A DNA stretch of 56,773 bases from sequence record SRR2962707_1170, one strand, 5' to 3'. A program made the translations under genes and the position numbers. A model generated the notes under the pieces. The model did no database searches. It was not told where the DNA came from and saw only the letters and a list, made by a program, of their open reading frames with translations. This document shows positions 1 through 56,773 of this stretch, one piece after another; position 1 is the stretch's first letter; each line of letters begins with the position of its first letter.

Positions 1-186
1 GACCACATCCATCGCGATGGCAATCAGGCAAAGGCAGAGGGTTTTGCCTAAGGTCTTCACAAAGGAGGTAGAAATCAGCCCCGACCCGGTGGCTTCGGAC
101 AGAACGGTCACACCAAGTGTGAACAGCCCGAGGGCGGCTAGGAACCACAGGATCGACGGGTTCTTGGAAAGGAAACCTTGTTTCAT
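1..186 (-). CDS. urtC: Urea ABC transporter permease UrtC, 5' part; runs off the window edge
   Basis: Not in the ORF track. The reverse frame from ATG at 186 reads MKQGFLSKNPSILWFLAALGLFTLGV...TLGKTLCLCLIAIAMDVV, a hydrophobic LivM/UrtC-type start directly downstream of urtB. Confidence 0.85.
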   Translation of the reverse strand, partial: MKQGFLSKNPSILWFLAALGLFTLGVTVLSEATGSGLISTSFVKTLGKTLCLCLIAIAMDVV

Positions 187-215
187 GTCGTGGCTCTTTG
201 ATTTTGGGTCGGGGT

Positions 216-292
216 GCGTCGCATTTCAGATGCGCCGCGGCGTTGGGGGGCCAGCCCCCCAAACCCCCCGGAGTATTTCGGGAAAGATGAAG
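216..292. repeat. Intergenic REP/MITE-like palindromic element between urtB and urtC
   Basis: Hairpin GCGTCGCAT-ttcag-ATGCGCCGC, then GGGGGGccagCCCCCC, then GAGTATTTCGGGAAAGATGAAG. The last 22 nt recur at 17248-17269 with 18/22 identity. Confidence 0.55.
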
Positions 293-312
293 GTGATTGT
301 GGGCTCATGGTC

Positions 313-2268
313 TCAATCTCCTGCCGCGCGGCCTTTGAGGGCAACGATGCCTTTGGGCCGGAACTGGATAAAGAGGATGATGAACAGGATCATATAGGTC
401 TGGGCGGCCAATGTGTTGGACGGGTTCAGCCATTCGATGCCTTTTTGCAGCGTGCCGATCATTGTTGCACCGGCCAAGGTGCCCCAGACATTACCGACAC
501 CGCCGACAACTACGGTCATGAAGCTTTGTACGATGTAGTCTGCGCCCATTTCCGAGGTGACCTTGGCGTAGAGGCCAATGGCGACGCCGGCGATCCCTGC
601 GATGCCGGAACCGAGGCCAAAGGTCATCATGTTGATACGGTCTGGATTGATGCCCATGGAGGCGGCCATTCCGGGGTTTTGGGTTACCGCGCGCACTTCA
701 AGGCCAAGTCGCGTGCGTTTCAGGATAAAGAGGATCAGGGCCAGGAAGATCAGAGCGAGGAAGAAGATCGCGATGCGGATGTAGCTGATGGAAACAACAT
801 CGTTGATGATCCAGGCACCATCCAGCCAGCCGGGAGAGGTCAACGGGCGGGCCTGTGTGCCGAAGATGTTCTTTGCCAATTGCTGAAGCGCGATAGAGAT
901 ACCAAAGGTGGCGAGCAGGGTTTCAAGCGGCCGGTGGTACAGGTGACGGATCACCAGTCGTTCCATGGCAACGCCCGCGCCAAAGGTGATCGCGAAGGCC
1001 AGCGGCAAGGCCACCAGAATGGAAATCGTGTAATCCGGGATGAACTGTTGCACGACGTAGCCGGTATAAGCGCCCATCATGATGAATTCCCCGTGGGCCA
1101 TGTTGATAACCCCCATCACACCAAAGGTAATGGCCAGCCCGATGGCGGCAAGGAAGTAGATGGAGGCGAGGGACAAGGCGTCGAGCGCGAAGTCACCGGC
1201 CTGGTTAAAGGCAACCCGTTGTTCGATTTTATCCAGCGCCGCGCGGGCGGCGGTGGTGACATCTGCATTGGGTTCGTCATAAGCAAGGAAGAAAACATGG
1301 CCGTTGATGGACGCGGTTTGCTCTGCCGGGGAAACACGTGCCGGTACAAGGGCGTCGGCTGCGAGTTTATCGTAAGCCTCTAAGCGCTTTATACTGTCGC
1401 TGAGCTGCCCAACCGGGACACCGGCGACGGTGCTGCCGTCGACATTGTTGCCGAGGCGGGTTTTTATCTCGGCTTCTAGCACAAGGGCTGGCGCCAGACC
1501 GGCATCAACCAAAATCGCGTAAGCCTCGTCGTTGGAGAGATCGGTGCCGGGAGACAGAACTTGTGCGATATTAAGGTTTTCGGGCAATTGCGGCGCGACA
1601 CCTGCTGTCGTGGTCAGCAATTGGTTCATGATCGCACGGATGTCGAGGGACAGGCCCGTGCTCAGAGTATCGATCGCGGCAATACGTTCTTGAGTATCGC
1701 TGGAAAAGCGGGCGGTCAGCAGGCCGGCCAAGCGGGCCTTTCGTTCGCGAAGGGCGGGGTCCGGGTCATTGTCGATGGCGGCGCGCAGCGGTTCCAGTTG
1801 CTCGGGCAGAGGGTTTTGCGCAATGGCATCTACTGCGGCGGAACGGCGGGCGATGTCGGGATCGGACAGCTGAAACTGCACAAGGGCGGCGCCCAGCAAT
1901 TTACGTACACCGCCGTTTGGTTTGATCTGCTTGGCTTCTTTGGGGCCCACGATGGCAACAGTTTCACCTGTTGCGATGTCAAAAAGCTCTAAGCCCTCTG
2001 CATTGGGTTGTCCGAAAAAGAACAGATCATCACTTGCGCGTTTGTAGACCTCTTTGGCCTGCCAGCGTTCCAGGAACGCCGCGACACCAGGTAAGCCGGA
2101 ATTGGCCAAATCATCGAGCACGATGCTCACCGATTTGCGGCCAGGTTTGGCGACTTCGGCTTGGTGGGTCTGGAGGATCGCTTGAAGCTCACTTTGTTGC
2201 GCTTGGGCGGAAAGCCCTGGCAGCAAAAAGCAGAGCGCAAAGGCGAGGAGGAACGCGCGCAGCATCAT
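313..2268 (-). CDS. urtB: Urea ABC transporter permease UrtB with large periplasmic N-terminal domain
   Basis: Signal peptide; C-terminal LivH-type permease (GLAITFGVMGVINMAHGEFIMMGAY ... FIQFRPKGI); lies downstream of urtA. Confidence 0.93.
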   Translation of the reverse strand: MMLRAFLLAFALCFLLPGLSAQAQQSELQAILQTHQAEVAKPGRKSVSIVLDDLANSGLPGVAAFLERWQAKEVYKRASDDLFFFGQPNAEGLELFDIATGETVAIVGPKEAKQIKPNGGVRKLLGAALVQFQLSDPDIARRSAAVDAIAQNPLPEQLEPLRAAIDNDPDPALRERKARLAGLLTARFSSDTQERIAAIDTLSTGLSLDIRAIMNQLLTTTAGVAPQLPENLNIAQVLSPGTDLSNDEAYAILVDAGLAPALVLEAEIKTRLGNNVDGSTVAGVPVGQLSDSIKRLEAYDKLAADALVPARVSPAEQTASINGHVFFLAYDEPNADVTTAARAALDKIEQRVAFNQAGDFALDALSLASIYFLAAIGLAITFGVMGVINMAHGEFIMMGAYTGYVVQQFIPDYTISILVALPLAFAITFGAGVAMERLVIRHLYHRPLETLLATFGISIALQQLAKNIFGTQARPLTSPGWLDGAWIINDVVSISYIRIAIFFLALIFLALILFILKRTRLGLEVRAVTQNPGMAASMGINPDRINMMTFGLGSGIAGIAGVAIGLYAKVTSEMGADYIVQSFMTVVVGGVGNVWGTLAGATMIGTLQKGIEWLNPSNTLAAQTYMILFIILFIQFRPKGIVALKGRAAGD

Positions 2269-2303
2269 TATGGCCTTTGGGAAAGGGGTGTTTCGAAAAG
2301 GAT

Positions 2304-2332
2304 CCGGGCGCGGTGGGAGGCCCCGCGCCCGG
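2304..2332 (-). terminator. GC-rich stem-loop between urtA and urtB (terminator or mRNA-stabilising hairpin)
   Basis: CCGGGCGCGG (2304-2313) and CCGCGCCCGG (2323-2332) form a perfect 10-bp inverted repeat just after the urtA stop. Confidence 0.6.
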
Positions 2333-2349
2333 GTTCTTATGAGGTCAGA

Positions 2350-3633
2350 TTAGTAGTTCGATTTAATCTGAACGCAGGTGCTTGTTGCTGTGTTGTACAT
2401 GCCGCAACCAAGGTCTTTCCAGTCGGACTTCAAAACAGCCGACTCTGGCAGGAAGTCTGTCCATGCATCGCCTGCGACTTCGGTCGTTTGGCTGATGATG
2501 TCGAATTGACCGTCAGCTTGGATTTCACCGATCAGAACTGGTTTCGCCAAGTGATGGTTTGGCAGCATAACCGCTGTACCACCTGTCAGGTTTGGATATT
2601 CCTGACCGTACATTGCTGTGCGAACGGCGTCGACGTCTGTGGTGCCAGCGGTTGTTGCCGCGTTAACCCACATGTTGAAGCCGATGAAGTGCGCTTCCAT
2701 TGGATCGTTTGTCACACGCTCTTCGCCCATGCGGGCTTTCCAAGCTGTAACCCAATCGGCGTTCACAGGTGCGTCCGCAGATTGGAAGTAGTTCCAAGCG
2801 GCCAGGTGGCCAACAAGGTTGGATGTGTCCAGACCGGACAGTTCTTCTTCACCAACCGAGAAGGCAACCACTGGGATATCGTCAGCAGAGATACCGGCGG
2901 CAGCCAATTCTTTGTAGAAGCCGATGTTTGCGTCACCGTTGATTGTCGAAATAACGCCAACCTGTTTGCCGTCTGCGCCCAGTGCGACAACGTCAGAAAC
3001 GATTGTTGCCCAGTCAGAATGGCCGAAAGGTGTGTAGTTTACGAAGATATCTTCAGCTGGAATGCCTTTAGACTTCAGGTAGCTTTCCAGAATGTTGTTT
3101 GTTGTACGTGGGTATACGTAGTCGGTGCCGAGCAATGCGAACTTTTCTACACCAAGCTCTTCCAGGAAGTAGTCAGTTGCTGGGATCGCCTGCTGGTTCG
3201 GAGCCGCACCTGTGTAGAAGACGTTTTTGGAGCTTTCTTCGCCTTCATACTGAACTGGGTAGAACAGCAGACCGTTCAGTTCTTCGATAACCGGCAGAAC
3301 CGACTTACGAGAAACCGAAGTCCAGTTGCCGAACATGACGTCGACTTCGTGAACTGTCAGAAGTTCACGTGCTTTTTCAGCAAAAAGAGGCCAGTCGGAC
3401 GCAGGGTCAACGACGACGGCTTCCAATTCACAGCCCAACAGGCCGCCTTTGGCATTTTGCTGCTCGATCAGCATCAACATGGTGTCTTTCAGAGTTGTTT
3501 CTGAAATGGCCATGGTGCCGGAAAGTGAGTGTAGAACGCCCACTTTGATCGGGCAGTCCGCTGCAGCGGCAATACCTGTCCCTGCGAGCAGGGCGAGTGT
3601 TGACGTAGCAATCAGAGATTTGAACGATTTCAT
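2350..3633 (-). CDS. urtA: Urea ABC transporter substrate-binding protein UrtA
   Basis: IKVGVLHSLSGTMAISE, VVDPASDWPLFAEKA, WTSVSRKSVLP, FYPVQYEGEESS and GAAPNQQAIPA are hallmark UrtA/FmdD segments; signal peptide present. Confidence 0.95.
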   Translation of the reverse strand: MKSFKSLIATSTLALLAGTGIAAAADCPIKVGVLHSLSGTMAISETTLKDTMLMLIEQQNAKGGLLGCELEAVVVDPASDWPLFAEKARELLTVHEVDVMFGNWTSVSRKSVLPVIEELNGLLFYPVQYEGEESSKNVFYTGAAPNQQAIPATDYFLEELGVEKFALLGTDYVYPRTTNNILESYLKSKGIPAEDIFVNYTPFGHSDWATIVSDVVALGADGKQVGVISTINGDANIGFYKELAAAGISADDIPVVAFSVGEEELSGLDTSNLVGHLAAWNYFQSADAPVNADWVTAWKARMGEERVTNDPMEAHFIGFNMWVNAATTAGTTDVDAVRTAMYGQEYPNLTGGTAVMLPNHHLAKPVLIGEIQADGQFDIISQTTEVAGDAWTDFLPESAVLKSDWKDLGCGMYNTATSTCVQIKSNY

Positions 3634-3882
3634 AAGACTTGTGTCCCCAAGGTTACGCCACGAAATACGGCACGCCCGCCCCCTTCAAATAGGGAGTCCG
3701 GAGTGCTACGTATGAAATTCGCAGCAGTTCTGTTGCAGTCGTGCAAAGGGTAGAATCTGCCAGGATGTCCCCTTTGCGCGGCATAATATGCGGAGACGTT
3801 CCTCCCCGCGCTGTCGGGAATATCGTTCTGAGCGGAAACCAGCGAGAGATTCCCTATGAATCCCGTGGTGACGCGGAAGCAT

Positions 3883-3929
3883 TGATTTATTTTTGAGCGC
3901 GCGCGGAAAATGTGCTCAAAAAAAGTGCA
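3883..3929. promoter_or_regulatory. Tandem NtrC-like binding sites upstream of urtA
   Basis: TGCTC-AAAAAAA-GTGCA (3913-3929) fits TGCAC-N7-GTGCA. A weaker site TGATT-TATTTTT-GAGCG (3883-3899) sits 30 bp away. Nitrogen control of urea uptake is expected. Confidence 0.6.
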
Positions 3930-4055
3930 CCATATGTTTCGATTTCTTTGTGCAACATCGAAAGTGACTAGAAATGAGCATGTCAGAGTCCAGCTGTATG
4001 CCGATTGTGCGAAGTTGAGACGGTATTCATGATCTGAAGGCACCGGACGCTTTTA

Positions 4056-5657
4056 TCAGATAAGGTCGCGCACGTTTCGAAGCATCCCGACGGTTCTGAG
4101 GGTTCTGACAGGGTACAGCTCATCATTCACAAATCGGTCCAACGAAAAACCTGGTTCAATCTTTTCGAGTTTTTTGGCTGTTGCTTGGGCTTTGTCCATT
4201 TCGCCTTGTTGGGCGTATAAGGCGAGCAAGTGTCGATGAGCCGGGCGCAGGAACGGCGCAGCTCTGGCGGCGGCCTCGCCTGCAGCAATGGCCTCAACGG
4301 GGCGATTACAGGCAATGTTCACGACGCAATTGTTTACTTCCCACCATTGGCGGAAAGGGGAGAACCGCGCGATGTTACGGGCGAGGTTCGAGTTCTTAAG
4401 CGCTTCTGTATAGTCACCCCTTCGCATCTGAGCTGTCGCCAGCGCGTTCCAGGCAAAGGCATTCGCCGGGTTTTGTGCCACCGCTTGTTCGGCCAATTCC
4501 CAGCCACCTTCTGCGTCGCCCAACCCCATAACACGGACCTGACTGATCAGGGCCTGCGCCAAAGTATTGTCCACCGCGCTTTCCATTGCCGCTTGATTGA
4601 GCTCCGCGGCTTCATCGCGCAGGGCTTCGGGATTGTCGGAATGCAGTTCGATAAGCTGAATCATCCGCGCCAAACTGCGCCAAGCGAGGTAGACCGGGTT
4701 TGGGTCACATTCATGGGCTTGTTTCAAGAGCCCGTTGGCTTCGTTCAGTGAAGACGGATCAAAACTGAACATGCGGTATAGCGCCAACCGCGACAAAGCC
4801 GTGGCCCGGGCCTCGGGACGGCAATTCTCAATCACTAAAGGAATTTTGCTCAGGACCCGGTCGGCAACGTCAAACACCATGGCGGCGGTTGGTTCTGCCG
4901 ACTTCAATATGTCGTCATGTGCCTCAATCTCATGAATGCGGGAATGCATTATTCGGCCGGTCGGCAAATGTGACACTTTCAGAAAGACATTGGCCTTGCC
5001 GTCGCTGTCGATCAGGTTGCAGCAAATTTCGATGTCTTCCGTTTGTTTAGATGTTGGCTCTGTCGACGTTCCAGTGCTGCGCCACGCGCGTACATGTTCC
5101 GCTACGTTTTGACCAATTTGGTTGGCCAGAATGTCCCCCAGCAGTGCAGAGGTTTCACTTTCGTGGACTTTGGTGACGCAGCGAATATCTAATCCGGTGA
5201 TTTCGCGGGGGCGGGCAGACTCCAGCCGTTTTTGAAATCGGGATCTTTCTGATCGGAGCCATTCTTCGAATTCGGGATCACGCACATCCATACCTTCGAG
5301 AAGCTCCAGAGGCTCGTCGGAAGCAAAATCGCCCTGAAGCACATCTACAATGACCTGCTTGGGATCAAGTGAGATCGAGTTACGGTCGCCTGACAGAATG
5401 TTCTCATAAACAGGGGCCGTTTTTCTGATTTTGGCGAGCGCCTGTCGCAAATTTGCTCCGGCGTGTTCGGGGCCGAACCGGCTCCAGAGCTTGTCTTCGA
5501 TCCAGCGGCGGGATCGGTGCATGCCGGGACTTAAGGCCAAAAGCGCAAGCAGTGCTTGGTTTTTTGTCCCAACAGGGGTCACGTCTGTCCCGTCATTTGC
5601 AAACGAAGAAAATGAGCCAATCAAATTGATGTGCAATAGATTATCATCGTTGCTCAT
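4056..5657 (-). CDS. SARP/AfsR-like winged-helix transcriptional regulator with C-terminal TPR repeats
   Basis: N-terminal KNQALLALLALSPGMHRSRRWIEDKLW...ANLRQALAKIRK (OmpR/SARP wHTH) and LLEGMDVRDPEFEEWLRSER; C-terminal TPR-like helices (AEQAVAQNPANAFAWNALA). ATG 5657 preferred over TTG 5690. Confidence 0.8.
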   Translation of the reverse strand: MSNDDNLLHINLIGSFSSFANDGTDVTPVGTKNQALLALLALSPGMHRSRRWIEDKLWSRFGPEHAGANLRQALAKIRKTAPVYENILSGDRNSISLDPKQVIVDVLQGDFASDEPLELLEGMDVRDPEFEEWLRSERSRFQKRLESARPREITGLDIRCVTKVHESETSALLGDILANQIGQNVAEHVRAWRSTGTSTEPTSKQTEDIEICCNLIDSDGKANVFLKVSHLPTGRIMHSRIHEIEAHDDILKSAEPTAAMVFDVADRVLSKIPLVIENCRPEARATALSRLALYRMFSFDPSSLNEANGLLKQAHECDPNPVYLAWRSLARMIQLIELHSDNPEALRDEAAELNQAAMESAVDNTLAQALISQVRVMGLGDAEGGWELAEQAVAQNPANAFAWNALATAQMRRGDYTEALKNSNLARNIARFSPFRQWWEVNNCVVNIACNRPVEAIAAGEAAARAAPFLRPAHRHLLALYAQQGEMDKAQATAKKLEKIEPGFSLDRFVNDELYPVRTLRTVGMLRNVRDLI

Positions 5658-5721
5658 ACGGCCGGTTCCAAAAAACTGAATGTCGGTCAAAGACTAGCAT
5701 CGACTTTTGATTGCGGCAAAC

Positions 5722-5740
5722 TGCGTGAATTTTGCGTAAA
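5722..5740 (+). promoter_or_regulatory. 11-bp-period direct repeat TGCGT(G/A)AA x2 in the regulator/PAP2 divergent promoter
   Basis: TGCGTGAA-ttt-TGCGTAAA; the same core occurs three times at 9205-9231. Confidence 0.4.
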
Positions 5741-5823
5741 ATCGTCAAGACGAATGAAATTGGGTTTTGACCTTGTCTCTACCTAACGTCACCTTAGTGT
5801 TAAATCAAATTTTTGGAGGATGC

Positions 5824-6927
5824 ATGCCACGTTTGGGAGTTGAGGGTGTTGAAGGTGTTGAGGGCGTAGAGGGTGTTGAGGGCGTAGAGGGCGTTGAAGG
5901 CGTCGAGGGTGTCGAAGGCGTAGAGGGAGTTGAAGGCGTCGAAGGTGGACGAGGCGCTTCAGGACTTTTGTCGAGCGCCCTTGGACGGGCCCGCGATGGC
6001 ACCGCACGTTATTGGGACGGATCCGCATCCCGTATTCCAAACAGCACAGGGCGTTCCAGCTGGGATGCTTTCCGCAAACTCGCTCCAAAACCACGCATGG
6101 CGACGACCGATCAAACGGTTCAGGGGTGGTTCAACGTTGCTTTGAACAGTTCGTCTGCGGCTAACACCGAAGGTCAGTTGGTACTTGGCTCAAATGCTGT
6201 CGTCAGCCTGCGCAAGCCGTCTGATGCCTTCCTTGCAGAAAAACAATTGGCGTATCTGCGCAGTGCCGCGGATTTGCGCATGGACCGCCTTGCCGAAATT
6301 CGTGTGCAAACTGGAAATATTCTGTCCTTCTTTTCGACGGTCGGACATATGTCCCGGCAGGCTACTCCCTGGAGTTTGGCGGTGGCCTATGCCGTGTTGC
6401 GCTTGTGTCGGCATGTTGAAATGCCGTTCAAGTTGGGTTTTGACGTTGCCCGTCCGATCGCCATGTCGTTTGAAGTACAGCCGATCATTCAGACGCCGGG
6501 CCATGGGGCTTGGCCCAGTGGACATGCGACAGAGTCCTTTGCTTTGGCGACGGTTTTGACCCGGTTGTTTGGTCAGGATAGCTTTGATGCGCAGCAGGCG
6601 GTGACAGAACAAAACGAATTGATGCGCCATGCCGCACGCATCGCCATGAACAGAACCGTGGCCGGGGTGCATTTCCCAACAGACAGCATGGCTGGTGCGG
6701 TGCTTGGGCTGACATTAGGCGAGGCGTTGGTCCGGGTGCTTGATGGCGAAGATACGACCCCATCGAGAACCTATTTTGGGGACAGCTATGACGGCGACTT
6801 TAATCTGTCTTTATTTGGCGCGGCGCTAAGCGATGCTTCTATTATCGAAACGCGTCCCGTTGGCATGCAGATCGACGTGCCGGATTGGCTGCGTCGAATG
6901 TGGGATGAAGCCAAGCGCGAATGGTAA
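5824..6927 (+). CDS. PAP2/vanadium-haloperoxidase-fold protein with N-terminal (GVE)12 repeat
   Basis: GGAGGA RBS at 5815-5820 before ATG 5824. All three phosphate/vanadate-binding motifs are present: KLGFDVARP (KxxxxxxRP), WPSGH, and NRTVAGVHFPTD (RxxxxxHxxxD). Confidence 0.85.
   Translation: MPRLGVEGVEGVEGVEGVEGVEGVEGVEGVEGVEGVEGVEGGRGASGLLSSALGRARDGTARYWDGSASRIPNSTGRSSWDAFRKLAPKPRMATTDQTVQGWFNVALNSSSAANTEGQLVLGSNAVVSLRKPSDAFLAEKQLAYLRSAADLRMDRLAEIRVQTGNILSFFSTVGHMSRQATPWSLAVAYAVLRLCRHVEMPFKLGFDVARPIAMSFEVQPIIQTPGHGAWPSGHATESFALATVLTRLFGQDSFDAQQAVTEQNELMRHAARIAMNRTVAGVHFPTDSMAGAVLGLTLGEALVRVLDGEDTTPSRTYFGDSYDGDFNLSLFGAALSDASIIETRPVGMQIDVPDWLRRMWDEAKREW
5836..5943 (+). repeat. 12 x 9-bp coding tandem repeat (Gly-Val-Glu), synonymously diverged
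   Basis: Units gga-gtt-gag, ggt-gtt-gaa, ggc-gta-gag, ggc-gtc-gag and others vary only at third codon positions. Confidence 0.95.
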
Positions 6928-6981
6928 TTTTTGGTTTGTAAGAGCAGGCCCGTCTTTCCCCAGCCTGCGAGTTGTGAGTAC

Positions 6982-7012
6982 GCGGAGCGCATTAAGTGCG
7001 CTCCGCTTTTTT
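6982..7012 (+). terminator. Rho-independent terminator between the converging PAP2 and S8 genes
   Basis: GCGGAGCGCA-ttaag-TGCGCTCCGC followed by TTTTTT. Confidence 0.8.
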
Positions 7013-7013
7013 C

Positions 7014-9062
7014 TTAAGCGCGGCGTTTTCGGGTTCCGTTACCTGGGGTTCCGTTACCTGGGGAAAGGGTGATGTGGCCAAGCCTTGATTGCATGTCGTT
7101 GGGAACAGCCGTCCAGTGCAGTTTTGTATCGTCCAGATCGTCGACATGGGCAGGACCGTTCGTCTTGATCTTAGAGTGAGACAACGCCAAAAAACGTGTC
7201 AGCCGGGCGGCGGAAGCTGAAGTTCCGTTGATGGGCCGGATCGACCCTGTGTAGGTGCCACTTGCCAAGACGCCTCTGAGCGCGGACCCGTCCTCGGCCA
7301 CTGAAGAAAGTGTTGGACCTGCCACGCTCCAGTCGCTGCCCTCTGACGTGTAATAGGCCGGAGACACTTTGCGCCCTCCGTTGGACAGGCGGGTCGCCCC
7401 GACGGTGAACACCTGCCGGGATGTCGCTGTTGTCAGGGCAGTGTGCGTGCCGGTCCTCTTGATAGAGGAATTTTGGGCCAAACCTGTATTGTCCAGCATG
7501 TCGCCGTCCCATGCCCAGGCCTGAGGGGAATCGAAATAGGATTGCCGTCCCCGCTGGCGGAACTCAGGCAAGCTGTCTCCCCTTTGGATTTGCAGTGTGA
7601 CGCTAACCGGTGATCCGGACTTCGACTTGGTTGATATCGTCCATTTGCCCGAATTGGCTTGGGGCGCGCCGGCAGCGAGGTCGCCTGTCGCACAAAGCGC
7701 AATAGCGTAATAGGGTTTTGCGACGGTTGTCGCGTCCAAATTGCGTTCAGGTACATGATACAGTCGAGCTACCGGACCAATGTCCGACACCAATGTCCTA
7801 ACGCTGCCTTCGGGGATACTGTCGAAGCCTGAGGAATATCCATTCGGATCCGCCAAAGAGATGTCAAAATCAGCGGTGCTTTGTGCGCTTCGAAGCTCCA
7901 CATAGCTTGGCGTAAGATCATCAGGTTGAGCGCGCCAGTCAATGCTTGCGGTATCCACCTGTTCTGACATTTTCAGTTGCGCCACTTGGCGGGACCGTCT
8001 GTTGTTGCCAAAGGCCCAAACAATGCGGACGGGTTGTCCCGTCAGGGTTTGCCAAGCCTCCGCTTCCTTTGTGATTTGGTATTCGGCAAAGCGTGTGCCG
8101 TCTTTGGGGCCTGCCAACATACCGAGGCTGATGTTGACGACCACAGCGCTGGATGGATCAATTGTGCGGGCCTGCTGCAAAATCCAACGGAGGCCCTGAA
8201 CGAGGTAGTTTTCGAACTGCGTTCCTGAGGTGTCCTCTACAGCCATCGCAGGAAGCTGAACCGCCAACAATGGCCAGTTCCGGGTTGGGTCTTTTGTGTC
8301 CAGCGGGTCTGCCCCGCCGGCAATGTCCAGGATGGAGGTTCCGTGACTCGCCGAGAACTCAACAGAGCGATGATCGGTTACACCGCTCAACGAATTGTTT
8401 AGCCCATTATAAAGTGCGCTTTCGTCAATAGTTGGCGTGCGTATCATCCGATTAATGTCTGAATGGGACAAGATGGTGCCGGATTGCACTGTTTTGTCAT
8501 TGTTGCCGGTTAACGTTTCTTGGGCTTGGAGCCACACGGCATGAAACCGCGAGCTGTTCTTTCCGTTTTTGAGATTCTGACGCCGGAACCTGGCGTTCAG
8601 GAAGCCGATGCCATCGTCGATTACCGCGACGATTGGTTGTCCCTTGGCCCATTCAGGGACAGACGGGGATGATTGTTCGGTATCACTGTTCCTATGGGGT
8701 GATGCAATCGGCGAGGCAGGGCCAACGTCAATGACGTCAAATAGATGCGCGTGGTCCGAATACGGGGTACCTAATTTTCGATAGGCAAAATACTCATCTG
8801 GCAAATCCAAAGCATCAGCCGCGTTCTCAATCCGGGCGACAAGATCGGAGTAGTCTTGCTCGGGCATCAGGTAGTCAGATTGGGTGTCTTCAATCAGTTG
8901 CCGTAATTGTTGTCGTGCTGTTGACCTGTCGAGGCCTTTAAGACGCAAGAAAATTGCCTCGAATTTTGGGGTTTCTGTTGGTCGTGAGTCCGTTAAACGG
9001 CCCCAATCAAGGTATGGATCCCAGAATTCCATGGGGCGCGGTGCAGTCCAAGCCAAAGCCAA
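7014..9062 (-). CDS. S8 (subtilisin-like) serine peptidase, no signal peptide, large insertion in the catalytic domain
   Basis: Asp motif IVAVIDDGI, His motif SHGTSILDIAGG, oxyanion Asn WAFGN, Ser motif NGTSASA. AGGAGG precedes TTG 9062. Confidence 0.8.
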   Translation of the reverse strand: MALAWTAPRPMEFWDPYLDWGRLTDSRPTETPKFEAIFLRLKGLDRSTARQQLRQLIEDTQSDYLMPEQDYSDLVARIENAADALDLPDEYFAYRKLGTPYSDHAHLFDVIDVGPASPIASPHRNSDTEQSSPSVPEWAKGQPIVAVIDDGIGFLNARFRRQNLKNGKNSSRFHAVWLQAQETLTGNNDKTVQSGTILSHSDINRMIRTPTIDESALYNGLNNSLSGVTDHRSVEFSASHGTSILDIAGGADPLDTKDPTRNWPLLAVQLPAMAVEDTSGTQFENYLVQGLRWILQQARTIDPSSAVVVNISLGMLAGPKDGTRFAEYQITKEAEAWQTLTGQPVRIVWAFGNNRRSRQVAQLKMSEQVDTASIDWRAQPDDLTPSYVELRSAQSTADFDISLADPNGYSSGFDSIPEGSVRTLVSDIGPVARLYHVPERNLDATTVAKPYYAIALCATGDLAAGAPQANSGKWTISTKSKSGSPVSVTLQIQRGDSLPEFRQRGRQSYFDSPQAWAWDGDMLDNTGLAQNSSIKRTGTHTALTTATSRQVFTVGATRLSNGGRKVSPAYYTSEGSDWSVAGPTLSSVAEDGSALRGVLASGTYTGSIRPINGTSASAARLTRFLALSHSKIKTNGPAHVDDLDDTKLHWTAVPNDMQSRLGHITLSPGNGTPGNGTRKRRA

Positions 9063-9204
9063 TTAACATCCTCCTGATTTCGTACCTGTTCAAATAGCGT
9101 CCAGTGCTCAATTTGCGGAACTAAGCATCAGTTACACCGAGAGCTGCACAACTATGGCGCGTAAATGTCAGTCTCGAAAAGAAAATTTTTCTATTCCGCT
9201 AAAT

Positions 9205-9231
9205 TTCACAAACGATTCACTGAACATTCAC
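9205..9231 (-). promoter_or_regulatory. Three GTGAA direct repeats (TTCAC on +) at exact 11-bp period in the S8/VHPO-like divergent promoter
   Basis: TTCAC at 9205, 9216 and 9227. Confidence 0.5.
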
Positions 9232-9347
9232 GGGCGGGAGTGAGGCATGTCGTAGGGTAACTTCACGAATAACAATGAAAGGCTGGAAGGCGGCGCAGTT
9301 TCTCCATTCTGTCGAGCGATACTGCAGTAAAACTTCCAAGGCAAAAA

Positions 9348-10562
9348 ATGGCAAAAATTTCTGATCCAGCGATGACGTATATGTGCGCCGATGAAGGTAA
9401 AATTGTTTACTTGCCCAAGACTGCTGTGCGGCGCGATGGTGCGAGCTGCGCAATGGATGCCCAAACTGCAAAGATGACCGCTGGCCTTGCGGAAATGTAT
9501 TTGTCCGGGGTGTTGAGTGACACGCCGATTTCGGTCGTTACTGGTCGGTTCATGAAGGATCAGGAAGTTACTCTGGAGCACCTTTTTGAACAGGTTTCCC
9601 GCGTGTCGCAACTTTGCTCGGTTGACGTTTCTGCCGCGGACGATTTCAAGGAACGCGCGTTATCGGGTCCGCTTAGTGGTGAGACCTCTTTGCGCAGACG
9701 GGCGCTAGTGGCCCGGCATGCCGGATTTTTCTCAAAAAACGCGGATCAGATTACACCCAAATTCGTTGTCGACAAAGCTCGCACATTAACGCCCGGTGCC
9801 CCTATGCTTGTCCTGCTCGACACGTTGCTGAGCAAAGGCGTTCCCTTTAATCCGGAATTTGAAAATTATTTGAGCAAAGGGCTCATCCAAGGCTCAATGC
9901 GGAAGCTTATTCACGTGACAAAAATGAAGATGTTGCGAGTTGCGCGCTCCCGGCGCAAGTCGATGCGGCCAAGTGTTTTTGCCTCCTTGGTCGCTATGCA
10001 AGAGTGCAATCAGGCGGAAATGGTTTGTCCTGCGAATATTGATGTTTCGGCGGGCCTTGAATGCCTAAAGACCTTCGCTCCCGATGTTTTGGCCAGTGTC
10101 GCAGAATGGAACCGAGTGAACGGCGCTGCAGGCCAGACGCTTTGGTCCGCAGAAGGGCATGCCCAGATCGGGTGGAGCCCCTTTGAAATGGAGGCCAATT
10201 ATATGTTGCCCCGAAAACCAGAGTTAAGCCTTCAAGGGGCGCAGGACGCCCAATTGGCCCACGCAGCTGTGGCCTCCGCTTGTGCCACCTTTATTTCGTT
10301 CATTTTTGACACCAGCGTTGAAGTCACTGATTTCGGGGCCTTTGGTTTCAATGGATCTACTGATGATCTATTAGTTGGAACGTTAGAAGTTGCCAGAATG
10401 GTGCAATCAACAGAAGCCCGTTTCTACCCCCATGAAATTGAAATGGATTTTCAGTTGGGTCAAGATCTCGCGTTGTCCGTTCTGAGCCAGGCAATCCTGT
10501 CACCCTTGGTTGCGGCCAATCAATGTAGACCCAATTTGGATGTCGATCTGGCGACGGCTTGA
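9348..10562 (+). CDS. Divergent vanadium-dependent haloperoxidase-like protein, probably catalytically inactive
   Basis: AGLAEMYLSGVLSDTP, RRKSMRPSVFASLV, LAHAAVASACATFISFIFD and FQLGQDLALSVLSQ follow the order of VBPO segments (AEMxExYxMALLRDVP, HRRLRPE, SGHATVAGACVTILKAFFD, LGExIAIxILxE). The PSGH and RxxxGxH motifs are eroded. Confidence 0.55.
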   Translation: MAKISDPAMTYMCADEGKIVYLPKTAVRRDGASCAMDAQTAKMTAGLAEMYLSGVLSDTPISVVTGRFMKDQEVTLEHLFEQVSRVSQLCSVDVSAADDFKERALSGPLSGETSLRRRALVARHAGFFSKNADQITPKFVVDKARTLTPGAPMLVLLDTLLSKGVPFNPEFENYLSKGLIQGSMRKLIHVTKMKMLRVARSRRKSMRPSVFASLVAMQECNQAEMVCPANIDVSAGLECLKTFAPDVLASVAEWNRVNGAAGQTLWSAEGHAQIGWSPFEMEANYMLPRKPELSLQGAQDAQLAHAAVASACATFISFIFDTSVEVTDFGAFGFNGSTDDLLVGTLEVARMVQSTEARFYPHEIEMDFQLGQDLALSVLSQAILSPLVAANQCRPNLDVDLATA

Positions 10563-10632
10563 CCCTTTGTAGATACGTGCCCCGATTTGCCAAACCTGAT
10601 CACCGCCCTATCTTTTAATCAGGGGGTGCATC

Positions 10633-11040
10633 ATGAAGTATGCTTTTGTTTTTTGTATGATGGTCTTTATGCTTGGTCCGGCGGTTGCGCAGACTCGGGA
10701 TTCTGAAGGCCTTCAAAATGTCATTCGGCAGCAGTTTCAAGCGTTTCAACTTGAAGACGTCGGCAAGGCTTTTGAATATGCTAGCCCCAATATCCAGTCA
10801 ATGTTTGGCACAGCTGACAACTTTGGGTCGATGGTGCGACGCGGATATCCCATGGTCTGGGACCATGATCAGATCCGCTTTGGTAACTTGCGTGAAATCG
10901 ACGGAATCATTTGGCAAAAAGTTATTGTGACAGATGCGTCAGGCACGCTTCATATCTTGGATTATCAAATGATCCTGCAAGGTGATGCCTGGAAGATAAA
11001 TGGGGTTCAATACCTGCAAGCCCCTGAAATTGGAGCATAA
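10633..11040 (+). CDS. Secreted DUF4864-type (NTF2-like) protein
   Basis: Signal peptide; QNVIRQQFQAFQLEDVGKAFEYASPNIQSMFGTADNFGSMVRRGYPMVW ... WKINGV. Confidence 0.75.
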   Translation: MKYAFVFCMMVFMLGPAVAQTRDSEGLQNVIRQQFQAFQLEDVGKAFEYASPNIQSMFGTADNFGSMVRRGYPMVWDHDQIRFGNLREIDGIIWQKVIVTDASGTLHILDYQMILQGDAWKINGVQYLQAPEIGA

Positions 11041-11220
11041 AATCGACGTATCCGTTGAATAGAGAACGTTGGTTTTAAGCCCTGTTAACCCCTTTTTCCT
11101 AACTCTTTCCACGTCTGAGGCCAGCGCGCCTCGTTCGTCAAAACCGTAGCGACTTTGCTTTTTGATCGGGGTGCGTTTGCCACTGGTCCGGGTTTGATTT
11201 GGCTTTGGAAAGGGAATGCG

Positions 11221-13506
11221 ATGAATAAGGCGATTACCGATGGCGTGGTCCTGATGCCCACGGCGTTTGAGGCAGGGCTGGGGCAGTGGTCGAGTGGCGA
11301 CGGCGTACCCGGATCTGACACCTATCAGTCAAGCGGATCCGCCGCTCTTGTTCCCGCGGATCAGGATTTCGGGGCGTGTCTTGAATTGCAAAAAACAGAG
11401 TCCGTCCAAAGGCTGCGTTATATGGGAGAGACGCCCCTACTTGCAGGCTGTTACCTGCGGATCAAGGTGCGGATCAAAGCTGTTTCTGGAAATTTGCCGT
11501 CTGTGCGGATTGCAGGTTGGGCCGGGGCTGCGGGCGGGGGACATGTCAGCGGCGTACCCCAAGAGGGGTCGGTCACGGCGTTGACCAACTATGGCGAAGT
11601 GGTGGAGGTTTGCGCGATTGTTGGTGCCGGAAATCGCACCGGTGTTGATATGGTCTGGGGCGTGACGCCTATTTTTGGCCATTTTGGGCTGGACCTGACG
11701 GGCGCGACCGGTGGTGTGGTGCGCATCGACGATATTGTGATCGAAGATGTCACCCATGTTTTCCATCGGACCATGATGGATTGGGTTGATGTGCGAGATT
11801 TTGGTGCTGTCGGGGATGGCTCAACGAATGACAGCGCAGCCTTTGAAGCCGCCGACGCTGCGGCGCAAGGGAGAGATGTCTTTGTGCCCCGAGGTGTATT
11901 CCGGCTGAACAATAGCGTGACCTTTGACAATCGAGCCCGGTTCGAAGGCACAGTTTCGATGCCGGATTCTGCTGTGCTGAACATGACAAAGAGCTTTGAT
12001 CTTCCGACCTATATCGACGCCTTTGGCGACGAGGAACTGGCGTTTCGCAAAGCTTTTCAGGCGCTCCTGGACAATTCTGATCATGAGAGCCTGGATTTGG
12101 GTGGTCGGCGGGTTTCGATAACCGGGCCGATTGACATGCAGGCGGCCGTTAGCAATCGGACAGAGTTTGCCCAACGCCGGGTGATCCGAAATGGTCAGTT
12201 GCGGGCCGAGGATAGCGGCAATTGGGCCCCGACGGTGGTGACAAGTCAGGGAACCTATTCATCCAATGCCCAAAACCGCCTGAGTAACGTGAACAACGTG
12301 GCCAATATCGCCGTGGGCTCTTTGGTCGAAGGGACGGGCGTTGGACGTGAAGTCTATGTCCGTGCGCGCAATATCGCCGCGCAGGAAATCACCCTGTCTC
12401 AGCCTTTGTCTGACGCGGATGGCACGCAAAACTTCACGTTCACCCGTTTCAAATATATCTTGGATTTCAGCGCCTTTGATAAGCTGCAGGACTTTGAAAT
12501 TTCAAATGTCGAGTTTCAGTGCAGCGCGCTTGCCAGTGGGGTCATGCTGGCTCCTTCTGGCCGGATCATGCAGCTCAGGGACTGTGTTTTTAACCGTCCG
12601 GGTCACCGCGGGGTGACATCCATCGGCGAAGGTTGTGCCGGAATGCTTGTTGATCGTTGCAAGTTTCTAAGCGCTGAGAATGATTTGCTTGTCCAGAATC
12701 GCCAGAGCGTAGCTATTAATACCAATGTAAACGATGTAAAACTGCGCCATAATAGGGCGTCTCAGTTTCGGCATTTTGCTGTTATGAGCGGCACTTACTT
12801 GATGATTATCGGAAACCACTTCTTTCAGGGGGACAGTTCCTCCAGCGGCATACGCTCGGCAGGCATATTGCTGACGTATAAAGCCTGCAACGTCACGCTC
12901 TCTCATAACTATGTTGATAATTGCTTCATTGAATGGACAAATGAGCGAGATCCAAACCCAGATTTCACGACCGGTTTTGGGTTTTCTGGATTGACGATCA
13001 ACAGCAATGTTTTTCTGTGTTCAAACGTCGCGGATTGGTTCTCATTTATTGTGATCAAACCCTATGGCACGGGACATTATGTGAATGGGCTCAATGTGTC
13101 AGGAAATACATTCCGTACGGTGGGTGGTCAGATTGATCGAGTTGAGCGAGTAGACACTAGCTTTGCCAACCTGGATATGGATCGAATGCGCAAGATCGAG
13201 TTTTCTGGAAACACTTACCAGAATGTGGAATACGCCACCCGCAATCCTTTGACTTTGTCGCATTCGCAAAACTCAAATGCCTCGACATGGCAGATCGGAA
13301 CGTCGAGCAATTTACCGTTTGATGGCTATGCTCAGATTGTCGAGAGTGTTGTAGTTCAAGGTGGCGTGACAAACGGGAATTCAACGCAATTCGTCATGCC
13401 CTATGTGCGGACCCATCAAGGTGATGCGCAAAACCAAGTGCAATTGGTTTGGCCAACAGCCGTTCGAGGAGACGTGACACTTACCGTTCGATCTGACGAT
13501 CAATAA
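11221..13506 (+). CDS. Pectate-lyase-3/GH28-related right-handed beta-helix protein
   Basis: VDVRDFGAVGDGSTNDSAAFEAA motif followed by parallel beta-helix repeats. Start taken at MNKAITDG after a GGGA RBS. Confidence 0.8.
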   Translation: MNKAITDGVVLMPTAFEAGLGQWSSGDGVPGSDTYQSSGSAALVPADQDFGACLELQKTESVQRLRYMGETPLLAGCYLRIKVRIKAVSGNLPSVRIAGWAGAAGGGHVSGVPQEGSVTALTNYGEVVEVCAIVGAGNRTGVDMVWGVTPIFGHFGLDLTGATGGVVRIDDIVIEDVTHVFHRTMMDWVDVRDFGAVGDGSTNDSAAFEAADAAAQGRDVFVPRGVFRLNNSVTFDNRARFEGTVSMPDSAVLNMTKSFDLPTYIDAFGDEELAFRKAFQALLDNSDHESLDLGGRRVSITGPIDMQAAVSNRTEFAQRRVIRNGQLRAEDSGNWAPTVVTSQGTYSSNAQNRLSNVNNVANIAVGSLVEGTGVGREVYVRARNIAAQEITLSQPLSDADGTQNFTFTRFKYILDFSAFDKLQDFEISNVEFQCSALASGVMLAPSGRIMQLRDCVFNRPGHRGVTSIGEGCAGMLVDRCKFLSAENDLLVQNRQSVAINTNVNDVKLRHNRASQFRHFAVMSGTYLMIIGNHFFQGDSSSSGIRSAGILLTYKACNVTLSHNYVDNCFIEWTNERDPNPDFTTGFGFSGLTINSNVFLCSNVADWFSFIVIKPYGTGHYVNGLNVSGNTFRTVGGQIDRVERVDTSFANLDMDRMRKIEFSGNTYQNVEYATRNPLTLSHSQNSNASTWQIGTSSNLPFDGYAQIVESVVVQGGVTNGNSTQFVMPYVRTHQGDAQNQVQLVWPTAVRGDVTLTVRSDDQ

Positions 13507-13558
13507 GCTGACGAAAGGCCCATTTTTGTCGTCCGGTGGTTAACGATGCGTCAATTCG

Positions 13559-13577
13559 AATGCTGCAGCCGCAAAAT
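13559..13577. promoter_or_regulatory. PhaR-like box upstream of parA
   Basis: AATGCTGCAGCCGCAAAAT; 16/19 identical to 17733-17751; resembles the CTGC-N3-4-GCA PhaR operator of Rhodobacter. Confidence 0.4.
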
Positions 13578-13612
13578 AACGTGCTAATCTACTCCGAATC
13601 TGGGGAGATAAC

Positions 13613-14245
13613 ATGACAGGTTCGATTATTACGATCGCGCAGCAAAAGGGCGGATCTGGAAAGACCACTGTTGCGGCAAATCTAGCTATTGGGTTTCGTC
13701 AAATGGGCAAACGGGTGGCGTTGATTGATACCGATCCTCAAGGCAGTTTGGGGCGTTGGTTCATGTCTCGTATGCAACGGGATGAAACCTTGGTTGACGG
13801 TATGGATTTTTCAACGTCTTCGGCGTGGGGGATCACATATGAGTGTCGTAAACTTTGCGAAAACAATGACTTTGTCATTATTGATACCCCGCCCAAAGCG
13901 GATAGCGATCTGCGCCCGGCGCTAAGGGCCGCAGACTTGGTGGTTGTTCCGGTTTCGATGAGCCATGTTGACCTTTGGGCGACCGAAGGGGTGCTGGACT
14001 TGGCGCGTCGTGAGAATAAGCCCGTGATGGTCGTGATGAACCGGACTCGTCCGGGCACACGACTGTCCCGCGATATTGCCGAAGCGATGCAAGAGATCGA
14101 TGCAGAATTGGCCGAAGCTCAGTTGGGAAACCGGGTGGTTTATGCCGAAGCGCTGGGGCAGGGACTTGGCGCCAGTGAAGGTCCGCGCAGCCGCGCCAAA
14201 GATGAAGTCGCGGCACTGACAGCAGAGGTGGCGCATCGCGTCTAA
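13613..14245 (+). CDS. parA: Short orphan ParA/MinD-family ATPase
   Basis: Deviant Walker A QKGGSGKTT, IDTDPQGS and IIDTPP; 210 aa; no parB in the window. Confidence 0.88.
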   Translation: MTGSIITIAQQKGGSGKTTVAANLAIGFRQMGKRVALIDTDPQGSLGRWFMSRMQRDETLVDGMDFSTSSAWGITYECRKLCENNDFVIIDTPPKADSDLRPALRAADLVVVPVSMSHVDLWATEGVLDLARRENKPVMVVMNRTRPGTRLSRDIAEAMQEIDAELAEAQLGNRVVYAEALGQGLGASEGPRSRAKDEVAALTAEVAHRV

Positions 14246-14284
14246 CCGCGTTACATGAGCGCGACCCAAAAGAAAGGTGCCGCC

Positions 14285-15136
14285 ATGACTGACCTTGATG
14301 CTCTGCGATCGTTGATCCGGTCAGACAGCCAAAGCCGTGGTGCGCCGATTTCCAAGCTCGGCTATTTCTGTGCGCCGTTTCGTCCTAAGGATGGACCGTT
14401 CTCTGACAAGGTGATCAAGATCTATCGCGGATTGGCTGATGCGGCTGCGATGGACCGGCTTGCCCAGTATCATGACGATTACGCTGAGGCCCTGCGTACA
14501 GCTGGGGTTCCCTTACCTCACACCGAATTCCATTTGCTTGATGTTGATGGCGCCCGCGTGCCTTTGATTGTTCAGGATGCTTTGCCTGCCGACAGTATGA
14601 TGCGCCCGTTGATGCAATCCGGCACATTGGCCGAGACTTTGGACATGATGCAATCGGCCGGAGAGGTGATTGCTACTTTTTGGAACAATGCAGATCAATT
14701 CGAGACACGTATTGGCTTTCACCCGTCGATCCGAAACTTTGCGATCGTGGACGGCAAGGCGGTGTTCTTTGACACGTTCCCACCATTGATCCACTACTCT
14801 CGCGAAGAAATGGGACAGATGCTGCTTTTGTTTTCGGAAAAGCGTTTGATGCGTCTGGTGGGACCGTTCCTTAAGACCAAAGTGACGGGCATTCAGGATG
14901 AATGGTATTCCGCGCCCGAGACATTGGTCGGGCTGGTGGGCTCTGCCTGTCGGTTGCGGCCCGACGATGCCGAAGCCTATCTTGACTGGGGGCGCGGGTT
15001 TGCTAAATCCGCAATGCCGCGCTGGGCGGATGAGGCTTTGGCTGGTATGAAAGAGCCGCCACGCTTACCCGGCTATTGGACAGGGTTCCGAAAACTTCTT
15101 GGCTTGCAGGGTGAGCCAAACATCCGAACCGACTGA
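14285..15136 (+). CDS. DUF6206-type protein with protein-kinase-like fold features
   Basis: VIKIY (beta3 Lys-like), FHPSIRNF (catalytic-loop-like, no Asp) and FFDTF (DFG-like). Start 14285 has an AAAGGT RBS; 14255 is an alternative. Confidence 0.5.
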   Translation: MTDLDALRSLIRSDSQSRGAPISKLGYFCAPFRPKDGPFSDKVIKIYRGLADAAAMDRLAQYHDDYAEALRTAGVPLPHTEFHLLDVDGARVPLIVQDALPADSMMRPLMQSGTLAETLDMMQSAGEVIATFWNNADQFETRIGFHPSIRNFAIVDGKAVFFDTFPPLIHYSREEMGQMLLLFSEKRLMRLVGPFLKTKVTGIQDEWYSAPETLVGLVGSACRLRPDDAEAYLDWGRGFAKSAMPRWADEALAGMKEPPRLPGYWTGFRKLLGLQGEPNIRTD

Positions 15137-15191
15137 ATCATTTGGAGATTTGACAGAGTCATGGCACTGTTCCTTCTTGAGGGAGGACACT

Positions 15192-15509
15192 ATGCCAAAC
15201 ATTTCTTATCCGAGTGCCTGTCAAACCGTCATTACCACATTTGAGACCACACCGGGGACGTGTCAGGATTTGTTGGACGCGCTTACCGATGCCTATGACA
15301 CTGTGATATCCAAACAGCCGGGATTTATTTCAGCGGCGTTGCACGTGAATGACGCGCAGACCAGAATAGCGAATTATTCCCAGTGGACACGCCGCGAAGA
15401 TTTTCAAGCGATGCTCAGAACGACCGAGATGCGGGACCGAAATCGGCATTTCAATACGCTTTGCCGCAGTTTTGAGCCCGTTATGTATGACGTAGCGGCT
15501 GGTTTCTGA
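15192..15509 (+). CDS. Antibiotic biosynthesis monooxygenase (ABM) family protein
   Basis: GGAGGA RBS; QPGFISAALHVNDAQTRIANYSQW; 105 aa. Confidence 0.8.
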   Translation: MPNISYPSACQTVITTFETTPGTCQDLLDALTDAYDTVISKQPGFISAALHVNDAQTRIANYSQWTRREDFQAMLRTTEMRDRNRHFNTLCRSFEPVMYDVAAGF

Positions 15510-15573
15510 TCCGGATCAAGGCGGGTTTTCCGCAAACCCTCCACCATAGGGCAGCCATTGATGGAGGGGCGCT

Positions 15574-15981
15574 ATGTATCACAATATTCTTGTTCCGATC
15601 TCGTTTGATGAAGATTCAAAAGCCAAGGATGCGATTGAGGTCGCTAAGGCCTTATCAGCCGACGGGGCGAAGATCACTTTGCTTCATGTCATGGAGCAGG
15701 TGCCAGGTTACGCCATTAGCTATATGTCTCAGGAATATATGACAGAGGCCTTGGCGGCGGTTCAGACCGAACTGGCCAGCATGGCAGCGCCGATTGAAAA
15801 TGGCGAAAGCCTTGTCGTCTCCGGACATTCTGGTCGAACCATTCTAGATTGGGCGGCGCAAAACGGTGTGGATTGCATCGTTGTCGCGTCGCACCGGCCC
15901 GGCATGCAGGATTTGCTGATTGGATCGACAGCCACACAGATTGTCCGTCATGCGAAATGCGGGGTTCACGTGTTGCGATGA
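15574..15981 (+). CDS. Universal stress protein (UspA family)
   Basis: YHNILVPI ... DCIVVASHRPGMQDLLIGSTATQIVRHAKCGVHVLR. Confidence 0.92.
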   Translation: MYHNILVPISFDEDSKAKDAIEVAKALSADGAKITLLHVMEQVPGYAISYMSQEYMTEALAAVQTELASMAAPIENGESLVVSGHSGRTILDWAAQNGVDCIVVASHRPGMQDLLIGSTATQIVRHAKCGVHVLR

Positions 15982-16029
15982 TTGACACTTTGAGATTGTG
16001 TACCATGTAGTTGCCGAAGGAGGGGGTAC

Positions 16030-16578
16030 ATGGAACAATCTGACAGGCTGCTGCACCGCGGGGGATTGCCAGACGCTTTGCGCGTTCTGCTCGAAGATTT
16101 CCCGCGGGATGTTTGGGAGGCGCATCCAAACTTTTCTGGTTTGGTGGCGTTCTGGCTTGAACGGCATGTTATGTTTCGTCGTCTGACCCAGACGCTGAAG
16201 CAGGACGCTGAAACAACGCTGGACGGTAATCTGGATCCGATGCAGTATACCTCTCGACTGACAAAATTCGGAAGCATGCTGATCACGCAGTTACATGGGC
16301 ATCACCAGATCGAAGATCACCACTATTTCCCTGTGTTGGTGGGCATGGCACCAAAACTGGCGCGAGGCTTCGAAATTCTGGACCATGATCATCACGATCT
16401 GGACGGTTTGTTGAACCAGTTTTCCACTTCAGCAAATGCGGTCTTACAAGGGGGCGAGGTCGGCGTATTGTACAGCGAGATTTTGGCCCTCGAAGGTTTT
16501 CTGGGGCGCCATCTTGAAGATGAAGAAGATTTGATTGTGCCGGTTTTACTAAAGCATGGCACAGATGGATTACACTAA
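16030..16578 (+). CDS. Hemerythrin/HHE cation-binding domain protein
   Basis: ERHVMFR, LHGHHQIEDHHYFP, LDHDHHDL and RHLEDEEDLIVP ligand motifs. Confidence 0.85.
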   Translation: MEQSDRLLHRGGLPDALRVLLEDFPRDVWEAHPNFSGLVAFWLERHVMFRRLTQTLKQDAETTLDGNLDPMQYTSRLTKFGSMLITQLHGHHQIEDHHYFPVLVGMAPKLARGFEILDHDHHDLDGLLNQFSTSANAVLQGGEVGVLYSEILALEGFLGRHLEDEEDLIVPVLLKHGTDGLH

Positions 16579-16644
16579 GTTTGATGGTTGAAGCGCTGTG
16601 CCGTGGCCCTTACATATGTCGAAAGCGCAATGTGTTAGGAGGCC

Positions 16645-17070
16645 ATGATGGCTGGACGTAAACTGACCTGTCTAGACTGTGGCCAAGTGAACCGTGTGCC
16701 CAGTGACAAACTCACCTCTAGTCCAAAATGTGGCACTTGCGGGGCCGGTTTGATGTCAGGGAAACCCGTAGACGTGGATTTGGCAACGCTTCAAAAAGCC
16801 GCCCGCAACGATGATGTACCCTTGGTTGTTGATTTTTGGGCACCGTGGTGCGGCCCGTGTCGGATGATGGCCCCCGAGTTCTCTAAGGCTTCGGTGCAAT
16901 TAAAGGGCGCGGCCCGGCTGGTAAAATTGAACACAGAAGATCATCAGGCGGCAGGCGCAAAATACGGCATTCGAGGTATTCCAACGATGGTGAAATTCGC
17001 CGGTGGGCGTGAAGTGAAACGTCAATCCGGTGTCATGCAATCGGCTGGGATCGTTCAGTGGGTTACGTAA
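16645..17070 (+). CDS. trxC: Thioredoxin 2 (zinc-finger thioredoxin)
   Basis: N-terminal CLDC...CGTC zinc finger plus the WCGPC active site. Confidence 0.92.
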   Translation: MMAGRKLTCLDCGQVNRVPSDKLTSSPKCGTCGAGLMSGKPVDVDLATLQKAARNDDVPLVVDFWAPWCGPCRMMAPEFSKASVQLKGAARLVKLNTEDHQAAGAKYGIRGIPTMVKFAGGREVKRQSGVMQSAGIVQWVT

Positions 17071-17350
17071 TGCGAGGGTTTGCGCAGCGGTCCACTCTTT
17101 TGGGTTTGATGTCTGCGCACATGGATTGAATTGGGATTACCGTTCGGCTTCACAAGGAGGCTGTTGGTGGTTTGTCGGATGAGTGACCGGTTTGATGAAT
17201 TTTGAGCAATATTAGGGTGTTAGCCCTATGGGTCTGCGTCGTTTTTCGAGTATTTTTGAAAAGGTGAAGACTGTGGTTGCGCGGCCTTAGTGGCGTGGCA
17301 CTGTGATTGGGGCAGGTGCGGACCCCTTGTGCTCTGTGGGTGGCAGGCCG

Positions 17351-17377
17351 AAAAAAAGGGGCCGCAGGGGCCCCTTT
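17351..17377 (-). terminator. Rho-independent terminator after the DUF2934 gene
   Basis: AAAAAAAGGGGCC-gcagg-GGCCCCTTT, giving a U-tract on the minus strand. Confidence 0.7.
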
Positions 17378-17398
17378 CGGTTTGAATTTGCTTCGTGC

Positions 17399-17677
17399 TC
17401 AGGACGTGGCGGGTTTCGCCGCTTTCGTTTCGCGGGGCTTTTTGGCCGCGGGGGCGGCTTTGGCCTTGGTCTTTGGTGCAGCGGTTGTTTTGGTGGCCGC
17501 CTTGGCCTTTGTTGCGCGGGGTTTTGACGGCGCTTTGCGTTTTGGCTTTGCTGGCGTCAGCGCATCAATCGCTTTCAGCCAATGTTCCTGATCACGTCCT
17601 TCGGGCTGACCGTCGTCGAGCCACAGGAGATAGGCGGTTTCTCGGATTTGAGCTTCGTCAATATTTTGTTGGGTCAT
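17399..17677 (-). CDS. DUF2934 domain protein with Lys/Ala/Pro-rich histone-like tail
   Basis: IRETAYLLWLDDGQPEGRDQEHWLKA (DUF2934 signature) followed by PAKPKRKAPSKPRATKAKAATKTTAAPKTKAKAAPAAKKPRETKAAKP. Confidence 0.85.
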   Translation of the reverse strand: MTQQNIDEAQIRETAYLLWLDDGQPEGRDQEHWLKAIDALTPAKPKRKAPSKPRATKAKAATKTTAAPKTKAKAAPAAKKPRETKAAKPATS

Positions 17678-17732
17678 GGCAGTGGTCCTAAAGCGTCGGT
17701 GTGGAGGAATGATTGCGCTAACATTATGGCGA

Positions 17733-17751
17733 AATGCTGCACCTGCACAAT
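17733..17751. promoter_or_regulatory. PhaR-like box upstream of the DUF2934 gene
   Basis: AATGCTGCACCTGCACAAT, about 56 bp upstream of the start; matches 13559-13577. Confidence 0.4.
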
Positions 17752-17948
17752 GGCTGCTTAGTCAGCTATTCAGCAGGTGTTGCATCGCTGCACGCTCTGG
17801 CAGAGTTGGTTCCGTCGCGGTGGGACGGATTTCGAAATCTGACCACATTCCGCCAGAGGTCTTTTGACGTATCGCACAGGTGGCAAAACCTTGCTCCACA
17901 AGGTCAATCTAATAAACCGGGTTACATGTGGCGGCGCAGGGGCAAACG

Positions 17949-18809
17949 TCAGCCACCAAAGGGCAGGGCCGGAAGCGCGCGTAAATAGAGGATGATGGCG
18001 GCCAGGTCATCGTCTGTCATATTGGCCAGATAGCCATAGGGCATGGGCGGCATCATGCGGTTGCCGTCGGGGCGTAGGCCGTCTGTTATCATTGCGCCAA
18101 GTTCTGCATCGTTATAGCCGCCGAGACCCGTTGGTGTAATATTTGACGCCACTGACGTGCCCCATGGGCCATGAAGCTCGAACCCGCCCGCGCCAAGATG
18201 GCTGTCAAACATCGGTCCCTGAGGCCCAAAAGTGGTATGACATTCCATGCAATGGGCAACGGGTCCGGCCAGATATTCGCCATAGGCTAAGGTGACGCCC
18301 GGAGGGATCGCGGCCACTGTGTCGACCGGCAAGCCATAGGCGGGTGGCAGGGGGATGTTGTAGACACTGTCGCCCGGGTCATTTTCCACGGCGGGGACCT
18401 GGCGTAGATACATGACCATGCTCATAAGATCGTCATCGGACAGGTTTCGATACAGCCCCATGGGCATGGGGGGGCCGATCAGGCTGCCATCTGGGCGAAT
18501 GCCTTCGCGGATGGCCTTGGCTAGCTCGGCGTCGCTCCAATCGGCTATGCGTGAGGCAGGTGTAATATTGGCCGCAATCGCGGTGAAAGCCTCGCTCTTT
18601 TCAACCAACATCCCTGAAAGCGCCATGCCGGGAATGGGACCATTGGGCCCTTGCGGGGTGTGGCAATTGCCGCAGGCGGCAGGGCCTTCGACGAGGTAGG
18701 TGCCGCGTTCCAAGGACGGCTCTGCACCTGCGGCACTCGCCACGAACGTTGCCAGTGCGATTGTTGTGTGGGTGAAGCCGCCGAGCGGTATTCTCTTGCG
18801 TTCAGTCAT
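17949..18809 (-). CDS. Periplasmic diheme cytochrome c with internal duplication
   Basis: CGNCH and CMECH; duplicated NITP...DAEL...G(I/L)RPDG...PPMP...DDDL...YLR; start at MTERKR after a GGGAGG RBS. Confidence 0.88.
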   Translation of the reverse strand: MTERKRIPLGGFTHTTIALATFVASAAGAEPSLERGTYLVEGPAACGNCHTPQGPNGPIPGMALSGMLVEKSEAFTAIAANITPASRIADWSDAELAKAIREGIRPDGSLIGPPMPMGLYRNLSDDDLMSMVMYLRQVPAVENDPGDSVYNIPLPPAYGLPVDTVAAIPPGVTLAYGEYLAGPVAHCMECHTTFGPQGPMFDSHLGAGGFELHGPWGTSVASNITPTGLGGYNDAELGAMITDGLRPDGNRMMPPMPYGYLANMTDDDLAAIILYLRALPALPFGG

Positions 18810-19236
18810 CTTGTGTTCCTCCCATACCGCGACCGTCAGAATTTCCGAGGCGACGTCATGCAGACGTTCACAAAGGAGGCCGCTGCCAAGAATTGTGAGC
18901 TTTTCCCGGGGTTCACTCAACAAAAAAGGGCATTTTGAGATGGGCGCGGAAAGTCGATGAATCTCTCAAAACATGCTGTTTCGCTGTCGTTTGAAGGCTG
19001 TAACCTTTAGCAAATGCACAGCTTTGTGCCGGATCGTCGCGGCGTCTCATTCTGGTCGACGCAAGTGTCCAAAAGGTGCAAAAAAGGCGTGCCCATTGAT
19101 AGATTCAATGGAATACGCTGCAGAAATCTGGTGTTGCGAGAGATTCTTTGTACCAGAAACCCGCGCTTAGAAGGCTTGTCAGTCTGGCGCGCGCATGACC
19201 TCAGGCACGGAAAAAAACCACGTGATCGGCGATGTT

Positions 19237-20268
19237 TTAATTCGTTGTCACGGGGCGCGAGCGCATTCTATTTGCGGTTTCCCGTTCGGCGCGTTTGCAC
19301 CGCATTGGAGGGAGGTTCCGATCCATAAGGTCAAGGTCTTCGAGCACCATGTCGCCCATTTGCGTGAAGGCGGATTCCAAAGCGCCCGCACGGTGGGCAG
19401 AGCGAATGAAGCCAGTCAGATCCCGTACCGGGTGATCTTTGGCCAGAGGCTCTTCGGGGAAAACATCACTTGCTGCCACGATGTGTCCTGATTTGACCGC
19501 ATGGAGCAGGGCATCGAAATCAACCACGTCGGCGCGGCTGAGCAGAATAAAAGCAGCCCCCGGACGCATGCGCAAAAACTCTTCGGTGCCGAGGAAACCC
19601 CGGTTTTCTGAGGTTACCGAAGCGACAACAAAGATGAAGTCAGACTGTTCCAGCACGGTCTCGAGGCTTGCCGGGGTCACCTCATGGTCCACCAATATTG
19701 AAGGGGGCAACCAGGGATCATGGACTTGGACGTTGCAGCGAAATCCCGTCAACAACCGGCGCAACGCTTTCCCAAGATCGCCAAAGCCGACGATCCCGAC
19801 ATCAGCCCCTGACAGAAGGCGCGCGCTTTGGTTGCCGTCTCCGCCCCACTTTTCCTGGCCCGCCCGAAAGTCTGCGTCGGCCTCTGAAATGCCGCGCGCG
19901 AGGTCAAGCGCCAGTCCAAGCCCCAGTTCCGCAACTGGGAGGGCAAAAACAGCGCCTGTGGTGAGAACATGAATCCCACGTTGAAAAACCTCATCATAGG
20001 GCATGTTGTCGATCAAATTTGACTCAACATTCAACACTGCACGCAATTGAGTCATTTTAACCAGAGTCTCAGAAGACAGCGGCGGCTGGCCCAAAATATA
20101 TCGCGCTGATCCCAAAATGGCGTCGTCAAGGCCGGCAACCTGTTCGTCCGTTGTTTCAACGAGGTCATATTTGGCGTGCAACTTCGCCAGTTGGGCTGAG
20201 GAAAAGAGAATGTCCAGCGATCGAGGTTCGGGCGCGCAGATGATTAGAGGCTTTGCGTGGGACATCAT
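19237..20268 (-). CDS. D-isomer-specific 2-hydroxyacid dehydrogenase
   Basis: VGIVGFGDLG Rossmann motif, LLSRADVVD, SDVFPEEP and SAHRAG. Confidence 0.9.
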   Translation of the reverse strand: MMSHAKPLIICAPEPRSLDILFSSAQLAKLHAKYDLVETTDEQVAGLDDAILGSARYILGQPPLSSETLVKMTQLRAVLNVESNLIDNMPYDEVFQRGIHVLTTGAVFALPVAELGLGLALDLARGISEADADFRAGQEKWGGDGNQSARLLSGADVGIVGFGDLGKALRRLLTGFRCNVQVHDPWLPPSILVDHEVTPASLETVLEQSDFIFVVASVTSENRGFLGTEEFLRMRPGAAFILLSRADVVDFDALLHAVKSGHIVAASDVFPEEPLAKDHPVRDLTGFIRSAHRAGALESAFTQMGDMVLEDLDLMDRNLPPMRCKRAERETANRMRSRPVTTN

Positions 20269-20643
20269 GAGTTTCCTGCCGTGTTAAAAGTCGCGTCATG
20301 AATGACCTAACACCGTTTTTCTTTTTCACTCCAGTACGAATAGACATGGGGTTTGCAAGCGGCGTTTGACCGATGTGATTATTGCGCTGATGGGACTCAT
20401 GGCGTGACAGGGGATGTAAATATTTTTGGCGAAGGGTTGTTTGCCTTTGGCCCGTTTCACTGAACCATAGATCTCTGTGAAACCACCTTTTTTCGTCAAG
20501 CGCATTGCCAAGGACGCATTTCGCGCTAGGCCTCATGGGCCTGTTTTCATTTCGACACTTATTGTTCAACGGCGCGGATGAAAAACCAAGAGCAGTGAAT
20601 TATTGCTCTTGGCGTATCTGAATATTCCAATCATATACGGCTG

Positions 20644-21519
20644 GTGTTTTCCAGGTATATTGTCACTTTCTGGCATCATCTTCGGTATGTGCCCCTGTTG
20701 TCTGCGCTCACCTTCTCGAGGTTGCGCGGTTTCGACGGGCGTGCGCGCGCCTTGGGGAAATCTGTTGGCAAAGTCACCCGGTGGTTTCCGATCGCCCGGT
20801 GGCGCATTGAACGAGAGCTGACCCGGGTCTTCCCAGACTTGCCGCGCAACGAACGGCTGAAGCTTTGTCGGGATATCGGGCAGAACATGGGCCAGACATT
20901 GTTTGAGATTTACCATTGCGGCGAATTTCAAACGCTTCAGGATCGATTTACGACGACCGGTCCGGGGCTTGCTGCGCTCGAAGAGGCTCACGCCCAAGGG
21001 AAGGGCGCGATCATCGTCTCTGGCCACTTTGGCCAATGGGAGGCGATCCGCGCCGTCTTGAAGGCCAGAGGCATGGAAACTGGCGCCGTCTACCGCCCTC
21101 AAACCAACCGGCATTACCAACGCCGTTTACTGGCAGGGATTGAAGCGGGCGGTAAACCCATTATGGCGACAGGGAAAATCGGGACCAAGGCGCTGGTGTC
21201 GCATCTGCGCAGCGGCGGATTTATCGCGATCCTGTTGGACGAGAAATCAAACAATGGGGTCCGTCTGCCATTTCTGGGGCATGAGGCGCTGACCTCTTTG
21301 GCGGCAGCGCGGCTGGCGTTGAAATATGACCTTCCGATGGTGCCGGCCTATGGCACAAGAATCGACGGTGGCAGCAATTTTACAGTCGAGTTTGAAGCCC
21401 CGATCACGCCAAGCGATCCGGTCACAATGACCCAGGCTTTTAACGATAGCCTCTCTGCGAGAATTCAAGACAAGCCCGACCAATGGTACTGGATGTTGCG
21501 TCGCTGGGACGGAGTTTAA
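20644..21519 (+). CDS. Lipid A late acyltransferase (LpxL/HtrB family)
   Basis: GKGAIIVSGHFGQWE, VYRPQTN, FLGHEALT and PDQWYWMLRRW; start uncertain. Confidence 0.85.
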   Translation: MFSRYIVTFWHHLRYVPLLSALTFSRLRGFDGRARALGKSVGKVTRWFPIARWRIERELTRVFPDLPRNERLKLCRDIGQNMGQTLFEIYHCGEFQTLQDRFTTTGPGLAALEEAHAQGKGAIIVSGHFGQWEAIRAVLKARGMETGAVYRPQTNRHYQRRLLAGIEAGGKPIMATGKIGTKALVSHLRSGGFIAILLDEKSNNGVRLPFLGHEALTSLAAARLALKYDLPMVPAYGTRIDGGSNFTVEFEAPITPSDPVTMTQAFNDSLSARIQDKPDQWYWMLRRWDGV

Positions 21520-21806
21520 GGCCCGGTCGTCTTTGGCCTTGGCGTTTTCCGTCGATACGCGCCATGATTGTACCGTCATAAATGCCTTAGATTCTTAAGA
21601 TTTGAAGCGACTTTCCGCGTTTGCAAATCAAAAAATGGATGATTTTTGGATATCTCTGCATGGTTTTAAAGGGAAAATTCGATGTCCCCTAAATTCTGAG
21701 AAATCAGCAGAGTTTTACTTGGAAAACCACGGCCGGGGGCATACGCTGAAACTAAATATCAGATTTTAAGAACATTTTGTCTCAATTTAAATTGGAGGGT
21801 TTTCCC

Positions 21807-24479
21807 ATGCCCGAAACAAATTCGCCGAGTGAACTTACAAGTATTTTTAGTGTTTCAGGTACATTAACCGCAAACGATAGATTAGTGCCGGAGCCCGAGA
21901 CCGTAAGGTTAGAGGTTGGAACGTCTTACTATTTCCCAACAACAGTAGGGGCTAGGGCGCGCGTTGATGTCGCTTACGTTGGGGTTCCAAATACCACGAT
22001 CCACAATCTGAACGGTTTAGAGTGGGGCCTATATACGCAAGGCCGAACGTACAGCCCTGTTGTGTCAGGGGACCATGCAATCGGTCTCATCAAGTACAAC
22101 TACTCGAGTGCTTCGGTAGATTATGCGCTGAATGTCTATTCTTACGAAGATGACTATCTGGAAACCAACGCAACGACTGGCCTTTTGGAGCCCGGTGTTC
22201 CGCTCCAAGGTGTGATCGAAGTTGATGGTGATGTGGACAGGTTTCGCCTGTCGGTAGAGGCCGGGGGAACCTATGGGGTTGTGATGGAAGGCGTTTCTTT
22301 AAGAGAAGGCCTGTTGCTTGGGGTTTTTGATGCCGAAGGAAACCGGGTCGCTAACAGTTTTGGCGATTATTATTCAAATAACGAAGCAGAAGGCAGGACA
22401 GAATTTGTCGCCACAGAAACGCGCGATGTGTTTGTGGCTGTAACGAATGCTCGGCCAAGTGCTGACACCGGCGATATGCTCAACGGCAGCTACACGGTGA
22501 TTGTTTCGGAACAGCTTGATGATTTTTCGAACGGGACCGATACGACCGGGGTGTTGCCCATCGATGGGCAGGTGACTGGTGAGATCGAAGTGCCGGGCGA
22601 CGTCGACTGGTTCGCGGTCGAACTGGAAGCGGGGCAACGCTATCTCATTAATTTCGAGGGTGCAGCGTCCGGCATGGGAACGCTATTCGATCCCTACCTT
22701 AGGGGGCTTTTCAATTCCGATGGCACATACGCCGGTGGTGCTAACGACGATTCCGGGCTTGGAAGAAACAGTCGCAGTTTCGTGACGGTTGATCAAAGCG
22801 GGACGTATTATGTTTCAACCTCGGCTTATTCCAGTTCCAACGCATCTGTAGGTACATACACTCTAAGTATCGATCAGTTCGAAGATGATTTTGGCGATTC
22901 TGCCGACACTGCAGGGACCTTGGAGCCTGGCGCGTCCATTACAGGGACGATTGACCATCCGTATATTCCTGGGATTGGCATGGATCTCGACTGGTTTTCC
23001 GTGTCGGTCGAAGCTGGCAAAATCTACAGCTTCGAAGTCTCTACGCCAAGCGACCCGTCAGATCCTCCCGTCACTGCTTTAGTTGAGGGCATTTATGCCG
23101 CCAACGGTGCCTGGTTGATGTCGCCACAACAGGCGACTCAACTCTTCAGTGCGACAGAGGATGGCACGGTTTTTGTTTCGGTACAGGCAGCTTACATCGA
23201 AGACGTCGGACAGTACAATCTGGCCGCAAATGTCGTCTATGCCGCGAGTGAGGCAGAGTTGGTGTCGTGGGGTGTTGGCGAGGCCATTCGGCCAGTTAAC
23301 CTTCCAGAATATGTCATTTTGCGAGATGCTGTCGGCAGCCTTGGACGTGAGATCTTTGCCGGGACTGAACGGGCTGATATTATACGGGGGTTGGCGGGTG
23401 CGGATACAATTGTCGGCGGCGGTGGTGACGATGTTTTGGTCGGTGATGATGCTATTTCACCGGACCATCTGATTTCAGACGGCGCCCGGATCTATCGTGC
23501 GTATGACGCGATATTGGGGCGTGCTCCAGATGCACAAGGTCTTGATTATCACGTGTCACAGGGTGATTTATTGTCGCCATGGCAATTGGCTTTTAACCTT
23601 ATCAACAGCGCGGAATTTAACCGCGCTCATGGAACTTTGTCGAATTCAGAGTTCGTTGATCTGTTGTATACCAACCTGCGTGGCGAAGGGGGGGCTGGCG
23701 ATGACCCGGCCCGAGATCAGATGATTGCGCAACTCGATTCCGGGTGGGCCGATCGTGGATATATTGCTCAGGTCGTTTTCGACAGCACCGAGTTGAGGAA
23801 CAGGCTGGACGGTGCTGATTTCCAAAACATGTTACAGGACAATCCGGCCGCTGCCAGTGATGATGTCTTTGCCGTATATCGCGCTGTTCTGGGTCGTGAT
23901 CCCGACCTTGCCGGGTTTCAAAACTGGATTAAGGCGATGGGCGACGGTCTGGACTTGTCAGGGCTGGCAGAACGTTTCCTGTCATCGCGTGAATTTGCGC
24001 TGAACGGGTCGTTAGGTGACCAAGGCTTTGCCGAACATGTATTGGCGGGGCTCAGCGGTGATGCGGCGGGCGCGATAGATCTGGATACCGCCATTGCATT
24101 GTTGGAGGGCGGCGTTGACCGCGCAGATTTTGTGGCAGCGATGTCTATTCTCGCTGAACCCAGCGAGCTGAACACATGGATGCGCAGTAATGGCGTTGAT
24201 GATGTTCTGGTGGGCGGAACGGGTGACAACACTCTTTACGGTGGCCTTATGTCGGACCGCTTTGTCTTTGCCCCCAGCGATGGCGGCGAGCAACGGATCA
24301 TGGATCTGGAGGCATGGGACATCCTCGACCTGACTGGCTTTGGCTTTGCAGACATTGAGGGCGCGCGGGCGGCGTTTGAACAACAAGGCGAGGATTTGAT
24401 GTTCACGGACCAAGGTGTGTCTGTGCATATCAAAGATTTCGCTTTGTCAGCCCTAAGCGATGAAATCCTGATGATTTAA
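21807..24479 (+). CDS. Putative secreted surface protein: three PPC-like beta-sandwich repeats, DUF4214 domains, RTX-like Ca-binding repeats
   Basis: Three G.IE..GD.DWF.V..EAG..Y repeats; RIYRAYDAILGRAPDAQG and VYRAVLGRDPDLAGFQNW (DUF4214); GGGGDDVLVG and GGTGDNTLYGG; T1SS-like C-terminus. Confidence 0.75.
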   Translation: MPETNSPSELTSIFSVSGTLTANDRLVPEPETVRLEVGTSYYFPTTVGARARVDVAYVGVPNTTIHNLNGLEWGLYTQGRTYSPVVSGDHAIGLIKYNYSSASVDYALNVYSYEDDYLETNATTGLLEPGVPLQGVIEVDGDVDRFRLSVEAGGTYGVVMEGVSLREGLLLGVFDAEGNRVANSFGDYYSNNEAEGRTEFVATETRDVFVAVTNARPSADTGDMLNGSYTVIVSEQLDDFSNGTDTTGVLPIDGQVTGEIEVPGDVDWFAVELEAGQRYLINFEGAASGMGTLFDPYLRGLFNSDGTYAGGANDDSGLGRNSRSFVTVDQSGTYYVSTSAYSSSNASVGTYTLSIDQFEDDFGDSADTAGTLEPGASITGTIDHPYIPGIGMDLDWFSVSVEAGKIYSFEVSTPSDPSDPPVTALVEGIYAANGAWLMSPQQATQLFSATEDGTVFVSVQAAYIEDVGQYNLAANVVYAASEAELVSWGVGEAIRPVNLPEYVILRDAVGSLGREIFAGTERADIIRGLAGADTIVGGGGDDVLVGDDAISPDHLISDGARIYRAYDAILGRAPDAQGLDYHVSQGDLLSPWQLAFNLINSAEFNRAHGTLSNSEFVDLLYTNLRGEGGAGDDPARDQMIAQLDSGWADRGYIAQVVFDSTELRNRLDGADFQNMLQDNPAAASDDVFAVYRAVLGRDPDLAGFQNWIKAMGDGLDLSGLAERFLSSREFALNGSLGDQGFAEHVLAGLSGDAAGAIDLDTAIALLEGGVDRADFVAAMSILAEPSELNTWMRSNGVDDVLVGGTGDNTLYGGLMSDRFVFAPSDGGEQRIMDLEAWDILDLTGFGFADIEGARAAFEQQGEDLMFTDQGVSVHIKDFALSALSDEILMI

Positions 24480-24629
24480 AAGGGTCTCAAATCGCTCGGC
24501 ATGATGCGGTTGTTCCCAATTTTCCACCTTTTGTGTTTCAATAAAGGGTGGGAAATGCTGCCAGACATTTGGGTGAAAGGACAGGTTTATCGCACAAATT
24601 CCGACTTGGTAGGAATGCCATGGTGCGAG

Positions 24630-25535
24630 TCAAATATCGCCGCCAATATTGAGCATTAATTCCCGCATTAACGCAGCTTCGGTGTCGTATTGCTGATGAT
24701 CCTTCCAGATGAGAAATTCCGTTATGCGAGGAATTTCGCAAGGGGAGGTGAGGGTGGTCAAACCGTCCAGGTTGCCCAATTGCTTCAAAAGCCGATTGTG
24801 GATGGTTGCTATATTGGGGGTCCCTGCAATGTAATGCGGCAGGACCACAAAGCTGGGTAAAGATGCGGCGATTTTGATGTCGAACTCTTGCTCGGTTAGC
24901 CAAAGCTCAACGTGGCTTTTCCCGTTCCCAACAAAGAAATTGGTGACAACATGCGGCGCAGTCAAATAGTCGTCGAGAGACAATCCAACTTTTGCCGCTG
25001 GGTTGGTATTGCAGACAACGCATTGAAACCCGTCTTCGAACAAGGGAGCCGAATGAAAACTTTCGTCCAAGGCAAAAACCGGTCCAATTAAGAAATCGAT
25101 TTTTCCCCGTGTGAAGCGGTCCATGGCTTCTTCGCTGAACGGGACGACAGCAAGAGAAACACCCGGGGCCAAAACAGACAGGCGTTTGGAAACGGCAGAC
25201 AGATACACGGCTGCTACATAATCGGACGCCAATACGGTAAACTGACGTTTGAGCGAAGACGCTTCTGCGCTGGCCCGCATGCGCGACAAAGCCCGTAGTC
25301 GGGTCACCATGTCGGGAACAATGGCCGCGATGGATTGGCCAAAGGGGCTGGGGCACATCTTTTGACCGTCGTAATAGAGAATTTCGTCATCAAAATGCGC
25401 GCGGGCGCGATTCAACGCGCTGCTAACTGCTGACTGTGTCAGGTTTAATTCGTCCGCGGCGGCCGTCACGCTTTGAGTGCGCATAAGGGCATCAAGGGCG
25501 ACGAGCAGGTTTAAGTCAAGTTTCTCTAGATGCAT
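24630..25535 (-). CDS. LysR-type regulator, NodD/FdeR-like
   Basis: LDLNLLVALDALMRTQSVTAAADELNLTQSAVSSALNR closely follows the NodD N-terminus; divergent from the TRAP operon. Confidence 0.9.
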   Translation of the reverse strand: MHLEKLDLNLLVALDALMRTQSVTAAADELNLTQSAVSSALNRARAHFDDEILYYDGQKMCPSPFGQSIAAIVPDMVTRLRALSRMRASAEASSLKRQFTVLASDYVAAVYLSAVSKRLSVLAPGVSLAVVPFSEEAMDRFTRGKIDFLIGPVFALDESFHSAPLFEDGFQCVVCNTNPAAKVGLSLDDYLTAPHVVTNFFVGNGKSHVELWLTEQEFDIKIAASLPSFVVLPHYIAGTPNIATIHNRLLKQLGNLDGLTTLTSPCEIPRITEFLIWKDHQQYDTEAALMRELMLNIGGDI

Positions 25536-25669
25536 ACGATATTAACATCATCTCTAACCGGTAGCATCAATATTAATTTCCTAACTGACGATAATTAGCT
25601 TCTAATCTTTCGTATAGGTGCAGCAGCCGGGGGGAGCTTGGCTGCGCGCGAGATGTTTGGGAGGACACC

Positions 25670-26725
25670 ATGAAATTTGCCAAATTGGGTGCAGTTGCTT
25701 TGTGCCTGTTGTCATCCACAGCCGCTATGGCCGACAGTTACAACGTCACGATTGTCACGGGCCACCCGCCGGTTTTCCGCTGGGTTAAAATGTACCCGGA
25801 ATCTTTTATTCCGTCGGTGACCAAAAAGTTGGAAGCCATGGGGCATTCGATCCGTTTTTCTGAACAATACGGCGGATCCATTGCGGGTGTCGGTGAAGAG
25901 CTGGAAACGGTCGAAGCGGGCCTAGCTGAAATCGGCGGGTGTTCAACCCTGTTCGATCCCGGAAAAATGGCCGTCCAGAACGTTTCATATTACACGCCCT
26001 TCGTCACCGATGATGCCCGGCTGGTTGCGGATACGTTGCACGAGCTTCATATTACGGACCCCCGGATGCAGCAGGCCTATGCTGACAATGGTGTGGTTTA
26101 CCTTGGTGCGCCGACCACAATTGACGACTATGTTCTGATGACCAACTTCCCAGTGAACTCGCTGGCGGACCTAGATGGCCGAAAGATTGCCGCTCCGGGT
26201 GCTGCAATCAACTGGCTGTCAGGAACAGGCGCGGTTGGGGTGCAGGGAAATCTGACCACCTATTACAACGAACTTCAGACAGGCGTTTATGATGGCGTTA
26301 TCGTCTTTGCATCGGCGGCATTCCCGGGCAAGCTATATGAAGTCGCGCCTTATCTGACAAAGGCTGGGCTAGGTGCTCAGTTTGCAGGCCTTGTTTGTGC
26401 CAATGTGGATTGGTGGGAAGGGTTGCCAGAGGATGTTCAAACCGCGTTCCGAGAAGCCGCTGACGAAACAGCGGCATGGTATATCGGCGACCTCGAGAAC
26501 TTTGTAACGATTGCTTACAACGCCATGGAAGCCGCTGGCACAACGATCACCGATGCCAGCGAAGACATGCGCCAGGATTGGGCAAATGGCATGGCGAATG
26601 CCGCAAAAGTTTGGGCCGAGGGTCTTGATGCTGAAGGCAAAGATGCCTCGGGTGTTCTGAGCCTTTACATGGACAAAATGCGGGCCGGTGGTGCGATGCC
26701 ATTGCGTGACTGGGACAAAGAGTAA
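25670..26725 (+). CDS. dctP: TRAP transporter substrate-binding protein (DctP family)
   Basis: Signal peptide; SLADLDGRKI, YNELQTGVYDG, KLYEVAPY, WWEGLPEDVQ. Confidence 0.88.
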   Translation: MKFAKLGAVALCLLSSTAAMADSYNVTIVTGHPPVFRWVKMYPESFIPSVTKKLEAMGHSIRFSEQYGGSIAGVGEELETVEAGLAEIGGCSTLFDPGKMAVQNVSYYTPFVTDDARLVADTLHELHITDPRMQQAYADNGVVYLGAPTTIDDYVLMTNFPVNSLADLDGRKIAAPGAAINWLSGTGAVGVQGNLTTYYNELQTGVYDGVIVFASAAFPGKLYEVAPYLTKAGLGAQFAGLVCANVDWWEGLPEDVQTAFREAADETAAWYIGDLENFVTIAYNAMEAAGTTITDASEDMRQDWANGMANAAKVWAEGLDAEGKDASGVLSLYMDKMRAGGAMPLRDWDKE

Positions 26726-27240
26726 TGTCGCCTTCCTCCCGCCCTTTGCGTGTGCTCGACTGGGCGACGCAAGGGGCAAATATTGTCGGAACCATGCTCA
26801 TCGTGGGTTTGGTTCTGATTATCTGTATCGATGTTTTGGGCCGAAACCTGTTTGGTGCCCCTTTGGCCGGCGTGCCAGAGATGGTCTCATTGTCGATTGT
26901 CGCAATCGTTTTTTTGCAGGTCCCTCAGGCGCTTAGATCTGGGAGGTTGACCCGGTCAGACGGGTTGATTTCGGGGTTGCACAAAAGCGCGCCGCGCACG
27001 GCTGCGACGATGGAAGTACTTTTTGATCTGCTCGGGTTTCTGGTGGTCTCGACCATAATCTATGCGCATTGGCCGATCCTGATGAAGGCGATCACACGCA
27101 ATGAATATGTTGGTGCCGTTGGCAATTTCACGATGCCGACCTGGCCCGCCAAGCTGATGATTTTGGTTGGTGCATCATTGCTGGCCTTGCAATTTTTAGC
27201 GCGGATTTACCAGCGCTTGACGAAAGGCACGCCTTTATGA
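26725..27240 (+). CDS. dctQ: TRAP small permease
   Basis: Four TM segments; DVLGRNLFGAPLAGVPE; overlaps both neighbours (operon). Confidence 0.88.
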   Translation: MSPSSRPLRVLDWATQGANIVGTMLIVGLVLIICIDVLGRNLFGAPLAGVPEMVSLSIVAIVFLQVPQALRSGRLTRSDGLISGLHKSAPRTAATMEVLFDLLGFLVVSTIIYAHWPILMKAITRNEYVGAVGNFTMPTWPAKLMILVGASLLALQFLARIYQRLTKGTPL

Positions 27241-28547
27241 CTGATTTTGCAATTGGCATGTTCAGCTTGCTGGCCATGGGCGGCTTAGTGCTGGGCGGCC
27301 TGTATGTGCCCATCGCTTTGATCCTATGCTCGTTTGTCGGCGTTTGGGCCATTAAGGGCACGCCCTTGCTTGCGGCTAAGATGTTAGGACTTGCGGCAAA
27401 TGATGCGATTTCCAGCTACTTTTTTGGCGTCGTTCCTGTGTTTGTCTTAATGGGTTTTCTAGTGTCAGAAAGCGGAATGGGGCGCGACGCTTTTGATGTG
27501 GCGAACGCCATGTTCAAAAGGATCAAGGGCGGATTGGGCATAGGCACAATCGTAGCCAACACTATTTTTGCTGCCATTACAGGGATTTCTATCGCGTCGG
27601 CGGCTGTTTTTACCAAGCTTGCGGTGCCTGAGTTGCGCCGACATGGCTATACCACCCGGTTTTCAGTTGGGGTCGTCGCGGGAAGTTCGGTTTTAGGCAT
27701 GTTGATCCCGCCAAGCCTTTTGATGATCTTGTACGGTCTGTTGGCGGAGCAATCCATTGGGGATCTGTTCCTTGCCGGTCTTGGACCTGGGTTGCTGCTG
27801 GCCTTTCTTTTTGGCGCGGGCACGATCCTGATGGCCTATTTCGCACCGGGCTTTATCGGTCATTCTCTGAGTGCAGATTCAGATCGGATGCCCCCGCGTG
27901 AAGTTCTGTCAAAGGGGATGCCGATTGCCTTGCTAATCGGACTTGTTTTGGGCGGGCTATATCTGGGCTTCTTTACGCCGGTCGAGGCTGGCGCTGTCGG
28001 TGTCGCCGGAGCGTTGATCATTGGGGTCGCCAAACGTCGCCTGTCACTTGAGGCGCTTTGGCGGGTGTTGGTTGAGACCGGACTGATTACGGCGGCCATC
28101 TCATTTCTGATCATTGCGGCCCAGATGTATTCACGCATGTTAGCGTTTTCGGGTGTGCCTGCGGAATTTGGCGCCATGGTGGCGGGGGCTGAAATGAGCC
28201 AACTGGCCATTATTCTGCTTTATGTTCTTGTGGTGATCCTCTTCGGAATGATCCTCGACAGTGGTTCGATCATGCTAATCCTTGTGCCGTTGATGCTTCC
28301 TGTCATGATCGGACTGAATGTCGATCTGGTGTGGTTTGGGGTAGTTACCGTAATCGCTGTGGAAATCGGTCTGCTGACACCGCCCTTTGGAATCTCGGTC
28401 TATGTGATCAAGTCCAGCCTTAACGACCCGAGTGTTAGCCTGAAGGATATCTTCATTGGGGCGGCCCCATTTGCAGCTATGATGTTGATTTGCCTTGGAT
28501 TAGTCATTGCCTTTCCCGTCATTGCAACCGGATTATTGGGGCGCTAG
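27237..28547 (+). CDS. dctM: TRAP large permease
   Basis: LGMLIPPSLLMILYG, FFTPVEAGAVG and EIGLLTPPFG. Confidence 0.93.
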   Translation: MTDFAIGMFSLLAMGGLVLGGLYVPIALILCSFVGVWAIKGTPLLAAKMLGLAANDAISSYFFGVVPVFVLMGFLVSESGMGRDAFDVANAMFKRIKGGLGIGTIVANTIFAAITGISIASAAVFTKLAVPELRRHGYTTRFSVGVVAGSSVLGMLIPPSLLMILYGLLAEQSIGDLFLAGLGPGLLLAFLFGAGTILMAYFAPGFIGHSLSADSDRMPPREVLSKGMPIALLIGLVLGGLYLGFFTPVEAGAVGVAGALIIGVAKRRLSLEALWRVLVETGLITAAISFLIIAAQMYSRMLAFSGVPAEFGAMVAGAEMSQLAIILLYVLVVILFGMILDSGSIMLILVPLMLPVMIGLNVDLVWFGVVTVIAVEIGLLTPPFGISVYVIKSSLNDPSVSLKDIFIGAAPFAAMMLICLGLVIAFPVIATGLLGR

Positions 28548-28565
28548 GCCCATACGGAGACCGAC

Positions 28566-29336
28566 ATGAAACTAGTTGATTTGGCCCGGCCGTTGGAAAA
28601 TACAGAAAACGCCGACCCGCCCGGACTTGCGCCAAAGATTGCCTACATGGGCCACCAAGACACCCCGCAACAGATGCTTAGCTTCTTTCCGGGGGTGACG
28701 GCGGATCAGTTGCCCGGAGGGGAAGGTTGGGCTGTTGAGAGCGTGTCGCTGAGCACCCACAACGGCACCCACCTTGATGCGCCGTATCACTATCACTCAA
28801 CAATGGATGGCGGCCAACGTGCGATCACCATTGATGAAGTGCCATTGGAATGGTGCATGGGGCCGGGCGTCAAACTCGATTTCCGGCATTTTGGAAATGG
28901 CTATGTTGCCACGGCTCAGGATGTAGAAGACGAGCTTGCCCGCATAGGTCACACGCTGCGTGAGGGGGACATTGTGTTGGTCAACACGGCGGCGGCCGCC
29001 GCCTATGGCACGCCCGAATACGTATCAACCGGGTGTGGCATGGGGTTGGAGGCGACGGTGTATCTGACCAGTCGGGGCGTGCGTGTCACGGGCACGGATG
29101 CCTGGAGCTGGGACGCGCCCTTTACCGAAACGGCCAAACGCGTGGCCGAGACCGGGGATGCATCGCTTATTTGGGAGGGGCATCGCGCCGGAATGGTCCA
29201 CGGCTATTGCCATATGGAAAAGATGGCCGCGCTTGAAACACTGCCGTCGACCGGCTTCGAGGTGATCTGCTTTCCGGTCAAGGTCAAAGGGGGCAGTGCT
29301 GGTTGGTGCCGTCCTGTTGCTGTCATAAAGGAATAG
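28566..29336 (+). CDS. Cyclase family metal-dependent hydrolase (KynB/isatin-hydrolase-like)
   Basis: THNGTHLDAPYH (HxGTHxDxPxH) and GTDAWSWD. Confidence 0.88.
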   Translation: MKLVDLARPLENTENADPPGLAPKIAYMGHQDTPQQMLSFFPGVTADQLPGGEGWAVESVSLSTHNGTHLDAPYHYHSTMDGGQRAITIDEVPLEWCMGPGVKLDFRHFGNGYVATAQDVEDELARIGHTLREGDIVLVNTAAAAAYGTPEYVSTGCGMGLEATVYLTSRGVRVTGTDAWSWDAPFTETAKRVAETGDASLIWEGHRAGMVHGYCHMEKMAALETLPSTGFEVICFPVKVKGGSAGWCRPVAVIKE

Positions 29337-29339
29337 CTG

Positions 29340-29912
29340 ATGGAAATCGTAACTCGCGCAGGAAACCCGCCGGAACTTCAGTCGATGCCGCCTTTTCCTC
29401 GGCCCAAGATAAAGGCCGGAGAACCGGTTTGTTTTGCCTATCACGTGGTGGCTGAACCGGGAGAAGGTCAGCGTAAACAGGGGGTGATTTTAAGTCCCCG
29501 GCCGGACTATAGCAGTTGGGATGTGGTTTGCGACGAAGGGACGGGCATGGGCGGAGACGATACCGCGCCGTCGCCATTGGGCTATCTGATCATGGGGGTG
29601 GCCTTTTGTTTGCTGACGCATATTCAAGGCTACTTGCACAAGGCGCCGATGCAGATTGATAAGATTAAGGTCGAAATCCGCGCAGAATATGCGACTTTGC
29701 CACCGGATCCGCAAAACGGTGGGCAGGGTGTTGGCCGCTGCGATGCCTATAGCTGCCATGTTCTGGTGGACAGTCCGGAACCGGATGAAAAGATCCAGCA
29801 GTTGGTCGCAATTTGCCGCGATGCCTGCATGGCAATTGCAACGGTCGCCAATGCGGTCCCGACCAGCACCAAGGTTTTTGTGAACGGCGCGTCTGACGGT
29901 ATTTCCGTCTGA
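29340..29912 (+). CDS. OsmC/Ohr-like protein
   Basis: DEGTGMGGDDTAPSPLGYLIMGVAFC ... CRDACMAIATV. Confidence 0.75.
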   Translation: MEIVTRAGNPPELQSMPPFPRPKIKAGEPVCFAYHVVAEPGEGQRKQGVILSPRPDYSSWDVVCDEGTGMGGDDTAPSPLGYLIMGVAFCLLTHIQGYLHKAPMQIDKIKVEIRAEYATLPPDPQNGGQGVGRCDAYSCHVLVDSPEPDEKIQQLVAICRDACMAIATVANAVPTSTKVFVNGASDGISV

Positions 29913-29983
29913 AGCCAACACCGAAAGTAAGCGCTGTTGCCAAGCCGGGGGCCTTGGTGCGCGCCTGAACAGGAAGACAGCCA

Positions 29984-30964
29984 ATGAAATTTGTAACGCT
30001 TGCCGACGGGACACCGGACGGCCAACTTCACATCGTGTCCACGGATGGTCAGACGGTCGTGGCAGCGGAGAACGCCTCGAACCTGCAAGGGGCCATGGAA
30101 ACCTGGCGGGAAAATGCCCCGCTCTGGCAAAGCCAATACGAAGAGCTGAATGCGGGGCAGGCGCCAAACGCCAAACGGTTGACCGACAGAACAGCGTTGT
30201 CCCCACTGCCGCGGGCGTGGCAGTGGCTAGATGGTTCCGCCTTTGAGACCCACGCGCTTTTGCTGCAAAGGGCGTGGGGGCAACCCGTTGTTGGGCTGAA
30301 CGAGCGCCCGCTGATGTATCAAGGTCTGTCTGACCGATTCTTGCCGCCCACGGCCACAGCGTCTTTTCCTTCAGTAGAAGATGGGATCGATTTTGAAGGC
30401 GAATTCGGCGTTATTCTGGATGCCGTCCCAATAGGCACCACAGCTGAAAACGCCGGTAAATACATTCGCTTGATCGTGTTGATCAACGATTGGAGCCTTC
30501 GGGCGCTGGGACCGATCGAAATGGCGACGGGTTTTGGGTGGTTACAATGCAAGCCGGCTTGTTCTGTTGCGCCTTTCGCGGTTACCCCAGATGAGCTTGG
30601 TACGTCGTGGCGCGATTATCGGGTCTGCTTGCCACTGCAAGTCTCTGTGAATGGGAAGGAATTTGGCCGAGCCAGTGGCGAAGAAATGAAATTCGGCTTT
30701 CATGAGCTGATCGCCCATGCGGCCTATTCTCGTGATCTTCCTGCGGGCACGATTCTTGGCTCTGGCACAGTTTCGAATGCCGATTATGCCCGCGTTGGGT
30801 CAAGCTGTATCGCTGAGAAACGCGCAATTGAGACCGTCGAGCATGGCGAAGCCCAAACCTCGTTCTTGCAGCATGGCGATCAGGTCACGATGCGTTCCGA
30901 AACCGAAGCGGGTCGCAACCTATTTGGTGATATTTCCCAGTCGGTTGCCATTCTTGAAGGGTAG
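29984..30964 (+). CDS. Fumarylacetoacetate hydrolase family protein
   Basis: PLPRAWQWLDGSAF, IDFEGE, NDWSLR, VTPDELG and GTILGSGTVSN. Confidence 0.9.
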   Translation: MKFVTLADGTPDGQLHIVSTDGQTVVAAENASNLQGAMETWRENAPLWQSQYEELNAGQAPNAKRLTDRTALSPLPRAWQWLDGSAFETHALLLQRAWGQPVVGLNERPLMYQGLSDRFLPPTATASFPSVEDGIDFEGEFGVILDAVPIGTTAENAGKYIRLIVLINDWSLRALGPIEMATGFGWLQCKPACSVAPFAVTPDELGTSWRDYRVCLPLQVSVNGKEFGRASGEEMKFGFHELIAHAAYSRDLPAGTILGSGTVSNADYARVGSSCIAEKRAIETVEHGEAQTSFLQHGDQVTMRSETEAGRNLFGDISQSVAILEG

Positions 30965-31021
30965 GCCGCTTGATGGGGGCGGGGATGGCAATCCCGGCTC
31001 CCTCTGATCGGCACTGCTAAA

Positions 31022-31354
31022 TTATCCGTCTTGAAGCAGCGCTTTTTGGATTTCGTCATCCCAACCAAGGTAGTATTTGTCCTGATCCCGGATAACCGGG
31101 CGGGCCATTACCTTGGGCTTTGCTGCGATTTGGGCTTCCGCTTCTGAGTTCTTTAGCCAGTCGTTAAGCGCGCGGAAATCGTTCGATTTCCGATCAACAA
31201 GCCGATCGCCAAACTCTACGATCAATTCATCAATTTCCTGCTCGCTCAGCGGTTCTGCTCTGACGTCGCGAAAGTGAACCTCAATCCCGTGGCTTTCCAA
31301 CGTCTTGCGGGCCCTTTGGCAAATCGCGCAAGTGCTCAATCCATAGATCATCAT
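31022..31354 (-). CDS. ArsC/Spx/YffB family protein
   Basis: IYGLSTCAICQRARK, DVRAEPL and PKVMARPVI. Confidence 0.85.
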   Translation of the reverse strand: MMIYGLSTCAICQRARKTLESHGIEVHFRDVRAEPLSEQEIDELIVEFGDRLVDRKSNDFRALNDWLKNSEAEAQIAAKPKVMARPVIRDQDKYYLGWDDEIQKALLQDG

Positions 31355-31657
31355 GTCGCAATCTCCTTTGGCGATAGCCTGCCAACCTCAGGCATCCGGG
31401 GGGTAAACGCAACCAAGTGCGCAGATGCCGATGGGTGAAGGCCCTGATACCGAACCCAAGAGACCTTATGCCCAGTGTTGGACCGGGGCCGGAAAGCTTC
31501 GACGTCGGCAATGGCAGTGTGGCAGTGTCGTTAGTGTCCAGCGGGGTGGATACCCAGCAATCAATCGTCGGTTTCTTGGGATCGCCACGGTCATAAATGC
31601 CACCGTCTTCTGTTCGTTCTGATTGTGTCTTTATGCCGACGATGTACTGTCTGGCGG

Positions 31658-32083
31658 ATGACACAAAGATACACAGGAAGATGCCTTTGCGGTGATGTTA
31701 CCTATTCCGCAATTGGGCGGCCCATCGTCGTCGCTCTATGTCATTGCGTCGAGTGTCGACGCGTGACCGGAACGGGTCATGCTGTGGGAGCGATGTTCGC
31801 ATCAGACGCGGTAGATGTAAGCGGTGAATTGAGCGAATTCACATATGTATCCGCCAAGGACTCTGAAGTTACCAAAGCGTTCTGCGCAAAATGCGGTAGC
31901 CCAGTCTATGGTAAGAACACGCGATCACCAAATTTCCTAACGCTGACTCTTGGCTCGATGGACGATGCAACGGGATTGGATGTGGAGGTTGTGATTTTTG
32001 AGCGGGACAAACCACATTGGGACTGTCTTGGTGAGAATGTTGTTTCTTTCGCGACACAACCGGATTGGCAGCCTGAACCATAG
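31658..32083 (+). CDS. GFA (CENP-V) family zinc protein
   Basis: GRCLCGDV, CHCVECRR and FCAKCGSP. Confidence 0.88.
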   Translation: MTQRYTGRCLCGDVTYSAIGRPIVVALCHCVECRRVTGTGHAVGAMFASDAVDVSGELSEFTYVSAKDSEVTKAFCAKCGSPVYGKNTRSPNFLTLTLGSMDDATGLDVEVVIFERDKPHWDCLGENVVSFATQPDWQPEP

Positions 32084-32347
32084 GATGTTCGAAAAACTTG
32101 CTTTTTCGGTGATCAGGAAAAGCCCTGTATATAGTCGCAAGAACCGTGTTGCACCGTTCTTTTCGAAAGGTTTTTCAAACATCAGAATCGTCTCCGGATT
32201 CGGATGGCTCAGAGTTGACTCCTTGTGCAAAATCCGTGCCCTCTTGTGCACGGGATAAAGGGGGCATAGTTTTCGCGCTTTCTTGTCTATGCGAACTGGG
32301 CCGCTGTGGCATTTCTTCGCGTGTGGCATATGTCGGAAGCACAGGGT

Positions 32348-32800
32348 TCATTCATTCCCTGTGAGCCAGCGACGTCCGTTCTGTTCTACCTTCTGTAAGA
32401 GATCAAATAGCTGGTCTTGCTCTTCGTCGGTCAAGTCAGACAGCATGGCATCGTTGACCTGTTGGTAGATTGCCTGCAAGTGACGAAGCTTTTCGCCTTT
32501 CTCACTGACATCGACAATGACAGCGCGGCGATCGTGGCTGTCTGGTACGCGTTCCAAGAGGCCACCCGATACCATCCGATCAACGATCCGCGAGGTGGCC
32601 GGAGGCGCATTTCCTGTCAGCTTGGCCAGCTCCTTTACTCCCATTTTGCCATTTCGCCAGATCGAAGACAAAACCGCCCATTGCGCCAGTGTCAGATCAA
32701 AGGGTTCTAGCAGTCGGGTGCAGACCGCGCTGCTGACGCCTGCACTGAAATTTAATTGCCGACCAACGGATTTCGGGACTGCATAGGTTTTCGGTGCCAT
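32348..32800 (-). CDS. MarR family regulator
   Basis: LTLAQWAVL, SRIVDRMVSGGLLERVPDSHDRRAVIVDVSEKG. Start is 32800 or 32815; the ORF-track extension to 33088 overlaps the divergent gene. Confidence 0.9.
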   Translation of the reverse strand: MAPKTYAVPKSVGRQLNFSAGVSSAVCTRLLEPFDLTLAQWAVLSSIWRNGKMGVKELAKLTGNAPPATSRIVDRMVSGGLLERVPDSHDRRAVIVDVSEKGEKLRHLQAIYQQVNDAMLSDLTDEEQDQLFDLLQKVEQNGRRWLTGNE

Positions 32801-32870
32801 GTTATTAATTGCCATGTAATCTATTTGTGTGTAACTTAAGTTTAGCAAATGATTCTTGTGAGGGAAACCC

Positions 32871-33374
32871 ATGAAACTACTTTCGAATTCCATCTGTGCG
32901 GCGTGCTGTCTTGCCCTTTTGCCGCTTGGGGCTACTGGGGAAACCAATGACGTATCTGACGTTGAAGGTCGGGCCGTGGGCGAAACAATTTTTTTGTCTA
33001 TCGATACGGCGACCCGGGGCATGATCCATTTGGGGGACCTTGAGGAATTTCGTGCATCGGTTTTCGCGGGCATGGATTTTAACGACAACGGTAACGTTAC
33101 TTACGAAGAGTTTTCTGTTTGGGATCCCGGGTTTGCCCCAATCGCCGAAAACGTGGGACGGGGCGACGCCTATACGACTGCGTCTAAAATCGTCTTTGCT
33201 TTCTGGGATTTGAATGGCGATGGCGATCTAACGCAGCGCGAGATGCGCCTCGCGATGAATTCTGACTTCCGCCGCGCCGATCTGAGCAATGACGGTTTGC
33301 TCACCCAAGACGAATTCATTGGCGGGTTCCCCATCATGGTCGCCATGCGCGCCGCAATCCGCCCGGACCTTTGA
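32871..33374 (+). CDS. Secreted EF-hand protein
   Basis: Signal-like N-terminus; loops DFNDNGNVTYEEF, DLNGDGDLTQREM and DLSNDGLLTQDEF. Confidence 0.82.
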   Translation: MKLLSNSICAACCLALLPLGATGETNDVSDVEGRAVGETIFLSIDTATRGMIHLGDLEEFRASVFAGMDFNDNGNVTYEEFSVWDPGFAPIAENVGRGDAYTTASKIVFAFWDLNGDGDLTQREMRLAMNSDFRRADLSNDGLLTQDEFIGGFPIMVAMRAAIRPDL

Positions 33375-33400
33375 GCCGATCGTATACTGAGGAGAACGTT

Positions 33401-33928
33401 ATGAAAAGTTCAGAACAAAAATACGGAACCGGCGCTGTCATGATACATTGGATGAGCGCCATTTTGATTGTCGTCCTGATAGGAAGCGGTTTCCGATCTG
33501 GCTTTGCTGAGGATGCAGTGACCAAGGCTGCGGCCCTTAGAATACATGTGCCTGTCGCGATTTTGGTGCTTTTGTTGACTCTCACCCGCGTGTTCTGGTG
33601 GTGGCGCTTTGACAAAAAGCCGTCTCCGCTTCCCTCGGTGCCAGAATGGCAGGATAAGATTGCGCATTGGACGCACCGTGCATTGTACCTATTATTGTTT
33701 TTGATGCTGGCCAGCGGTATCGCGATGTCCGCGATGTCAGGATTGCCGGACGCCCTTTTCGGCACAGCTGAGCTTCCGCTATTCGATGCCCTTCCGCCGC
33801 GCGCGGGGCATGGCATAGGGGCACGCCTGCTCGCCGCGCTCATTGTCCTGCATGCAGGTGCCGCGCTCTATCACCATCTTTTGCTCAAGGATGCCACGTT
33901 AAAGCGTATGTGGTTCGGTCGGCAGTAA
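33401..33928 (+). CDS. Cytochrome b561 (CybB/YceJ family)
   Basis: Heme-ligand His residues in IHWMSA, RIHVP, WTHRALY, AGHGIG and VLHAGAALYHH; GAGGAG RBS before ATG 33401. Confidence 0.88.
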   Translation: MKSSEQKYGTGAVMIHWMSAILIVVLIGSGFRSGFAEDAVTKAAALRIHVPVAILVLLLTLTRVFWWWRFDKKPSPLPSVPEWQDKIAHWTHRALYLLLFLMLASGIAMSAMSGLPDALFGTAELPLFDALPPRAGHGIGARLLAALIVLHAGAALYHHLLLKDATLKRMWFGRQ

Positions 33929-33995
33929 CCATTCTTATCATGGCCGGTGTCACAGGTATGCCCGATAGAAATTCCGTGCAAAAAAGGCGCTAGGA

Positions 33996-35777
33996 TCAAT
34001 GGGTATTTGGCGCAGACCGCCGTGCGGCATCGGCCATGATGGGGATCAGCTTTTCCGGTTTTTGATACATCAAAGCCAAACCAGTTTTGGGGATCACTTC
34101 AATCGACATCCACGGATAGGCCGCCTGAAATTTGGGGATCAAGCCCAGATCCAATGTCGGGTCTTCTTCTGCAAGAAAGAGCTGCACGGGAATATTGCGT
34201 GTCGCCAAAAGACGGTCGCTCCAACCCTCTTGGAAGGCAATATATTCCAAAGCAAACGCCTGTGCGGCGTTTGTGGCTTCGCCTGCCATTAAACTGATAT
34301 TGGCTACCAGAATTTGCCGCATTTCTTCGGTTTCCAGAAGGGCTAGATCAGAGGGCGACTCTTTGCACAACTGGCGCAGCATCGCTTCGGGTCCGATCCG
34401 TTTACACATTGCCATGACCGCCTTTGACGCAAATTGCGCCAGATGGGGTGCATTGCGTGCCGTGGACACAAAGAACTTTTGCCAGCGACCAGAGCCGTCG
34501 ATTGGTTTGCCCCCTGGCAGGCAGGGACTAGCGCCAATCCCAATCAGCTCTGAAATGCGTTCGGGGCGTTTTGCGATCATATCGGCTGCCAAAGGGAAAT
34601 CCGAACCTTGTACGACGTAAGGTAGCCTTGAAATTTCAAGACTATCTATAAGCAATTCAGCGTCGTTACGTATAGCTTCAAAAGGGTCTTCCTTGGGGGT
34701 CAGCTTGTCACTATGGCCATATCCAGCGCGTACGGGGCAGATGACACGCAAGTTGTTTTCGTAGGTCAACCTGATCATAGAACGTGACCAGCGCACCATG
34801 CACGAACCCATATGGGAGAACAGAACTGGATTCCCACCGGGCGGCCCCATGTCGTGGTAGGTGAGCGTTCTGCCGTCCGTAACCGTCAGAGATTTAAATG
34901 GTTTCCAAACTTCCGTTTCAAGCCAGTTCTTGGACAATCCGGGCCTTGCAAGTTCAACAACGTCTTCCTGATCGGCACCTTTGGGAAACTCACCCAGAGT
35001 CATGACGAGCCGCACGATATCCGTCTGGGAGCGCAAGTTCATCTTCCCAATGATTGACTTTATCTGTCCCCGAACCGTGCCCTCGCTGGTCTGACGTTTG
35101 ACGGCGATTGACTTGGTATCTTCACCTTCAATCAGCAGACGGACCACGTTTTGCTCAGCAATTGTAAGCTGGAAAACATTCCCCAAAAGAGCGCCAATTT
35201 CCTTGCTCCAATGGAATTGCGTAGAGACAATAAGTGCGGCAGGGCCGTCTTCAAGAACTTCGGAAACATGTAAGATGCGAAACAACATGGCACCTTGCTT
35301 GGTCGCCAAGTCTGCTCTGAGGATCCTTTCAGAATTTTCTGGTTTAATCAGAACGTCTTGCGTTGTTCGAATGAGGGCAGCCCGCATTTCGACCGGCAGG
35401 TTCAATTTCTCCAGGTTATCCCCAACTTTTACGCCAAATTTCGACTTTGCACCCGAATTGGAAGCCTCGATGACAAGCGAGCCTTTGACGACAAAGGCCG
35501 CAAGATTGCCGTATGGCTCAAGATAATCTTCCAGCTTCGGGCGTACCTTTTCACCCCGTTGGAGGATCACCTGCGCACGCTCTAGATGATTGGCAAAGAA
35601 CTTGTCAAACTCACCAGGCTTGCCGTGCGGGGACTCAAAAAATTCTTGGCCCAGACCTGTGTCGTGCCAAAGCTCGATAAAGCCATCGAGGGACGAGGGC
35701 TCTAACGCTATTTCGTAGATTTGGTCGACAATCAGATCGCGGTCGGAGCTCAGAGCATGAGTGTCTTGTGTTTTCAC
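33996..35777 (-). CDS. LuxR-type HTH / alpha-beta hydrolase fusion regulator
   Basis: Central HTH FQLTIAEQNVVRLL...SIAVKRQTSEGTVRGQIKSIIGK; C-terminal hydrolase fold (DGRTLTYHDMG, RAGYGHSD). Confidence 0.82.
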   Translation of the reverse strand: MKTQDTHALSSDRDLIVDQIYEIALEPSSLDGFIELWHDTGLGQEFFESPHGKPGEFDKFFANHLERAQVILQRGEKVRPKLEDYLEPYGNLAAFVVKGSLVIEASNSGAKSKFGVKVGDNLEKLNLPVEMRAALIRTTQDVLIKPENSERILRADLATKQGAMLFRILHVSEVLEDGPAALIVSTQFHWSKEIGALLGNVFQLTIAEQNVVRLLIEGEDTKSIAVKRQTSEGTVRGQIKSIIGKMNLRSQTDIVRLVMTLGEFPKGADQEDVVELARPGLSKNWLETEVWKPFKSLTVTDGRTLTYHDMGPPGGNPVLFSHMGSCMVRWSRSMIRLTYENNLRVICPVRAGYGHSDKLTPKEDPFEAIRNDAELLIDSLEISRLPYVVQGSDFPLAADMIAKRPERISELIGIGASPCLPGGKPIDGSGRWQKFFVSTARNAPHLAQFASKAVMAMCKRIGPEAMLRQLCKESPSDLALLETEEMRQILVANISLMAGEATNAAQAFALEYIAFQEGWSDRLLATRNIPVQLFLAEEDPTLDLGLIPKFQAAYPWMSIEVIPKTGLALMYQKPEKLIPIMADAARRSAPNTH

Positions 35778-35935
35778 AGGCGCTTGCCCCTTCCTTTTTG
35801 GTCCAATATCCCGCTTTCGTCTAGGAATAGAGGATGGCCGAAATTTAGATGTAGACTAAATGCATTTTAAGGAAACAAAAAATTTTGGTTCCAGTGTGCC
35901 CTTGAATAAGAGGCAGCACCTGGGATTTTGCAGAC

Positions 35936-36550
35936 TTAAACAAAGGCCATCCAGGCACCTCCGAGGACAAGAAGGCTGGCCAATCCGCGGTTAAAGAACT
36001 GCGCCGTTTTGGGCTCGCGGACCAGTCGGCTTAACTGAATGGCTAAGCCTATGATGATAACCGATCCCGTTGCTAACGCGCAAAATGTGACCACGGAAAG
36101 GATCAGAAATTCTGGTAATTCGATCGTTGTGATGTCCATCATGCTTGGCAACACCAAAGGAAACAGGATCATCATGTAGGGAGAGATGAAGCAGGTCATG
36201 ACGCCTGCGCAAATCGACGACAATAACGAAGCGCGGTTTAAGACCGGCTTGTCCGACATGTCAAAGTCACTATGCCAAACACCATAGGCCAGCCACAGAA
36301 TATAGGCCATCATCACGTAGTTACTGTATTCCAAGACCTCTGGAACCGGCGTCAGCCATGTTCCAAGGCCAAAACAAACGATGGAAATTATTAGTAACCC
36401 GCCAAGCGCATAGCCAAGTGCAAAGCCTAGCGCCCCTGCGACATCCTTACTTGCTGATCTGACGATCAGCATCAAAACAACGGGGCCCGGGGCAAGTGCG
36501 ATTGCGACGAGCGTGATAAAATAGGATGAAATATCGCCGATGGTCATCAC
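35936..36550 (-). CDS. LysE/RhtB family exporter
   Basis: ALAPGPVVLML motif; six TM segments. Confidence 0.85.
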   Translation of the reverse strand: MMTIGDISSYFITLVAIALAPGPVVLMLIVRSASKDVAGALGFALGYALGGLLIISIVCFGLGTWLTPVPEVLEYSNYVMMAYILWLAYGVWHSDFDMSDKPVLNRASLLSSICAGVMTCFISPYMMILFPLVLPSMMDITTIELPEFLILSVVTFCALATGSVIIIGLAIQLSRLVREPKTAQFFNRGLASLLVLGGAWMAFV

Positions 36551-36867
36551 AGTGTATCCTGCTCAGCCCAAAGTGAGACGGGTTTTGTCGGCTTGTACGT
36601 CGGACGGCGCAGCCGCTTGACCAACCCAAAAAGGCCGATGCCGATCCAGCTGCCCTGAATAAGGGCAGAGGACAAATTGAATTCCGCAATAAGGCTGACG
36701 GCTACCAAAGAGGCCGCGATTACGTTGCAAATTGTGTAATAGACACCGTTTCCATCAATCCAACCAAATTGGATTCCACTGAACGAAACCATATAGACCA
36801 GGAAGCCCAGGACCCCGATCAGTTGAAGCGGACCAATTCCGCTAAAGTACTGAAACAGCTCAGTCAT
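36547..36867 (-). CDS. Small membrane protein (CBU_0592-like)
   Basis: IGVLGFLVYMVSF...YTICNVIAASLVAVSLIAEFNLSSALIQGSWIGIG; overlaps the lysE start. Confidence 0.7.
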   Translation of the reverse strand: MTELFQYFSGIGPLQLIGVLGFLVYMVSFSGIQFGWIDGNGVYYTICNVIAASLVAVSLIAEFNLSSALIQGSWIGIGLFGLVKRLRRPTYKPTKPVSLWAEQDTL

Positions 36868-37315
36868 ATTTTCCCCCGTTGTTGAGCTTTCGGGGTAGGG
36901 AACTTGTCCGATTTCAGCACCTCCCAAATGGGGGGCGGGCTAACTGAAATCAAGTTTACGTGGGGGAAGGTTTTCCAGAAAAGAGCACAGGAAGCGGGTG
37001 AAGACAGGGGCGTCTACGGCTAATCAACAACTTGGTTTTCGACGTTCCCGCCAAGCTTCTGGTACAGAATACGCTCAAAAAGAGAGCCAACCAAGTCTTT
37101 GTTCACAGCATCTTTTCCAGCAATAAAACGCCTTGGCGGCGGGATGAAATCAGGCGATACCGAGGGCGGTTCGAACAGTGTTTTCGCTGCGGTGCAGCGT
37201 TCTCTCGTTCGTCTTCCAAATGGGTTGCGCCAATCGGGAGCCAAGAAAACATTTAGTTGACTCACATGTTTCATTCACTAACGTGAATTCGTGAATGTAA
37301 TATTGGGCACCAGAA

Positions 37316-38056
37316 ATGCTTAACCTTTTTGTCGGCAAGACACGTGGAAATTTGAATTGGGCAGCAGTGCTGATTGCCTTCTTTGTCGTTGGTCTCAAGT
37401 GCAATGACGCTTGGGCCAGTGAAATCGGTGACCCTGAAAAAGGAGCGGCCGTTTTTGCCAAGTGCAAGGCCTGCCATCAGGTTGGAGAAGGGGCTTCCAA
37501 CAGGGTTGGCCCACATCTGAACGGCGTGTTTGGGCGCAGGGCTGGATCAATTGATGGGTTCAAGTATTCGACGTCGATGCTCCGCGCCGGTGCGGATGAG
37601 CTGATTTGGACGCACGACACTCTGGATGCGTTTATTGAAAACCCAAAGTCACTCGTTTCGAAATCTCGGATGAGCTTTCGAGGTTTAAAGGATGATACCG
37701 ATCGCGCCAATTTGCTGGCGTATCTGCGACTCTATTCTGACAACCCGTCGGATATTCCAGAAGCCGAACCGACGGCGGAAGGGACAGATCATGATCTGGA
37801 TCCGGAGATTTTGGCGATCCAAGGCGATCCAGAATACGGCGAATACTTATCAAGCGAATGCACAACCTGCCATCTTGTAGATGGCGGGAATGAGGGCATT
37901 CCGTCGATCACACAATGGCCGGAAGAGGACTTTGTGGTCGCTATGCATTCTTACAAACGCAAACTGAGGCCACACCCCGTTATGCAAATGATGGCCGGGC
38001 GTTTGAATGACGACGAAATCGCTGCGCTGGCGGCTTTTTTTGCGTCATTGGAATAA
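37316..38056 (+). CDS. soxE: Diheme cytochrome c subunit SoxE/FccA
   Basis: CKACH (cytochrome c2-like, NRVGPHLNGVFGR) and CTTCH; directly upstream of soxF. Confidence 0.85.
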   Translation: MLNLFVGKTRGNLNWAAVLIAFFVVGLKCNDAWASEIGDPEKGAAVFAKCKACHQVGEGASNRVGPHLNGVFGRRAGSIDGFKYSTSMLRAGADELIWTHDTLDAFIENPKSLVSKSRMSFRGLKDDTDRANLLAYLRLYSDNPSDIPEAEPTAEGTDHDLDPEILAIQGDPEYGEYLSSECTTCHLVDGGNEGIPSITQWPEEDFVVAMHSYKRKLRPHPVMQMMAGRLNDDEIAALAAFFASLE

Positions 38057-38080
38057 TCAAAATAATAGGGAGGAAGACAC

Positions 38081-39346
38081 ATGAAATTCAATAGACGTGC
38101 ATTCATGGGCACGGCGACAGCGGCGGCGGCTTCGTTATCCGCGCCACTGGCGTTTGCCGGGGGCCACGGAAAACCAAATGTGGTGGTTGTCGGCGGTGGG
38201 GCAGGCGGTGCAACTGCCGCGCGCTACCTCGCCAAAGACAGCAAGGGTGAGATCAATGTTACGCTGATCGAACCCAGCAGAGCCTATTACACGTGCTTCT
38301 TCTCGAACCTGTATATTGGCGGGTTTCGCGACATTGATGATATCGGACACACCTATGGCACCTTGGCCTCGCAGGGTGTGAACGTCGTGCATGATTGGGC
38401 CGTTGGCGTGGATCGCGACGCAAAGACTGTTGCTTTGGCGGGCGGTGGCTCTGTTCCGTATGACAAACTGATCCTGAGCCCCGGCATTGATTTTGTCGAT
38501 GGGGCTGTAGAGGGCTGGGATCTGAGCGCGCAGAATGCCATGCCGCACGCTTACAAAGCCGGATCGCAAACCGAGTTGCTTAAGGCTCAGATCATGGCGA
38601 TGCCCGCAGGCGGCACCTTTGCAATGGTCGCCCCACCGAACCCTTACCGTTGCCCGCCGGGCCCGTATGAGCGGATTTCGATGGTTGCGCATCTGTTGAA
38701 AGCAAACAATCCAACGGCCAAGATCATTGTGGCGGACCCAAAAGAAAAATTCTCCAAAATGGCTTTGTTCCAAGAGGGTTGGGCCAACCATTATGAAGGC
38801 ATGGTTGATTGGATCGGATCAGATTTCGGCGGTGGCAATGTGTCTGTTGATCCCGGCGCGATGACCGTGACAATTGATGGGGAAGTCACCAAGGTGGATG
38901 CCTGCAACGTTATTCCGGCGATGAAAGCCGGCAGAATTGCGCATCTGGCAGGCGTGACCGAAGGGAATTGGGCGCCAGTGAATGCTGCGGACATGAGCAC
39001 CAAAGCAGACCCAGATGTCTATGTTCTGGGGGATTCCAGTCAACAGGGCGACATGCCGAAATCCGGATTTTCTGCCAACAGTCAGGCCAAGGTCTGTGCA
39101 AACGCGGTGCGGGGCGCGCTAACGGGGTCGCGGGTTTTCCCGGCGAAATTCTCGAATACCTGCTGGTCTTTGATTGACACCAATGACGGTGTCAAAGTTG
39201 GTGCGACCTATGAGGCGACACCAGAGAAAATCGCGAAGGTTGACGGGTTCATTTCGCAGACCGGAGAGAGTGCAGATGTTCGCAAAGCCACTTTCGAAGA
39301 ATCCGAGGGTTGGTACGCAGGCATAACAGCTGACATGTTCGGCTAA
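38081..39346 (+). CDS. soxF: Flavocytochrome c sulfide dehydrogenase flavoprotein SoxF/FccB
   Basis: Tat signal NRRAFMG; GGGAGG; YYTCFFSNLY; RCPPGPYER; MPKSGFSANSQAK; NTCWS. Confidence 0.92.
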   Translation: MKFNRRAFMGTATAAAASLSAPLAFAGGHGKPNVVVVGGGAGGATAARYLAKDSKGEINVTLIEPSRAYYTCFFSNLYIGGFRDIDDIGHTYGTLASQGVNVVHDWAVGVDRDAKTVALAGGGSVPYDKLILSPGIDFVDGAVEGWDLSAQNAMPHAYKAGSQTELLKAQIMAMPAGGTFAMVAPPNPYRCPPGPYERISMVAHLLKANNPTAKIIVADPKEKFSKMALFQEGWANHYEGMVDWIGSDFGGGNVSVDPGAMTVTIDGEVTKVDACNVIPAMKAGRIAHLAGVTEGNWAPVNAADMSTKADPDVYVLGDSSQQGDMPKSGFSANSQAKVCANAVRGALTGSRVFPAKFSNTCWSLIDTNDGVKVGATYEATPEKIAKVDGFISQTGESADVRKATFEESEGWYAGITADMFG

Positions 39347-39506
39347 GTATAACGCATGGGCCGTTCCGGTGAGCGGCCCATACATTCAAGGTGTAGTCGC
39401 TTCTCAGGTTGAAACCTTCGGCACGCCCCAACGACGATCAAAAGAGATGACGGGTGCCAGAGCTTTCACCAAAGCAATGCGTCGGTGTACTGTCAAACCG
39501 GTGGGA

Positions 39507-40487
39507 TCAATCGGCTTGGCTCGGCAATTTTCCAAAGCGGGCTTTGTAGTCCCTTGAAAATCGGCCTAAATGGGAAAACCCATTCGAATAGGCTACATCA
39601 GTTACAGAAGGCTTATTTTGTCGAACCGTCAGTTGGTAATGCGCGGCATCAAGACGGGCATTGTGCAGCACCTGCATGGGGCTCATGTGAAACGCCCGTT
39701 GAAATCCCTTTTGCAGCGTCCGGACATTCATCGAAGAATACTGCGCGATGTCACCCAATCGAATGGGCTCGGCCAAGTTTGCGTGAATGAAGGACAAGGC
39801 CAGTTTGATTCCGGCGGGCAACACCTGACGATCCGATTCAGGGATCATGTGCGAAATGTTGCTCGCTTGCAGGGTAAGCAGTTTGGTGACCAGATCGGAT
39901 TCGGCCCACATGTCCTGAACTGTGCGTTGTTCTGCAAATAGTGCGCCAGATTCAGCAAACAGAGCTGTACGTACCACCATTTTTTGGATTCGCTTCCCAC
40001 CTTCACTGCTGAGGTCCACAATGGGATCAAACCGGACATCGCCCGGAGCAGGGACGCCCAGCACCTCTTCGGCCTTGCGGTGCAAATAGGCTTTGTCGAT
40101 TTGTAGAAGCAGTTTCCGGCAGTTTTTGCCCCAGACCATGTTGGTCTCGCGGTCCGGATTCAAAAGCGTTGCCGTATTGCGGCTGGCGACAATTTCTTTG
40201 CCACGATGATGTACGACCGCATGGCCGTTCAGCGGAACCTGCAGCAGATAGAAATCTTCCAGCATTCCGGGATCGATTTGAACATTTGCACCGTAATGCA
40301 GGTAGTTTATTGAGACATGCTGGCCGGACACGTGGTTGTGGCGCACGGATAATCGATCTGATTTCGAAGCGACAAATAGTTTGTGGTCACAGAATTTTTC
40401 TGTGACGCAGTGGCGTGCCTCATCAAGGTCGCCTGTCCGCAATAGCGGATAACTTGCCAAAAATTCGTGCGATTGTATGTGCTGCAT
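39507..40487 (-). CDS. AraC family regulator (AraC_binding_2 N-terminal domain)
   Basis: NVRTLQKGFQRAFHMSPMQ ... SVTDVAYSNGFSHLGRFSRDYKARFGKLPS; start taken at MQHIQ. Confidence 0.9.
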   Translation of the reverse strand: MQHIQSHEFLASYPLLRTGDLDEARHCVTEKFCDHKLFVASKSDRLSVRHNHVSGQHVSINYLHYGANVQIDPGMLEDFYLLQVPLNGHAVVHHRGKEIVASRNTATLLNPDRETNMVWGKNCRKLLLQIDKAYLHRKAEEVLGVPAPGDVRFDPIVDLSSEGGKRIQKMVVRTALFAESGALFAEQRTVQDMWAESDLVTKLLTLQASNISHMIPESDRQVLPAGIKLALSFIHANLAEPIRLGDIAQYSSMNVRTLQKGFQRAFHMSPMQVLHNARLDAAHYQLTVRQNKPSVTDVAYSNGFSHLGRFSRDYKARFGKLPSQAD

Positions 40488-40620
40488 GCGCGCTCCTAGC
40501 CGAAAAGCTAGGCTTTTTGCTGGATATTTCAAGCATAAAGTAAATGCGTTCGTTTTTTGGATAAGCGGCTTTGACAGACTGACCCAATCTCTTGTCACAA
40601 CCAAACAACAGGAGAGAATT

Positions 40621-41061
40621 ATGGAAAAGGGTGTTATCCCGGCCGCAAGTGGCCTTCAGAATATGTCATGGAATGTCGTTGGCCATACCTACGTCCCCAA
40701 AGTACTGAGCCCGAATGCGTTTATCTGGCATGCGGTTATCCCTGCAGAGACGTTTGTCCCGCCGCATATCCACGCGACCCAAGATGAATGGATTGTGATG
40801 CTTGAGGGCAATCTTGAAGTCGAATTTCTAGGCGATGTTCATAAGGCGGGCCCCGGCGACACTGTCTGTATGCCGATGGGCGAAGCGCATGGGATTTTCA
40901 ATCGCTCAGGGAAAGAAGCCAAATGCGTGTTCGGTGTCGCTCCGGCGCGCAAGTTGTTTGATCTCTTTACGAAACTTGATGGCGTGACCGACCCTGCCGA
41001 ACTTGTCCGGCTTTCTGCTATGCACGAAGTTGATTTCCTGCCACCGCCCGAAGAAGCTTAA
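40621..41061 (+). CDS. Cupin domain protein
   Basis: PPHIHATQDEWIVMLEG ... AGPGDTVCMPMGEAHGIFN; GGAGA RBS. Confidence 0.88.
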   Translation: MEKGVIPAASGLQNMSWNVVGHTYVPKVLSPNAFIWHAVIPAETFVPPHIHATQDEWIVMLEGNLEVEFLGDVHKAGPGDTVCMPMGEAHGIFNRSGKEAKCVFGVAPARKLFDLFTKLDGVTDPAELVRLSAMHEVDFLPPPEEA

Positions 41062-41076
41062 GGTGGGGGCAAACAT

Positions 41077-42564
41077 ATGACACAACGAAAAAAAATCGCT
41101 GTCATCGGCGGTGGGGTCAGTGGCCTTGCCGCGGCGAAAGCCTTTGATGAAAAGGGCCACAGAGTTTGCGGTTTCGAACGCAGCCACGATTTTGGCGGTG
41201 TTTGGGAATTGTCCCGATCCTATCCGGATGTACAGACCCAGTCGCCCAAGGATCTGTATTGTTATACCGACCTTCCAATGCCGGTGGATTACCCGGAATG
41301 GCCAAAAGGGCCACAAGTGCATGCCTATCTGCATTCCTATGCGGCCAAGCACAGGCTGGCGCGTCTGTTTCGCCTGAATACCACGATCAAGTCGATGGAT
41401 CGCCGTGCAGACGGCGCTCCGGGATGGACGCTGACAATCGAGGCCGGAGCGCATGAGTGGACCGAAGACTTTGACTTTGTTTCGGTCTGCACGGGCCAGT
41501 TTTCGGAAAAGAACATTATTTCACACCCCGGGCAGGAGGATTTTGTCGCCCGTGGTGGGGACGTCATGCATTCGTCGGAATATACCGACCCAAGCGTGTG
41601 CACAGGCAAGGATGTTGTGGTTCTGGGCGGGTCCAAATCCGCAACAGACATTGCCGTGAATGCAGCAAAGAATGGTGCGCGATCGGTTCGCCTTGTCTAT
41701 TTGGAAAACGTCTGGCGCGTCCCTTACTTTGTGGGCGGGATCAACTTTAAACGTTTGCTGTACATGCGGGCGCAGGAACAACAGTTCAACCAATGGGGCA
41801 AGAACCCGCTGCAACGGGTCATTGCGGCGATTCTCAAGCCGTTGGTCTGGGCGAATTTCCGGGGTCTTGAAACGTTACTCAAAGCTCAGCTTAAGTTGAA
41901 AAAGCATGGCATGGTGCCAACGACACCCATCGAGAAAGAGGTCTCCTGTTCCGTGCCTATCGTGACGCCCGGCTTGATCGAATGCCTGGATGCGGGAACC
42001 ATTAAGCCCGTGATTGCCACCTTTGACAGTTACACAGAACAGGGGTTGAAGCTGACAAACGGTGAAACTGTCCCTTGTGACGTTGCCATTTTGGCCGTGG
42101 GTTGGAAACTGGGCGTGCCATATCTGCCTCAGGAATTCCAAGCGAAACTGATCGAGGATGACGGTCAATATCGGGTCTATCGTTTATCGGTTAATCCCGA
42201 TTTGCCGGACATGGGGTTTGTTGGGTTCAACTCGAGTTTTTGCACGGTTCTTTCCGCTGAAATGATCGCCAACTGGTTGGTGAGATATGCAGACGGGCAA
42301 CTCCAGAACCAACCGACAGCAACGGCGATGAACCAAAACATCGACATGATGTTGAACTGGAAACGCAACGAACGGCCCGCCGCGCAAATCTATGGCGGAC
42401 TGTGTTCGGCACCCTTCCACTTTAAGCACTTTGACGAATTATTGTCGGACATGGGGGCGACCAAAAAGAAACGGGGAAACCCACTAGCCGAGCAGTTCTC
42501 TTACCCTAATGCGGCTGCTTATGGGACGTTTTTGGCGTCCACACCGCACTACCAAGCACAGTAG
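41077..42564 (+). CDS. Flavin-containing monooxygenase (class B, FMO-like)
   Basis: GGGVSG, DFGGVW, FVARGGDVMHSSEY (FxGxxxHxxxY variant) and second Rossmann GGSKSA. Confidence 0.88.
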   Translation: MTQRKKIAVIGGGVSGLAAAKAFDEKGHRVCGFERSHDFGGVWELSRSYPDVQTQSPKDLYCYTDLPMPVDYPEWPKGPQVHAYLHSYAAKHRLARLFRLNTTIKSMDRRADGAPGWTLTIEAGAHEWTEDFDFVSVCTGQFSEKNIISHPGQEDFVARGGDVMHSSEYTDPSVCTGKDVVVLGGSKSATDIAVNAAKNGARSVRLVYLENVWRVPYFVGGINFKRLLYMRAQEQQFNQWGKNPLQRVIAAILKPLVWANFRGLETLLKAQLKLKKHGMVPTTPIEKEVSCSVPIVTPGLIECLDAGTIKPVIATFDSYTEQGLKLTNGETVPCDVAILAVGWKLGVPYLPQEFQAKLIEDDGQYRVYRLSVNPDLPDMGFVGFNSSFCTVLSAEMIANWLVRYADGQLQNQPTATAMNQNIDMMLNWKRNERPAAQIYGGLCSAPFHFKHFDELLSDMGATKKKRGNPLAEQFSYPNAAAYGTFLASTPHYQAQ

Positions 42565-42571
42565 GTCACCA

Positions 42572-43387
42572 ATGCTAAAACCGATCAAAGACTGGGACGA
42601 CGCCTTTGCAAACATGGCCCATGTGGCTGGCTCTGAGGCGTTGCCTCAGCTTTGGTCGGAAAGTGCCGAAGCCTATCGATCAAGTGCTGTAAAAACCGAT
42701 TTGGACATTGCCTATGGGGATCAACCCCGTGAATGCTTTGATCTGGTCTGGCCCGAAGGCGCAGCTAAGGGGCTTGTCGTATTTATTCACGGCGGGTTTT
42801 GGATGCGTCTGGACAAATCTTACTGGACCCATTTTGCCGAAGGTGCCCGTGCAAAGGGATGGGCGGTCTGTCTGCCGAGCTACACGCTGGCCCCCGAAGC
42901 GCGTATCCGAGATATGACAAGCCAAATCGCCAGGGCGGTTGAGCGTGCCGCATCCATCGTCGCTGGGCCACTTCGGATTACAGGGCATTCAGCTGGTGGG
43001 CATCTTGCCACTCGCATGATCTGTGAAGATACCAAGCTATCCGCACCTTTGCTCGAGAGGGTTGCCACGGTTCAATCCATCAGCGGCCTGCACGACCTTC
43101 GGCCTTTAATGCAGACCAAAATGAACGACATCCTGAACATAGATGAGGCAGAGGCGAAACAGGAGAGCCCGATATTGCACAGACCGGTCCTGCCGGTTCC
43201 ATTGACCTGTTGGGTTGGCGGAGGGGAGCGCCCTGAATTTATCCGTCAGTCGGAGGTTCTGGCCCAGATGTGGCGTGGCCTTGATACCCAAACACAATGT
43301 GTGATTGAGGCTCAGCACGATCATTTCACGGTTATCGAAGCGTTGCGCGATCCGGTAAGCGATATTGTCTTGAATTTGCTCGGTTGA
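42572..43387 (+). CDS. Alpha/beta hydrolase, arylformamidase-like
   Basis: FIHGGFW, GHSAGGH, ISGLHDLRPL, ERPEFIRQS and HDHFTVI. Confidence 0.85.
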   Translation: MLKPIKDWDDAFANMAHVAGSEALPQLWSESAEAYRSSAVKTDLDIAYGDQPRECFDLVWPEGAAKGLVVFIHGGFWMRLDKSYWTHFAEGARAKGWAVCLPSYTLAPEARIRDMTSQIARAVERAASIVAGPLRITGHSAGGHLATRMICEDTKLSAPLLERVATVQSISGLHDLRPLMQTKMNDILNIDEAEAKQESPILHRPVLPVPLTCWVGGGERPEFIRQSEVLAQMWRGLDTQTQCVIEAQHDHFTVIEALRDPVSDIVLNLLG

Positions 43388-43573
43388 AGCCGCCGTCACT
43401 GGGGAACGAGTTGTTTTCTGAGCTTAGAAACTGAAAACCAGCGGCGTCGGTTTCTAGTCTTGATCCGCTTGTCTCGAATGGACGGTGGAGCGAAAATATG
43501 CCACAAAGGAGGAGAGGGGAAGCGGAGCCGAAATTTCGTCACCTTACCAACGTAGGAAATGGATCTGCCGAAA

Positions 43574-44668
43574 TTACGGCAAACTCGCCAGTTTCTTGGA
43601 GAGAAACATCATTCTTATCTGCATCGCCGCGTTTTTATCATTAGATAACTCTTGGACGATATTTATCATCTGTGGGGTCAGGTCGTTTCGTTTCAAAATC
43701 AGATAATCTGCCAAGACTCTTCTGACAAAGGAAGATCTGTCCTGTGCGGCGCTCTGGAGCACGTCTCTTTCACTGAAGTTCTTCTCAATTGTGCGGGTCT
43801 CGTATTCGGCAACCCGCCGAGTGAGCCCATATTCTTTGCTCACCCAATCATGGCGATATCCGACAAACCATCGAGCACGTCTCATTAGAAGAGTTTCAAC
43901 GGCTATTGCCCTGATGATAGGAAGTTTTGCTTCAAGGGCCAATTGTTCTAGATATTCATCAAACTCCGGCTGGCGCAAAATAAGTCGCAGATTTCTGCCC
44001 ATGTTGCCTTTCCGTACTGTTAGGAATTGTCTGTAGAGCTTGTCCAAAACCTCTGGCCGGTAGATATTTTCCATTAAAACTGAATGCGCTTCATCTTCCC
44101 ATCTTTTGAAATGGACTATATGCGGAAGAACAAAAAACGTACTCTCACATATTACTTCAGGTCTCGTGACCGGAAGATACTCTCTAGCATACGAAATTGA
44201 TGCCGCGCGAACATTTTGTACCCAATCATTCAGCCGGTAAACAACGGCCGTGACTTCAAATGGGCAGCTGGGTGGTGTCGTCATTTCTTCCATTGCAGCT
44301 TGTCGCACATAGCCATTTCCATGAAACATTAACAGCCACCCCAAATCGGAGTGTCTTTTTAGTCTATCTTCACCCTGATCATGTCCTAGACCCAAAGCTT
44401 GCAGGATACGCGCGATTGTCGAAATGGGTGCTGGGAAGACGTAGTTATGGTGCATTTGGGCAATCTGCCCAATCTCATACACGGCGTCAGGCATGGCGTC
44501 CGCTGGCAGTTCGCGCAATTCGTTTCGGAACGCAACGATGCTCTCTTCACGTACTGAGTTTGTTTGAAACTGCCTTCCCAGATTTCGCGCGATGGCTTGA
44601 GCGCTTTGTGGAAGAACCGATTTTTTTGAATGGGTGAATAGTCTGGGGTATTTTGAAAGGGCTGGCAT
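43574..44668 (-). CDS. Hypothetical HEAT/alpha-solenoid-like protein, lower GC
   Basis: 364-aa ORF with FHGNGYVRQAA, RLNDWVQNVRAA and QDRSSFVRR HEAT-like motifs; visibly AT-richer than its flanks. Confidence 0.6.
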   Translation of the reverse strand: MPALSKYPRLFTHSKKSVLPQSAQAIARNLGRQFQTNSVREESIVAFRNELRELPADAMPDAVYEIGQIAQMHHNYVFPAPISTIARILQALGLGHDQGEDRLKRHSDLGWLLMFHGNGYVRQAAMEEMTTPPSCPFEVTAVVYRLNDWVQNVRAASISYAREYLPVTRPEVICESTFFVLPHIVHFKRWEDEAHSVLMENIYRPEVLDKLYRQFLTVRKGNMGRNLRLILRQPEFDEYLEQLALEAKLPIIRAIAVETLLMRRARWFVGYRHDWVSKEYGLTRRVAEYETRTIEKNFSERDVLQSAAQDRSSFVRRVLADYLILKRNDLTPQMINIVQELSNDKNAAMQIRMMFLSKKLASLP

Positions 44669-45026
44669 TCCTAATCCATATAACTTTTTATCTTTTCTTG
44701 CACGATTTAAAAAAAAGACCTGTGCTCATCGACGACGCCCGCTCTGAAAGCCGATTTAAGGTCTTGGAAAAAAATGTCCAGAATTGAAGTCTCATTTCTA
44801 ATATCGTCTCGCTTTCGGATGAATGGAAAACAAGGCTATTTGTGGTGCCCTGTCTGCTAGGAATATTTATGTTGAGTGAAATCCAAAGCTGCACGCAAAC
44901 GTCCACTCAGTCGGCGGCATGCGGAACCATCCCCAATAGGTGATGTTTCGGGTAAGGTGTTATAGCTGTTTCACAGGCAGAATTTGCGTAAAACTGAGAA
45001 AAACAACGTTTTTCATCTGATCCAAT

Positions 45027-45061
45027 AAAAAAACCCGCGCAATGATACCTTCATGCGCGGG
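45027..45061 (-). terminator. Rho-independent terminator after the RTX protease gene
   Basis: AAAAAAA-CCCGCGCA...TGCGCGGG. Confidence 0.7.
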
Positions 45062-45087
45062 CTCGTTCTTTTGAGTGAGAAACCTTG

Positions 45088-48000
45088 TTACAGGATCACA
45101 TCACCATCCGTAAATCGAAGGATTTCGACATTCGTCAGAACGTCTGTCACCGACGTATTAATGTTGGTTACCAATGTTTGGAGTGAATCCAACGGGTTGT
45201 TGATATTTGTAAACTCAGCTTGAGTGCCATCGTAAATGACAACATCTCTGTCGTCACCACCGTCAATCGTGTCGGCTTTATCGGACGAATAAATGAAGTC
45301 GTCACCCTCAAGCGCATCAATCGAAGTAATTGCACCAAAGGCATGCAGGGAGTCGCCAAAGTCGGAGCCTTCGAGGCGTTCGACATCGCGGTAGCTGTCA
45401 CCACGTGCATCGCCAGAAGCCGCGCCCGTCGCCGAGTTCGAAACCGTACGCGCATAGAACTGTCCGAAATCAGCCGCTAAGAAGCCAACTTGTTCCAGCC
45501 CATGGGCAACTTCTGCGTCGTTTGATCTTTCTTCCTCCATCATCACAAGCGCGTTGTCGCCGTCTACCAAAGTGGTTCGAAGTGCGACCGTGTCTGCGTC
45601 GTTGTAGCTTTGAATTGATGCCAAGAAGGCAGGTGTTGCCCCCAAATCATCACCATAGATCACATCTGTCACGGCGTTGTTTCCTGCCATCATATCGGCT
45701 GTACCGGAAATCAGGCCATTGGCGGCGTCACCGCCCGCTTCGATTGCGATATACGAGATCTGTTCGTTGTTGTGGACGCCGTCTGCGGCTTCTTCTTCCG
45801 CAACGAGAGCGTCAAAACCAGCTGTATTGATGTTGGACAATCGGGCTGTAACCGCCGCGCCACCGTTGACACTTGATACCTGAGCCAACACCACAGGGGC
45901 GGTGTCAAAGGCATCTGCAAAGCTTTGCGTTGAGAAGTTATGGTTTGAGCTTCCGACACCTGCCACAACTTGACGACCATCTGCCAGTTCATGCGTCCCA
46001 GCGGAAATCGCCATCCAGCTCACAGTTTCTGCTGCATGGACGCCATTGAGGTAATTCCATTCGTCCAATTGGAATTCAAAACCGGTGTCCGTTACATTGC
46101 GGACCCGAGTAACCATCGGGTCTGAACCGTTAAAGCTTACTGGTCCCATGACAACGACGGCGTTGGAAATGGCATCACTAAAACTGACGCTATGCCACTG
46201 AGCCGAACCCGATTGTGCCACGGTTGATGACCCGACTTCACCAATCGCCGCCCCTTGGACGACAACGCCCGCAGTTGCATCACGATAAGAAACCAAGTCA
46301 TTGTCCGCGCCACCGTCAAGAAGCTCGGCGTGGCGAGCGCCTGCCAATGTGTCATCACCGCCAAGACCGGACAACGTTTCAATGTTGCCAAAGCCAGACA
46401 GTTTGTCGGCGAAGGCAGATCCTTCAATCGCTTCTACATCCCGGTAGCTATCACCCATCGCATTGCCGGCAGCAACGGCCCCGTTTTCAACGGTCCGACC
46501 ATAGAGCTGGCCCATGTCTGTCGCAAGATAACCGACTTGTTCGCTGGTATGAGAAACTTCTGCATTGGCAGATTTTTCTTCTTCCATTTTCACGAGGGCA
46601 TTGTCGCCATCGACATCTGTTAGTCGAAGGGCGACTGGATCGGCCCCCACGAAGGACTGCATTGTGGCCAAGAAGGCAGGCGTCCCTTCTAAGTCATCAC
46701 CAAAGGCGATGTCCGTCACAACGTTGTTGCCCCCAGTCAAAGCGGTGACACCCGCAATCATGCCATTGTCTGCGTTACCACCTGCGTCGATCGCGATATA
46801 GGAAATCTGTTCGTAGTTGTGGATCCCATCGGCGGCTTCTTCTTCTTGGACAAGCGCATCAAATCCGCCTGTTGTCACGTTTTGCAATCGTGTTGTGACT
46901 GCGGCGCCGCCATTGGCACTGGATACTTGTGCCAATACCACAGGCGCATTTGCGAAGTCCGAGGCAAAGGATTGCGTCGAGAAGTCTTGATTGGCCGATC
47001 CAAGACCCGCGACCACCTGACGACCGTCAGCCAGTTCGTGTGTGCCTGCGGAAATAGCCATCCAGCTGACAGTTTCTTCAATATGGGCACCGTTTAGGTA
47101 ATTCCATTCGTCCATCTGGAATTCGAAACCAGTGTCGGTCACATTGCGAACCCGCGTGACCATGGGGTCTGTGCCGTTGTAGCTGATCGGTCCCAAGACG
47201 ACGACGGCGTCGGTAATTGTTTCGCCAAAACTGACAGAGTGCCACTGACGGTATCCTGCCTGCGTGACGGTTGCCGAACCGCTTTCACCAATCGCAGTCC
47301 CTTCGACCACAACGCCAGCCCCTGCATCGCGATAAGAAACGAGGTCAGTATCTGCCCCCCCATCAATAATATCGATGCCGGTATGGGTTCCGAGCGTGTC
47401 ATCGCCACCCATACCGTTCAGTTCCACGGCTTCGACATCAATCAATTCCAGATCGAACGTACCGCGGTTTGTGCGTTGAAGTGTTAGACCACCAGATTCA
47501 TCGTAGGAGATGACATCTGCGTTGCGGTTGTCCAGATTGACCCGCATCGTGTCGGTATCGCCACCGCCATCAAAGGATTCACCGCCATCGCCATGGTTCC
47601 AAATGGCAAGGTCGTCGCCCATGCCGCCTTCGACGGTGTCGACGCCCTTTCCTCCGGTCAGTGTGTCGTCACCTGCGCCACCTACGAGGGAATCTGCACC
47701 ACCATTACCCGAGATTGAATCGTTAGAGTCTGTCCCGCCAATCGTTTCCGCATCAGAGTCGCCAATGACGTGAACATTTGCACCCGGATCTGACGAAACA
47801 AACGCGCTGGTTGAAATTGGGGAAAGATCAAAATTCGTGGAAGCACCCATATGCAGTTCCAGAACGTAGTTCAGCACAGAATGGCTGGCGCCGCTCACAC
47901 TCTCAAAACCATTGGTAACAAACGCGTTTGCATCAAATTGGGCTGTCAAATCTCCTGGTGCGGATGGAGATCCTGTTTCTTCAAAGGCCAAATCTTCTAC

Positions 48001-51000
48001 ACCAAAGACGTCGACACCGCGGAAGTCCCAGGTTGTTGCCGTAGATCCGCTAACCAACAAAGTATCAATGTCGCTGCCGTCGGTGTCGCTGCCGCCGGAA
48101 TAGAATTCACCTGCTTCAACTGAGGCCGCAGAGTCCCCGACCTGAAGGACGTCATTGCCATCTCCACCTAATAGGAAATCGCGACCCAGGCCACCGATTA
48201 AAGTGTCATTGCCCATCATGCCCATAAGAATATTCTCTGAATCGTCGCCTGTAATGCGGTCCGCGTTTGTTGACCCAAAAACATGTTCAAAGTTAGAAAT
48301 TGTGTCACCCGCAGCGTCCCCGCCGGAGACCGCTCCAGTTTCCAGATCCACAGTCACACCTGCAACAGAGCCTTCGTAGCTTAGGACATCATCTGCGCTG
48401 TCCCCGCCGTCCAAGAAATCGCCGCCAGCGCCCCCTTCAATCGTGTCTTGATCGCCTCCACCGGACAAAGAGTCAGCACCAACCCCGCCGCGAATGAAGT
48501 CGCTGCCTGAGTGGCCGGTGATTGTATCGTTCCCACCAAGACCATTGATTTCGACAACCTCGACATCCGTCAATTCGATCTGGAACAAGCCACGGTTTGT
48601 CCGCTGTAGTTCTATTCCGGACGTTTCGTCGAATGAAATCACATCGGCATTTCTAGAGTCCAGATTGACACGCTGGATATCGAAGTCAGCGCCACCATCA
48701 AAGCTCTCGCTGGCATCGCCTTGGTTCCAGATCGCCAGGTCAAAGCCCGCACCACCAACAAGTGAATCCGTTCCTTTTCCGCCGATCAGCGTATCATCGC
48801 CGCTTCCACCTAAGAGCGTATCTCTGCCACTATTTCCTGAAATTGAGTCATCGCTCATTGAGCCAGTGATCATTTCGTGGTCGGCGTCTCCCAGAATATT
48901 GAATCGGTCGTCCGAGTTTGTGACAGCGAAACCTGATACGTCCAAGCTGCTTAGGTCCGCCGTCGTGGCGGTATCCATGTGCAATTCCACAACGGATGCG
49001 ATCAGAGGGTTAGAGCTGCTTGTAACCGTTTGGAACCCTGCGCTGACAAATTGGTCTATATTGAATTGCGCAACGTTCTCGCCAGGTCCACCCGGGCTGC
49101 TAGATTGGGAAAAGTGCAGTTCTTCCAGACTGATAAGTGTTGTCAAACGGAAATCTTTTGTGACGGAAGAGAAGGCATTGACATGGAATTCATCGGTATC
49201 TGCCCCCCCGTCGTAAATTTCGCCAGCCTCAGCCGTCGACGCGTAGTTTCCTGACCGTAGCGTGTCGTTTCCAGAACCACCAAAAAGGGAATCCATCCCA
49301 TTGTCGCCGACGAGACTGTCACCGCCCCCATTGCCGTTAATCTCGTTCGCGGCTGAGCCGCCGAAAACGGAATCTCTATGAATGGAGCCTTCAAAATACT
49401 CAAAGCCGGTGAACACGTCACCCGCAGCATATCCAAGTGCGGCGCCATTCCCCAAGTTCACAGTAAGGCCAGACGTTGCATTCGCATAACTAAGGACGTC
49501 GGCCAGTCCGTCACCGCCATCCATTGAATCGTTACCATCGCCGCCTTCGATAGTATCATCGCCACCCAGTCCCAAAAGGGTATCGGCGCCACCACTCCCC
49601 AGCAGCAAATCATCTTGGACAGAGCCTGTTACGCGCTCCGATGAGCCATCGCCACGGACAACAATATGGTCGCCATCGCCGCCCCACTCTTGGAAGGTCC
49701 AGCCTGATAGATTCAATAAGACAGTATTTTGCAACGTGATATCAAGGATATCTCTCGTTCCAGCAGCGTTACCATCTATCAGGGCGGTAAACGAAACTTC
49801 GCCGGTCGTATCCAATTCCTGAGCGTTCAGCATCAGCGTTCGGTCCCCCGACACCGCATTGGAATAGAACTCGATCTCTTCGATCGAAGACAGCTGCACG
49901 CGCGTCGAGCTCATGTCAGTATCGCCTCGGACCTCAATCTTGTCAGATCCGGTGCCGCCGATCAAAGTATCTTCGTCTGAACCACTACCGTTTACAATAA
50001 ACGTATCTGTGCCGTCGCCGCTAACAATACTGTCCTGAATTTCGGAGCCCGTGAACACTTCACTCGACCCATCACCGACGATGTGAATGTAGTCACCCGA
50101 TGTGGACGTTCCAAATCCAGTAACGGTTACTCCACTAAGATCGACCGTGGTTCTCACCCCCATGTCCAGACGTAAGACAAAATCAAGGAATGAGTGCGCG
50201 CTACCCTCAATTCGATTAAAACCGGCCCCTTCGAACTGAGCCACTGTCATGGTCGCGACTAGGTCACCGCTAAAACTGGATGAATTGTCTTCAAATCGAA
50301 GAGTCTCCAAACTGGTCAATGTCGTGTTTTCGAACTGTTTCGTTAAGGCGGAAAAGCCGTTTACAATCAGTGTATCGGTGTCGGCACCGCCATCATATAC
50401 TTCACCAGCTTGGACATATGTGGCAAGGTTGCCTGCGAGCAAAGTATCATTTCCGCTGCCGCCAAGCAGGGTGTCCTGACCGCCATTGCCTGTCAGTTCG
50501 TCTGCACCATCCCCCCCTTCCAGCCTGTTGGCGACACTGGACCCATAGACGGTGTCACCTGAATTTGACCCAATGAAGTATTCGAAGAAATTTACTGTGT
50601 CGCCTTGGGCATCACCGCCGCTTGCGGCGCCGTTGCCAAGGTTTACAGTCACGCCTGACGAGGACGTGGCATAAGTCACGACATCGGCAGTGCCATTTCC
50701 CCCGTGCAATAAATCGGCGCCGGTCCCACCAGAAATCGTATCATTCCCATTGGAACCATAGATGGAGTCGTTGCCGCCATCGCCAGACAGATCATCGCCA
50801 ACACTGGAACCAGTGGTATTGGTGGCCGTGAAGGCAAAAATCCGATCGTTCCCTCCGCCACCAGAGATTGTGTCGGATCCATAGTTGCCTTCTAGTGAAT
50901 CATTTAAGCTGCTGCCGGTAATTCTTTCCGTTCCGCCAGTACCGTAGACACGAAAGCCATCGGCCGCGTTCATATTAAAATGGGTCACACCTGATAAATC

Positions 51001-53325
51001 CAGTGTGCCGCCATAACTCATGTGGATCGCAATACTATAAACACCGGTATGCGCACCACTCGCCTGGATACGGTTGATCGACCATTGCGACTGGTTGAAA
51101 ATCGCCATGACATGTGAGGTTGAACTAAACTGTGAATTAAACTCTAAATTCTCGATGCTCGTAACTGTAGATGTTCTAAAGTCAAAAGTACTGCTGACTG
51201 TTGGAAATAGCTGAATCCAGTCGCTGCCGCTCCCGCCATTGTAGATTTCACCGGCACTCAAATGACCGGTGTTTATCTGTAGGAAATCGGTTTCAGTTCC
51301 GCCGCGCACAGTATCACGCCCAGTTCCGCCTATAATGATATCGCTATCCGCGCCACCGTCCAATTCATCGTTTCCACTGCCACCAATTAGGGTGTCGTCG
51401 CCACCACTTCCGAACAGAATGTCGCCGCCACCGTTGCCAGACATATAGTTGGCCCCAGCGTTGCCGATGAGGATATCGCCAAGATTGCCGCCAGTTGCGT
51501 TCTCGATCAGGGTACTTAGACCGCCTGTGGCATAGTCGTTGTTAGCAATATAATATCCGCCGCGGTCGGCCGCACCGCTGTTGTCAAACACCCGGCTTCC
51601 AAATCCGCCGGCGAAGTAGTCGTTATTTAGCAACTCATTACGTAATTCGCCTGCAGTTGAAGACGGCAGTAAAGATGCAAACAATGCCGAACTGTTTAGC
51701 AGATTGATGATCGCCTGAATATCCGCTGGTGTTGTATCTTGGTCCAACGTCGCGTTGTTCAGGTTGATGACAGCGTGCTTTGTACCAGAGTATTGGATCC
51801 GGTCTGTACCGGCAGTATCCCAGATCCCATAAAAGGCACGGCCAATGGAAACTGATCCGTCGTTGCCGTTCAAATCCAAGGCAACCGTCGCTGGATCCGT
51901 CAGATTATAAACTGTCGCACCGGTATGGTTCGTTGAAGACCCGTACATGTGATGAAGGATCGCAATGTCGATGACCATCGGCGTGGCCGAATACCCAAAG
52001 GTGCCGGTTTGAAAGTTTACATCCAACCCACCACGTTCATAGGACATGATCGTGTAACGATCATTGTCCAACACGTTGTCTGTGCTTGTAATTGCGCTAT
52101 TGGTCCAGCCGTTATGTGGATGCAAGACACCCAAAGTGTGCATGGTTTCGTGAATCGCAACATGAAGGCGGTTTGTAGCAGCACCTAACTCTGGGTTCGT
52201 CGTCATAGAAGGCGAGCTGGGGCTCACATCATAGAGCATGTAGCCTTCGTATTGGATGGGGGGGCCTGCGATCGCGACGTCTGTCGTTGGAAATGTTCCT
52301 CGACCGTTCAAAAGGCCGTCGGAAGTGCGCAGGTCGTCGAAGGCCAAAATTTTCATATCTCGAGCGGTGTTTTGGAAAGAACCATCGGAATGCGTAAACG
52401 ACATTAACCCAACGCGCTCTAACGTATCGAACGCTGTCTCAATGTCGGCCTTTAGCAACTCCGCGTTTTGTTCCGCCGCCGTACCGCCGACGACATCAAA
52501 ACGCACGAAAGGGCCACTGTTCGCGATAACACCGTTACTGAAAATCGTATCCGCATTGGCAATGGCGTAGGTCAGGTCTGCCGTTTGGTCGGCATAATCA
52601 TAGTCGATTGCAATGCGACCTTGCGCATTCAACGTTGTCCATTTTGACCAGGTTTGACCATCAATGAACACATTGCCCGAGGACGCAATGGTTCGTGTAG
52701 CGGCGTCGCCGCCATGGGAATGCCCTTCTTCTTCGTGTTCAACTTCGTATTCGTACTCAAAACCTTCGACCGGGTCTCCGAAGGAGTGAATTTCTCTTGG
52801 ATGCTCGGCCTCAGAATGAGCCTCGCCAGATTCTTCGTGTTCTTCAGAATGTTCGTTTGACGACCCTTGCACGGGAGCAGCATTTTCTTCGTTTGTAGAA
52901 GCGGTTTGAAATGGTTCGCCCGAGGCGTTTTGCGTTTCCGTCGTGGTATTCCCCGCGGTTACGCGACTGTGATCTTCGGCGTCATCCTCTGAACGGCCGA
53001 ATTCTTTGCTGCCGCGACCAGTGGGGCCATCTTCCGACCTGTAACTGCGATGTGGCGCGTTAGATTCTATTCGCTGGCTGTCATCGCCACGTGTTGCGTT
53101 GGGACCCCGAAAATCGTCGCGTTGGCGGTCGATGTCTCCACGCTCTGAGCCCCGGATCGCGACAGCGTCATCCTGAGTGACTTCAGGTAAGGGAATCGAT
53201 GCGTTATCAGCTGCTTGGCTGTCAGTCGACGTTTGAGGAGGGATGCCTCTGAACTCTGTTCTCTCGTCGCGAACAGGAATGGCAGCTGAGAGAAATTGCT
53301 TACGCGACGGGGTATCATTCGGCAT
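45088..53325 (-). CDS. Giant RTX protein with serralysin-like M10 zinc metalloprotease domain and duplicated lectin-like modules (2745 aa)
   Basis: HETMHTLGVLHPH (HExxHxxGxxH), Met-turn YTIMSY, IWDTAGTD, LIENATGG, many GGxGxDxL nonapeptides, and T1SS-type C-terminus DVLTNVEILRFTDG. Confidence 0.88.
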   Translation of the reverse strand: MPNDTPSRKQFLSAAIPVRDERTEFRGIPPQTSTDSQAADNASIPLPEVTQDDAVAIRGSERGDIDRQRDDFRGPNATRGDDSQRIESNAPHRSYRSEDGPTGRGSKEFGRSEDDAEDHSRVTAGNTTTETQNASGEPFQTASTNEENAAPVQGSSNEHSEEHEESGEAHSEAEHPREIHSFGDPVEGFEYEYEVEHEEEGHSHGGDAATRTIASSGNVFIDGQTWSKWTTLNAQGRIAIDYDYADQTADLTYAIANADTIFSNGVIANSGPFVRFDVVGGTAAEQNAELLKADIETAFDTLERVGLMSFTHSDGSFQNTARDMKILAFDDLRTSDGLLNGRGTFPTTDVAIAGPPIQYEGYMLYDVSPSSPSMTTNPELGAATNRLHVAIHETMHTLGVLHPHNGWTNSAITSTDNVLDNDRYTIMSYERGGLDVNFQTGTFGYSATPMVIDIAILHHMYGSSTNHTGATVYNLTDPATVALDLNGNDGSVSIGRAFYGIWDTAGTDRIQYSGTKHAVINLNNATLDQDTTPADIQAIINLLNSSALFASLLPSSTAGELRNELLNNDYFAGGFGSRVFDNSGAADRGGYYIANNDYATGGLSTLIENATGGNLGDILIGNAGANYMSGNGGGDILFGSGGDDTLIGGSGNDELDGGADSDIIIGGTGRDTVRGGTETDFLQINTGHLSAGEIYNGGSGSDWIQLFPTVSSTFDFRTSTVTSIENLEFNSQFSSTSHVMAIFNQSQWSINRIQASGAHTGVYSIAIHMSYGGTLDLSGVTHFNMNAADGFRVYGTGGTERITGSSLNDSLEGNYGSDTISGGGGNDRIFAFTATNTTGSSVGDDLSGDGGNDSIYGSNGNDTISGGTGADLLHGGNGTADVVTYATSSSGVTVNLGNGAASGGDAQGDTVNFFEYFIGSNSGDTVYGSSVANRLEGGDGADELTGNGGQDTLLGGSGNDTLLAGNLATYVQAGEVYDGGADTDTLIVNGFSALTKQFENTTLTSLETLRFEDNSSSFSGDLVATMTVAQFEGAGFNRIEGSAHSFLDFVLRLDMGVRTTVDLSGVTVTGFGTSTSGDYIHIVGDGSSEVFTGSEIQDSIVSGDGTDTFIVNGSGSDEDTLIGGTGSDKIEVRGDTDMSSTRVQLSSIEEIEFYSNAVSGDRTLMLNAQELDTTGEVSFTALIDGNAAGTRDILDITLQNTVLLNLSGWTFQEWGGDGDHIVVRGDGSSERVTGSVQDDLLLGSGGADTLLGLGGDDTIEGGDGNDSMDGGDGLADVLSYANATSGLTVNLGNGAALGYAAGDVFTGFEYFEGSIHRDSVFGGSAANEINGNGGGDSLVGDNGMDSLFGGSGNDTLRSGNYASTAEAGEIYDGGADTDEFHVNAFSSVTKDFRLTTLISLEELHFSQSSSPGGPGENVAQFNIDQFVSAGFQTVTSSSNPLIASVVELHMDTATTADLSSLDVSGFAVTNSDDRFNILGDADHEMITGSMSDDSISGNSGRDTLLGGSGDDTLIGGKGTDSLVGGAGFDLAIWNQGDASESFDGGADFDIQRVNLDSRNADVISFDETSGIELQRTNRGLFQIELTDVEVVEINGLGGNDTITGHSGSDFIRGGVGADSLSGGGDQDTIEGGAGGDFLDGGDSADDVLSYEGSVAGVTVDLETGAVSGGDAAGDTISNFEHVFGSTNADRITGDDSENILMGMMGNDTLIGGLGRDFLLGGDGNDVLQVGDSAASVEAGEFYSGGSDTDGSDIDTLLVSGSTATTWDFRGVDVFGVEDLAFEETGSPSAPGDLTAQFDANAFVTNGFESVSGASHSVLNYVLELHMGASTNFDLSPISTSAFVSSDPGANVHVIGDSDAETIGGTDSNDSISGNGGADSLVGGAGDDTLTGGKGVDTVEGGMGDDLAIWNHGDGGESFDGGGDTDTMRVNLDNRNADVISYDESGGLTLQRTNRGTFDLELIDVEAVELNGMGGDDTLGTHTGIDIIDGGADTDLVSYRDAGAGVVVEGTAIGESGSATVTQAGYRQWHSVSFGETITDAVVVLGPISYNGTDPMVTRVRNVTDTGFEFQMDEWNYLNGAHIEETVSWMAISAGTHELADGRQVVAGLGSANQDFSTQSFASDFANAPVVLAQVSSANGGAAVTTRLQNVTTGGFDALVQEEEAADGIHNYEQISYIAIDAGGNADNGMIAGVTALTGGNNVVTDIAFGDDLEGTPAFLATMQSFVGADPVALRLTDVDGDNALVKMEEEKSANAEVSHTSEQVGYLATDMGQLYGRTVENGAVAAGNAMGDSYRDVEAIEGSAFADKLSGFGNIETLSGLGGDDTLAGARHAELLDGGADNDLVSYRDATAGVVVQGAAIGEVGSSTVAQSGSAQWHSVSFSDAISNAVVVMGPVSFNGSDPMVTRVRNVTDTGFEFQLDEWNYLNGVHAAETVSWMAISAGTHELADGRQVVAGVGSSNHNFSTQSFADAFDTAPVVLAQVSSVNGGAAVTARLSNINTAGFDALVAEEEAADGVHNNEQISYIAIEAGGDAANGLISGTADMMAGNNAVTDVIYGDDLGATPAFLASIQSYNDADTVALRTTLVDGDNALVMMEEERSNDAEVAHGLEQVGFLAADFGQFYARTVSNSATGAASGDARGDSYRDVERLEGSDFGDSLHAFGAITSIDALEGDDFIYSSDKADTIDGGDDRDVVIYDGTQAEFTNINNPLDSLQTLVTNINTSVTDVLTNVEILRFTDGDVIL

Positions 53326-53897
53326 CCGAAAAGTCCTTAAATCTACAAAATTCTAAAAATTGATCTGGTGAGACCCTAAGGCCCATGAATTTATCAACCA
53401 AATAGTTTTTACGAATTATTGACCTTTTGAGAAAATAATTGATTTGACCTGCCAGGATTTGTATGGATCTAAAACTCTTATGCGACGGAAGCTATCGTTT
53501 CCAATGGAGTATTTTGTTTTCTGCCTCATTTTGGAGCGGTTCGCAGTGGGCGCTGAAATGAGTGTTCAAACCGAGACAGAGAAACAGACTTTATTCCTTG
53601 GATAACCTTGCCATTTTCTGCAATTTTATCATGGGATCTGCAGCTCCTTGCTTTTGCGTGCCATCGCTGAAGTCATCGAAACCTAGCCCAAAGGGTCGCC
53701 TTCAAAGGCGGCCGGTTGCTGCCGTTCGCCAATTGGTCAAGATGCCTCGGTGCAGCCCGCATTGCCATCATTCGCCGCATGAGCAAAGTCCAGCAATACT
53801 AAAACTCGCAACCAATGAACTAGAGCCGTCGCCGTTCGATTTTCTTTCTGAGGTAACGCGTTGTTCAATTTGGCAACGTCGATCAGGCTGGTACTTC

Positions 53898-54551
53898 CTA
53901 TGATTGCAGCAAGGACCAACCATAAAACAGGGTCGCCAAGAGCGTGTACAGCGCCAGAATGGCAACATTGACTGGGTTTCCGGACAGTTTGGGCGTCTTG
54001 ATCTGTGAGACATTCAACCCCGCAAGGCACAGGGCGCTGATTGCGAGAATAATCGCAAATATCGGACGTTCAAAAAAACCTGCAAACATAACAATAAAGA
54101 CAAGACTAATGCTGTTGTTATCAATCGCAAGCCCCGTGTATTTCGCATCACCCGACAGCCCGAATGTGCTGAAATAACTCAAGCGGATCACGCCAAAGAC
54201 CAAGGTGACGAACACGACGGGCAGGAACCAAGGGCTAAAATCAGCATAGCTCAGGATGAGAACGGCGGGCGTTACGCCGTAGCTGACAATGTCAATCAAC
54301 AGATCTAGCGTGCCACCAAAAGCGCGATCATCGCCTGTGCGCCCCTTCATCTTTCGGGCAATCAACCCATCCGCCCAGTCAAACCCGACCGCCCAAATCA
54401 TGCCGATCATCGCCGCAGGATAAAGCTCGATGATCGCAAAATAAATCGCCAGCAAAGAACACCCCAACCCCGCGAGCGAGCAGATGTTTGGCAGATCTTT
54501 GATGTATGACAAGATCGGTGGCTTGGGCGTGGCAGCGTTTTCGATTGTCAT
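53898..54551 (-). CDS. CDP-alcohol phosphatidyltransferase (PssA-like)
   Basis: LPNICSL and DWADGLIARKMKGRTGDDRAFGGTLDLLIDIVSYGVTPA. Confidence 0.85.
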   Translation of the reverse strand: MTIENAATPKPPILSYIKDLPNICSLAGLGCSLLAIYFAIIELYPAAMIGMIWAVGFDWADGLIARKMKGRTGDDRAFGGTLDLLIDIVSYGVTPAVLILSYADFSPWFLPVVFVTLVFGVIRLSYFSTFGLSGDAKYTGLAIDNNSISLVFIVMFAGFFERPIFAIILAISALCLAGLNVSQIKTPKLSGNPVNVAILALYTLLATLFYGWSLLQS

Positions 54552-54788
54552 GAGACATCCTTTGAGTTATTTGGAGCGACCCCTCGTCAACATTTGACAG
54601 GCAATCTCTGCTTTCCATTCTGAGTGCATTTGAAACGCGCGGTTTCAAAACGTAAGTTGACTCCGGACGTCTGAACGCCTGGAGATATCCCAGCTTAATT
54701 ATTTGAAAAAACTGAACAAATACGCACACGCGCATTCAGATGCCTCGTGCTACCACCGATGACTGGTGGGCAAAAGGATAAAGCGAAA

Positions 54789-55217
54789 ATGATCGTCTAT
54801 ACCGTTGGCACCTTCGACCTGCTTCATGTTGGCCATCTGGCCCTGTTAAATCACTGCAAATCCTTGGGTGACACTTTGGCTGTTGGCGTCGCCTCTGATG
54901 AGGTCGTGCACCTGTACAAGCCGAACGTACCGGTTATCCCATTGGAACAACGGGTTGAGATGCTTGAGGCGCTCAGTTGCGTGGACATCGTGCGCCCTTA
55001 TCATGAACTGGAATACGTTTCAGGCTGCAAAGCGGTGGGTGCCGATATCTTTGTGATCGGCGAAGATTGGGGTAGCAAACCCCACAACCTAGATGTTGAT
55101 GCCTACCTGAAAGACACCGGCAAAAGGATCGCGCAGGTGCGCTACAACCCGCGTACATCCTCAACCAGGATCAAACAGATGGTCATGGCGCAAACTCATG
55201 CGAGGGCGGCCGAATGA
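54789..55217 (+). CDS. Cytidylyltransferase (TagD/RfaE-II-like)
   Basis: YTVGTFDLLHVGHL (HxGH), VGVASD, IGEDW and RTSSTRIK. Confidence 0.85.
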   Translation: MIVYTVGTFDLLHVGHLALLNHCKSLGDTLAVGVASDEVVHLYKPNVPVIPLEQRVEMLEALSCVDIVRPYHELEYVSGCKAVGADIFVIGEDWGSKPHNLDVDAYLKDTGKRIAQVRYNPRTSSTRIKQMVMAQTHARAAE

Positions 55218-55248
55218 TAACCCGAATATTATGTAAAAGACGCCTGAG

Positions 55249-55800
55249 ATGACGGCGCTTTATTCTATCCCAGAGGCGTTTAGCGCAGGTGAGTGCGCAC
55301 GCATCATTGCGGCCATCACCGCAGCCCCGTCCAAAGATGCGCGTCTGGTCGGCCAAACGCGCAACCTTTCCCTTCGCACGGCACATCTGGTCTGGCTTGA
55401 TGATGTCAACGGGCTTGGTTGGGTCATGGACCGCCTGATCGAAATTGTCCGCAAATCCAATGTTGATCGATTTGGCTTTGACCTGCGCGAGTTTGCCGAA
55501 AGCCCGCAGGTCGCCAGTTATGACGCCTCTGTCAGCGGCCATTTCGCGTGGCACTCTGACATTGGCGAAGGCCCTTTTGCGCGCAAACGCAAGCTCACAC
55601 TCGTCCTCCAACTCAGCCTTCCAAATTCTTACGAAGGGGGCGAATTAGAGGTTATGCCAAGCGCCCAAATCCTGTCAGCCAATCGCTCCCAAGGCTGTGT
55701 CAGTATCTTCCCCAGCTATACCTTGCATCAAGTGGTTCCTGTGCAATCCGGCGTGCGCCATTCGCTCACAGTCTGGGCCCATGGGCCAGCGTTCAGATAA
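55249..55800 (+). CDS. 2OG-Fe(II) oxygenase (PKHD/prolyl-hydroxylase-like)
   Basis: HFAWHSD (HxD), RKLTLVLQLS...YEGGEL and FPSYTLHQVVPVQSGVRHSL. Confidence 0.88.
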   Translation: MTALYSIPEAFSAGECARIIAAITAAPSKDARLVGQTRNLSLRTAHLVWLDDVNGLGWVMDRLIEIVRKSNVDRFGFDLREFAESPQVASYDASVSGHFAWHSDIGEGPFARKRKLTLVLQLSLPNSYEGGELEVMPSAQILSANRSQGCVSIFPSYTLHQVVPVQSGVRHSLTVWAHGPAFR

Positions 55801-55822
55801 CCGATAAAAAATCATCGAACTC

Positions 55823-56298
55823 AGGCACAAGCCCGACCCAAGTGGAAAAGTCACGGCCACGGTTGAATGCTTCGCCTGTACCGATGGCAGCCACCATCGC
55901 GGTTGAGATCATCGGCCCGATGCAGGGATCGTCATGGCGTTGACGCAGGTCTCTTCGGTTCGACAGATCAACTCGATCTCATTGGAAACTGTATCGGTCC
56001 TGTCGTCCATCTACATCCAATCACCATAAAACCCGATCAGGATCGAACGTATACGAGGCGAAATCTCAACGTTGCTCTCCTAAAGAATAACCTCGAACGA
56101 GTTCTTTAAGGCCCGCAATCCTTTGCGAACTGTGATCCCATGTTCGATTAGAAAGCCACGTTGCGGAATGAGTTTTTACCGATGTCGATGCCGATCGCCA
56201 TCAGCTCATTAATCTTACTATTCGCTGTGCTACTTCTCCTAATTGCAGAAATAGGCCAAGCCTGACCTGCTGGGTAAAGCAGCTGGCACATTCCATTA
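55823..56298 (-). mobile_element. Degraded IS110-family (IS1111-like) element; transposase pseudogene
   Basis: The minus strand gives MAIGIDIGKNSF (56201), then after a deletion/frameshift RGFLIEHGITVRKGLRAL...(two in-frame TAG)...MTIP, then a frameshift to IGPMISTAMVAAIGTGEAFNRGRDFSTWVGLVP. TAATGG at 56298-56293 resembles an IS1111-type left end. Confidence 0.82.
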
Positions 56299-56695
56299 GC
56301 GGAAATTGACCGATCCTGACCATTCTAGGCTGTAATATGGTGGGGCCGATGGCTGCGATGCGGATAAAACGGAACTTGGATTTTTCACCTATGCTCGCGC
56401 AGCGTCCGCACAGCCGAGCTTGCGGGGTAGAATTTCAACATACAACATGAGTGCCCAGTCTGCGGCAGCGGCACCGCGGCGCCTTGCTGATCCACGAACG
56501 GCGGCGAAGGCCGCTTGCCAATGGCAACGGATGGTATGACAGGATAGGCGGCTGTGACTCCACTTGTTTGATAGTTTTGGCTTTTGCAAACAAATTGGAA
56601 ATATGGGTAGAATATGCTTTAAGTTCGCCAAGCAATAAAGGATCCATCACATCAATAAGCTTGCCCCCAAGACGCTCTCAATTGCTCATCAAGAC

Positions 56696-56773
56696 GTGGT
56701 GGAAAACACCCGTCAATGGCTTGAACAAATGGTCGTCGGCTTGAATCTATGTCCATTCGCCTCTAGTGTCATA
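56696..56773 (+). CDS. DUF1415-family protein, 5' fragment running off the window edge
   Basis: Frame reads VVENTRQWLEQMVVGLNLCPFASSVI; GLNLCPFA is the DUF1415 N-terminal motif. Start uncertain. Confidence 0.7.
   Translation, partial: MVENTRQWLEQMVVGLNLCPFASSVI

Follow-up and report, generated by a model that had tools for sequence, protein, structure and literature searches.

What does an array of identical tripeptides do at the head of an enzyme of the PAP2 superfamily, and which of the neighbouring genes belong with it? The question is raised by a locus in the 56.8-kb window (the whole stretch of DNA analysed), where four genes lie in two divergent pairs. Both the ORF coordinates and the translations agree with this layout, proposed in the initial annotation. 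The features are the following.

4056–5690, minus strand: regulator gene, 544 amino acids, divergent from the PAP2 gene
5712–5749, plus strand: operator-like direct repeats CGGCAA / CGTGAA / CGTAAA / (CGTCAA), 10–11 bp spacing, read from sequence
5767/5824–6927, plus strand: PAP2 gene (ORF), convergent with the S8 gene
5824–5835, plus strand: start codon ATG (5824) and leader MPRL (4 residues), with GGAGG upstream at 5815–5819
5836–5943 (widest delimitation 5835–5947), plus strand: (GVE)12 array, 12 identical tripeptides, 9-bp DNA units
5953–6927, plus strand: predicted folded PAP2 enzyme, residues 44–367, AlphaFold2 pLDDT 89.1, pTM 0.85
6982–7006, plus strand: hairpin between the convergent PAP2 and S8 stop codons, 11-pair stem, 8 G-C, then TTTTTT
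7014–9062, minus strand: S8 gene, 682 amino acids, divergent from the fourth gene
9206–9232, minus strand: three GTGAA direct repeats, 11 bp spacing, towards S8 (CGTGAA-N5-AGTGAA-N5-TGTGAA)
9348–10562, plus strand: fourth gene (product P0004), degenerate vanadium-bromoperoxidase homologue, 404 amino acids

A conserved cassette of three genes

The regulator, the PAP2 enzyme and the S8 protease form a conserved cassette, the regulator being of a SARP-like wHTH-TPR type. By tblastn, the regulator gene is found near the PAP2 homologue in 78 of 80 related loci and the S8 gene in 73 of them, and these three are the only ORF families conserved across the loci. Full-length ORFs of the regulator cluster together in 75 of 81 sources. 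Where an adjacent S8 gene is lacking despite full flanks (three loci), the genome has a strong S8 at another site in every case. In more distant relatives the S8 gene is situated downstream of PAP2 on the same strand, and in one locus (L071) the ends of the two genes overlap. The cassette ORFs conserved across the 80 related loci include no exporter, importer or modifying enzyme, hence an intercellular signal would require unlinked transporters.

In the 401 genomes that represent the order, PAP2 and S8 occur together in 106 and are both missing from 290; PAP2 occurs alone in three genomes and S8 alone in two. The distribution is patchy (109 genomes with PAP2), and the divergence of the cassette tracks the host lineages. 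This near-perfect co-occurrence, together with the promoter repeats described below, bears out the suggestion that the genes are inherited as a module and have promoter elements in common. The neighbourhood of the cassette in the window consists of ordinary housekeeping genes. Neither a publication nor a curated family for such a system turned up in literature and database searches, in line with the initial view that this composition is undescribed.

The fourth gene had been counted as a part of the module. Its product has no match in Pfam; it aligns with the family of genes adjoining the cassette in other loci (hhalign probability 97.4%, E 1.3e-11), and the profile of this family, P0004 included, matches vanadium bromoperoxidase 5lpc with E 2.5e-68. 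In the alignment, P0004 has Ala at the site of the motif-1 Lys and has lost both the first His of motif 2 and the vanadate-binding His: AQDAQLAHA takes the place of HPAYGAGHA, and ARF that of GVH. The homology to vanadium bromoperoxidases combined with an incomplete vanadate-binding set (Lys, Arg, Ser-Gly-His and His) agrees with the earlier description of a pseudo-haloperoxidase. The catalytic motifs are kept in two family members (L056 and L057) and lost in the others. Since the homologues, about 500 amino acids long and in the same position, are present in only 17 of the 80 loci, the gene is an accessory of one clade, and the core comprises three genes instead of four.

The N-terminal array

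The (GVE)12 tail is indeed present on the PAP2 protein, as a 9-bp array in the DNA. Its twelve peptide units are encoded by nine different 9-bp units with 17 deviations from the unit consensus, all at codon position 3. The initial annotation asked whether PAP2 homologues next to S8 genes always carry a variable N-terminal repeat: an array of identical units opens the protein in 78 of 79 evaluable homologues, the exception (L076) being poly-Gly. Most public gene models leave the array out.

The units are three to six residues long, with one dipeptide (GS). They include GVE, GHE, AYD, NSQ, GTQ, AGR, NHQ, TAM, SHQ, NAE, NAL, GGQ, GPQ and GGF, as well as the tetrapeptides GGGF and GRGQ, and pentapeptides also occur. 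The family uses more than 45 distinct unit sequences, among them acidic, basic, neutral and aromatic ones. With the units NSQ, AYD, NHQ and TAM, the tetrapeptides and the dipeptide, the repeat is neither the G-X-Y feature of the earlier reading nor a collagen-type one.

In the exact peptide runs of 73 arrays, 938 of 2080 codons deviate synonymously from the column consensus, and the changes include switches between TCN and AGY codons of Ser and between CGN and AGR codons of Arg. When one mismatch per unit is permitted, only about 19 deviating units appear, in about 16 arrays. Judged by this codon pattern, the array is translated and is under purifying selection at the peptide level. The periodicity starts at residue 2, 5, 8 or 11 in 67 of the 73 arrays, and 71 of them have A, P, S, T or G as the second residue. 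The unit differs across genera even at about 80% PAP2 identity (AYD and GYD, NHQ and GHQ), and in all ten genomes with two cassettes the units of the two are different. The array sequence was not found elsewhere in the genome in either of two genomes tested.

Residues 1–43, comprising the array region, have AlphaFold2 pLDDT below 50, and the tail is predicted to be disordered and to join directly to the first helix of the PAP2 fold. The 73 arrays contain no conserved cleavage motif at unit boundaries, and the junction motif H-[AVIPT]-[GDE]-[GSD] is present in only 27 of them.

The PAP2 enzyme

The array is followed by a conserved junction helix (LSSALGRARDGTARYW, residues 47–60 helical) and then by the catalytic core. 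The protein matches Pfam PAP2 above the cut-off (E 1e-12) and has the superfamily motifs KX6RP (KLGFDVARP), PSGH and RX5HX3D (NRTVAGVHFPTD); residues K203, R210, P211, P231, S232, H234, R277, H283 and D287 are invariant among 42 homologues. The best Foldseek matches of the predicted helical fold are the class A acid phosphatases 7f18 and 7f17 (probability 1.00, E 6e-6, TM 0.65 on target), and class A acid phosphatases are also the best matches in the profile search. As for haloperoxidases, 4usz has E 5e-3 and the others at least 1e-2, with TM of 0.11–0.3, far below the acid phosphatases, and the PAP2 protein is not assigned to the two-bundle architecture of the vanadium haloperoxidases. Thus, of the PAP2/haloperoxidase fold initially assigned, the PAP2 part stands, and by the Foldseek ranking class A acid phosphatases are nearer to the protein than haloperoxidases are. 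By sequence and model, the enzyme is similar to class A acid phosphatases and retains every catalytic motif.

The invariant catalytic motifs, the fold and the profile are shared with the class A non-specific acid phosphatases (PhoN, PhoC and the P. aeruginosa enzyme 7f17). However, the protein exceeds them by about 100 residues, having additional beta elements and the N-terminal helix, and unlike these phosphatases it has no signal peptide but has a repeat tail, a dedicated protease and a regulator. In a simple Kyte-Doolittle test, which is not a signal-peptide predictor, the maximal 19-residue hydropathy in the first 40 residues or so is less than 0.4 in all four proteins of the locus and no segment of any of them reaches 1.6. 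The low N-terminal hydropathy is consistent with the original statement that the PAP2 and S8 proteins have no signal peptide.

The S8 protease

The S8 gene starts with TTG at 9062, 7 nt past AGGAGG. The protein matches Pfam Peptidase_S8 above the cut-off (E 2.5e-11). The triad D149/H240/S615, in the subtilase order Asp-His-Ser, is invariant in 35 homologues, and N310 and N353 are conserved, in keeping with the oxyanion Asn of subtilases. In the AlphaFold2 model (pLDDT 90.5, pTM 0.93), a prodomain-like alpha/beta N-domain (1–120) and a low-confidence linker (121–143) precede a subtilase domain interrupted, between the catalytic His/Asn and Ser, by a beta-rich insertion at about 360–530.

The initial annotation compared the enzyme with LanP and PatA; both fold and profile searches point elsewhere. 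The best Foldseek match is CspB (4i0w, E 2e-21, TM 0.72 on target), followed by CspA and CspC, and the next subtilases have E 2e-6 or worse, so that the Csp proteins lead by about 15 orders of magnitude. The ranking is the same in the profile search against PDB sequences. The N-terminal prodomain and a central beta (jellyroll) insertion in the subtilase domain are the Csp-type architecture, in which the prodomain remains attached after autoprocessing. Hence the modelled S8 protein is a structural homologue of the clostridial Csp germination proteases. The latter activate the zymogen pro-SleC via removal of its N-terminal propeptide (PMC3567191).

Although the Csp proteases are by far the best matches and share the prodomain-like N-domain and the beta-rich insertion, the sequence identity is merely 13–17%. 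The hosts of the S8 protease are Gram-negative, non-sporulating Alphaproteobacteria, and its presumed substrate is the repeat-tailed PAP2 enzyme, whereas the Csp substrate is a cortex hydrolase.

The regulator and the promoter repeats

The regulator begins with a putative winged helix of the ToxR/OmpR type; its middle part is poorly conserved, and towards the C-terminus (about 350–516) it has TPR repeats, which differ from one another. Pfam yields only TPR matches, and BTAD and Trans_reg_C are not detected by Pfam at E up to 1. The profile of 33 homologues matches TPR proteins, with a weak match of residues 26–91 to the ToxR DNA-binding domain (E 0.007). Some homologues are named AfsR/SARP family in NCBI, UniRef and JGI.

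SARP operators typically are direct repeats with a phase of about 11 bp, just upstream of a -35-like element. Such an arrangement is seen at the sequence level here: the repeats upstream of PAP2 are followed by a -35-like TTGACC at 5767–5772. Pairs of GT[GTA]AA spaced by 10–11 bp occur only three times on both strands of the whole window, at 5725 (plus) upstream of PAP2 and at 9231 and 9220 (minus) upstream of S8 and facing it. The 11-bp-phased repeats claimed for both promoters are therefore found upstream of each gene. In homologous loci the architecture is CGTGAA-N5-CGTTAA followed by TTTGAC 25–35 nt downstream. TTTGAC is present in 28 of 48 upstream regions versus one of 48 control regions, and CGTGAA in 26 versus three. 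A strict repeat pair precedes PAP2 in 36 of 77 loci, and a comparable pair precedes S8 in 15 of 52 loci with a convergent S8 gene. Thus the PAP2 and S8 promoters share a putative operator motif.

Compared to the SARP proteins AfsR and DnrI, the likeness consists of the homologue names and the phased direct repeats upstream of the -35-like element. On the other hand, the regulator has no BTAD or Trans_reg_C detected by Pfam, the host is proteobacterial, and no biosynthetic cluster is attached.

At the other end of the PAP2 gene, a single terminator had been suggested for PAP2 and S8. The hairpin does separate the stop codons of both genes; judged from the sequence, PAP2 clearly has its terminator here, whereas for S8 this is merely possible, as the T-run is on the plus strand only.

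A possible role of the array

Taken together, the features of the cassette suggest a peptide-coded switch or signal of an apparently undescribed kind. In the proposed scheme, the SARP-like activator (winged helix and TPR) would bind the CGTGAA-type repeats, spaced by 10–11 bp, before PAP2 and S8. The product of the PAP2 gene would be an enzyme similar to class A acid phosphatases that stays in the cytoplasm, and its first 40 or so residues would form a disordered array of units. Most likely this array would be cut off the enzyme, and probably into units, by the Csp-like subtilase, similar to the action of Csp on pro-SleC, and for this reason the array would amount to a peptide precursor in many copies, made by the ribosome and fused to an enzyme. 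The unit sequence would be a lineage-specific code, and the regulator of the same cassette would most plausibly read it through its TPR domain, closing a feedback or signalling loop. Cleavage by S8, release of the units and sensing by TPR are what we infer. Our tentative preference is for this reading: processing of the array by the protease, and recognition of its lineage-specific peptide code by the TPR regulator.

There are weak hints of a TPR read-out of the tail. Tail charge and the net charge of the TPR part of the regulator are negatively correlated (Spearman r −0.30, p 0.018, n=64), the correlation of tail charge being −0.10 with the S8 catalytic part and −0.31 with the PAP2 core; all these correlations are weak and uncorrected for phylogeny and for six tests. 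The other hint comes from the NSQ clade, where the regulator similarity is 0.78 versus 0.69 expected from PAP2 identity. When unit-changing sister pairs (L001/L002, L005/L006, L033/L036) were set against same-unit pairs with equal PAP2 identity, faster divergence of the regulator or S8 on the unit change was not seen. Besides these sister pairs, the lack of a conserved cleavage motif at unit boundaries and the lack of conserved transport or modifying genes, two more points count against the preferred reading: Csp proteases are site-specific endopeptidases, at odds with putative cutting by S8 every 3–4 residues, and a pure signalling model leaves the fully conserved PAP2 active site unaccounted for.

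Alternatively, the array may be only a pro-segment that holds a potentially harmful cytoplasmic phosphatase inactive or unstable until the protease makes one cut at the junction, the tail then having no further role. The Csp-like fold of S8 with its prodomain-like N-domain, the Csp–pro-SleC precedent (PMC3567191), the fully conserved PAP2 active site and the junction helix immediately after the array fit zymogen activation, as does the contrast between the nearest relatives in structure, which are periplasmic acid phosphatases of broad specificity, and the PAP2 protein, which has no signal peptide. However, a disordered tail made of any of more than 45 unit sequences is unlikely to be a specific inhibitor, and a mere pro-segment needs neither the identity of units at the peptide level amid codon drift nor different units in paralogous cassettes. 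We consider activation alone unlikely.

Rather less probable is that the intact array is a docking tail, a multivalent ligand that the regulator would bind with its TPR superhelix, in the manner of a partner switch or an anti-activator, with S8 acting elsewhere or only degrading the complex. TPR domains bind extended peptides, a periodic peptide suits a periodic binding surface, the regulator is the third invariant partner, and the charges of the tail and the TPR part anticorrelate. But the covariation signal is weak, the TPR repeats are not mutually identical, and the near-perfect co-occurrence of a catalytically intact protease with the array is left unexplained.

The fused-precursor RiPP suggested originally, where the PAP2 domain would modify its own array by phosphoryl transfer or halogenation and S8 would free a natural product, seems improbable. 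The enzyme and the peptide are indeed in one chain, the protease is dedicated, and bromoperoxidase homologues adjoin the cassette in one clade; secondary metabolism is typically controlled by SARP-type regulators, and the regulator here is SARP-like. Yet the array units of the family (GVE, GGQ, AGR, GPQ, GGF) have no common modifiable residue, the loci conserve neither a further tailoring enzyme nor a recognition element nor an exporter, and the bromoperoxidase homologue is missing from most loci and degenerate in this one.

Even less credence is given to a conflict or defence module, with a protease-gated toxic phosphatase as an abortive-infection effector and the hypervariable tail as a decoy or sensor for invader proteases. 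The architecture of protease, effector and TPR, the hypervariability and the patchiness recall defence systems; however, PADLOC assigns no family to the regulator, PAP2 or P0004 and yields only a marginal IetS match for S8 (E 0.004, over a C-terminal stretch), the neighbourhood is a housekeeping one, and the cassette diverges in step with the host lineages and does not look mobile. Finally, a structural repeat, that is, a collagen-like triple helix or a polyproline-II bundle oligomerising the enzyme, is hardly credible: many units are G-X-Y and there is a weak Pfam Collagen match (E 1.5e-5, below the curated cut-off), but Gly at every third position holds for GVE and fails across the family, given the Gly-free units NSQ, NHQ, AYD, SHQ, NAE, TAM and NAL, the tetra- and pentapeptides and the dipeptide, and the tail is predicted to be disordered.

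Likeness to known peptide systems

If the array is a code read by the regulator, it invites comparison with the RRNPP systems (Rap-Phr, NprR, PlcR). There, a TPR regulator is situated beside a short lineage-specific peptide gene, proteolytic maturation is partly by subtilisins, and several orthogonal pairs can coexist in one genome. The cassette also has a TPR-containing regulator adjoining the gene for a lineage-specific peptide, but homology is absent, the hosts are Gram-negative, and the units, of 3–4 residues, are fused to an enzyme. Membership in RRNPP was rejected, as there is no family match, the DNA-binding domain of the regulator is of the ToxR/OmpR type (a weak match) in place of the XRE-type HTH, or the phosphatase, of RRNPP receptors, and the precursor has no secretion signal.

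Many identical short units and a processing enzyme of the subtilase family recall the multi-copy precursors of yeast alpha-factor (processed by Kex2), of fungal ustiloxin-type peptides and of TRH. There, spacers containing dibasic cleavage sites set the peptides apart, and the precursors enter the secretory pathway and carry no fused enzyme, whereas in the cassette the units abut directly and all components appear to be cytoplasmic. In borosin-type RiPPs, as in the cassette, the peptide and the enzyme form one polypeptide. The borosin core is C-terminal, single and chemically defined (N-methylation), whereas the array described here is N-terminal, repeated and chemically heterogeneous.

Gene organization

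The segment 4056-10562 contains four open reading frames forming two divergent pairs, an arrangement that had been proposed in the initial annotation and is recovered from the ORF listing and the translations:

4056-5690, minus strand: regulator, an ORF with only TPR matched in Pfam
5824-6927, plus strand: PAP2 protein, Pfam PAP2 above the cut-off, ATG start
7014-9062, minus strand: S8 protease, Pfam Peptidase_S8 above the cut-off, TTG start
9348-10562, plus strand: fourth protein, P0004, 404 aa, an ORF with no Pfam match

The PAP2 ORF as listed begins at TTG 5767, which falls within a -35-like TTGACC; the real start is ATG 5824, which has GGAGG ahead of it. The S8 start TTG sits 7 nt past AGGAGG. 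A minus-strand ATG (9069-9067) touches the AGGAGG before S8 (9064-9075), is out of the S8 frame and opens a short ORF only; the in-frame TTG 9062 is better spaced from AGGAGG. The PAP2 and S8 genes indeed converge on a single strong hairpin (6982-7006), its T-run being on the PAP2 side. The lack of a signal peptide noted for PAP2 and S8 agrees with a simple hydropathy scan, which yields no signal-like or membrane segment in any of the four proteins. NCBIfam and PADLOC searches of the window proteins added nothing useful to Pfam.

Conservation of the cassette

A scan for PAP2 homologues, with one genome per species, produced at least 585 confirmed relatives among the 600 pattern matches listed, and the best 80 loci were kept. 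The four genes had been regarded as one module; the comparison leaves a cassette of three. In tblastn searches of these best 80 of at least 585 loci, the regulator is present in 78, both misses being cut at a contig end, and S8 in 73, whereas P0004 is matched weakly and in two. All-against-all clustering of ORFs from 81 sources (the 80 best loci and the window) yields three widely common real gene families, PAP2 (78 of 81), the regulator (75 of 81) and S8 (73 of 81), the remaining large clusters being antisense shadows of these. A further family of about 500 aa is found beyond S8 in 17 loci. Four of the seven loci lacking S8 end shortly past PAP2; in the other three (L019, L020, L022) different genes occupy the S8 position, and each genome has a strong S8-family member elsewhere (E-values 1e-183 to 1e-199). 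The S8 gene is convergent with PAP2 in close relatives (52 loci) and follows it on the same strand in more distant ones (20 loci).

Both profiles were applied to 401 species-representative genomes from the order to which locus L005 belongs: that of PAP2 matches 109 (E-value 1e-30 or better) and that of S8 matches 108 (1e-40 or better). Both are present in 106 genomes, PAP2 only in three, S8 only in two and neither in 290, kinship being ignored in these counts; the genomes with one of the two have mostly weak matches. The suggested co-occurrence of PAP2 and S8 is supported. A phylum-wide sample gives 14 positive genomes out of 401; of the matches beyond the order-level sample five were examined, and in each of them an adjoining S8 gene accompanies an array of GGAS, GGF or GGA units. 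The profile search against 1.84 billion representatives retrieved 872 proteins at 1e-30 or better and 2598 at 1e-10 or better. Full-text literature searches gave no description of the cassette or of such arrays, and among the curated families (NCBIfam, PADLOC) none covers these proteins. The component families are known; their combination, together with the array, could be matched to no described system.

The fourth gene was described initially as a pseudo-haloperoxidase. P0004 does belong to a family of vanadium bromoperoxidase (VBPO) homologues and no longer has the Lys, the first His or the vanadate-binding His, but it is not a core member of the cassette. Two distant members of this family, at loci L056 and L057, keep all three residues. 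There the gene beyond S8 (11582-13747 and 11768-13816, respectively) encodes a VBPO homologue of about 700 aa with intact motifs (HPAYGAGHA, RNMAGVH..D), which are degenerate in the window and its close relatives.

The PAP2 protein and its array

The AlphaFold2 model of the PAP2 protein, built with 42 full-length homologues, has pLDDT 89 and pTM 0.85, with residues 1-43 (the leader and the array) below pLDDT 50. Helix 47-60, the first of the fold, corresponds to the conserved junction LSSALGRARDG..W. The protein had initially been given a PAP2/haloperoxidase fold; its nearest structures are class A acid phosphatases, haloperoxidases scoring far lower, and a profile search of PDB sequences agrees. 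The catalytic residues are all invariant in the 42 homologues.

The protein begins with MPRL-(GVE)12, as noted initially, the array occupying 5836-5943 (5835-5947 by a second delimitation). The twelve units are encoded by nine different DNA versions, and all 17 deviations from the consensus fall at codon position 3. We then translated the region upstream of the conserved part in every PAP2 homologue. The check proposed initially, for N-terminal repeats of variable sequence, gave a positive result: all 79 sources with the 5' region present carry an in-frame low-complexity array, and 77 of the 79 have at least four copies of a unit of 3-6 residues. The array of L047 is partly N-masked, with GGGQ units visible, and that of L076 is poly-Gly.

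Array units observed on PAP2 homologues
Tripeptides: GVE, GHE, AYD, GYD, GGQ, NHQ, GHQ, SHQ, GNQ, NSQ, GVQ, GAQ, GTQ, GSQ, GPQ, GSS, GGK, AGK, TGK, GKM, AGR, GRS, NGR, AGH, GGH, GHH, GAH, NAQ, NAE, GGE, SGD, GYS, GGF, SNT, NHS
Tetrapeptides: GGGA, GGGF, GRGQ, GGSH, GGPG, GSGQ, GGNA, GGAG
Units in additional genomes: TAM, GLS, NAL, GQH, GQM, GGAD, GGAH, GS dipeptide

In the exact-peptide runs of the 73 arrays with a clear ATG, 938 of 2080 codons differ synonymously from the column consensus, non-synonymous differences being zero by construction of this count; once one mismatch per unit is allowed, about 19 deviant units appear in about 16 arrays. The synonymous differences include TCN/AGY switches for serine and CGN/AGR switches for arginine. 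These differences and the small number of deviant units indicate that the units have been kept identical as peptides while the DNA drifted, and the codon pattern argues that the array is under peptide-level selection. The first periodic residue is 2, 5, 8 or 11 in 67 of 73 arrays, and in 71 of the 73 one of A, P, S, T and G stands at residue 2.

In the NSQ clade one unit persists among PAP2 cores with as little as about 69% identity, and in other pairs units differ at 79-82% identity (AYD/GYD, NHQ/GHQ, AGR/AGQAGR). In all ten genomes with two cassettes the arrays have different units, GNQ and TAM in one example, and in both genomes tested the four-unit array pattern has no other occurrence. 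The Mameliella loci L009, L010 and L012 have nine, eight and nine NSQ copies, respectively, with PAP2 cores 95-97% identical, so the arrays change slowly in length while the unit is kept. Contig 4 of one genome (locus L097, G063, about 4000-13000) has two complete cassettes adjoining and facing each other, one with a SAY/AYS tripeptide array and the other with a long (GS)n dipeptide array.

Public PAP2 gene models usually begin at an internal Met just past the array, e.g. MARDGT... (P0006, P0012, P0013, P0015 and P0024 are such protein records), so most deposited sequences of the family lack the tail; the array is visible in only 11 of 138 new representative sequences. The reading implied by these models, a noncoding repeat with the true start past it, is rejected, since a ribosome-binding site and ATG precede the array, variation in it is confined to codon position 3, the conserved helix 47-60 lies upstream of any internal Met, and 78 of 79 homologues have in-frame arrays, the remaining one being poly-Gly. 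A collagen reading of the array is rejected at the family level, since units such as NSQ, NHQ and AYD have no Gly and tetrapeptide and dipeptide units are found as well.

Regulator and promoters

The regulator has TPR repeats at about residues 350-516 and, N-terminally, a weak match to the ToxR winged helix; public databases give some of its homologues the name AfsR/SARP family. The claim of phased repeats in both promoters is borne out: counting both strands of the 56.8-kb window, the only three GT[GTA]AA pairs at 10-11 bp are those of these two promoters. The PAP2 promoter has CGGCAA/CGTGAA/CGTAAA hexamers 10-11 bp apart, and the S8 promoter three GTGAA repeats 11 bp apart, pointing towards S8. 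A strict search for a constant period found none, as the spacing alternates between 10 and 11 bp. A CGTGAA-N5-CGTTAA pair, often with CGGCAA ahead and with TTTGAC 25-35 nt downstream, recurs before PAP2 homologues. In a strict two-hexamer search, 36 of 77 loci have the pair about 100 nt ahead of PAP2, and 15 of the 52 convergent loci have it ahead of S8; both strands of 1.16 Mb give only 24 other matches. This distribution fits putative sites for an activator that would bind direct repeats beside the -35 region and control both genes.

The S8 protease

In the S8 model (pLDDT 90.5, pTM 0.93), a low-confidence linker joins an N-domain of alpha/beta type to a subtilase domain that carries a beta-rich insertion. 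Profile and fold searches alike place the clostridial germination subtilases CspB, CspA and CspC well ahead of the other matches; a single-sequence PDB search gave no match. All 35 homologues keep the triad D149/H240/S615. According to PMC3567191, Csp proteases retain the prodomain, have a central jellyroll insertion and remove the N-terminal propeptide of pro-SleC, which is thereby activated. The complex predicted for S8 (residues 144-682) with full-length PAP2 (score 0.12, mark 0.34) speaks neither for nor against contact. Near the C-terminus, in a low-confidence region of the model, a perfect 15-bp tandem repeat (2.2 copies, 7031-7063) encodes PGNGT-PGNGT.

Possible function of the cassette

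Established features are a co-inherited trio, a translated and predicted-disordered array of identical units, selected at the peptide level, whose unit is specific to lineage and to paralogue, two intact enzymes, and one operator motif common to both promoters. A tentative reading, to which we give somewhat less than an even chance, is that the Csp-like S8 protease acts on the array, that the units, every one being kept identical, matter individually, and that the TPR regulator, their obvious reader, would recognize them, either released as peptides or as a periodic ligand. However, no cut motif is conserved, the junction motif H-[AVIPT]-[GDE]-[GSD] being found in 27 of 73 arrays; the cassette has no conserved transporter; covariation of the unit with regulator or S8 divergence and charge complementarity are weak or absent, uncorrected hints; and the PAP2 phosphatase is left with no assigned role.

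Processing might also proceed by S8 taking tripeptides stepwise off the free N-terminus. This sub-variant would agree with the leader, which in 67 of 73 arrays is Met plus 0, 3, 6 or 9 residues, but tetrapeptide arrays have an equally long leader, and S8 is Csp-like, with no tripeptidyl peptidase among the Foldseek matches listed.

The main alternative, which we consider unlikely, is zymogen activation only, the array being a pro-segment without a function of its own. It accounts for the analogy with Csp and for a phosphatase site that is intact, but leaves the perfect, diversified units unexplained. In four other candidates, rated lower still, the intact tail would dock on the TPR domain, the array would be a structural helix, or the cassette would be a fused-precursor RiPP or a defence module.

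In the boldest version of the S8-array-TPR reading, the protease would cut up the array to yield a single tri- or tetrapeptide in many copies, and this peptide would be the ligand specific to the TPR activator of the same cassette. A circuit of this kind, autoinducing and possibly acting from cell to cell, would owe its specificity to the unit sequence, with dozens of orthogonal unit "dialects", two of them coexisting in some genomes, and the PAP2 phosphatase would be the stoichiometrically coupled output. That the cassette gives Gram-negative bacteria such a signalling system, based on a ribosomal peptide code and with all these steps, seems quite improbable. If it does, a common, overlooked cassette (109 of 401 genomes of the order; 872 sequence clusters at 1e-30 or better) would encode short peptides in a new way: they would lie in perfect arrays fused to an enzyme, have a TPR regulator as partner and be matured by a type of protease previously known only from clostridial spore germination. 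The Alphaproteobacteria would gain peptide-based specificity comparable to that of Gram-positive RRNPP or pheromone systems, and more than 45 orthogonal peptide-protein pairs would form a natural library. Even under the zymogen model alone, three points hold: Csp-type proteases extend to Gram-negative bacteria, public gene models systematically drop a selected, translated N-terminal feature, and the array is a clear case of peptide-level selection on a tandem repeat with synonymously scrambled DNA.

Surroundings of the cassette in the window

The flanking genes are ordinary: urea ABC transporter genes upstream, and DUF4864, a pectate-lyase-like protein, ParA and DUF6206 downstream, followed farther along by a TRAP transporter, regulators and RTX proteins. 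A 137-aa ORF between urtA and the regulator (3630-4043, minus strand) has no Pfam or NCBIfam match. The ParA-type partition ATPase and then the DUF6206 protein occupy 13613-15136 on the plus strand, the former matching NCBIfam ParA_partition above the cut-off; the window may thus belong to a plasmid or chromid. A giant ORF of 2745 aa (45091-53325, minus strand) combines numerous RTX calcium-binding repeats with an H-type lectin domain, and a second RTX/PPC/DUF4214 protein, of 900 aa, is encoded at 21777-24476.

Follow-up and report, generated by a model that had tools for sequence, protein, structure and literature searches.

A perfectly periodic N-terminal tail marks a three-gene cassette with a PAP2-type enzyme and a Csp-like subtilase

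In the 56,773-nucleotide stretch of DNA analysed here (the window), one enzyme gene begins with twelve tandem copies of the same tripeptide. The locus raises two questions: whether such a repeat is maintained as DNA or as protein, and what it might do for the enzyme that carries it.

The GVE array and its enzyme

The array (5836..5943, plus strand) is composed of twelve nine-base units, each encoding Gly-Val-Glu (GVE), and makes up residues 5-40, of net charge -12, of a PAP2-type enzyme of 367 amino acids plus stop (5824..6927, plus strand; Pfam PAP2; AF2 mean pLDDT 90). Tandem Repeats Finder places it at 5835-5947, as the sole sizeable tandem array in the 56.8-kb window, with 77% matches at period 9 and 83% at period 18, the slightly higher score at period 18 suggesting two-unit duplications in the past. 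At the DNA level, 9 of the 12 units are distinct: Gly is encoded by GGC (six), GGT (four) and GGA (two), Val by GTT (six), GTA (three) and GTC (three), and Glu by GAG (seven) and GAA (five), while codon positions 1 and 2 are invariant (72/72) and the units differ only synonymously. At least eight base changes are needed to link the nine unit types, every one of them synonymous, and the expected synonymous share of random single-base changes in GVE units is ~26-30%, giving P ~2e-5 to 6e-5 for an all-synonymous array. These data bear out the claim, first made from the letters alone, that the tail is maintained as protein and does not represent a slippage microsatellite.

Codon scrambling alone cannot pick the strand, since an antisense ORF (5805-6002, minus strand) reads (PST)n and has its third positions at the same wobble sites. 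The plus frame was chosen because the third position of Glu is only A or G, because the reading frame continues into the PAP2 domain, and because array and PAP2 share one frame in 78/78 readable related loci. The ATG is preceded by a GGAGG Shine-Dalgarno-like site (5815..5819, plus strand, read from the sequence, 4 nt before the ATG) and opens the pre-repeat MPRL (5824..5835, plus strand), whose pattern (start Met, small residue, x, hydrophobic) is common to most homologues, for instance MAIF, MPVY, MTIF and MSEY, among others. With this site and start upstream, and a frame that joins the PAP2 domain, translation of the repeat is supported. A start downstream of the repeat, for example at MATTDQ, had been named as the outcome that would overturn this view; it is contradicted by an ATG with a GGAG/GAGG-type site 1-11 codons before the array in 75/79 related loci, and by the stretch between the array and MATTDQ, which is conserved in the alignment and folded in the AF2 model. 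We dropped a rule by which Met and a number of residues divisible by three would precede the array, the register of a repeat being arbitrary.

Between this gene and a divergent regulator gene lies an intergenic region (5691..5823) that we presume to hold the divergent promoters; a promoter and operator search of 5640-5835 returned neither a sigma-70 consensus nor direct repeats, so that we only infer a divergent promoter. On the other side, a strong hairpin of 11 pairs (8 G-C) with a T-run (6982..7006) separates the convergent enzyme and protease genes and is likely a terminator common to both.

The array is followed by the linker GGRGAS (residues 41-46; 5944..5961, plus strand), which aligns with HAGGxxS, the junction motif found in most relatives, and by the conserved helix GLLSSALGRARDGT (residues 47-60; 5962..6003, plus strand; model pLDDT ~95), which opens the folded domain. 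In the AF2 model, pLDDT is <50 for residues 1-39 and the fold begins at this helix; the GVE tail is predicted to be intrinsically disordered. Residues L53, G59 and W64 are nearly invariant in the enzyme family. Further on, the segment of residues 147-186 (6262..6381, plus strand) carries the motif DLRxDRxxEIxxQ..SFF, with variable positions charged opposite to the array.

PAP2 proteins are defined by the motifs KX6RP, PSGH and (S)RX5HX3D. The catalytic domain (residues 183-305; 6370..6738, plus strand) matches PAP2 (PF01569) with 48.6 bits for a Pfam cut-off of 27.2 (E 9e-13) and has all three motifs, as K203-x6-R210-P211, P231-S-G-H234 and N276-R277-x5-H283-x3-D287, with an Asn (N276) in place of the usual Ser before R277. 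Over 72 sequences, K203, R210, S232, H234, N276, R277, H283 and D287 are invariant, and P211, P231 and G233 at least 90% conserved. The best Foldseek matches are the class A acid phosphatases 7f17/7f18 (E 3e-6, target TM 0.66), with matches also to PhoC, PhoN, LpxE and 4usz; class A acid phosphatases and vanadium haloperoxidases are the nearest known proteins in both sequence and fold. Unlike these, the enzyme has neither signal peptide nor membrane helix, and it has in addition an N-terminal helix and beta subdomain (residues 47-133), the DLRxDRxxEIxxQ segment and the repeat tail. Hydropathy stays below the usual membrane-helix value in every 19-residue window of the enzyme, the neighbouring S8 protease and the regulator, and from sequence and model the enzyme is apparently a soluble cytoplasmic protein of the acid-phosphatase/haloperoxidase fold.

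A metagenome scan for (GGNGTNGAR)4 returned at least 120 loci; relatives of the enzyme, the S8 protease or the regulator occur in 0/120 of the matches listed, and no further GVE-tailed orthologue was found among them.

Repeat tails among relatives

For the comparison of relatives, which occur in many marine bacteria, we kept the best 80 of at least 553 related loci. A perfect repeat of 2-5 residues is present at the matching place in 78/78 of those with an intact 5' end, and likewise in 22 paralogue loci and two Phaeobacter plasmid loci; orthologues lacking a repeat tail, the other observation that the sequence-only reading held against itself, are absent from these 78 readable loci. The unit varies by lineage (GHE, AYD, NSQ, GxQ, GRS, QG, GGGF and others, NSQ being that of Mameliella alba), with periods from 2 to 5 residues, and sister lineages may differ at one unit residue throughout the whole array. 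Within arrays, all variation is synonymous, including Ser switches between TCN and AGY and Arg switches between CGN and AGR. No array amino-acid change is seen in pairs with cores 27-32% different (L061/L070 and L022/L024), and the unit is unchanged in pairs with cores 46-55% different (L026/L028, L041/L067 and L068/L075), with synonymous change in the arrays at or above the core rate. At the level of sequence comparison, this shows purifying selection to act more strongly on the tail than on the enzyme core.

These patterns bear directly on the idea that the array is functionless or a DNA-level feature, be it slippage in a microsatellite, a contingency locus or low-complexity spacer sequence that evolves neutrally. 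Copy number does differ between close relatives (8 or 9 in Mameliella; 20 or 26 aa in PQG arrays), and the period-18 score slightly above that of period 9 could be read the same way. Against this stand the nine distinct units out of twelve, periods that all preserve the frame (multiples of 3 nt), the want of any non-synonymous change at a synonymous rate no lower than that of the core, and the identical scrambled codon pattern of Tropicimonas sister species, from which we conclude that arrays are stably inherited. A contingency locus or microsatellite was rejected on these grounds, and the functionless reading as a whole is already contradicted and hardly credible.

What is conserved besides the perfection of the unit is the length of the tail. 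In the related loci, 51 aa is the median distance between the Met and L53 (IQR 46-55.5), the median array length is 27 aa, and longer periods go with fewer copies. As judged from these alignments, total tail length is shown to be held near 50 residues, residue length and not copy number being conserved.

From the GVE array it had been suggested that the tail forms a collagen-like or polyglycine-II structure, or a metal-binding polyanion. In this window, Gly does stand at every third residue, the tail is acidic, and Pfam Collagen matches with E 7.8e-6, accompanied by weak NCBIfam collagen-adhesin matches; the Gly-X-Y periodicity and such sub-threshold matches recall bacterial collagen-like proteins (Scl, Lcl; PF01391). 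The Pfam score (26.0) is however below the cut-off (27.2), there is no Pro, and AF2 shows no structure for the tail that would suit a stalk. Unlike Scl and Lcl, the tailed enzyme is apparently cytoplasmic, and Gly-free units occur in sister lineages (NHQ, sister of GHQ; NSQ, AYD and NAE) and in other relatives (NTS and HHS), as do periods of 2, 4 and 5; the obligatory Gly of the collagen triple-helix repeat is met with in this window's array only, and PF01391 was rejected. Tails are moreover mostly neutral (47/72) or basic (20/72), with only 5/72 acidic. A collagen-like stalk or a polyanion is already contradicted as a family-wide role, and we regard it as very improbable here.

By the criterion of our own script, just 7 out of the 120 highest-ranking database homologues have a perfect tail, compared to 78/78 readable loci. 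Many annotated proteins start 3' of the array site, for instance at MARDGT. In the two genomes searched for three tandem units (G002, NSQ; G003, GHE), these occur solely in the enzyme gene; matching repeats in a partner protein, in the style of amyloid signalling, were thus sought and rejected in both genomes.

The subtilase, the regulator and the cassette

An S8 relative is present in 73/80 related loci, directly downstream of the enzyme gene on the same strand in about half of them, and a regulator relative in 73/80. The neighbouring S8 gene, whose product the sequence-only reading had proposed to test on synthetic GVE repeats, is thus a conserved partner of the tailed enzyme. Across 81 loci, only three gene families are conserved, with no fourth gene, and on these sequence criteria the locus is a three-gene cassette of a SARP-like wHTH-TPR regulator, a tailed PAP2-type enzyme and a Csp-like S8 subtilase.

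In the window, the subtilase gene (7014..9062, minus strand) encodes 682 aa (Pfam S8, 43.9 bits for a cut-off of 21.8; AF2 pLDDT 93.5), with a prodomain-like region (1-120), a linker (121-143) and a catalytic domain with a beta-rich insert (~360-530) in the AF2 model. The catalytic triad is D149, H240 and S615; among 70 sequences, D149 and H240 are invariant, and S615 and the oxyanion Asn N353 at least 90% conserved. The S8 profile matches CspB, CspA and CspC (E 6e-25 to 1e-8), and the same three proteins take Foldseek ranks 1-10 (CspB 4i0w, E 1e-20, TM 0.68); the prodomain-like N-terminus and the beta-rich insert also recall the clostridial Csp subtilases. PatA-type chains (4h6v, 3zxx and 4h6w) match only the C-terminal 60 residues, with E 3e-5 to 3e-4.

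The likeness of GVE to G(L/V)E(A/P)S, named in the sequence-only reading as the site cut by the cyanobactin protease PatA and offered there as suggestive only, does not hold up: the unit is hypervariable, the protease is Csp-like (E 6e-25; Foldseek 1e-20) and not PatA-like (E 3e-5), and no other cyanobactin gene is conserved nearby. A cyanobactin pathway was rejected, given that the GVE units abut without flanking recognition sequences and that only three gene families are shared by the 81 loci. The array might conceivably be a repeated protease site of another kind. The S8 segments NxSxGxxAGPKDG and GN, which by analogy with subtilisin we take to line the binding cleft, are nearly invariant though the repeat unit varies, so that one conserved cut site fits better than cuts within the units. 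By eye, no motif is shared between the S8 prodomain linker and the enzyme junction. A complex prediction of S8 133-682 with the whole tailed enzyme, in which alignments were not used, gave 0.02 and 0.09 for a mark of 0.34 and is uninformative either way.

The cleft segments also bear on the view that the array is a multi-copy peptide precursor, in which identical cores are fused to an enzyme or scaffold and S8 releases a product or signal, either in the form of di- to pentapeptides or as the entire polymer. Borosins provide a precedent for a peptide fused to an enzyme domain, a fusion also seen in the tailed PAP2 protein, and RiPP precursors with repeated cores (cyanobactins with PatA/PatG, borosins, fungal Kex2 products) similarly combine a hypervariable repeat, conserved flanks and a subtilase nearby. 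Identical units whose codons are scrambled and whose amino acids stay unchanged across long divergence, units hypervariable between lineages, the adjacent protease gene and whole-array unit switches that resemble a change of product are all consistent with such a precursor. Unlike RiPP precursors, the arrays are N-terminal, their units have only 2-5 residues with neither spacers nor recognisable cut sites between them, and the neighbourhood has neither a conserved exporter or other transporter nor a conserved heterocyclase, methyltransferase, oxidase or other modifying enzyme, the S8 itself being Csp-like and not PatA-like. The near-invariance of the cleft-lining segments while units vary and the conservation of residue length instead of copy number also speak against a precursor, for which the charge compensation within the enzyme described below would be unexpected; we consider this explanation unlikely.

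The regulator (544 aa; 4056..5690, minus strand) comprises a predicted N-terminal winged helix (AfsR/SARP-like), a poorly conserved middle and C-terminal TPRs. As a family profile compared to the PDB, it matches TPR proteins, including peptide-binding TPRs such as those of OGT, and the AfsR wHTH at E 2e-4; as a single sequence, it gives Pfam TPR matches only, with BTAD and Trans_reg_C undetected at E 0.01. The profile match suggests a likeness to SARP/AfsR-type regulators with a TPR sensor, in the putative winged helix, in the C-terminal TPRs and in a gene divergent from the presumed target; unlike them, it has no NB-ARC/ATPase module.

We found the cassette in 90/301 sampled genomes of the order of Mameliella, with several paralogues in 13/90, and in 34 plasmid records, among them those of Phaeobacter inhibens and P. 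gallaeciensis, both model roseobacters, where the array is (NSF)6. Sagittula is a further carrier. Such a patchy distribution, the plasmid records, the multiple paralogues, a context not conserved beyond three genes and a hypervariable tail would also suit a defence bait, that is, of fast-evolving decoy sites for a foreign protease whose cleavage unleashes a PAP2 effector, with S8 and the regulator serving maturation or control. In PADLOC-DB, however, there are no matches for the enzyme and the regulator, and the S8 has only a marginal one to IetS (E 0.0038, 13.4 bits); the PAP2 tree largely tracks taxonomy, and an arms race is not supported, as the unit is static over 27-55% core divergence. 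We rate a bait as quite improbable.

Charge balance and possible roles of the tail

Over the 72 sequences, array charge is anticorrelated with that of the rest of its own protein (Spearman -0.52; independent-contrast r -0.55, p 7e-7). This balance is confined to two segments: the linker (independent-contrast r -0.76, p 9e-15), where charge is blocky, a basic array being followed by an acidic linker and vice versa, and residues 147-186 (r -0.66, p 3e-10; sliding-window Spearman -0.68), with the columns most opposite in charge to the array at 178, 164, 177, 182 and 153. For the remaining core the correlation is not significant (r -0.17). Tail charge shows no complementarity to whole S8 (rho +0.21) or whole regulator (rho +0.24), and no 40-residue window of either exceeds |rho| 0.38 with array charge (at most 0.36 for the regulator). 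S8 columns 238, 609 and 620, near the catalytic residues, seemed complementary and were rejected, their Arg states being clade-wide. S8 position 157 is Glu in 10/18 basic-tail cassettes, a weak lead. The comparative sequence data thus show array charge to be compensated by the linker and by surface segment 147-186 of the enzyme itself, and not by the protease or the regulator. The balance could reflect selection on net charge or solubility instead of contact, a reading disfavoured by its confinement to two segments.

Our tentative reading, which we hold to be plausible though somewhat short of probable, is that the array is a regulatory pro-tail, in contact with the enzyme that carries it, which the subtilase removes. 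The tail would lie on, or bridge to, patch 147-186 of its own protein, within or between molecules, and this contact would keep the enzyme latent or assembled; the co-encoded subtilase would then cut the conserved junction, which reads GGRGAS in this enzyme and HAGGxxS in most relatives, and the regulator would control the divergent promoter. In clostridia, CspB removes the N-terminal pro-peptide of pro-SleC. Tail removal by S8 would parallel this step, and the closest solved relatives of S8 in both sequence and fold are indeed the Csp subtilases that activate pro-enzymes. By this analogy, the common logic would be a dedicated subtilase that removes the N-terminal pro-region of one partner enzyme. 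The Csp/pro-SleC system differs in several respects: here the cassette belongs to a member of the Rhodobacterales, Gram-negative and non-sporulating, the subtilase is paired with a PAP2-fold enzyme instead of a cortex lytic enzyme, the proposed pro-region is a perfect, hypervariable repeat, all parts of the cassette are apparently cytoplasmic, and cleavage is only proposed. Against removal at a conserved junction, the HAGG motif is absent from the window's own subclade (GGRGAS, SRAPSG and GGAPSG). Moreover, a regulatory tail or pro-peptide needs no identical units, so that their perfect identity is left unexplained, as is what drives the whole-array unit switches.

In a homotypic assembly, the enzyme would be stored through tails that zip together or phase-separate, their counterparts being the tails, linkers or patches on other copies, and identical units would confer a self-specific multivalency. 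This overlaps with a pro-tail that touches its own enzyme, while being intermolecular and requiring no protease. Units such as GGX, QG, GRGQ, GYS, NSF and GGGF are reminiscent of low-complexity motifs of phase-separating proteins and silks, and the blocky charge (basic array with acidic linker, and the reverse) and the conserved array length (median 27 aa) point in the same direction. (GVE)12, with a net charge of -12, should nevertheless self-repel unless paired with basic partners, and the conserved S8 would be left without a role; assembly of this kind seems unlikely to be the main answer.

Alternatively, the tail, attached or freed, may bind the TPR superhelix of the regulator, tying transcription to the state of the enzyme in the manner of a partner switch or of an intracellular peptide signal, with the unit as a specificity code. 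The presence of the regulator in 73/80 loci and the relation of its TPRs to OGT-like peptide binders are in line with this, as is the stasis with rare switches typical of a recognition code. The ratio of regulator to core divergence is slightly higher in sister pairs whose units differ (1.15 compared to 1.00; Mann-Whitney p 0.033, n=10/7, small samples and uncorrected for ~11 tests), most strongly at residues 201-330 (p 0.025, equally uncorrected for ~11 tests), while S8 divergence shows no such relation to unit difference (p 0.77), which, against the pro-tail reading, hints at a partner other than the one proposed there. All eleven two-cassette genomes (11/11) carry two different units, for instance GRM and AGY in one of them, a result that unit diversity would lead one to expect by chance. 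The lack of tail/regulator charge complementarity argues against contact, and a regulator encoded divergently need not touch the product of its target; on balance we think binding by the regulator unlikely. In a broader form, which we would still call rather unlikely, the tail is a specificity code read in register either by the TPR superhelix of the regulator or by the patch and linker of a sister enzyme, and is freed or destroyed by the subtilase. Were this so, each lineage or paralogous cassette would be a private, orthogonal intracellular peptide-recognition circuit in Proteobacteria, its unit fixed for long periods and the whole array occasionally re-coded together with its reader.

Whatever its role, the tail marks an undescribed three-gene cassette, present in nearly a third of the sampled genomes of the order and on roseobacter plasmids; a full-text literature search, mostly outside subscription journals, found no publication on it, and protein databases mostly fail to show the tail. 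What distinguishes the cassette is a peptide of perfect periodicity whose composition can be almost anything, and which is more conserved than its own enzyme even though entire arrays are re-coded from one lineage to the next. Proteins seldom evolve in this way, and a mechanism is called for, whether the need is for identical products or for recognition in register. Tails that formed orthogonal recognition pairs would provide short repeat tags together with their readers, ready for use; tails that acted as pro-peptides would make the cassette a Csp-type zymogen system outside spore-formers.

The (GVE)12 array and its reading frame

The array lies near the start of a plus-strand gene (5824–6927) encoding a 367-aa PAP2-type protein, hereafter the enzyme, whose residue numbers are used throughout. 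Reading the sequence, we found a GGAGG site (5815–5819, +) preceding the ATG at 5824, which opens with MPRL, followed by twelve nine-base Gly-Val-Glu units (5836–5943, +) and a linker, GGRGAS (residues 41–46); Tandem Repeats Finder also detects the array, the sole sizeable one in the window. The units agree at all 72 first and second codon positions, while the wobble bases vary (GGC/GGT/GGA, GTT/GTA/GTC and GAG/GAA), and nine of the twelve units are distinct as DNA. Joining these nine types takes at least eight substitutions, of which 8/8 are synonymous, an outcome with a probability of 2e-5 to 6e-5 given that 26–30% of random changes are synonymous. This bears out the proposal, made from the sequence alone, that the repeat is held at the protein level.

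An antisense ORF of 65 aa (5805–6002, −) reads (PST)12 across the array and has its third positions in common with the GVE frame; it is a shadow frame, even though it appears just as "selected". Because antisense (Pro-Ser-Thr)n shares these third positions, the wobble scrambling alone does not assign the strand. We consider the plus frame real because the Glu wobble is only A/G, because the frame continues into the PAP2 domain (Pfam E 9e-13) and because every readable relative has its repeat in-frame.

A translated tail of changing unit at a fixed position

A protein search with the enzyme returned 297 relatives (top hit, 69% identity over 74% of the query), mostly from Rhodobacterales and annotated "phosphatase PAP2 family protein", several of which begin with odd repeats as called (MGRMGRMG, (GGGAG)n, (AGSHGGGL)n, (GAFGSF)n). 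A genome scan with one genome per species matched 600 stretches, of which 553 were confirmed and the best 80 kept, and in each of these the PAP2 frame was read back to the stop codon that precedes it. Of these best 80 loci, 78 have a tandem peptide repeat, perfect throughout, at the same position, and the other two (L025 and L039) have lost their 5′ end at a contig end, so that none of the readable orthologues lacks the tail. Examples of units from this set are AYD, GHE, GGQ, GHQ, NHQ, NSQ, GNQ, GVQ, GAQ, GTQ, GSQ, PQG, GGK, AGK, AGR, NGR, GRS, GKS, GKM, GRM, GGH, GHH, HHS, AGH, NAE, NAQ, NTS, GYS, AGY, GGF, NVG, GGE, SGD, SGA, SGV, QG, GGGA, GGGF, GRGQ, GKGQ, GGSH, GGNA, GGPG, GNGT and GGGAG. 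Genomes with two copies (n = 11) carry the repeat in 22/22 loci, some of which repeat earlier loci, and add GGI, GGV, GHT, NAY, SAY, GS, TGPG, GQM, QHG and GGAH; two Phaeobacter plasmid loci have an (NSF)6 tail. The nearest relative (L002, 65% identity) has (GHE)14, and no second GVE tail was found among the loci examined. Four GVE units, sought in metagenomes as GGN-GTN-GAR, are common there (at least 120 loci, L107 onwards), and none of the 120 listed loci codes for a relative of the three-gene cassette described below. Suggestions drawn from the GVE units, that the tail is collagen-like, a metal-binding polyanion or a cyanobactin-type recognition sequence, fail as family-wide explanations.

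Three further observations concern the units. In the 11 two-copy genomes (L083/L084 and L085–L104), paralogous loci always differ in unit, as in GRM with AGY, GGF with NAE, or GS with SAY. Aromatic units (AGY, GGF, NAY, SAY, NSF) are found in one subfamily, with xPE before the array and SP..AL almost directly after. In L004–L009, L012 and L014, a lone extra unit stands three residues past the array (AAE-NSQ, STE-NHQ, STE-GHQ). Between Mameliella, Sagittula marina and Sagittula sp., this extra unit and the one repeated in the array change together.

Counting the window, 75 of 79 loci have an ATG 1–11 codons upstream of the array, usually with a GGAG/GAGG-type site before it; the residues ahead of the array mostly run Met, small residue, x, F/Y/L, a pattern to which MPRL conforms. 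Past the array, most relatives conserve HAGGxxSxLLxxALxxxRDGxxGxW (GGRGASGLLSSALGRARDGTARYW in the window), with L53, G59 and W64 nearly invariant. In an AlphaFold2 model of the enzyme (72-sequence alignment, mean pLDDT 90), this segment forms helix 47–60 of the folded domain, and residues 1–39 have a pLDDT below 50. The downstream start at MATTDQ (residue 92), raised in the sequence-only reading, is rejected, as conserved and folded residues would be lost. By a script criterion of at least three copies, a perfect tail is kept in 7 of the 120 best database proteins (P0001–P0120) and in 78/78 readable loci, and in many database proteins the called start (such as MARDGT) falls 3′ of the place where the array lies; the tail has been overlooked so far probably because most database proteins omit the array.

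Within the arrays of the 78 loci, variation is wholly synonymous, including Ser TCN/AGY and Arg CGN/AGR switches; because amino-acid perfection was part of how an array was defined, the informative tests are comparisons between relatives. Between L061 and L070, 95 residues of the enzyme core differ, against 0/22 residues and 13/22 codons of the array; for L022 and L024, the corresponding figures are 107, 0/20 and 17/20. Tropicimonas sister species have a common scrambled pattern; 3/42 of their array codons differ, which matches the synonymous rate of the core. Pairs with 46–55% core difference still have a unit in common (GGK, AGK, NGR), and sister lineages, taken from a quick maximum-likelihood tree with SH-aLRT support only, differ array-wide by one residue of the unit (GHQ/NHQ, GVQ/GAQ, GGQ/GAQ, GKM/GRM, GHH/SHH, GTQ/GSQ). 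From the unchanged units of divergent pairs and these one-residue switches, we infer that purifying selection acts more strongly on the arrays than on the enzyme and has kept them static for long periods, between which whole arrays were re-coded. Total tail length is constrained: the span between Met and the L53 position is 51 aa at the median (IQR 46–55.5, range 39–76) and that of the array 27 aa. Median copy number is ~18 for units of two residues, 9 for three and 8 for four, with slight shifts between close relatives (8 vs 9 in Mameliella).

A three-gene cassette

By tblastn of the window's neighbours against the best 80 of 553 loci, an S8 peptidase (7014..9062, −; 682 aa) was found in 73 and a wHTH-TPR regulator (4056..5690, −; 544 aa) in 73; the other four neighbours (a 404-aa ORF, DUF4864, a pectate-lyase-like protein and UrtA) were found in 0/80. 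All-against-all ORF clustering gave no fourth conserved family, the next largest occurring in 13 loci. The S8 gene is convergent with the enzyme gene in the window's clade, with a strong hairpin, a likely terminator, between the two in the window (6982–7006); in Phaeobacter and the second large clade it lies directly 3′ on the same strand. The family occurs in 90 of 301 sampled genomes of Mameliella's order (E ≤ 1e-30), the weakest ~10 matches covering the PAP2 core only; 13 genomes have two or three matches, and 34 plasmid records also carry the family. Among model roseobacters, the cassette is plasmid-borne in Phaeobacter gallaeciensis DSM 26640 (pGal_C110, L105) and P. inhibens P66 (pP66_c, L106), where three genes on one strand (locus positions 1680–7341) include a longer wHTH protein of ~687 aa and the (NSF)6 tail. 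In the window, the 404-aa ORF adjoining the S8 gene (9348–10562, +) has no match in Pfam, NCBIfam or PADLOC. Inspection of the ORF list by eye showed, at a distance of a few kb from the cassette, an ORF of 210 aa (13613–14245, +) whose N-terminus is ParA/MinD-like (KGGSGKTT).

Each cassette protein belongs to a known superfamily (PAP2, S8, wHTH-TPR). The enzyme keeps all PAP2 catalytic motifs; in both sequence and fold it is similar to class A acid phosphatases, LpxE and vanadium haloperoxidases. The S8 peptidase (model pLDDT 93.5) keeps its catalytic residues, D149 and H240 being invariant and N353 and S615 at least 90% conserved, and is closest to the clostridial Csp germination proteases (profile E 6e-25; Foldseek CspB E 1e-20, TM 0.68). 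The regulator has TPRs and, by profile, a probable AfsR-like winged helix (E 2e-4). As no hydropathy window typical of a membrane helix was found in any of the three, all appear cytoplasmic. The end of the S8 gene (7031–7063, −) holds a perfect 15-nt tandem duplication (2.2 copies, PGNGTPGNGT just before the stop), probably recent slippage because its units, unlike those of the GVE array, are identical as DNA.

Charge compensation and the possible role of the tail

The net charge of the array varies inversely with that of the rest of its own protein (Spearman −0.52, 72 proteins), also in phylogenetically independent contrasts on a quick, midpoint-rooted tree (r −0.55, p 7e-7, slope −0.69), where, of 46 contrasts differing in tail charge, 32 have the opposite sign and 13 the same. 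The relation is carried by the linker (r −0.76, p 9e-15), Asp/Glu-rich behind basic arrays and Arg-rich behind acidic ones, and by one 40-residue fold segment, residues 147–186 (r −0.66, p 3e-10), in which positions 153, 160, 164, 165, 177, 178 and 182 vary amid the invariant residues of a family-specific DLRxDRxxEIxxQ..SFF motif. The remaining core gives nothing (r −0.17, p 0.15), and neither S8 nor regulator is complementary to the array (whole-protein rho +0.21 and +0.24, no window above 0.38). The pattern is a clue to what the tail may touch, its own linker and the 147–186 patch being the candidates.

We tentatively favour, at somewhat less than even chances, a regulatory pro-tail that would contact this linker and patch, within or between molecules, and be removed at the conserved junction by the Csp-like subtilase; Csp and pro-SleC offer the analogy. 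The S8 segments NxSxGxxAGPKDG and GN, which we take to line the cleft after subtilisin, are near-invariant, which suits a single conserved cut site better than cleavage within hypervariable units. A pro-tail accounts neither for the identity of the units nor for the whole-array switches; both are more in keeping with identical products, or with an in-register code. A code read by the regulator is weakly hinted at, the regulator/core divergence ratio being 1.15 in ten different-unit sister pairs and 1.00 in seven same-unit pairs (nominal p 0.033); for S8/core the values are 1.20 and 1.12 (nominal p 0.77).

We found no family model or defence-system model for the cassette or tail, and no paper on either in the searched literature, whose scope leaves out most subscription journals. 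To our knowledge, no named system has a perfect, codon-scrambled peptide repeat that differs between lineages, is conserved more strongly than the enzyme bearing it and changes its unit across the whole array. What the window encodes is securely a translated, disordered tail, selected at the protein level and carried by a PAP2-fold enzyme within a conserved cassette.
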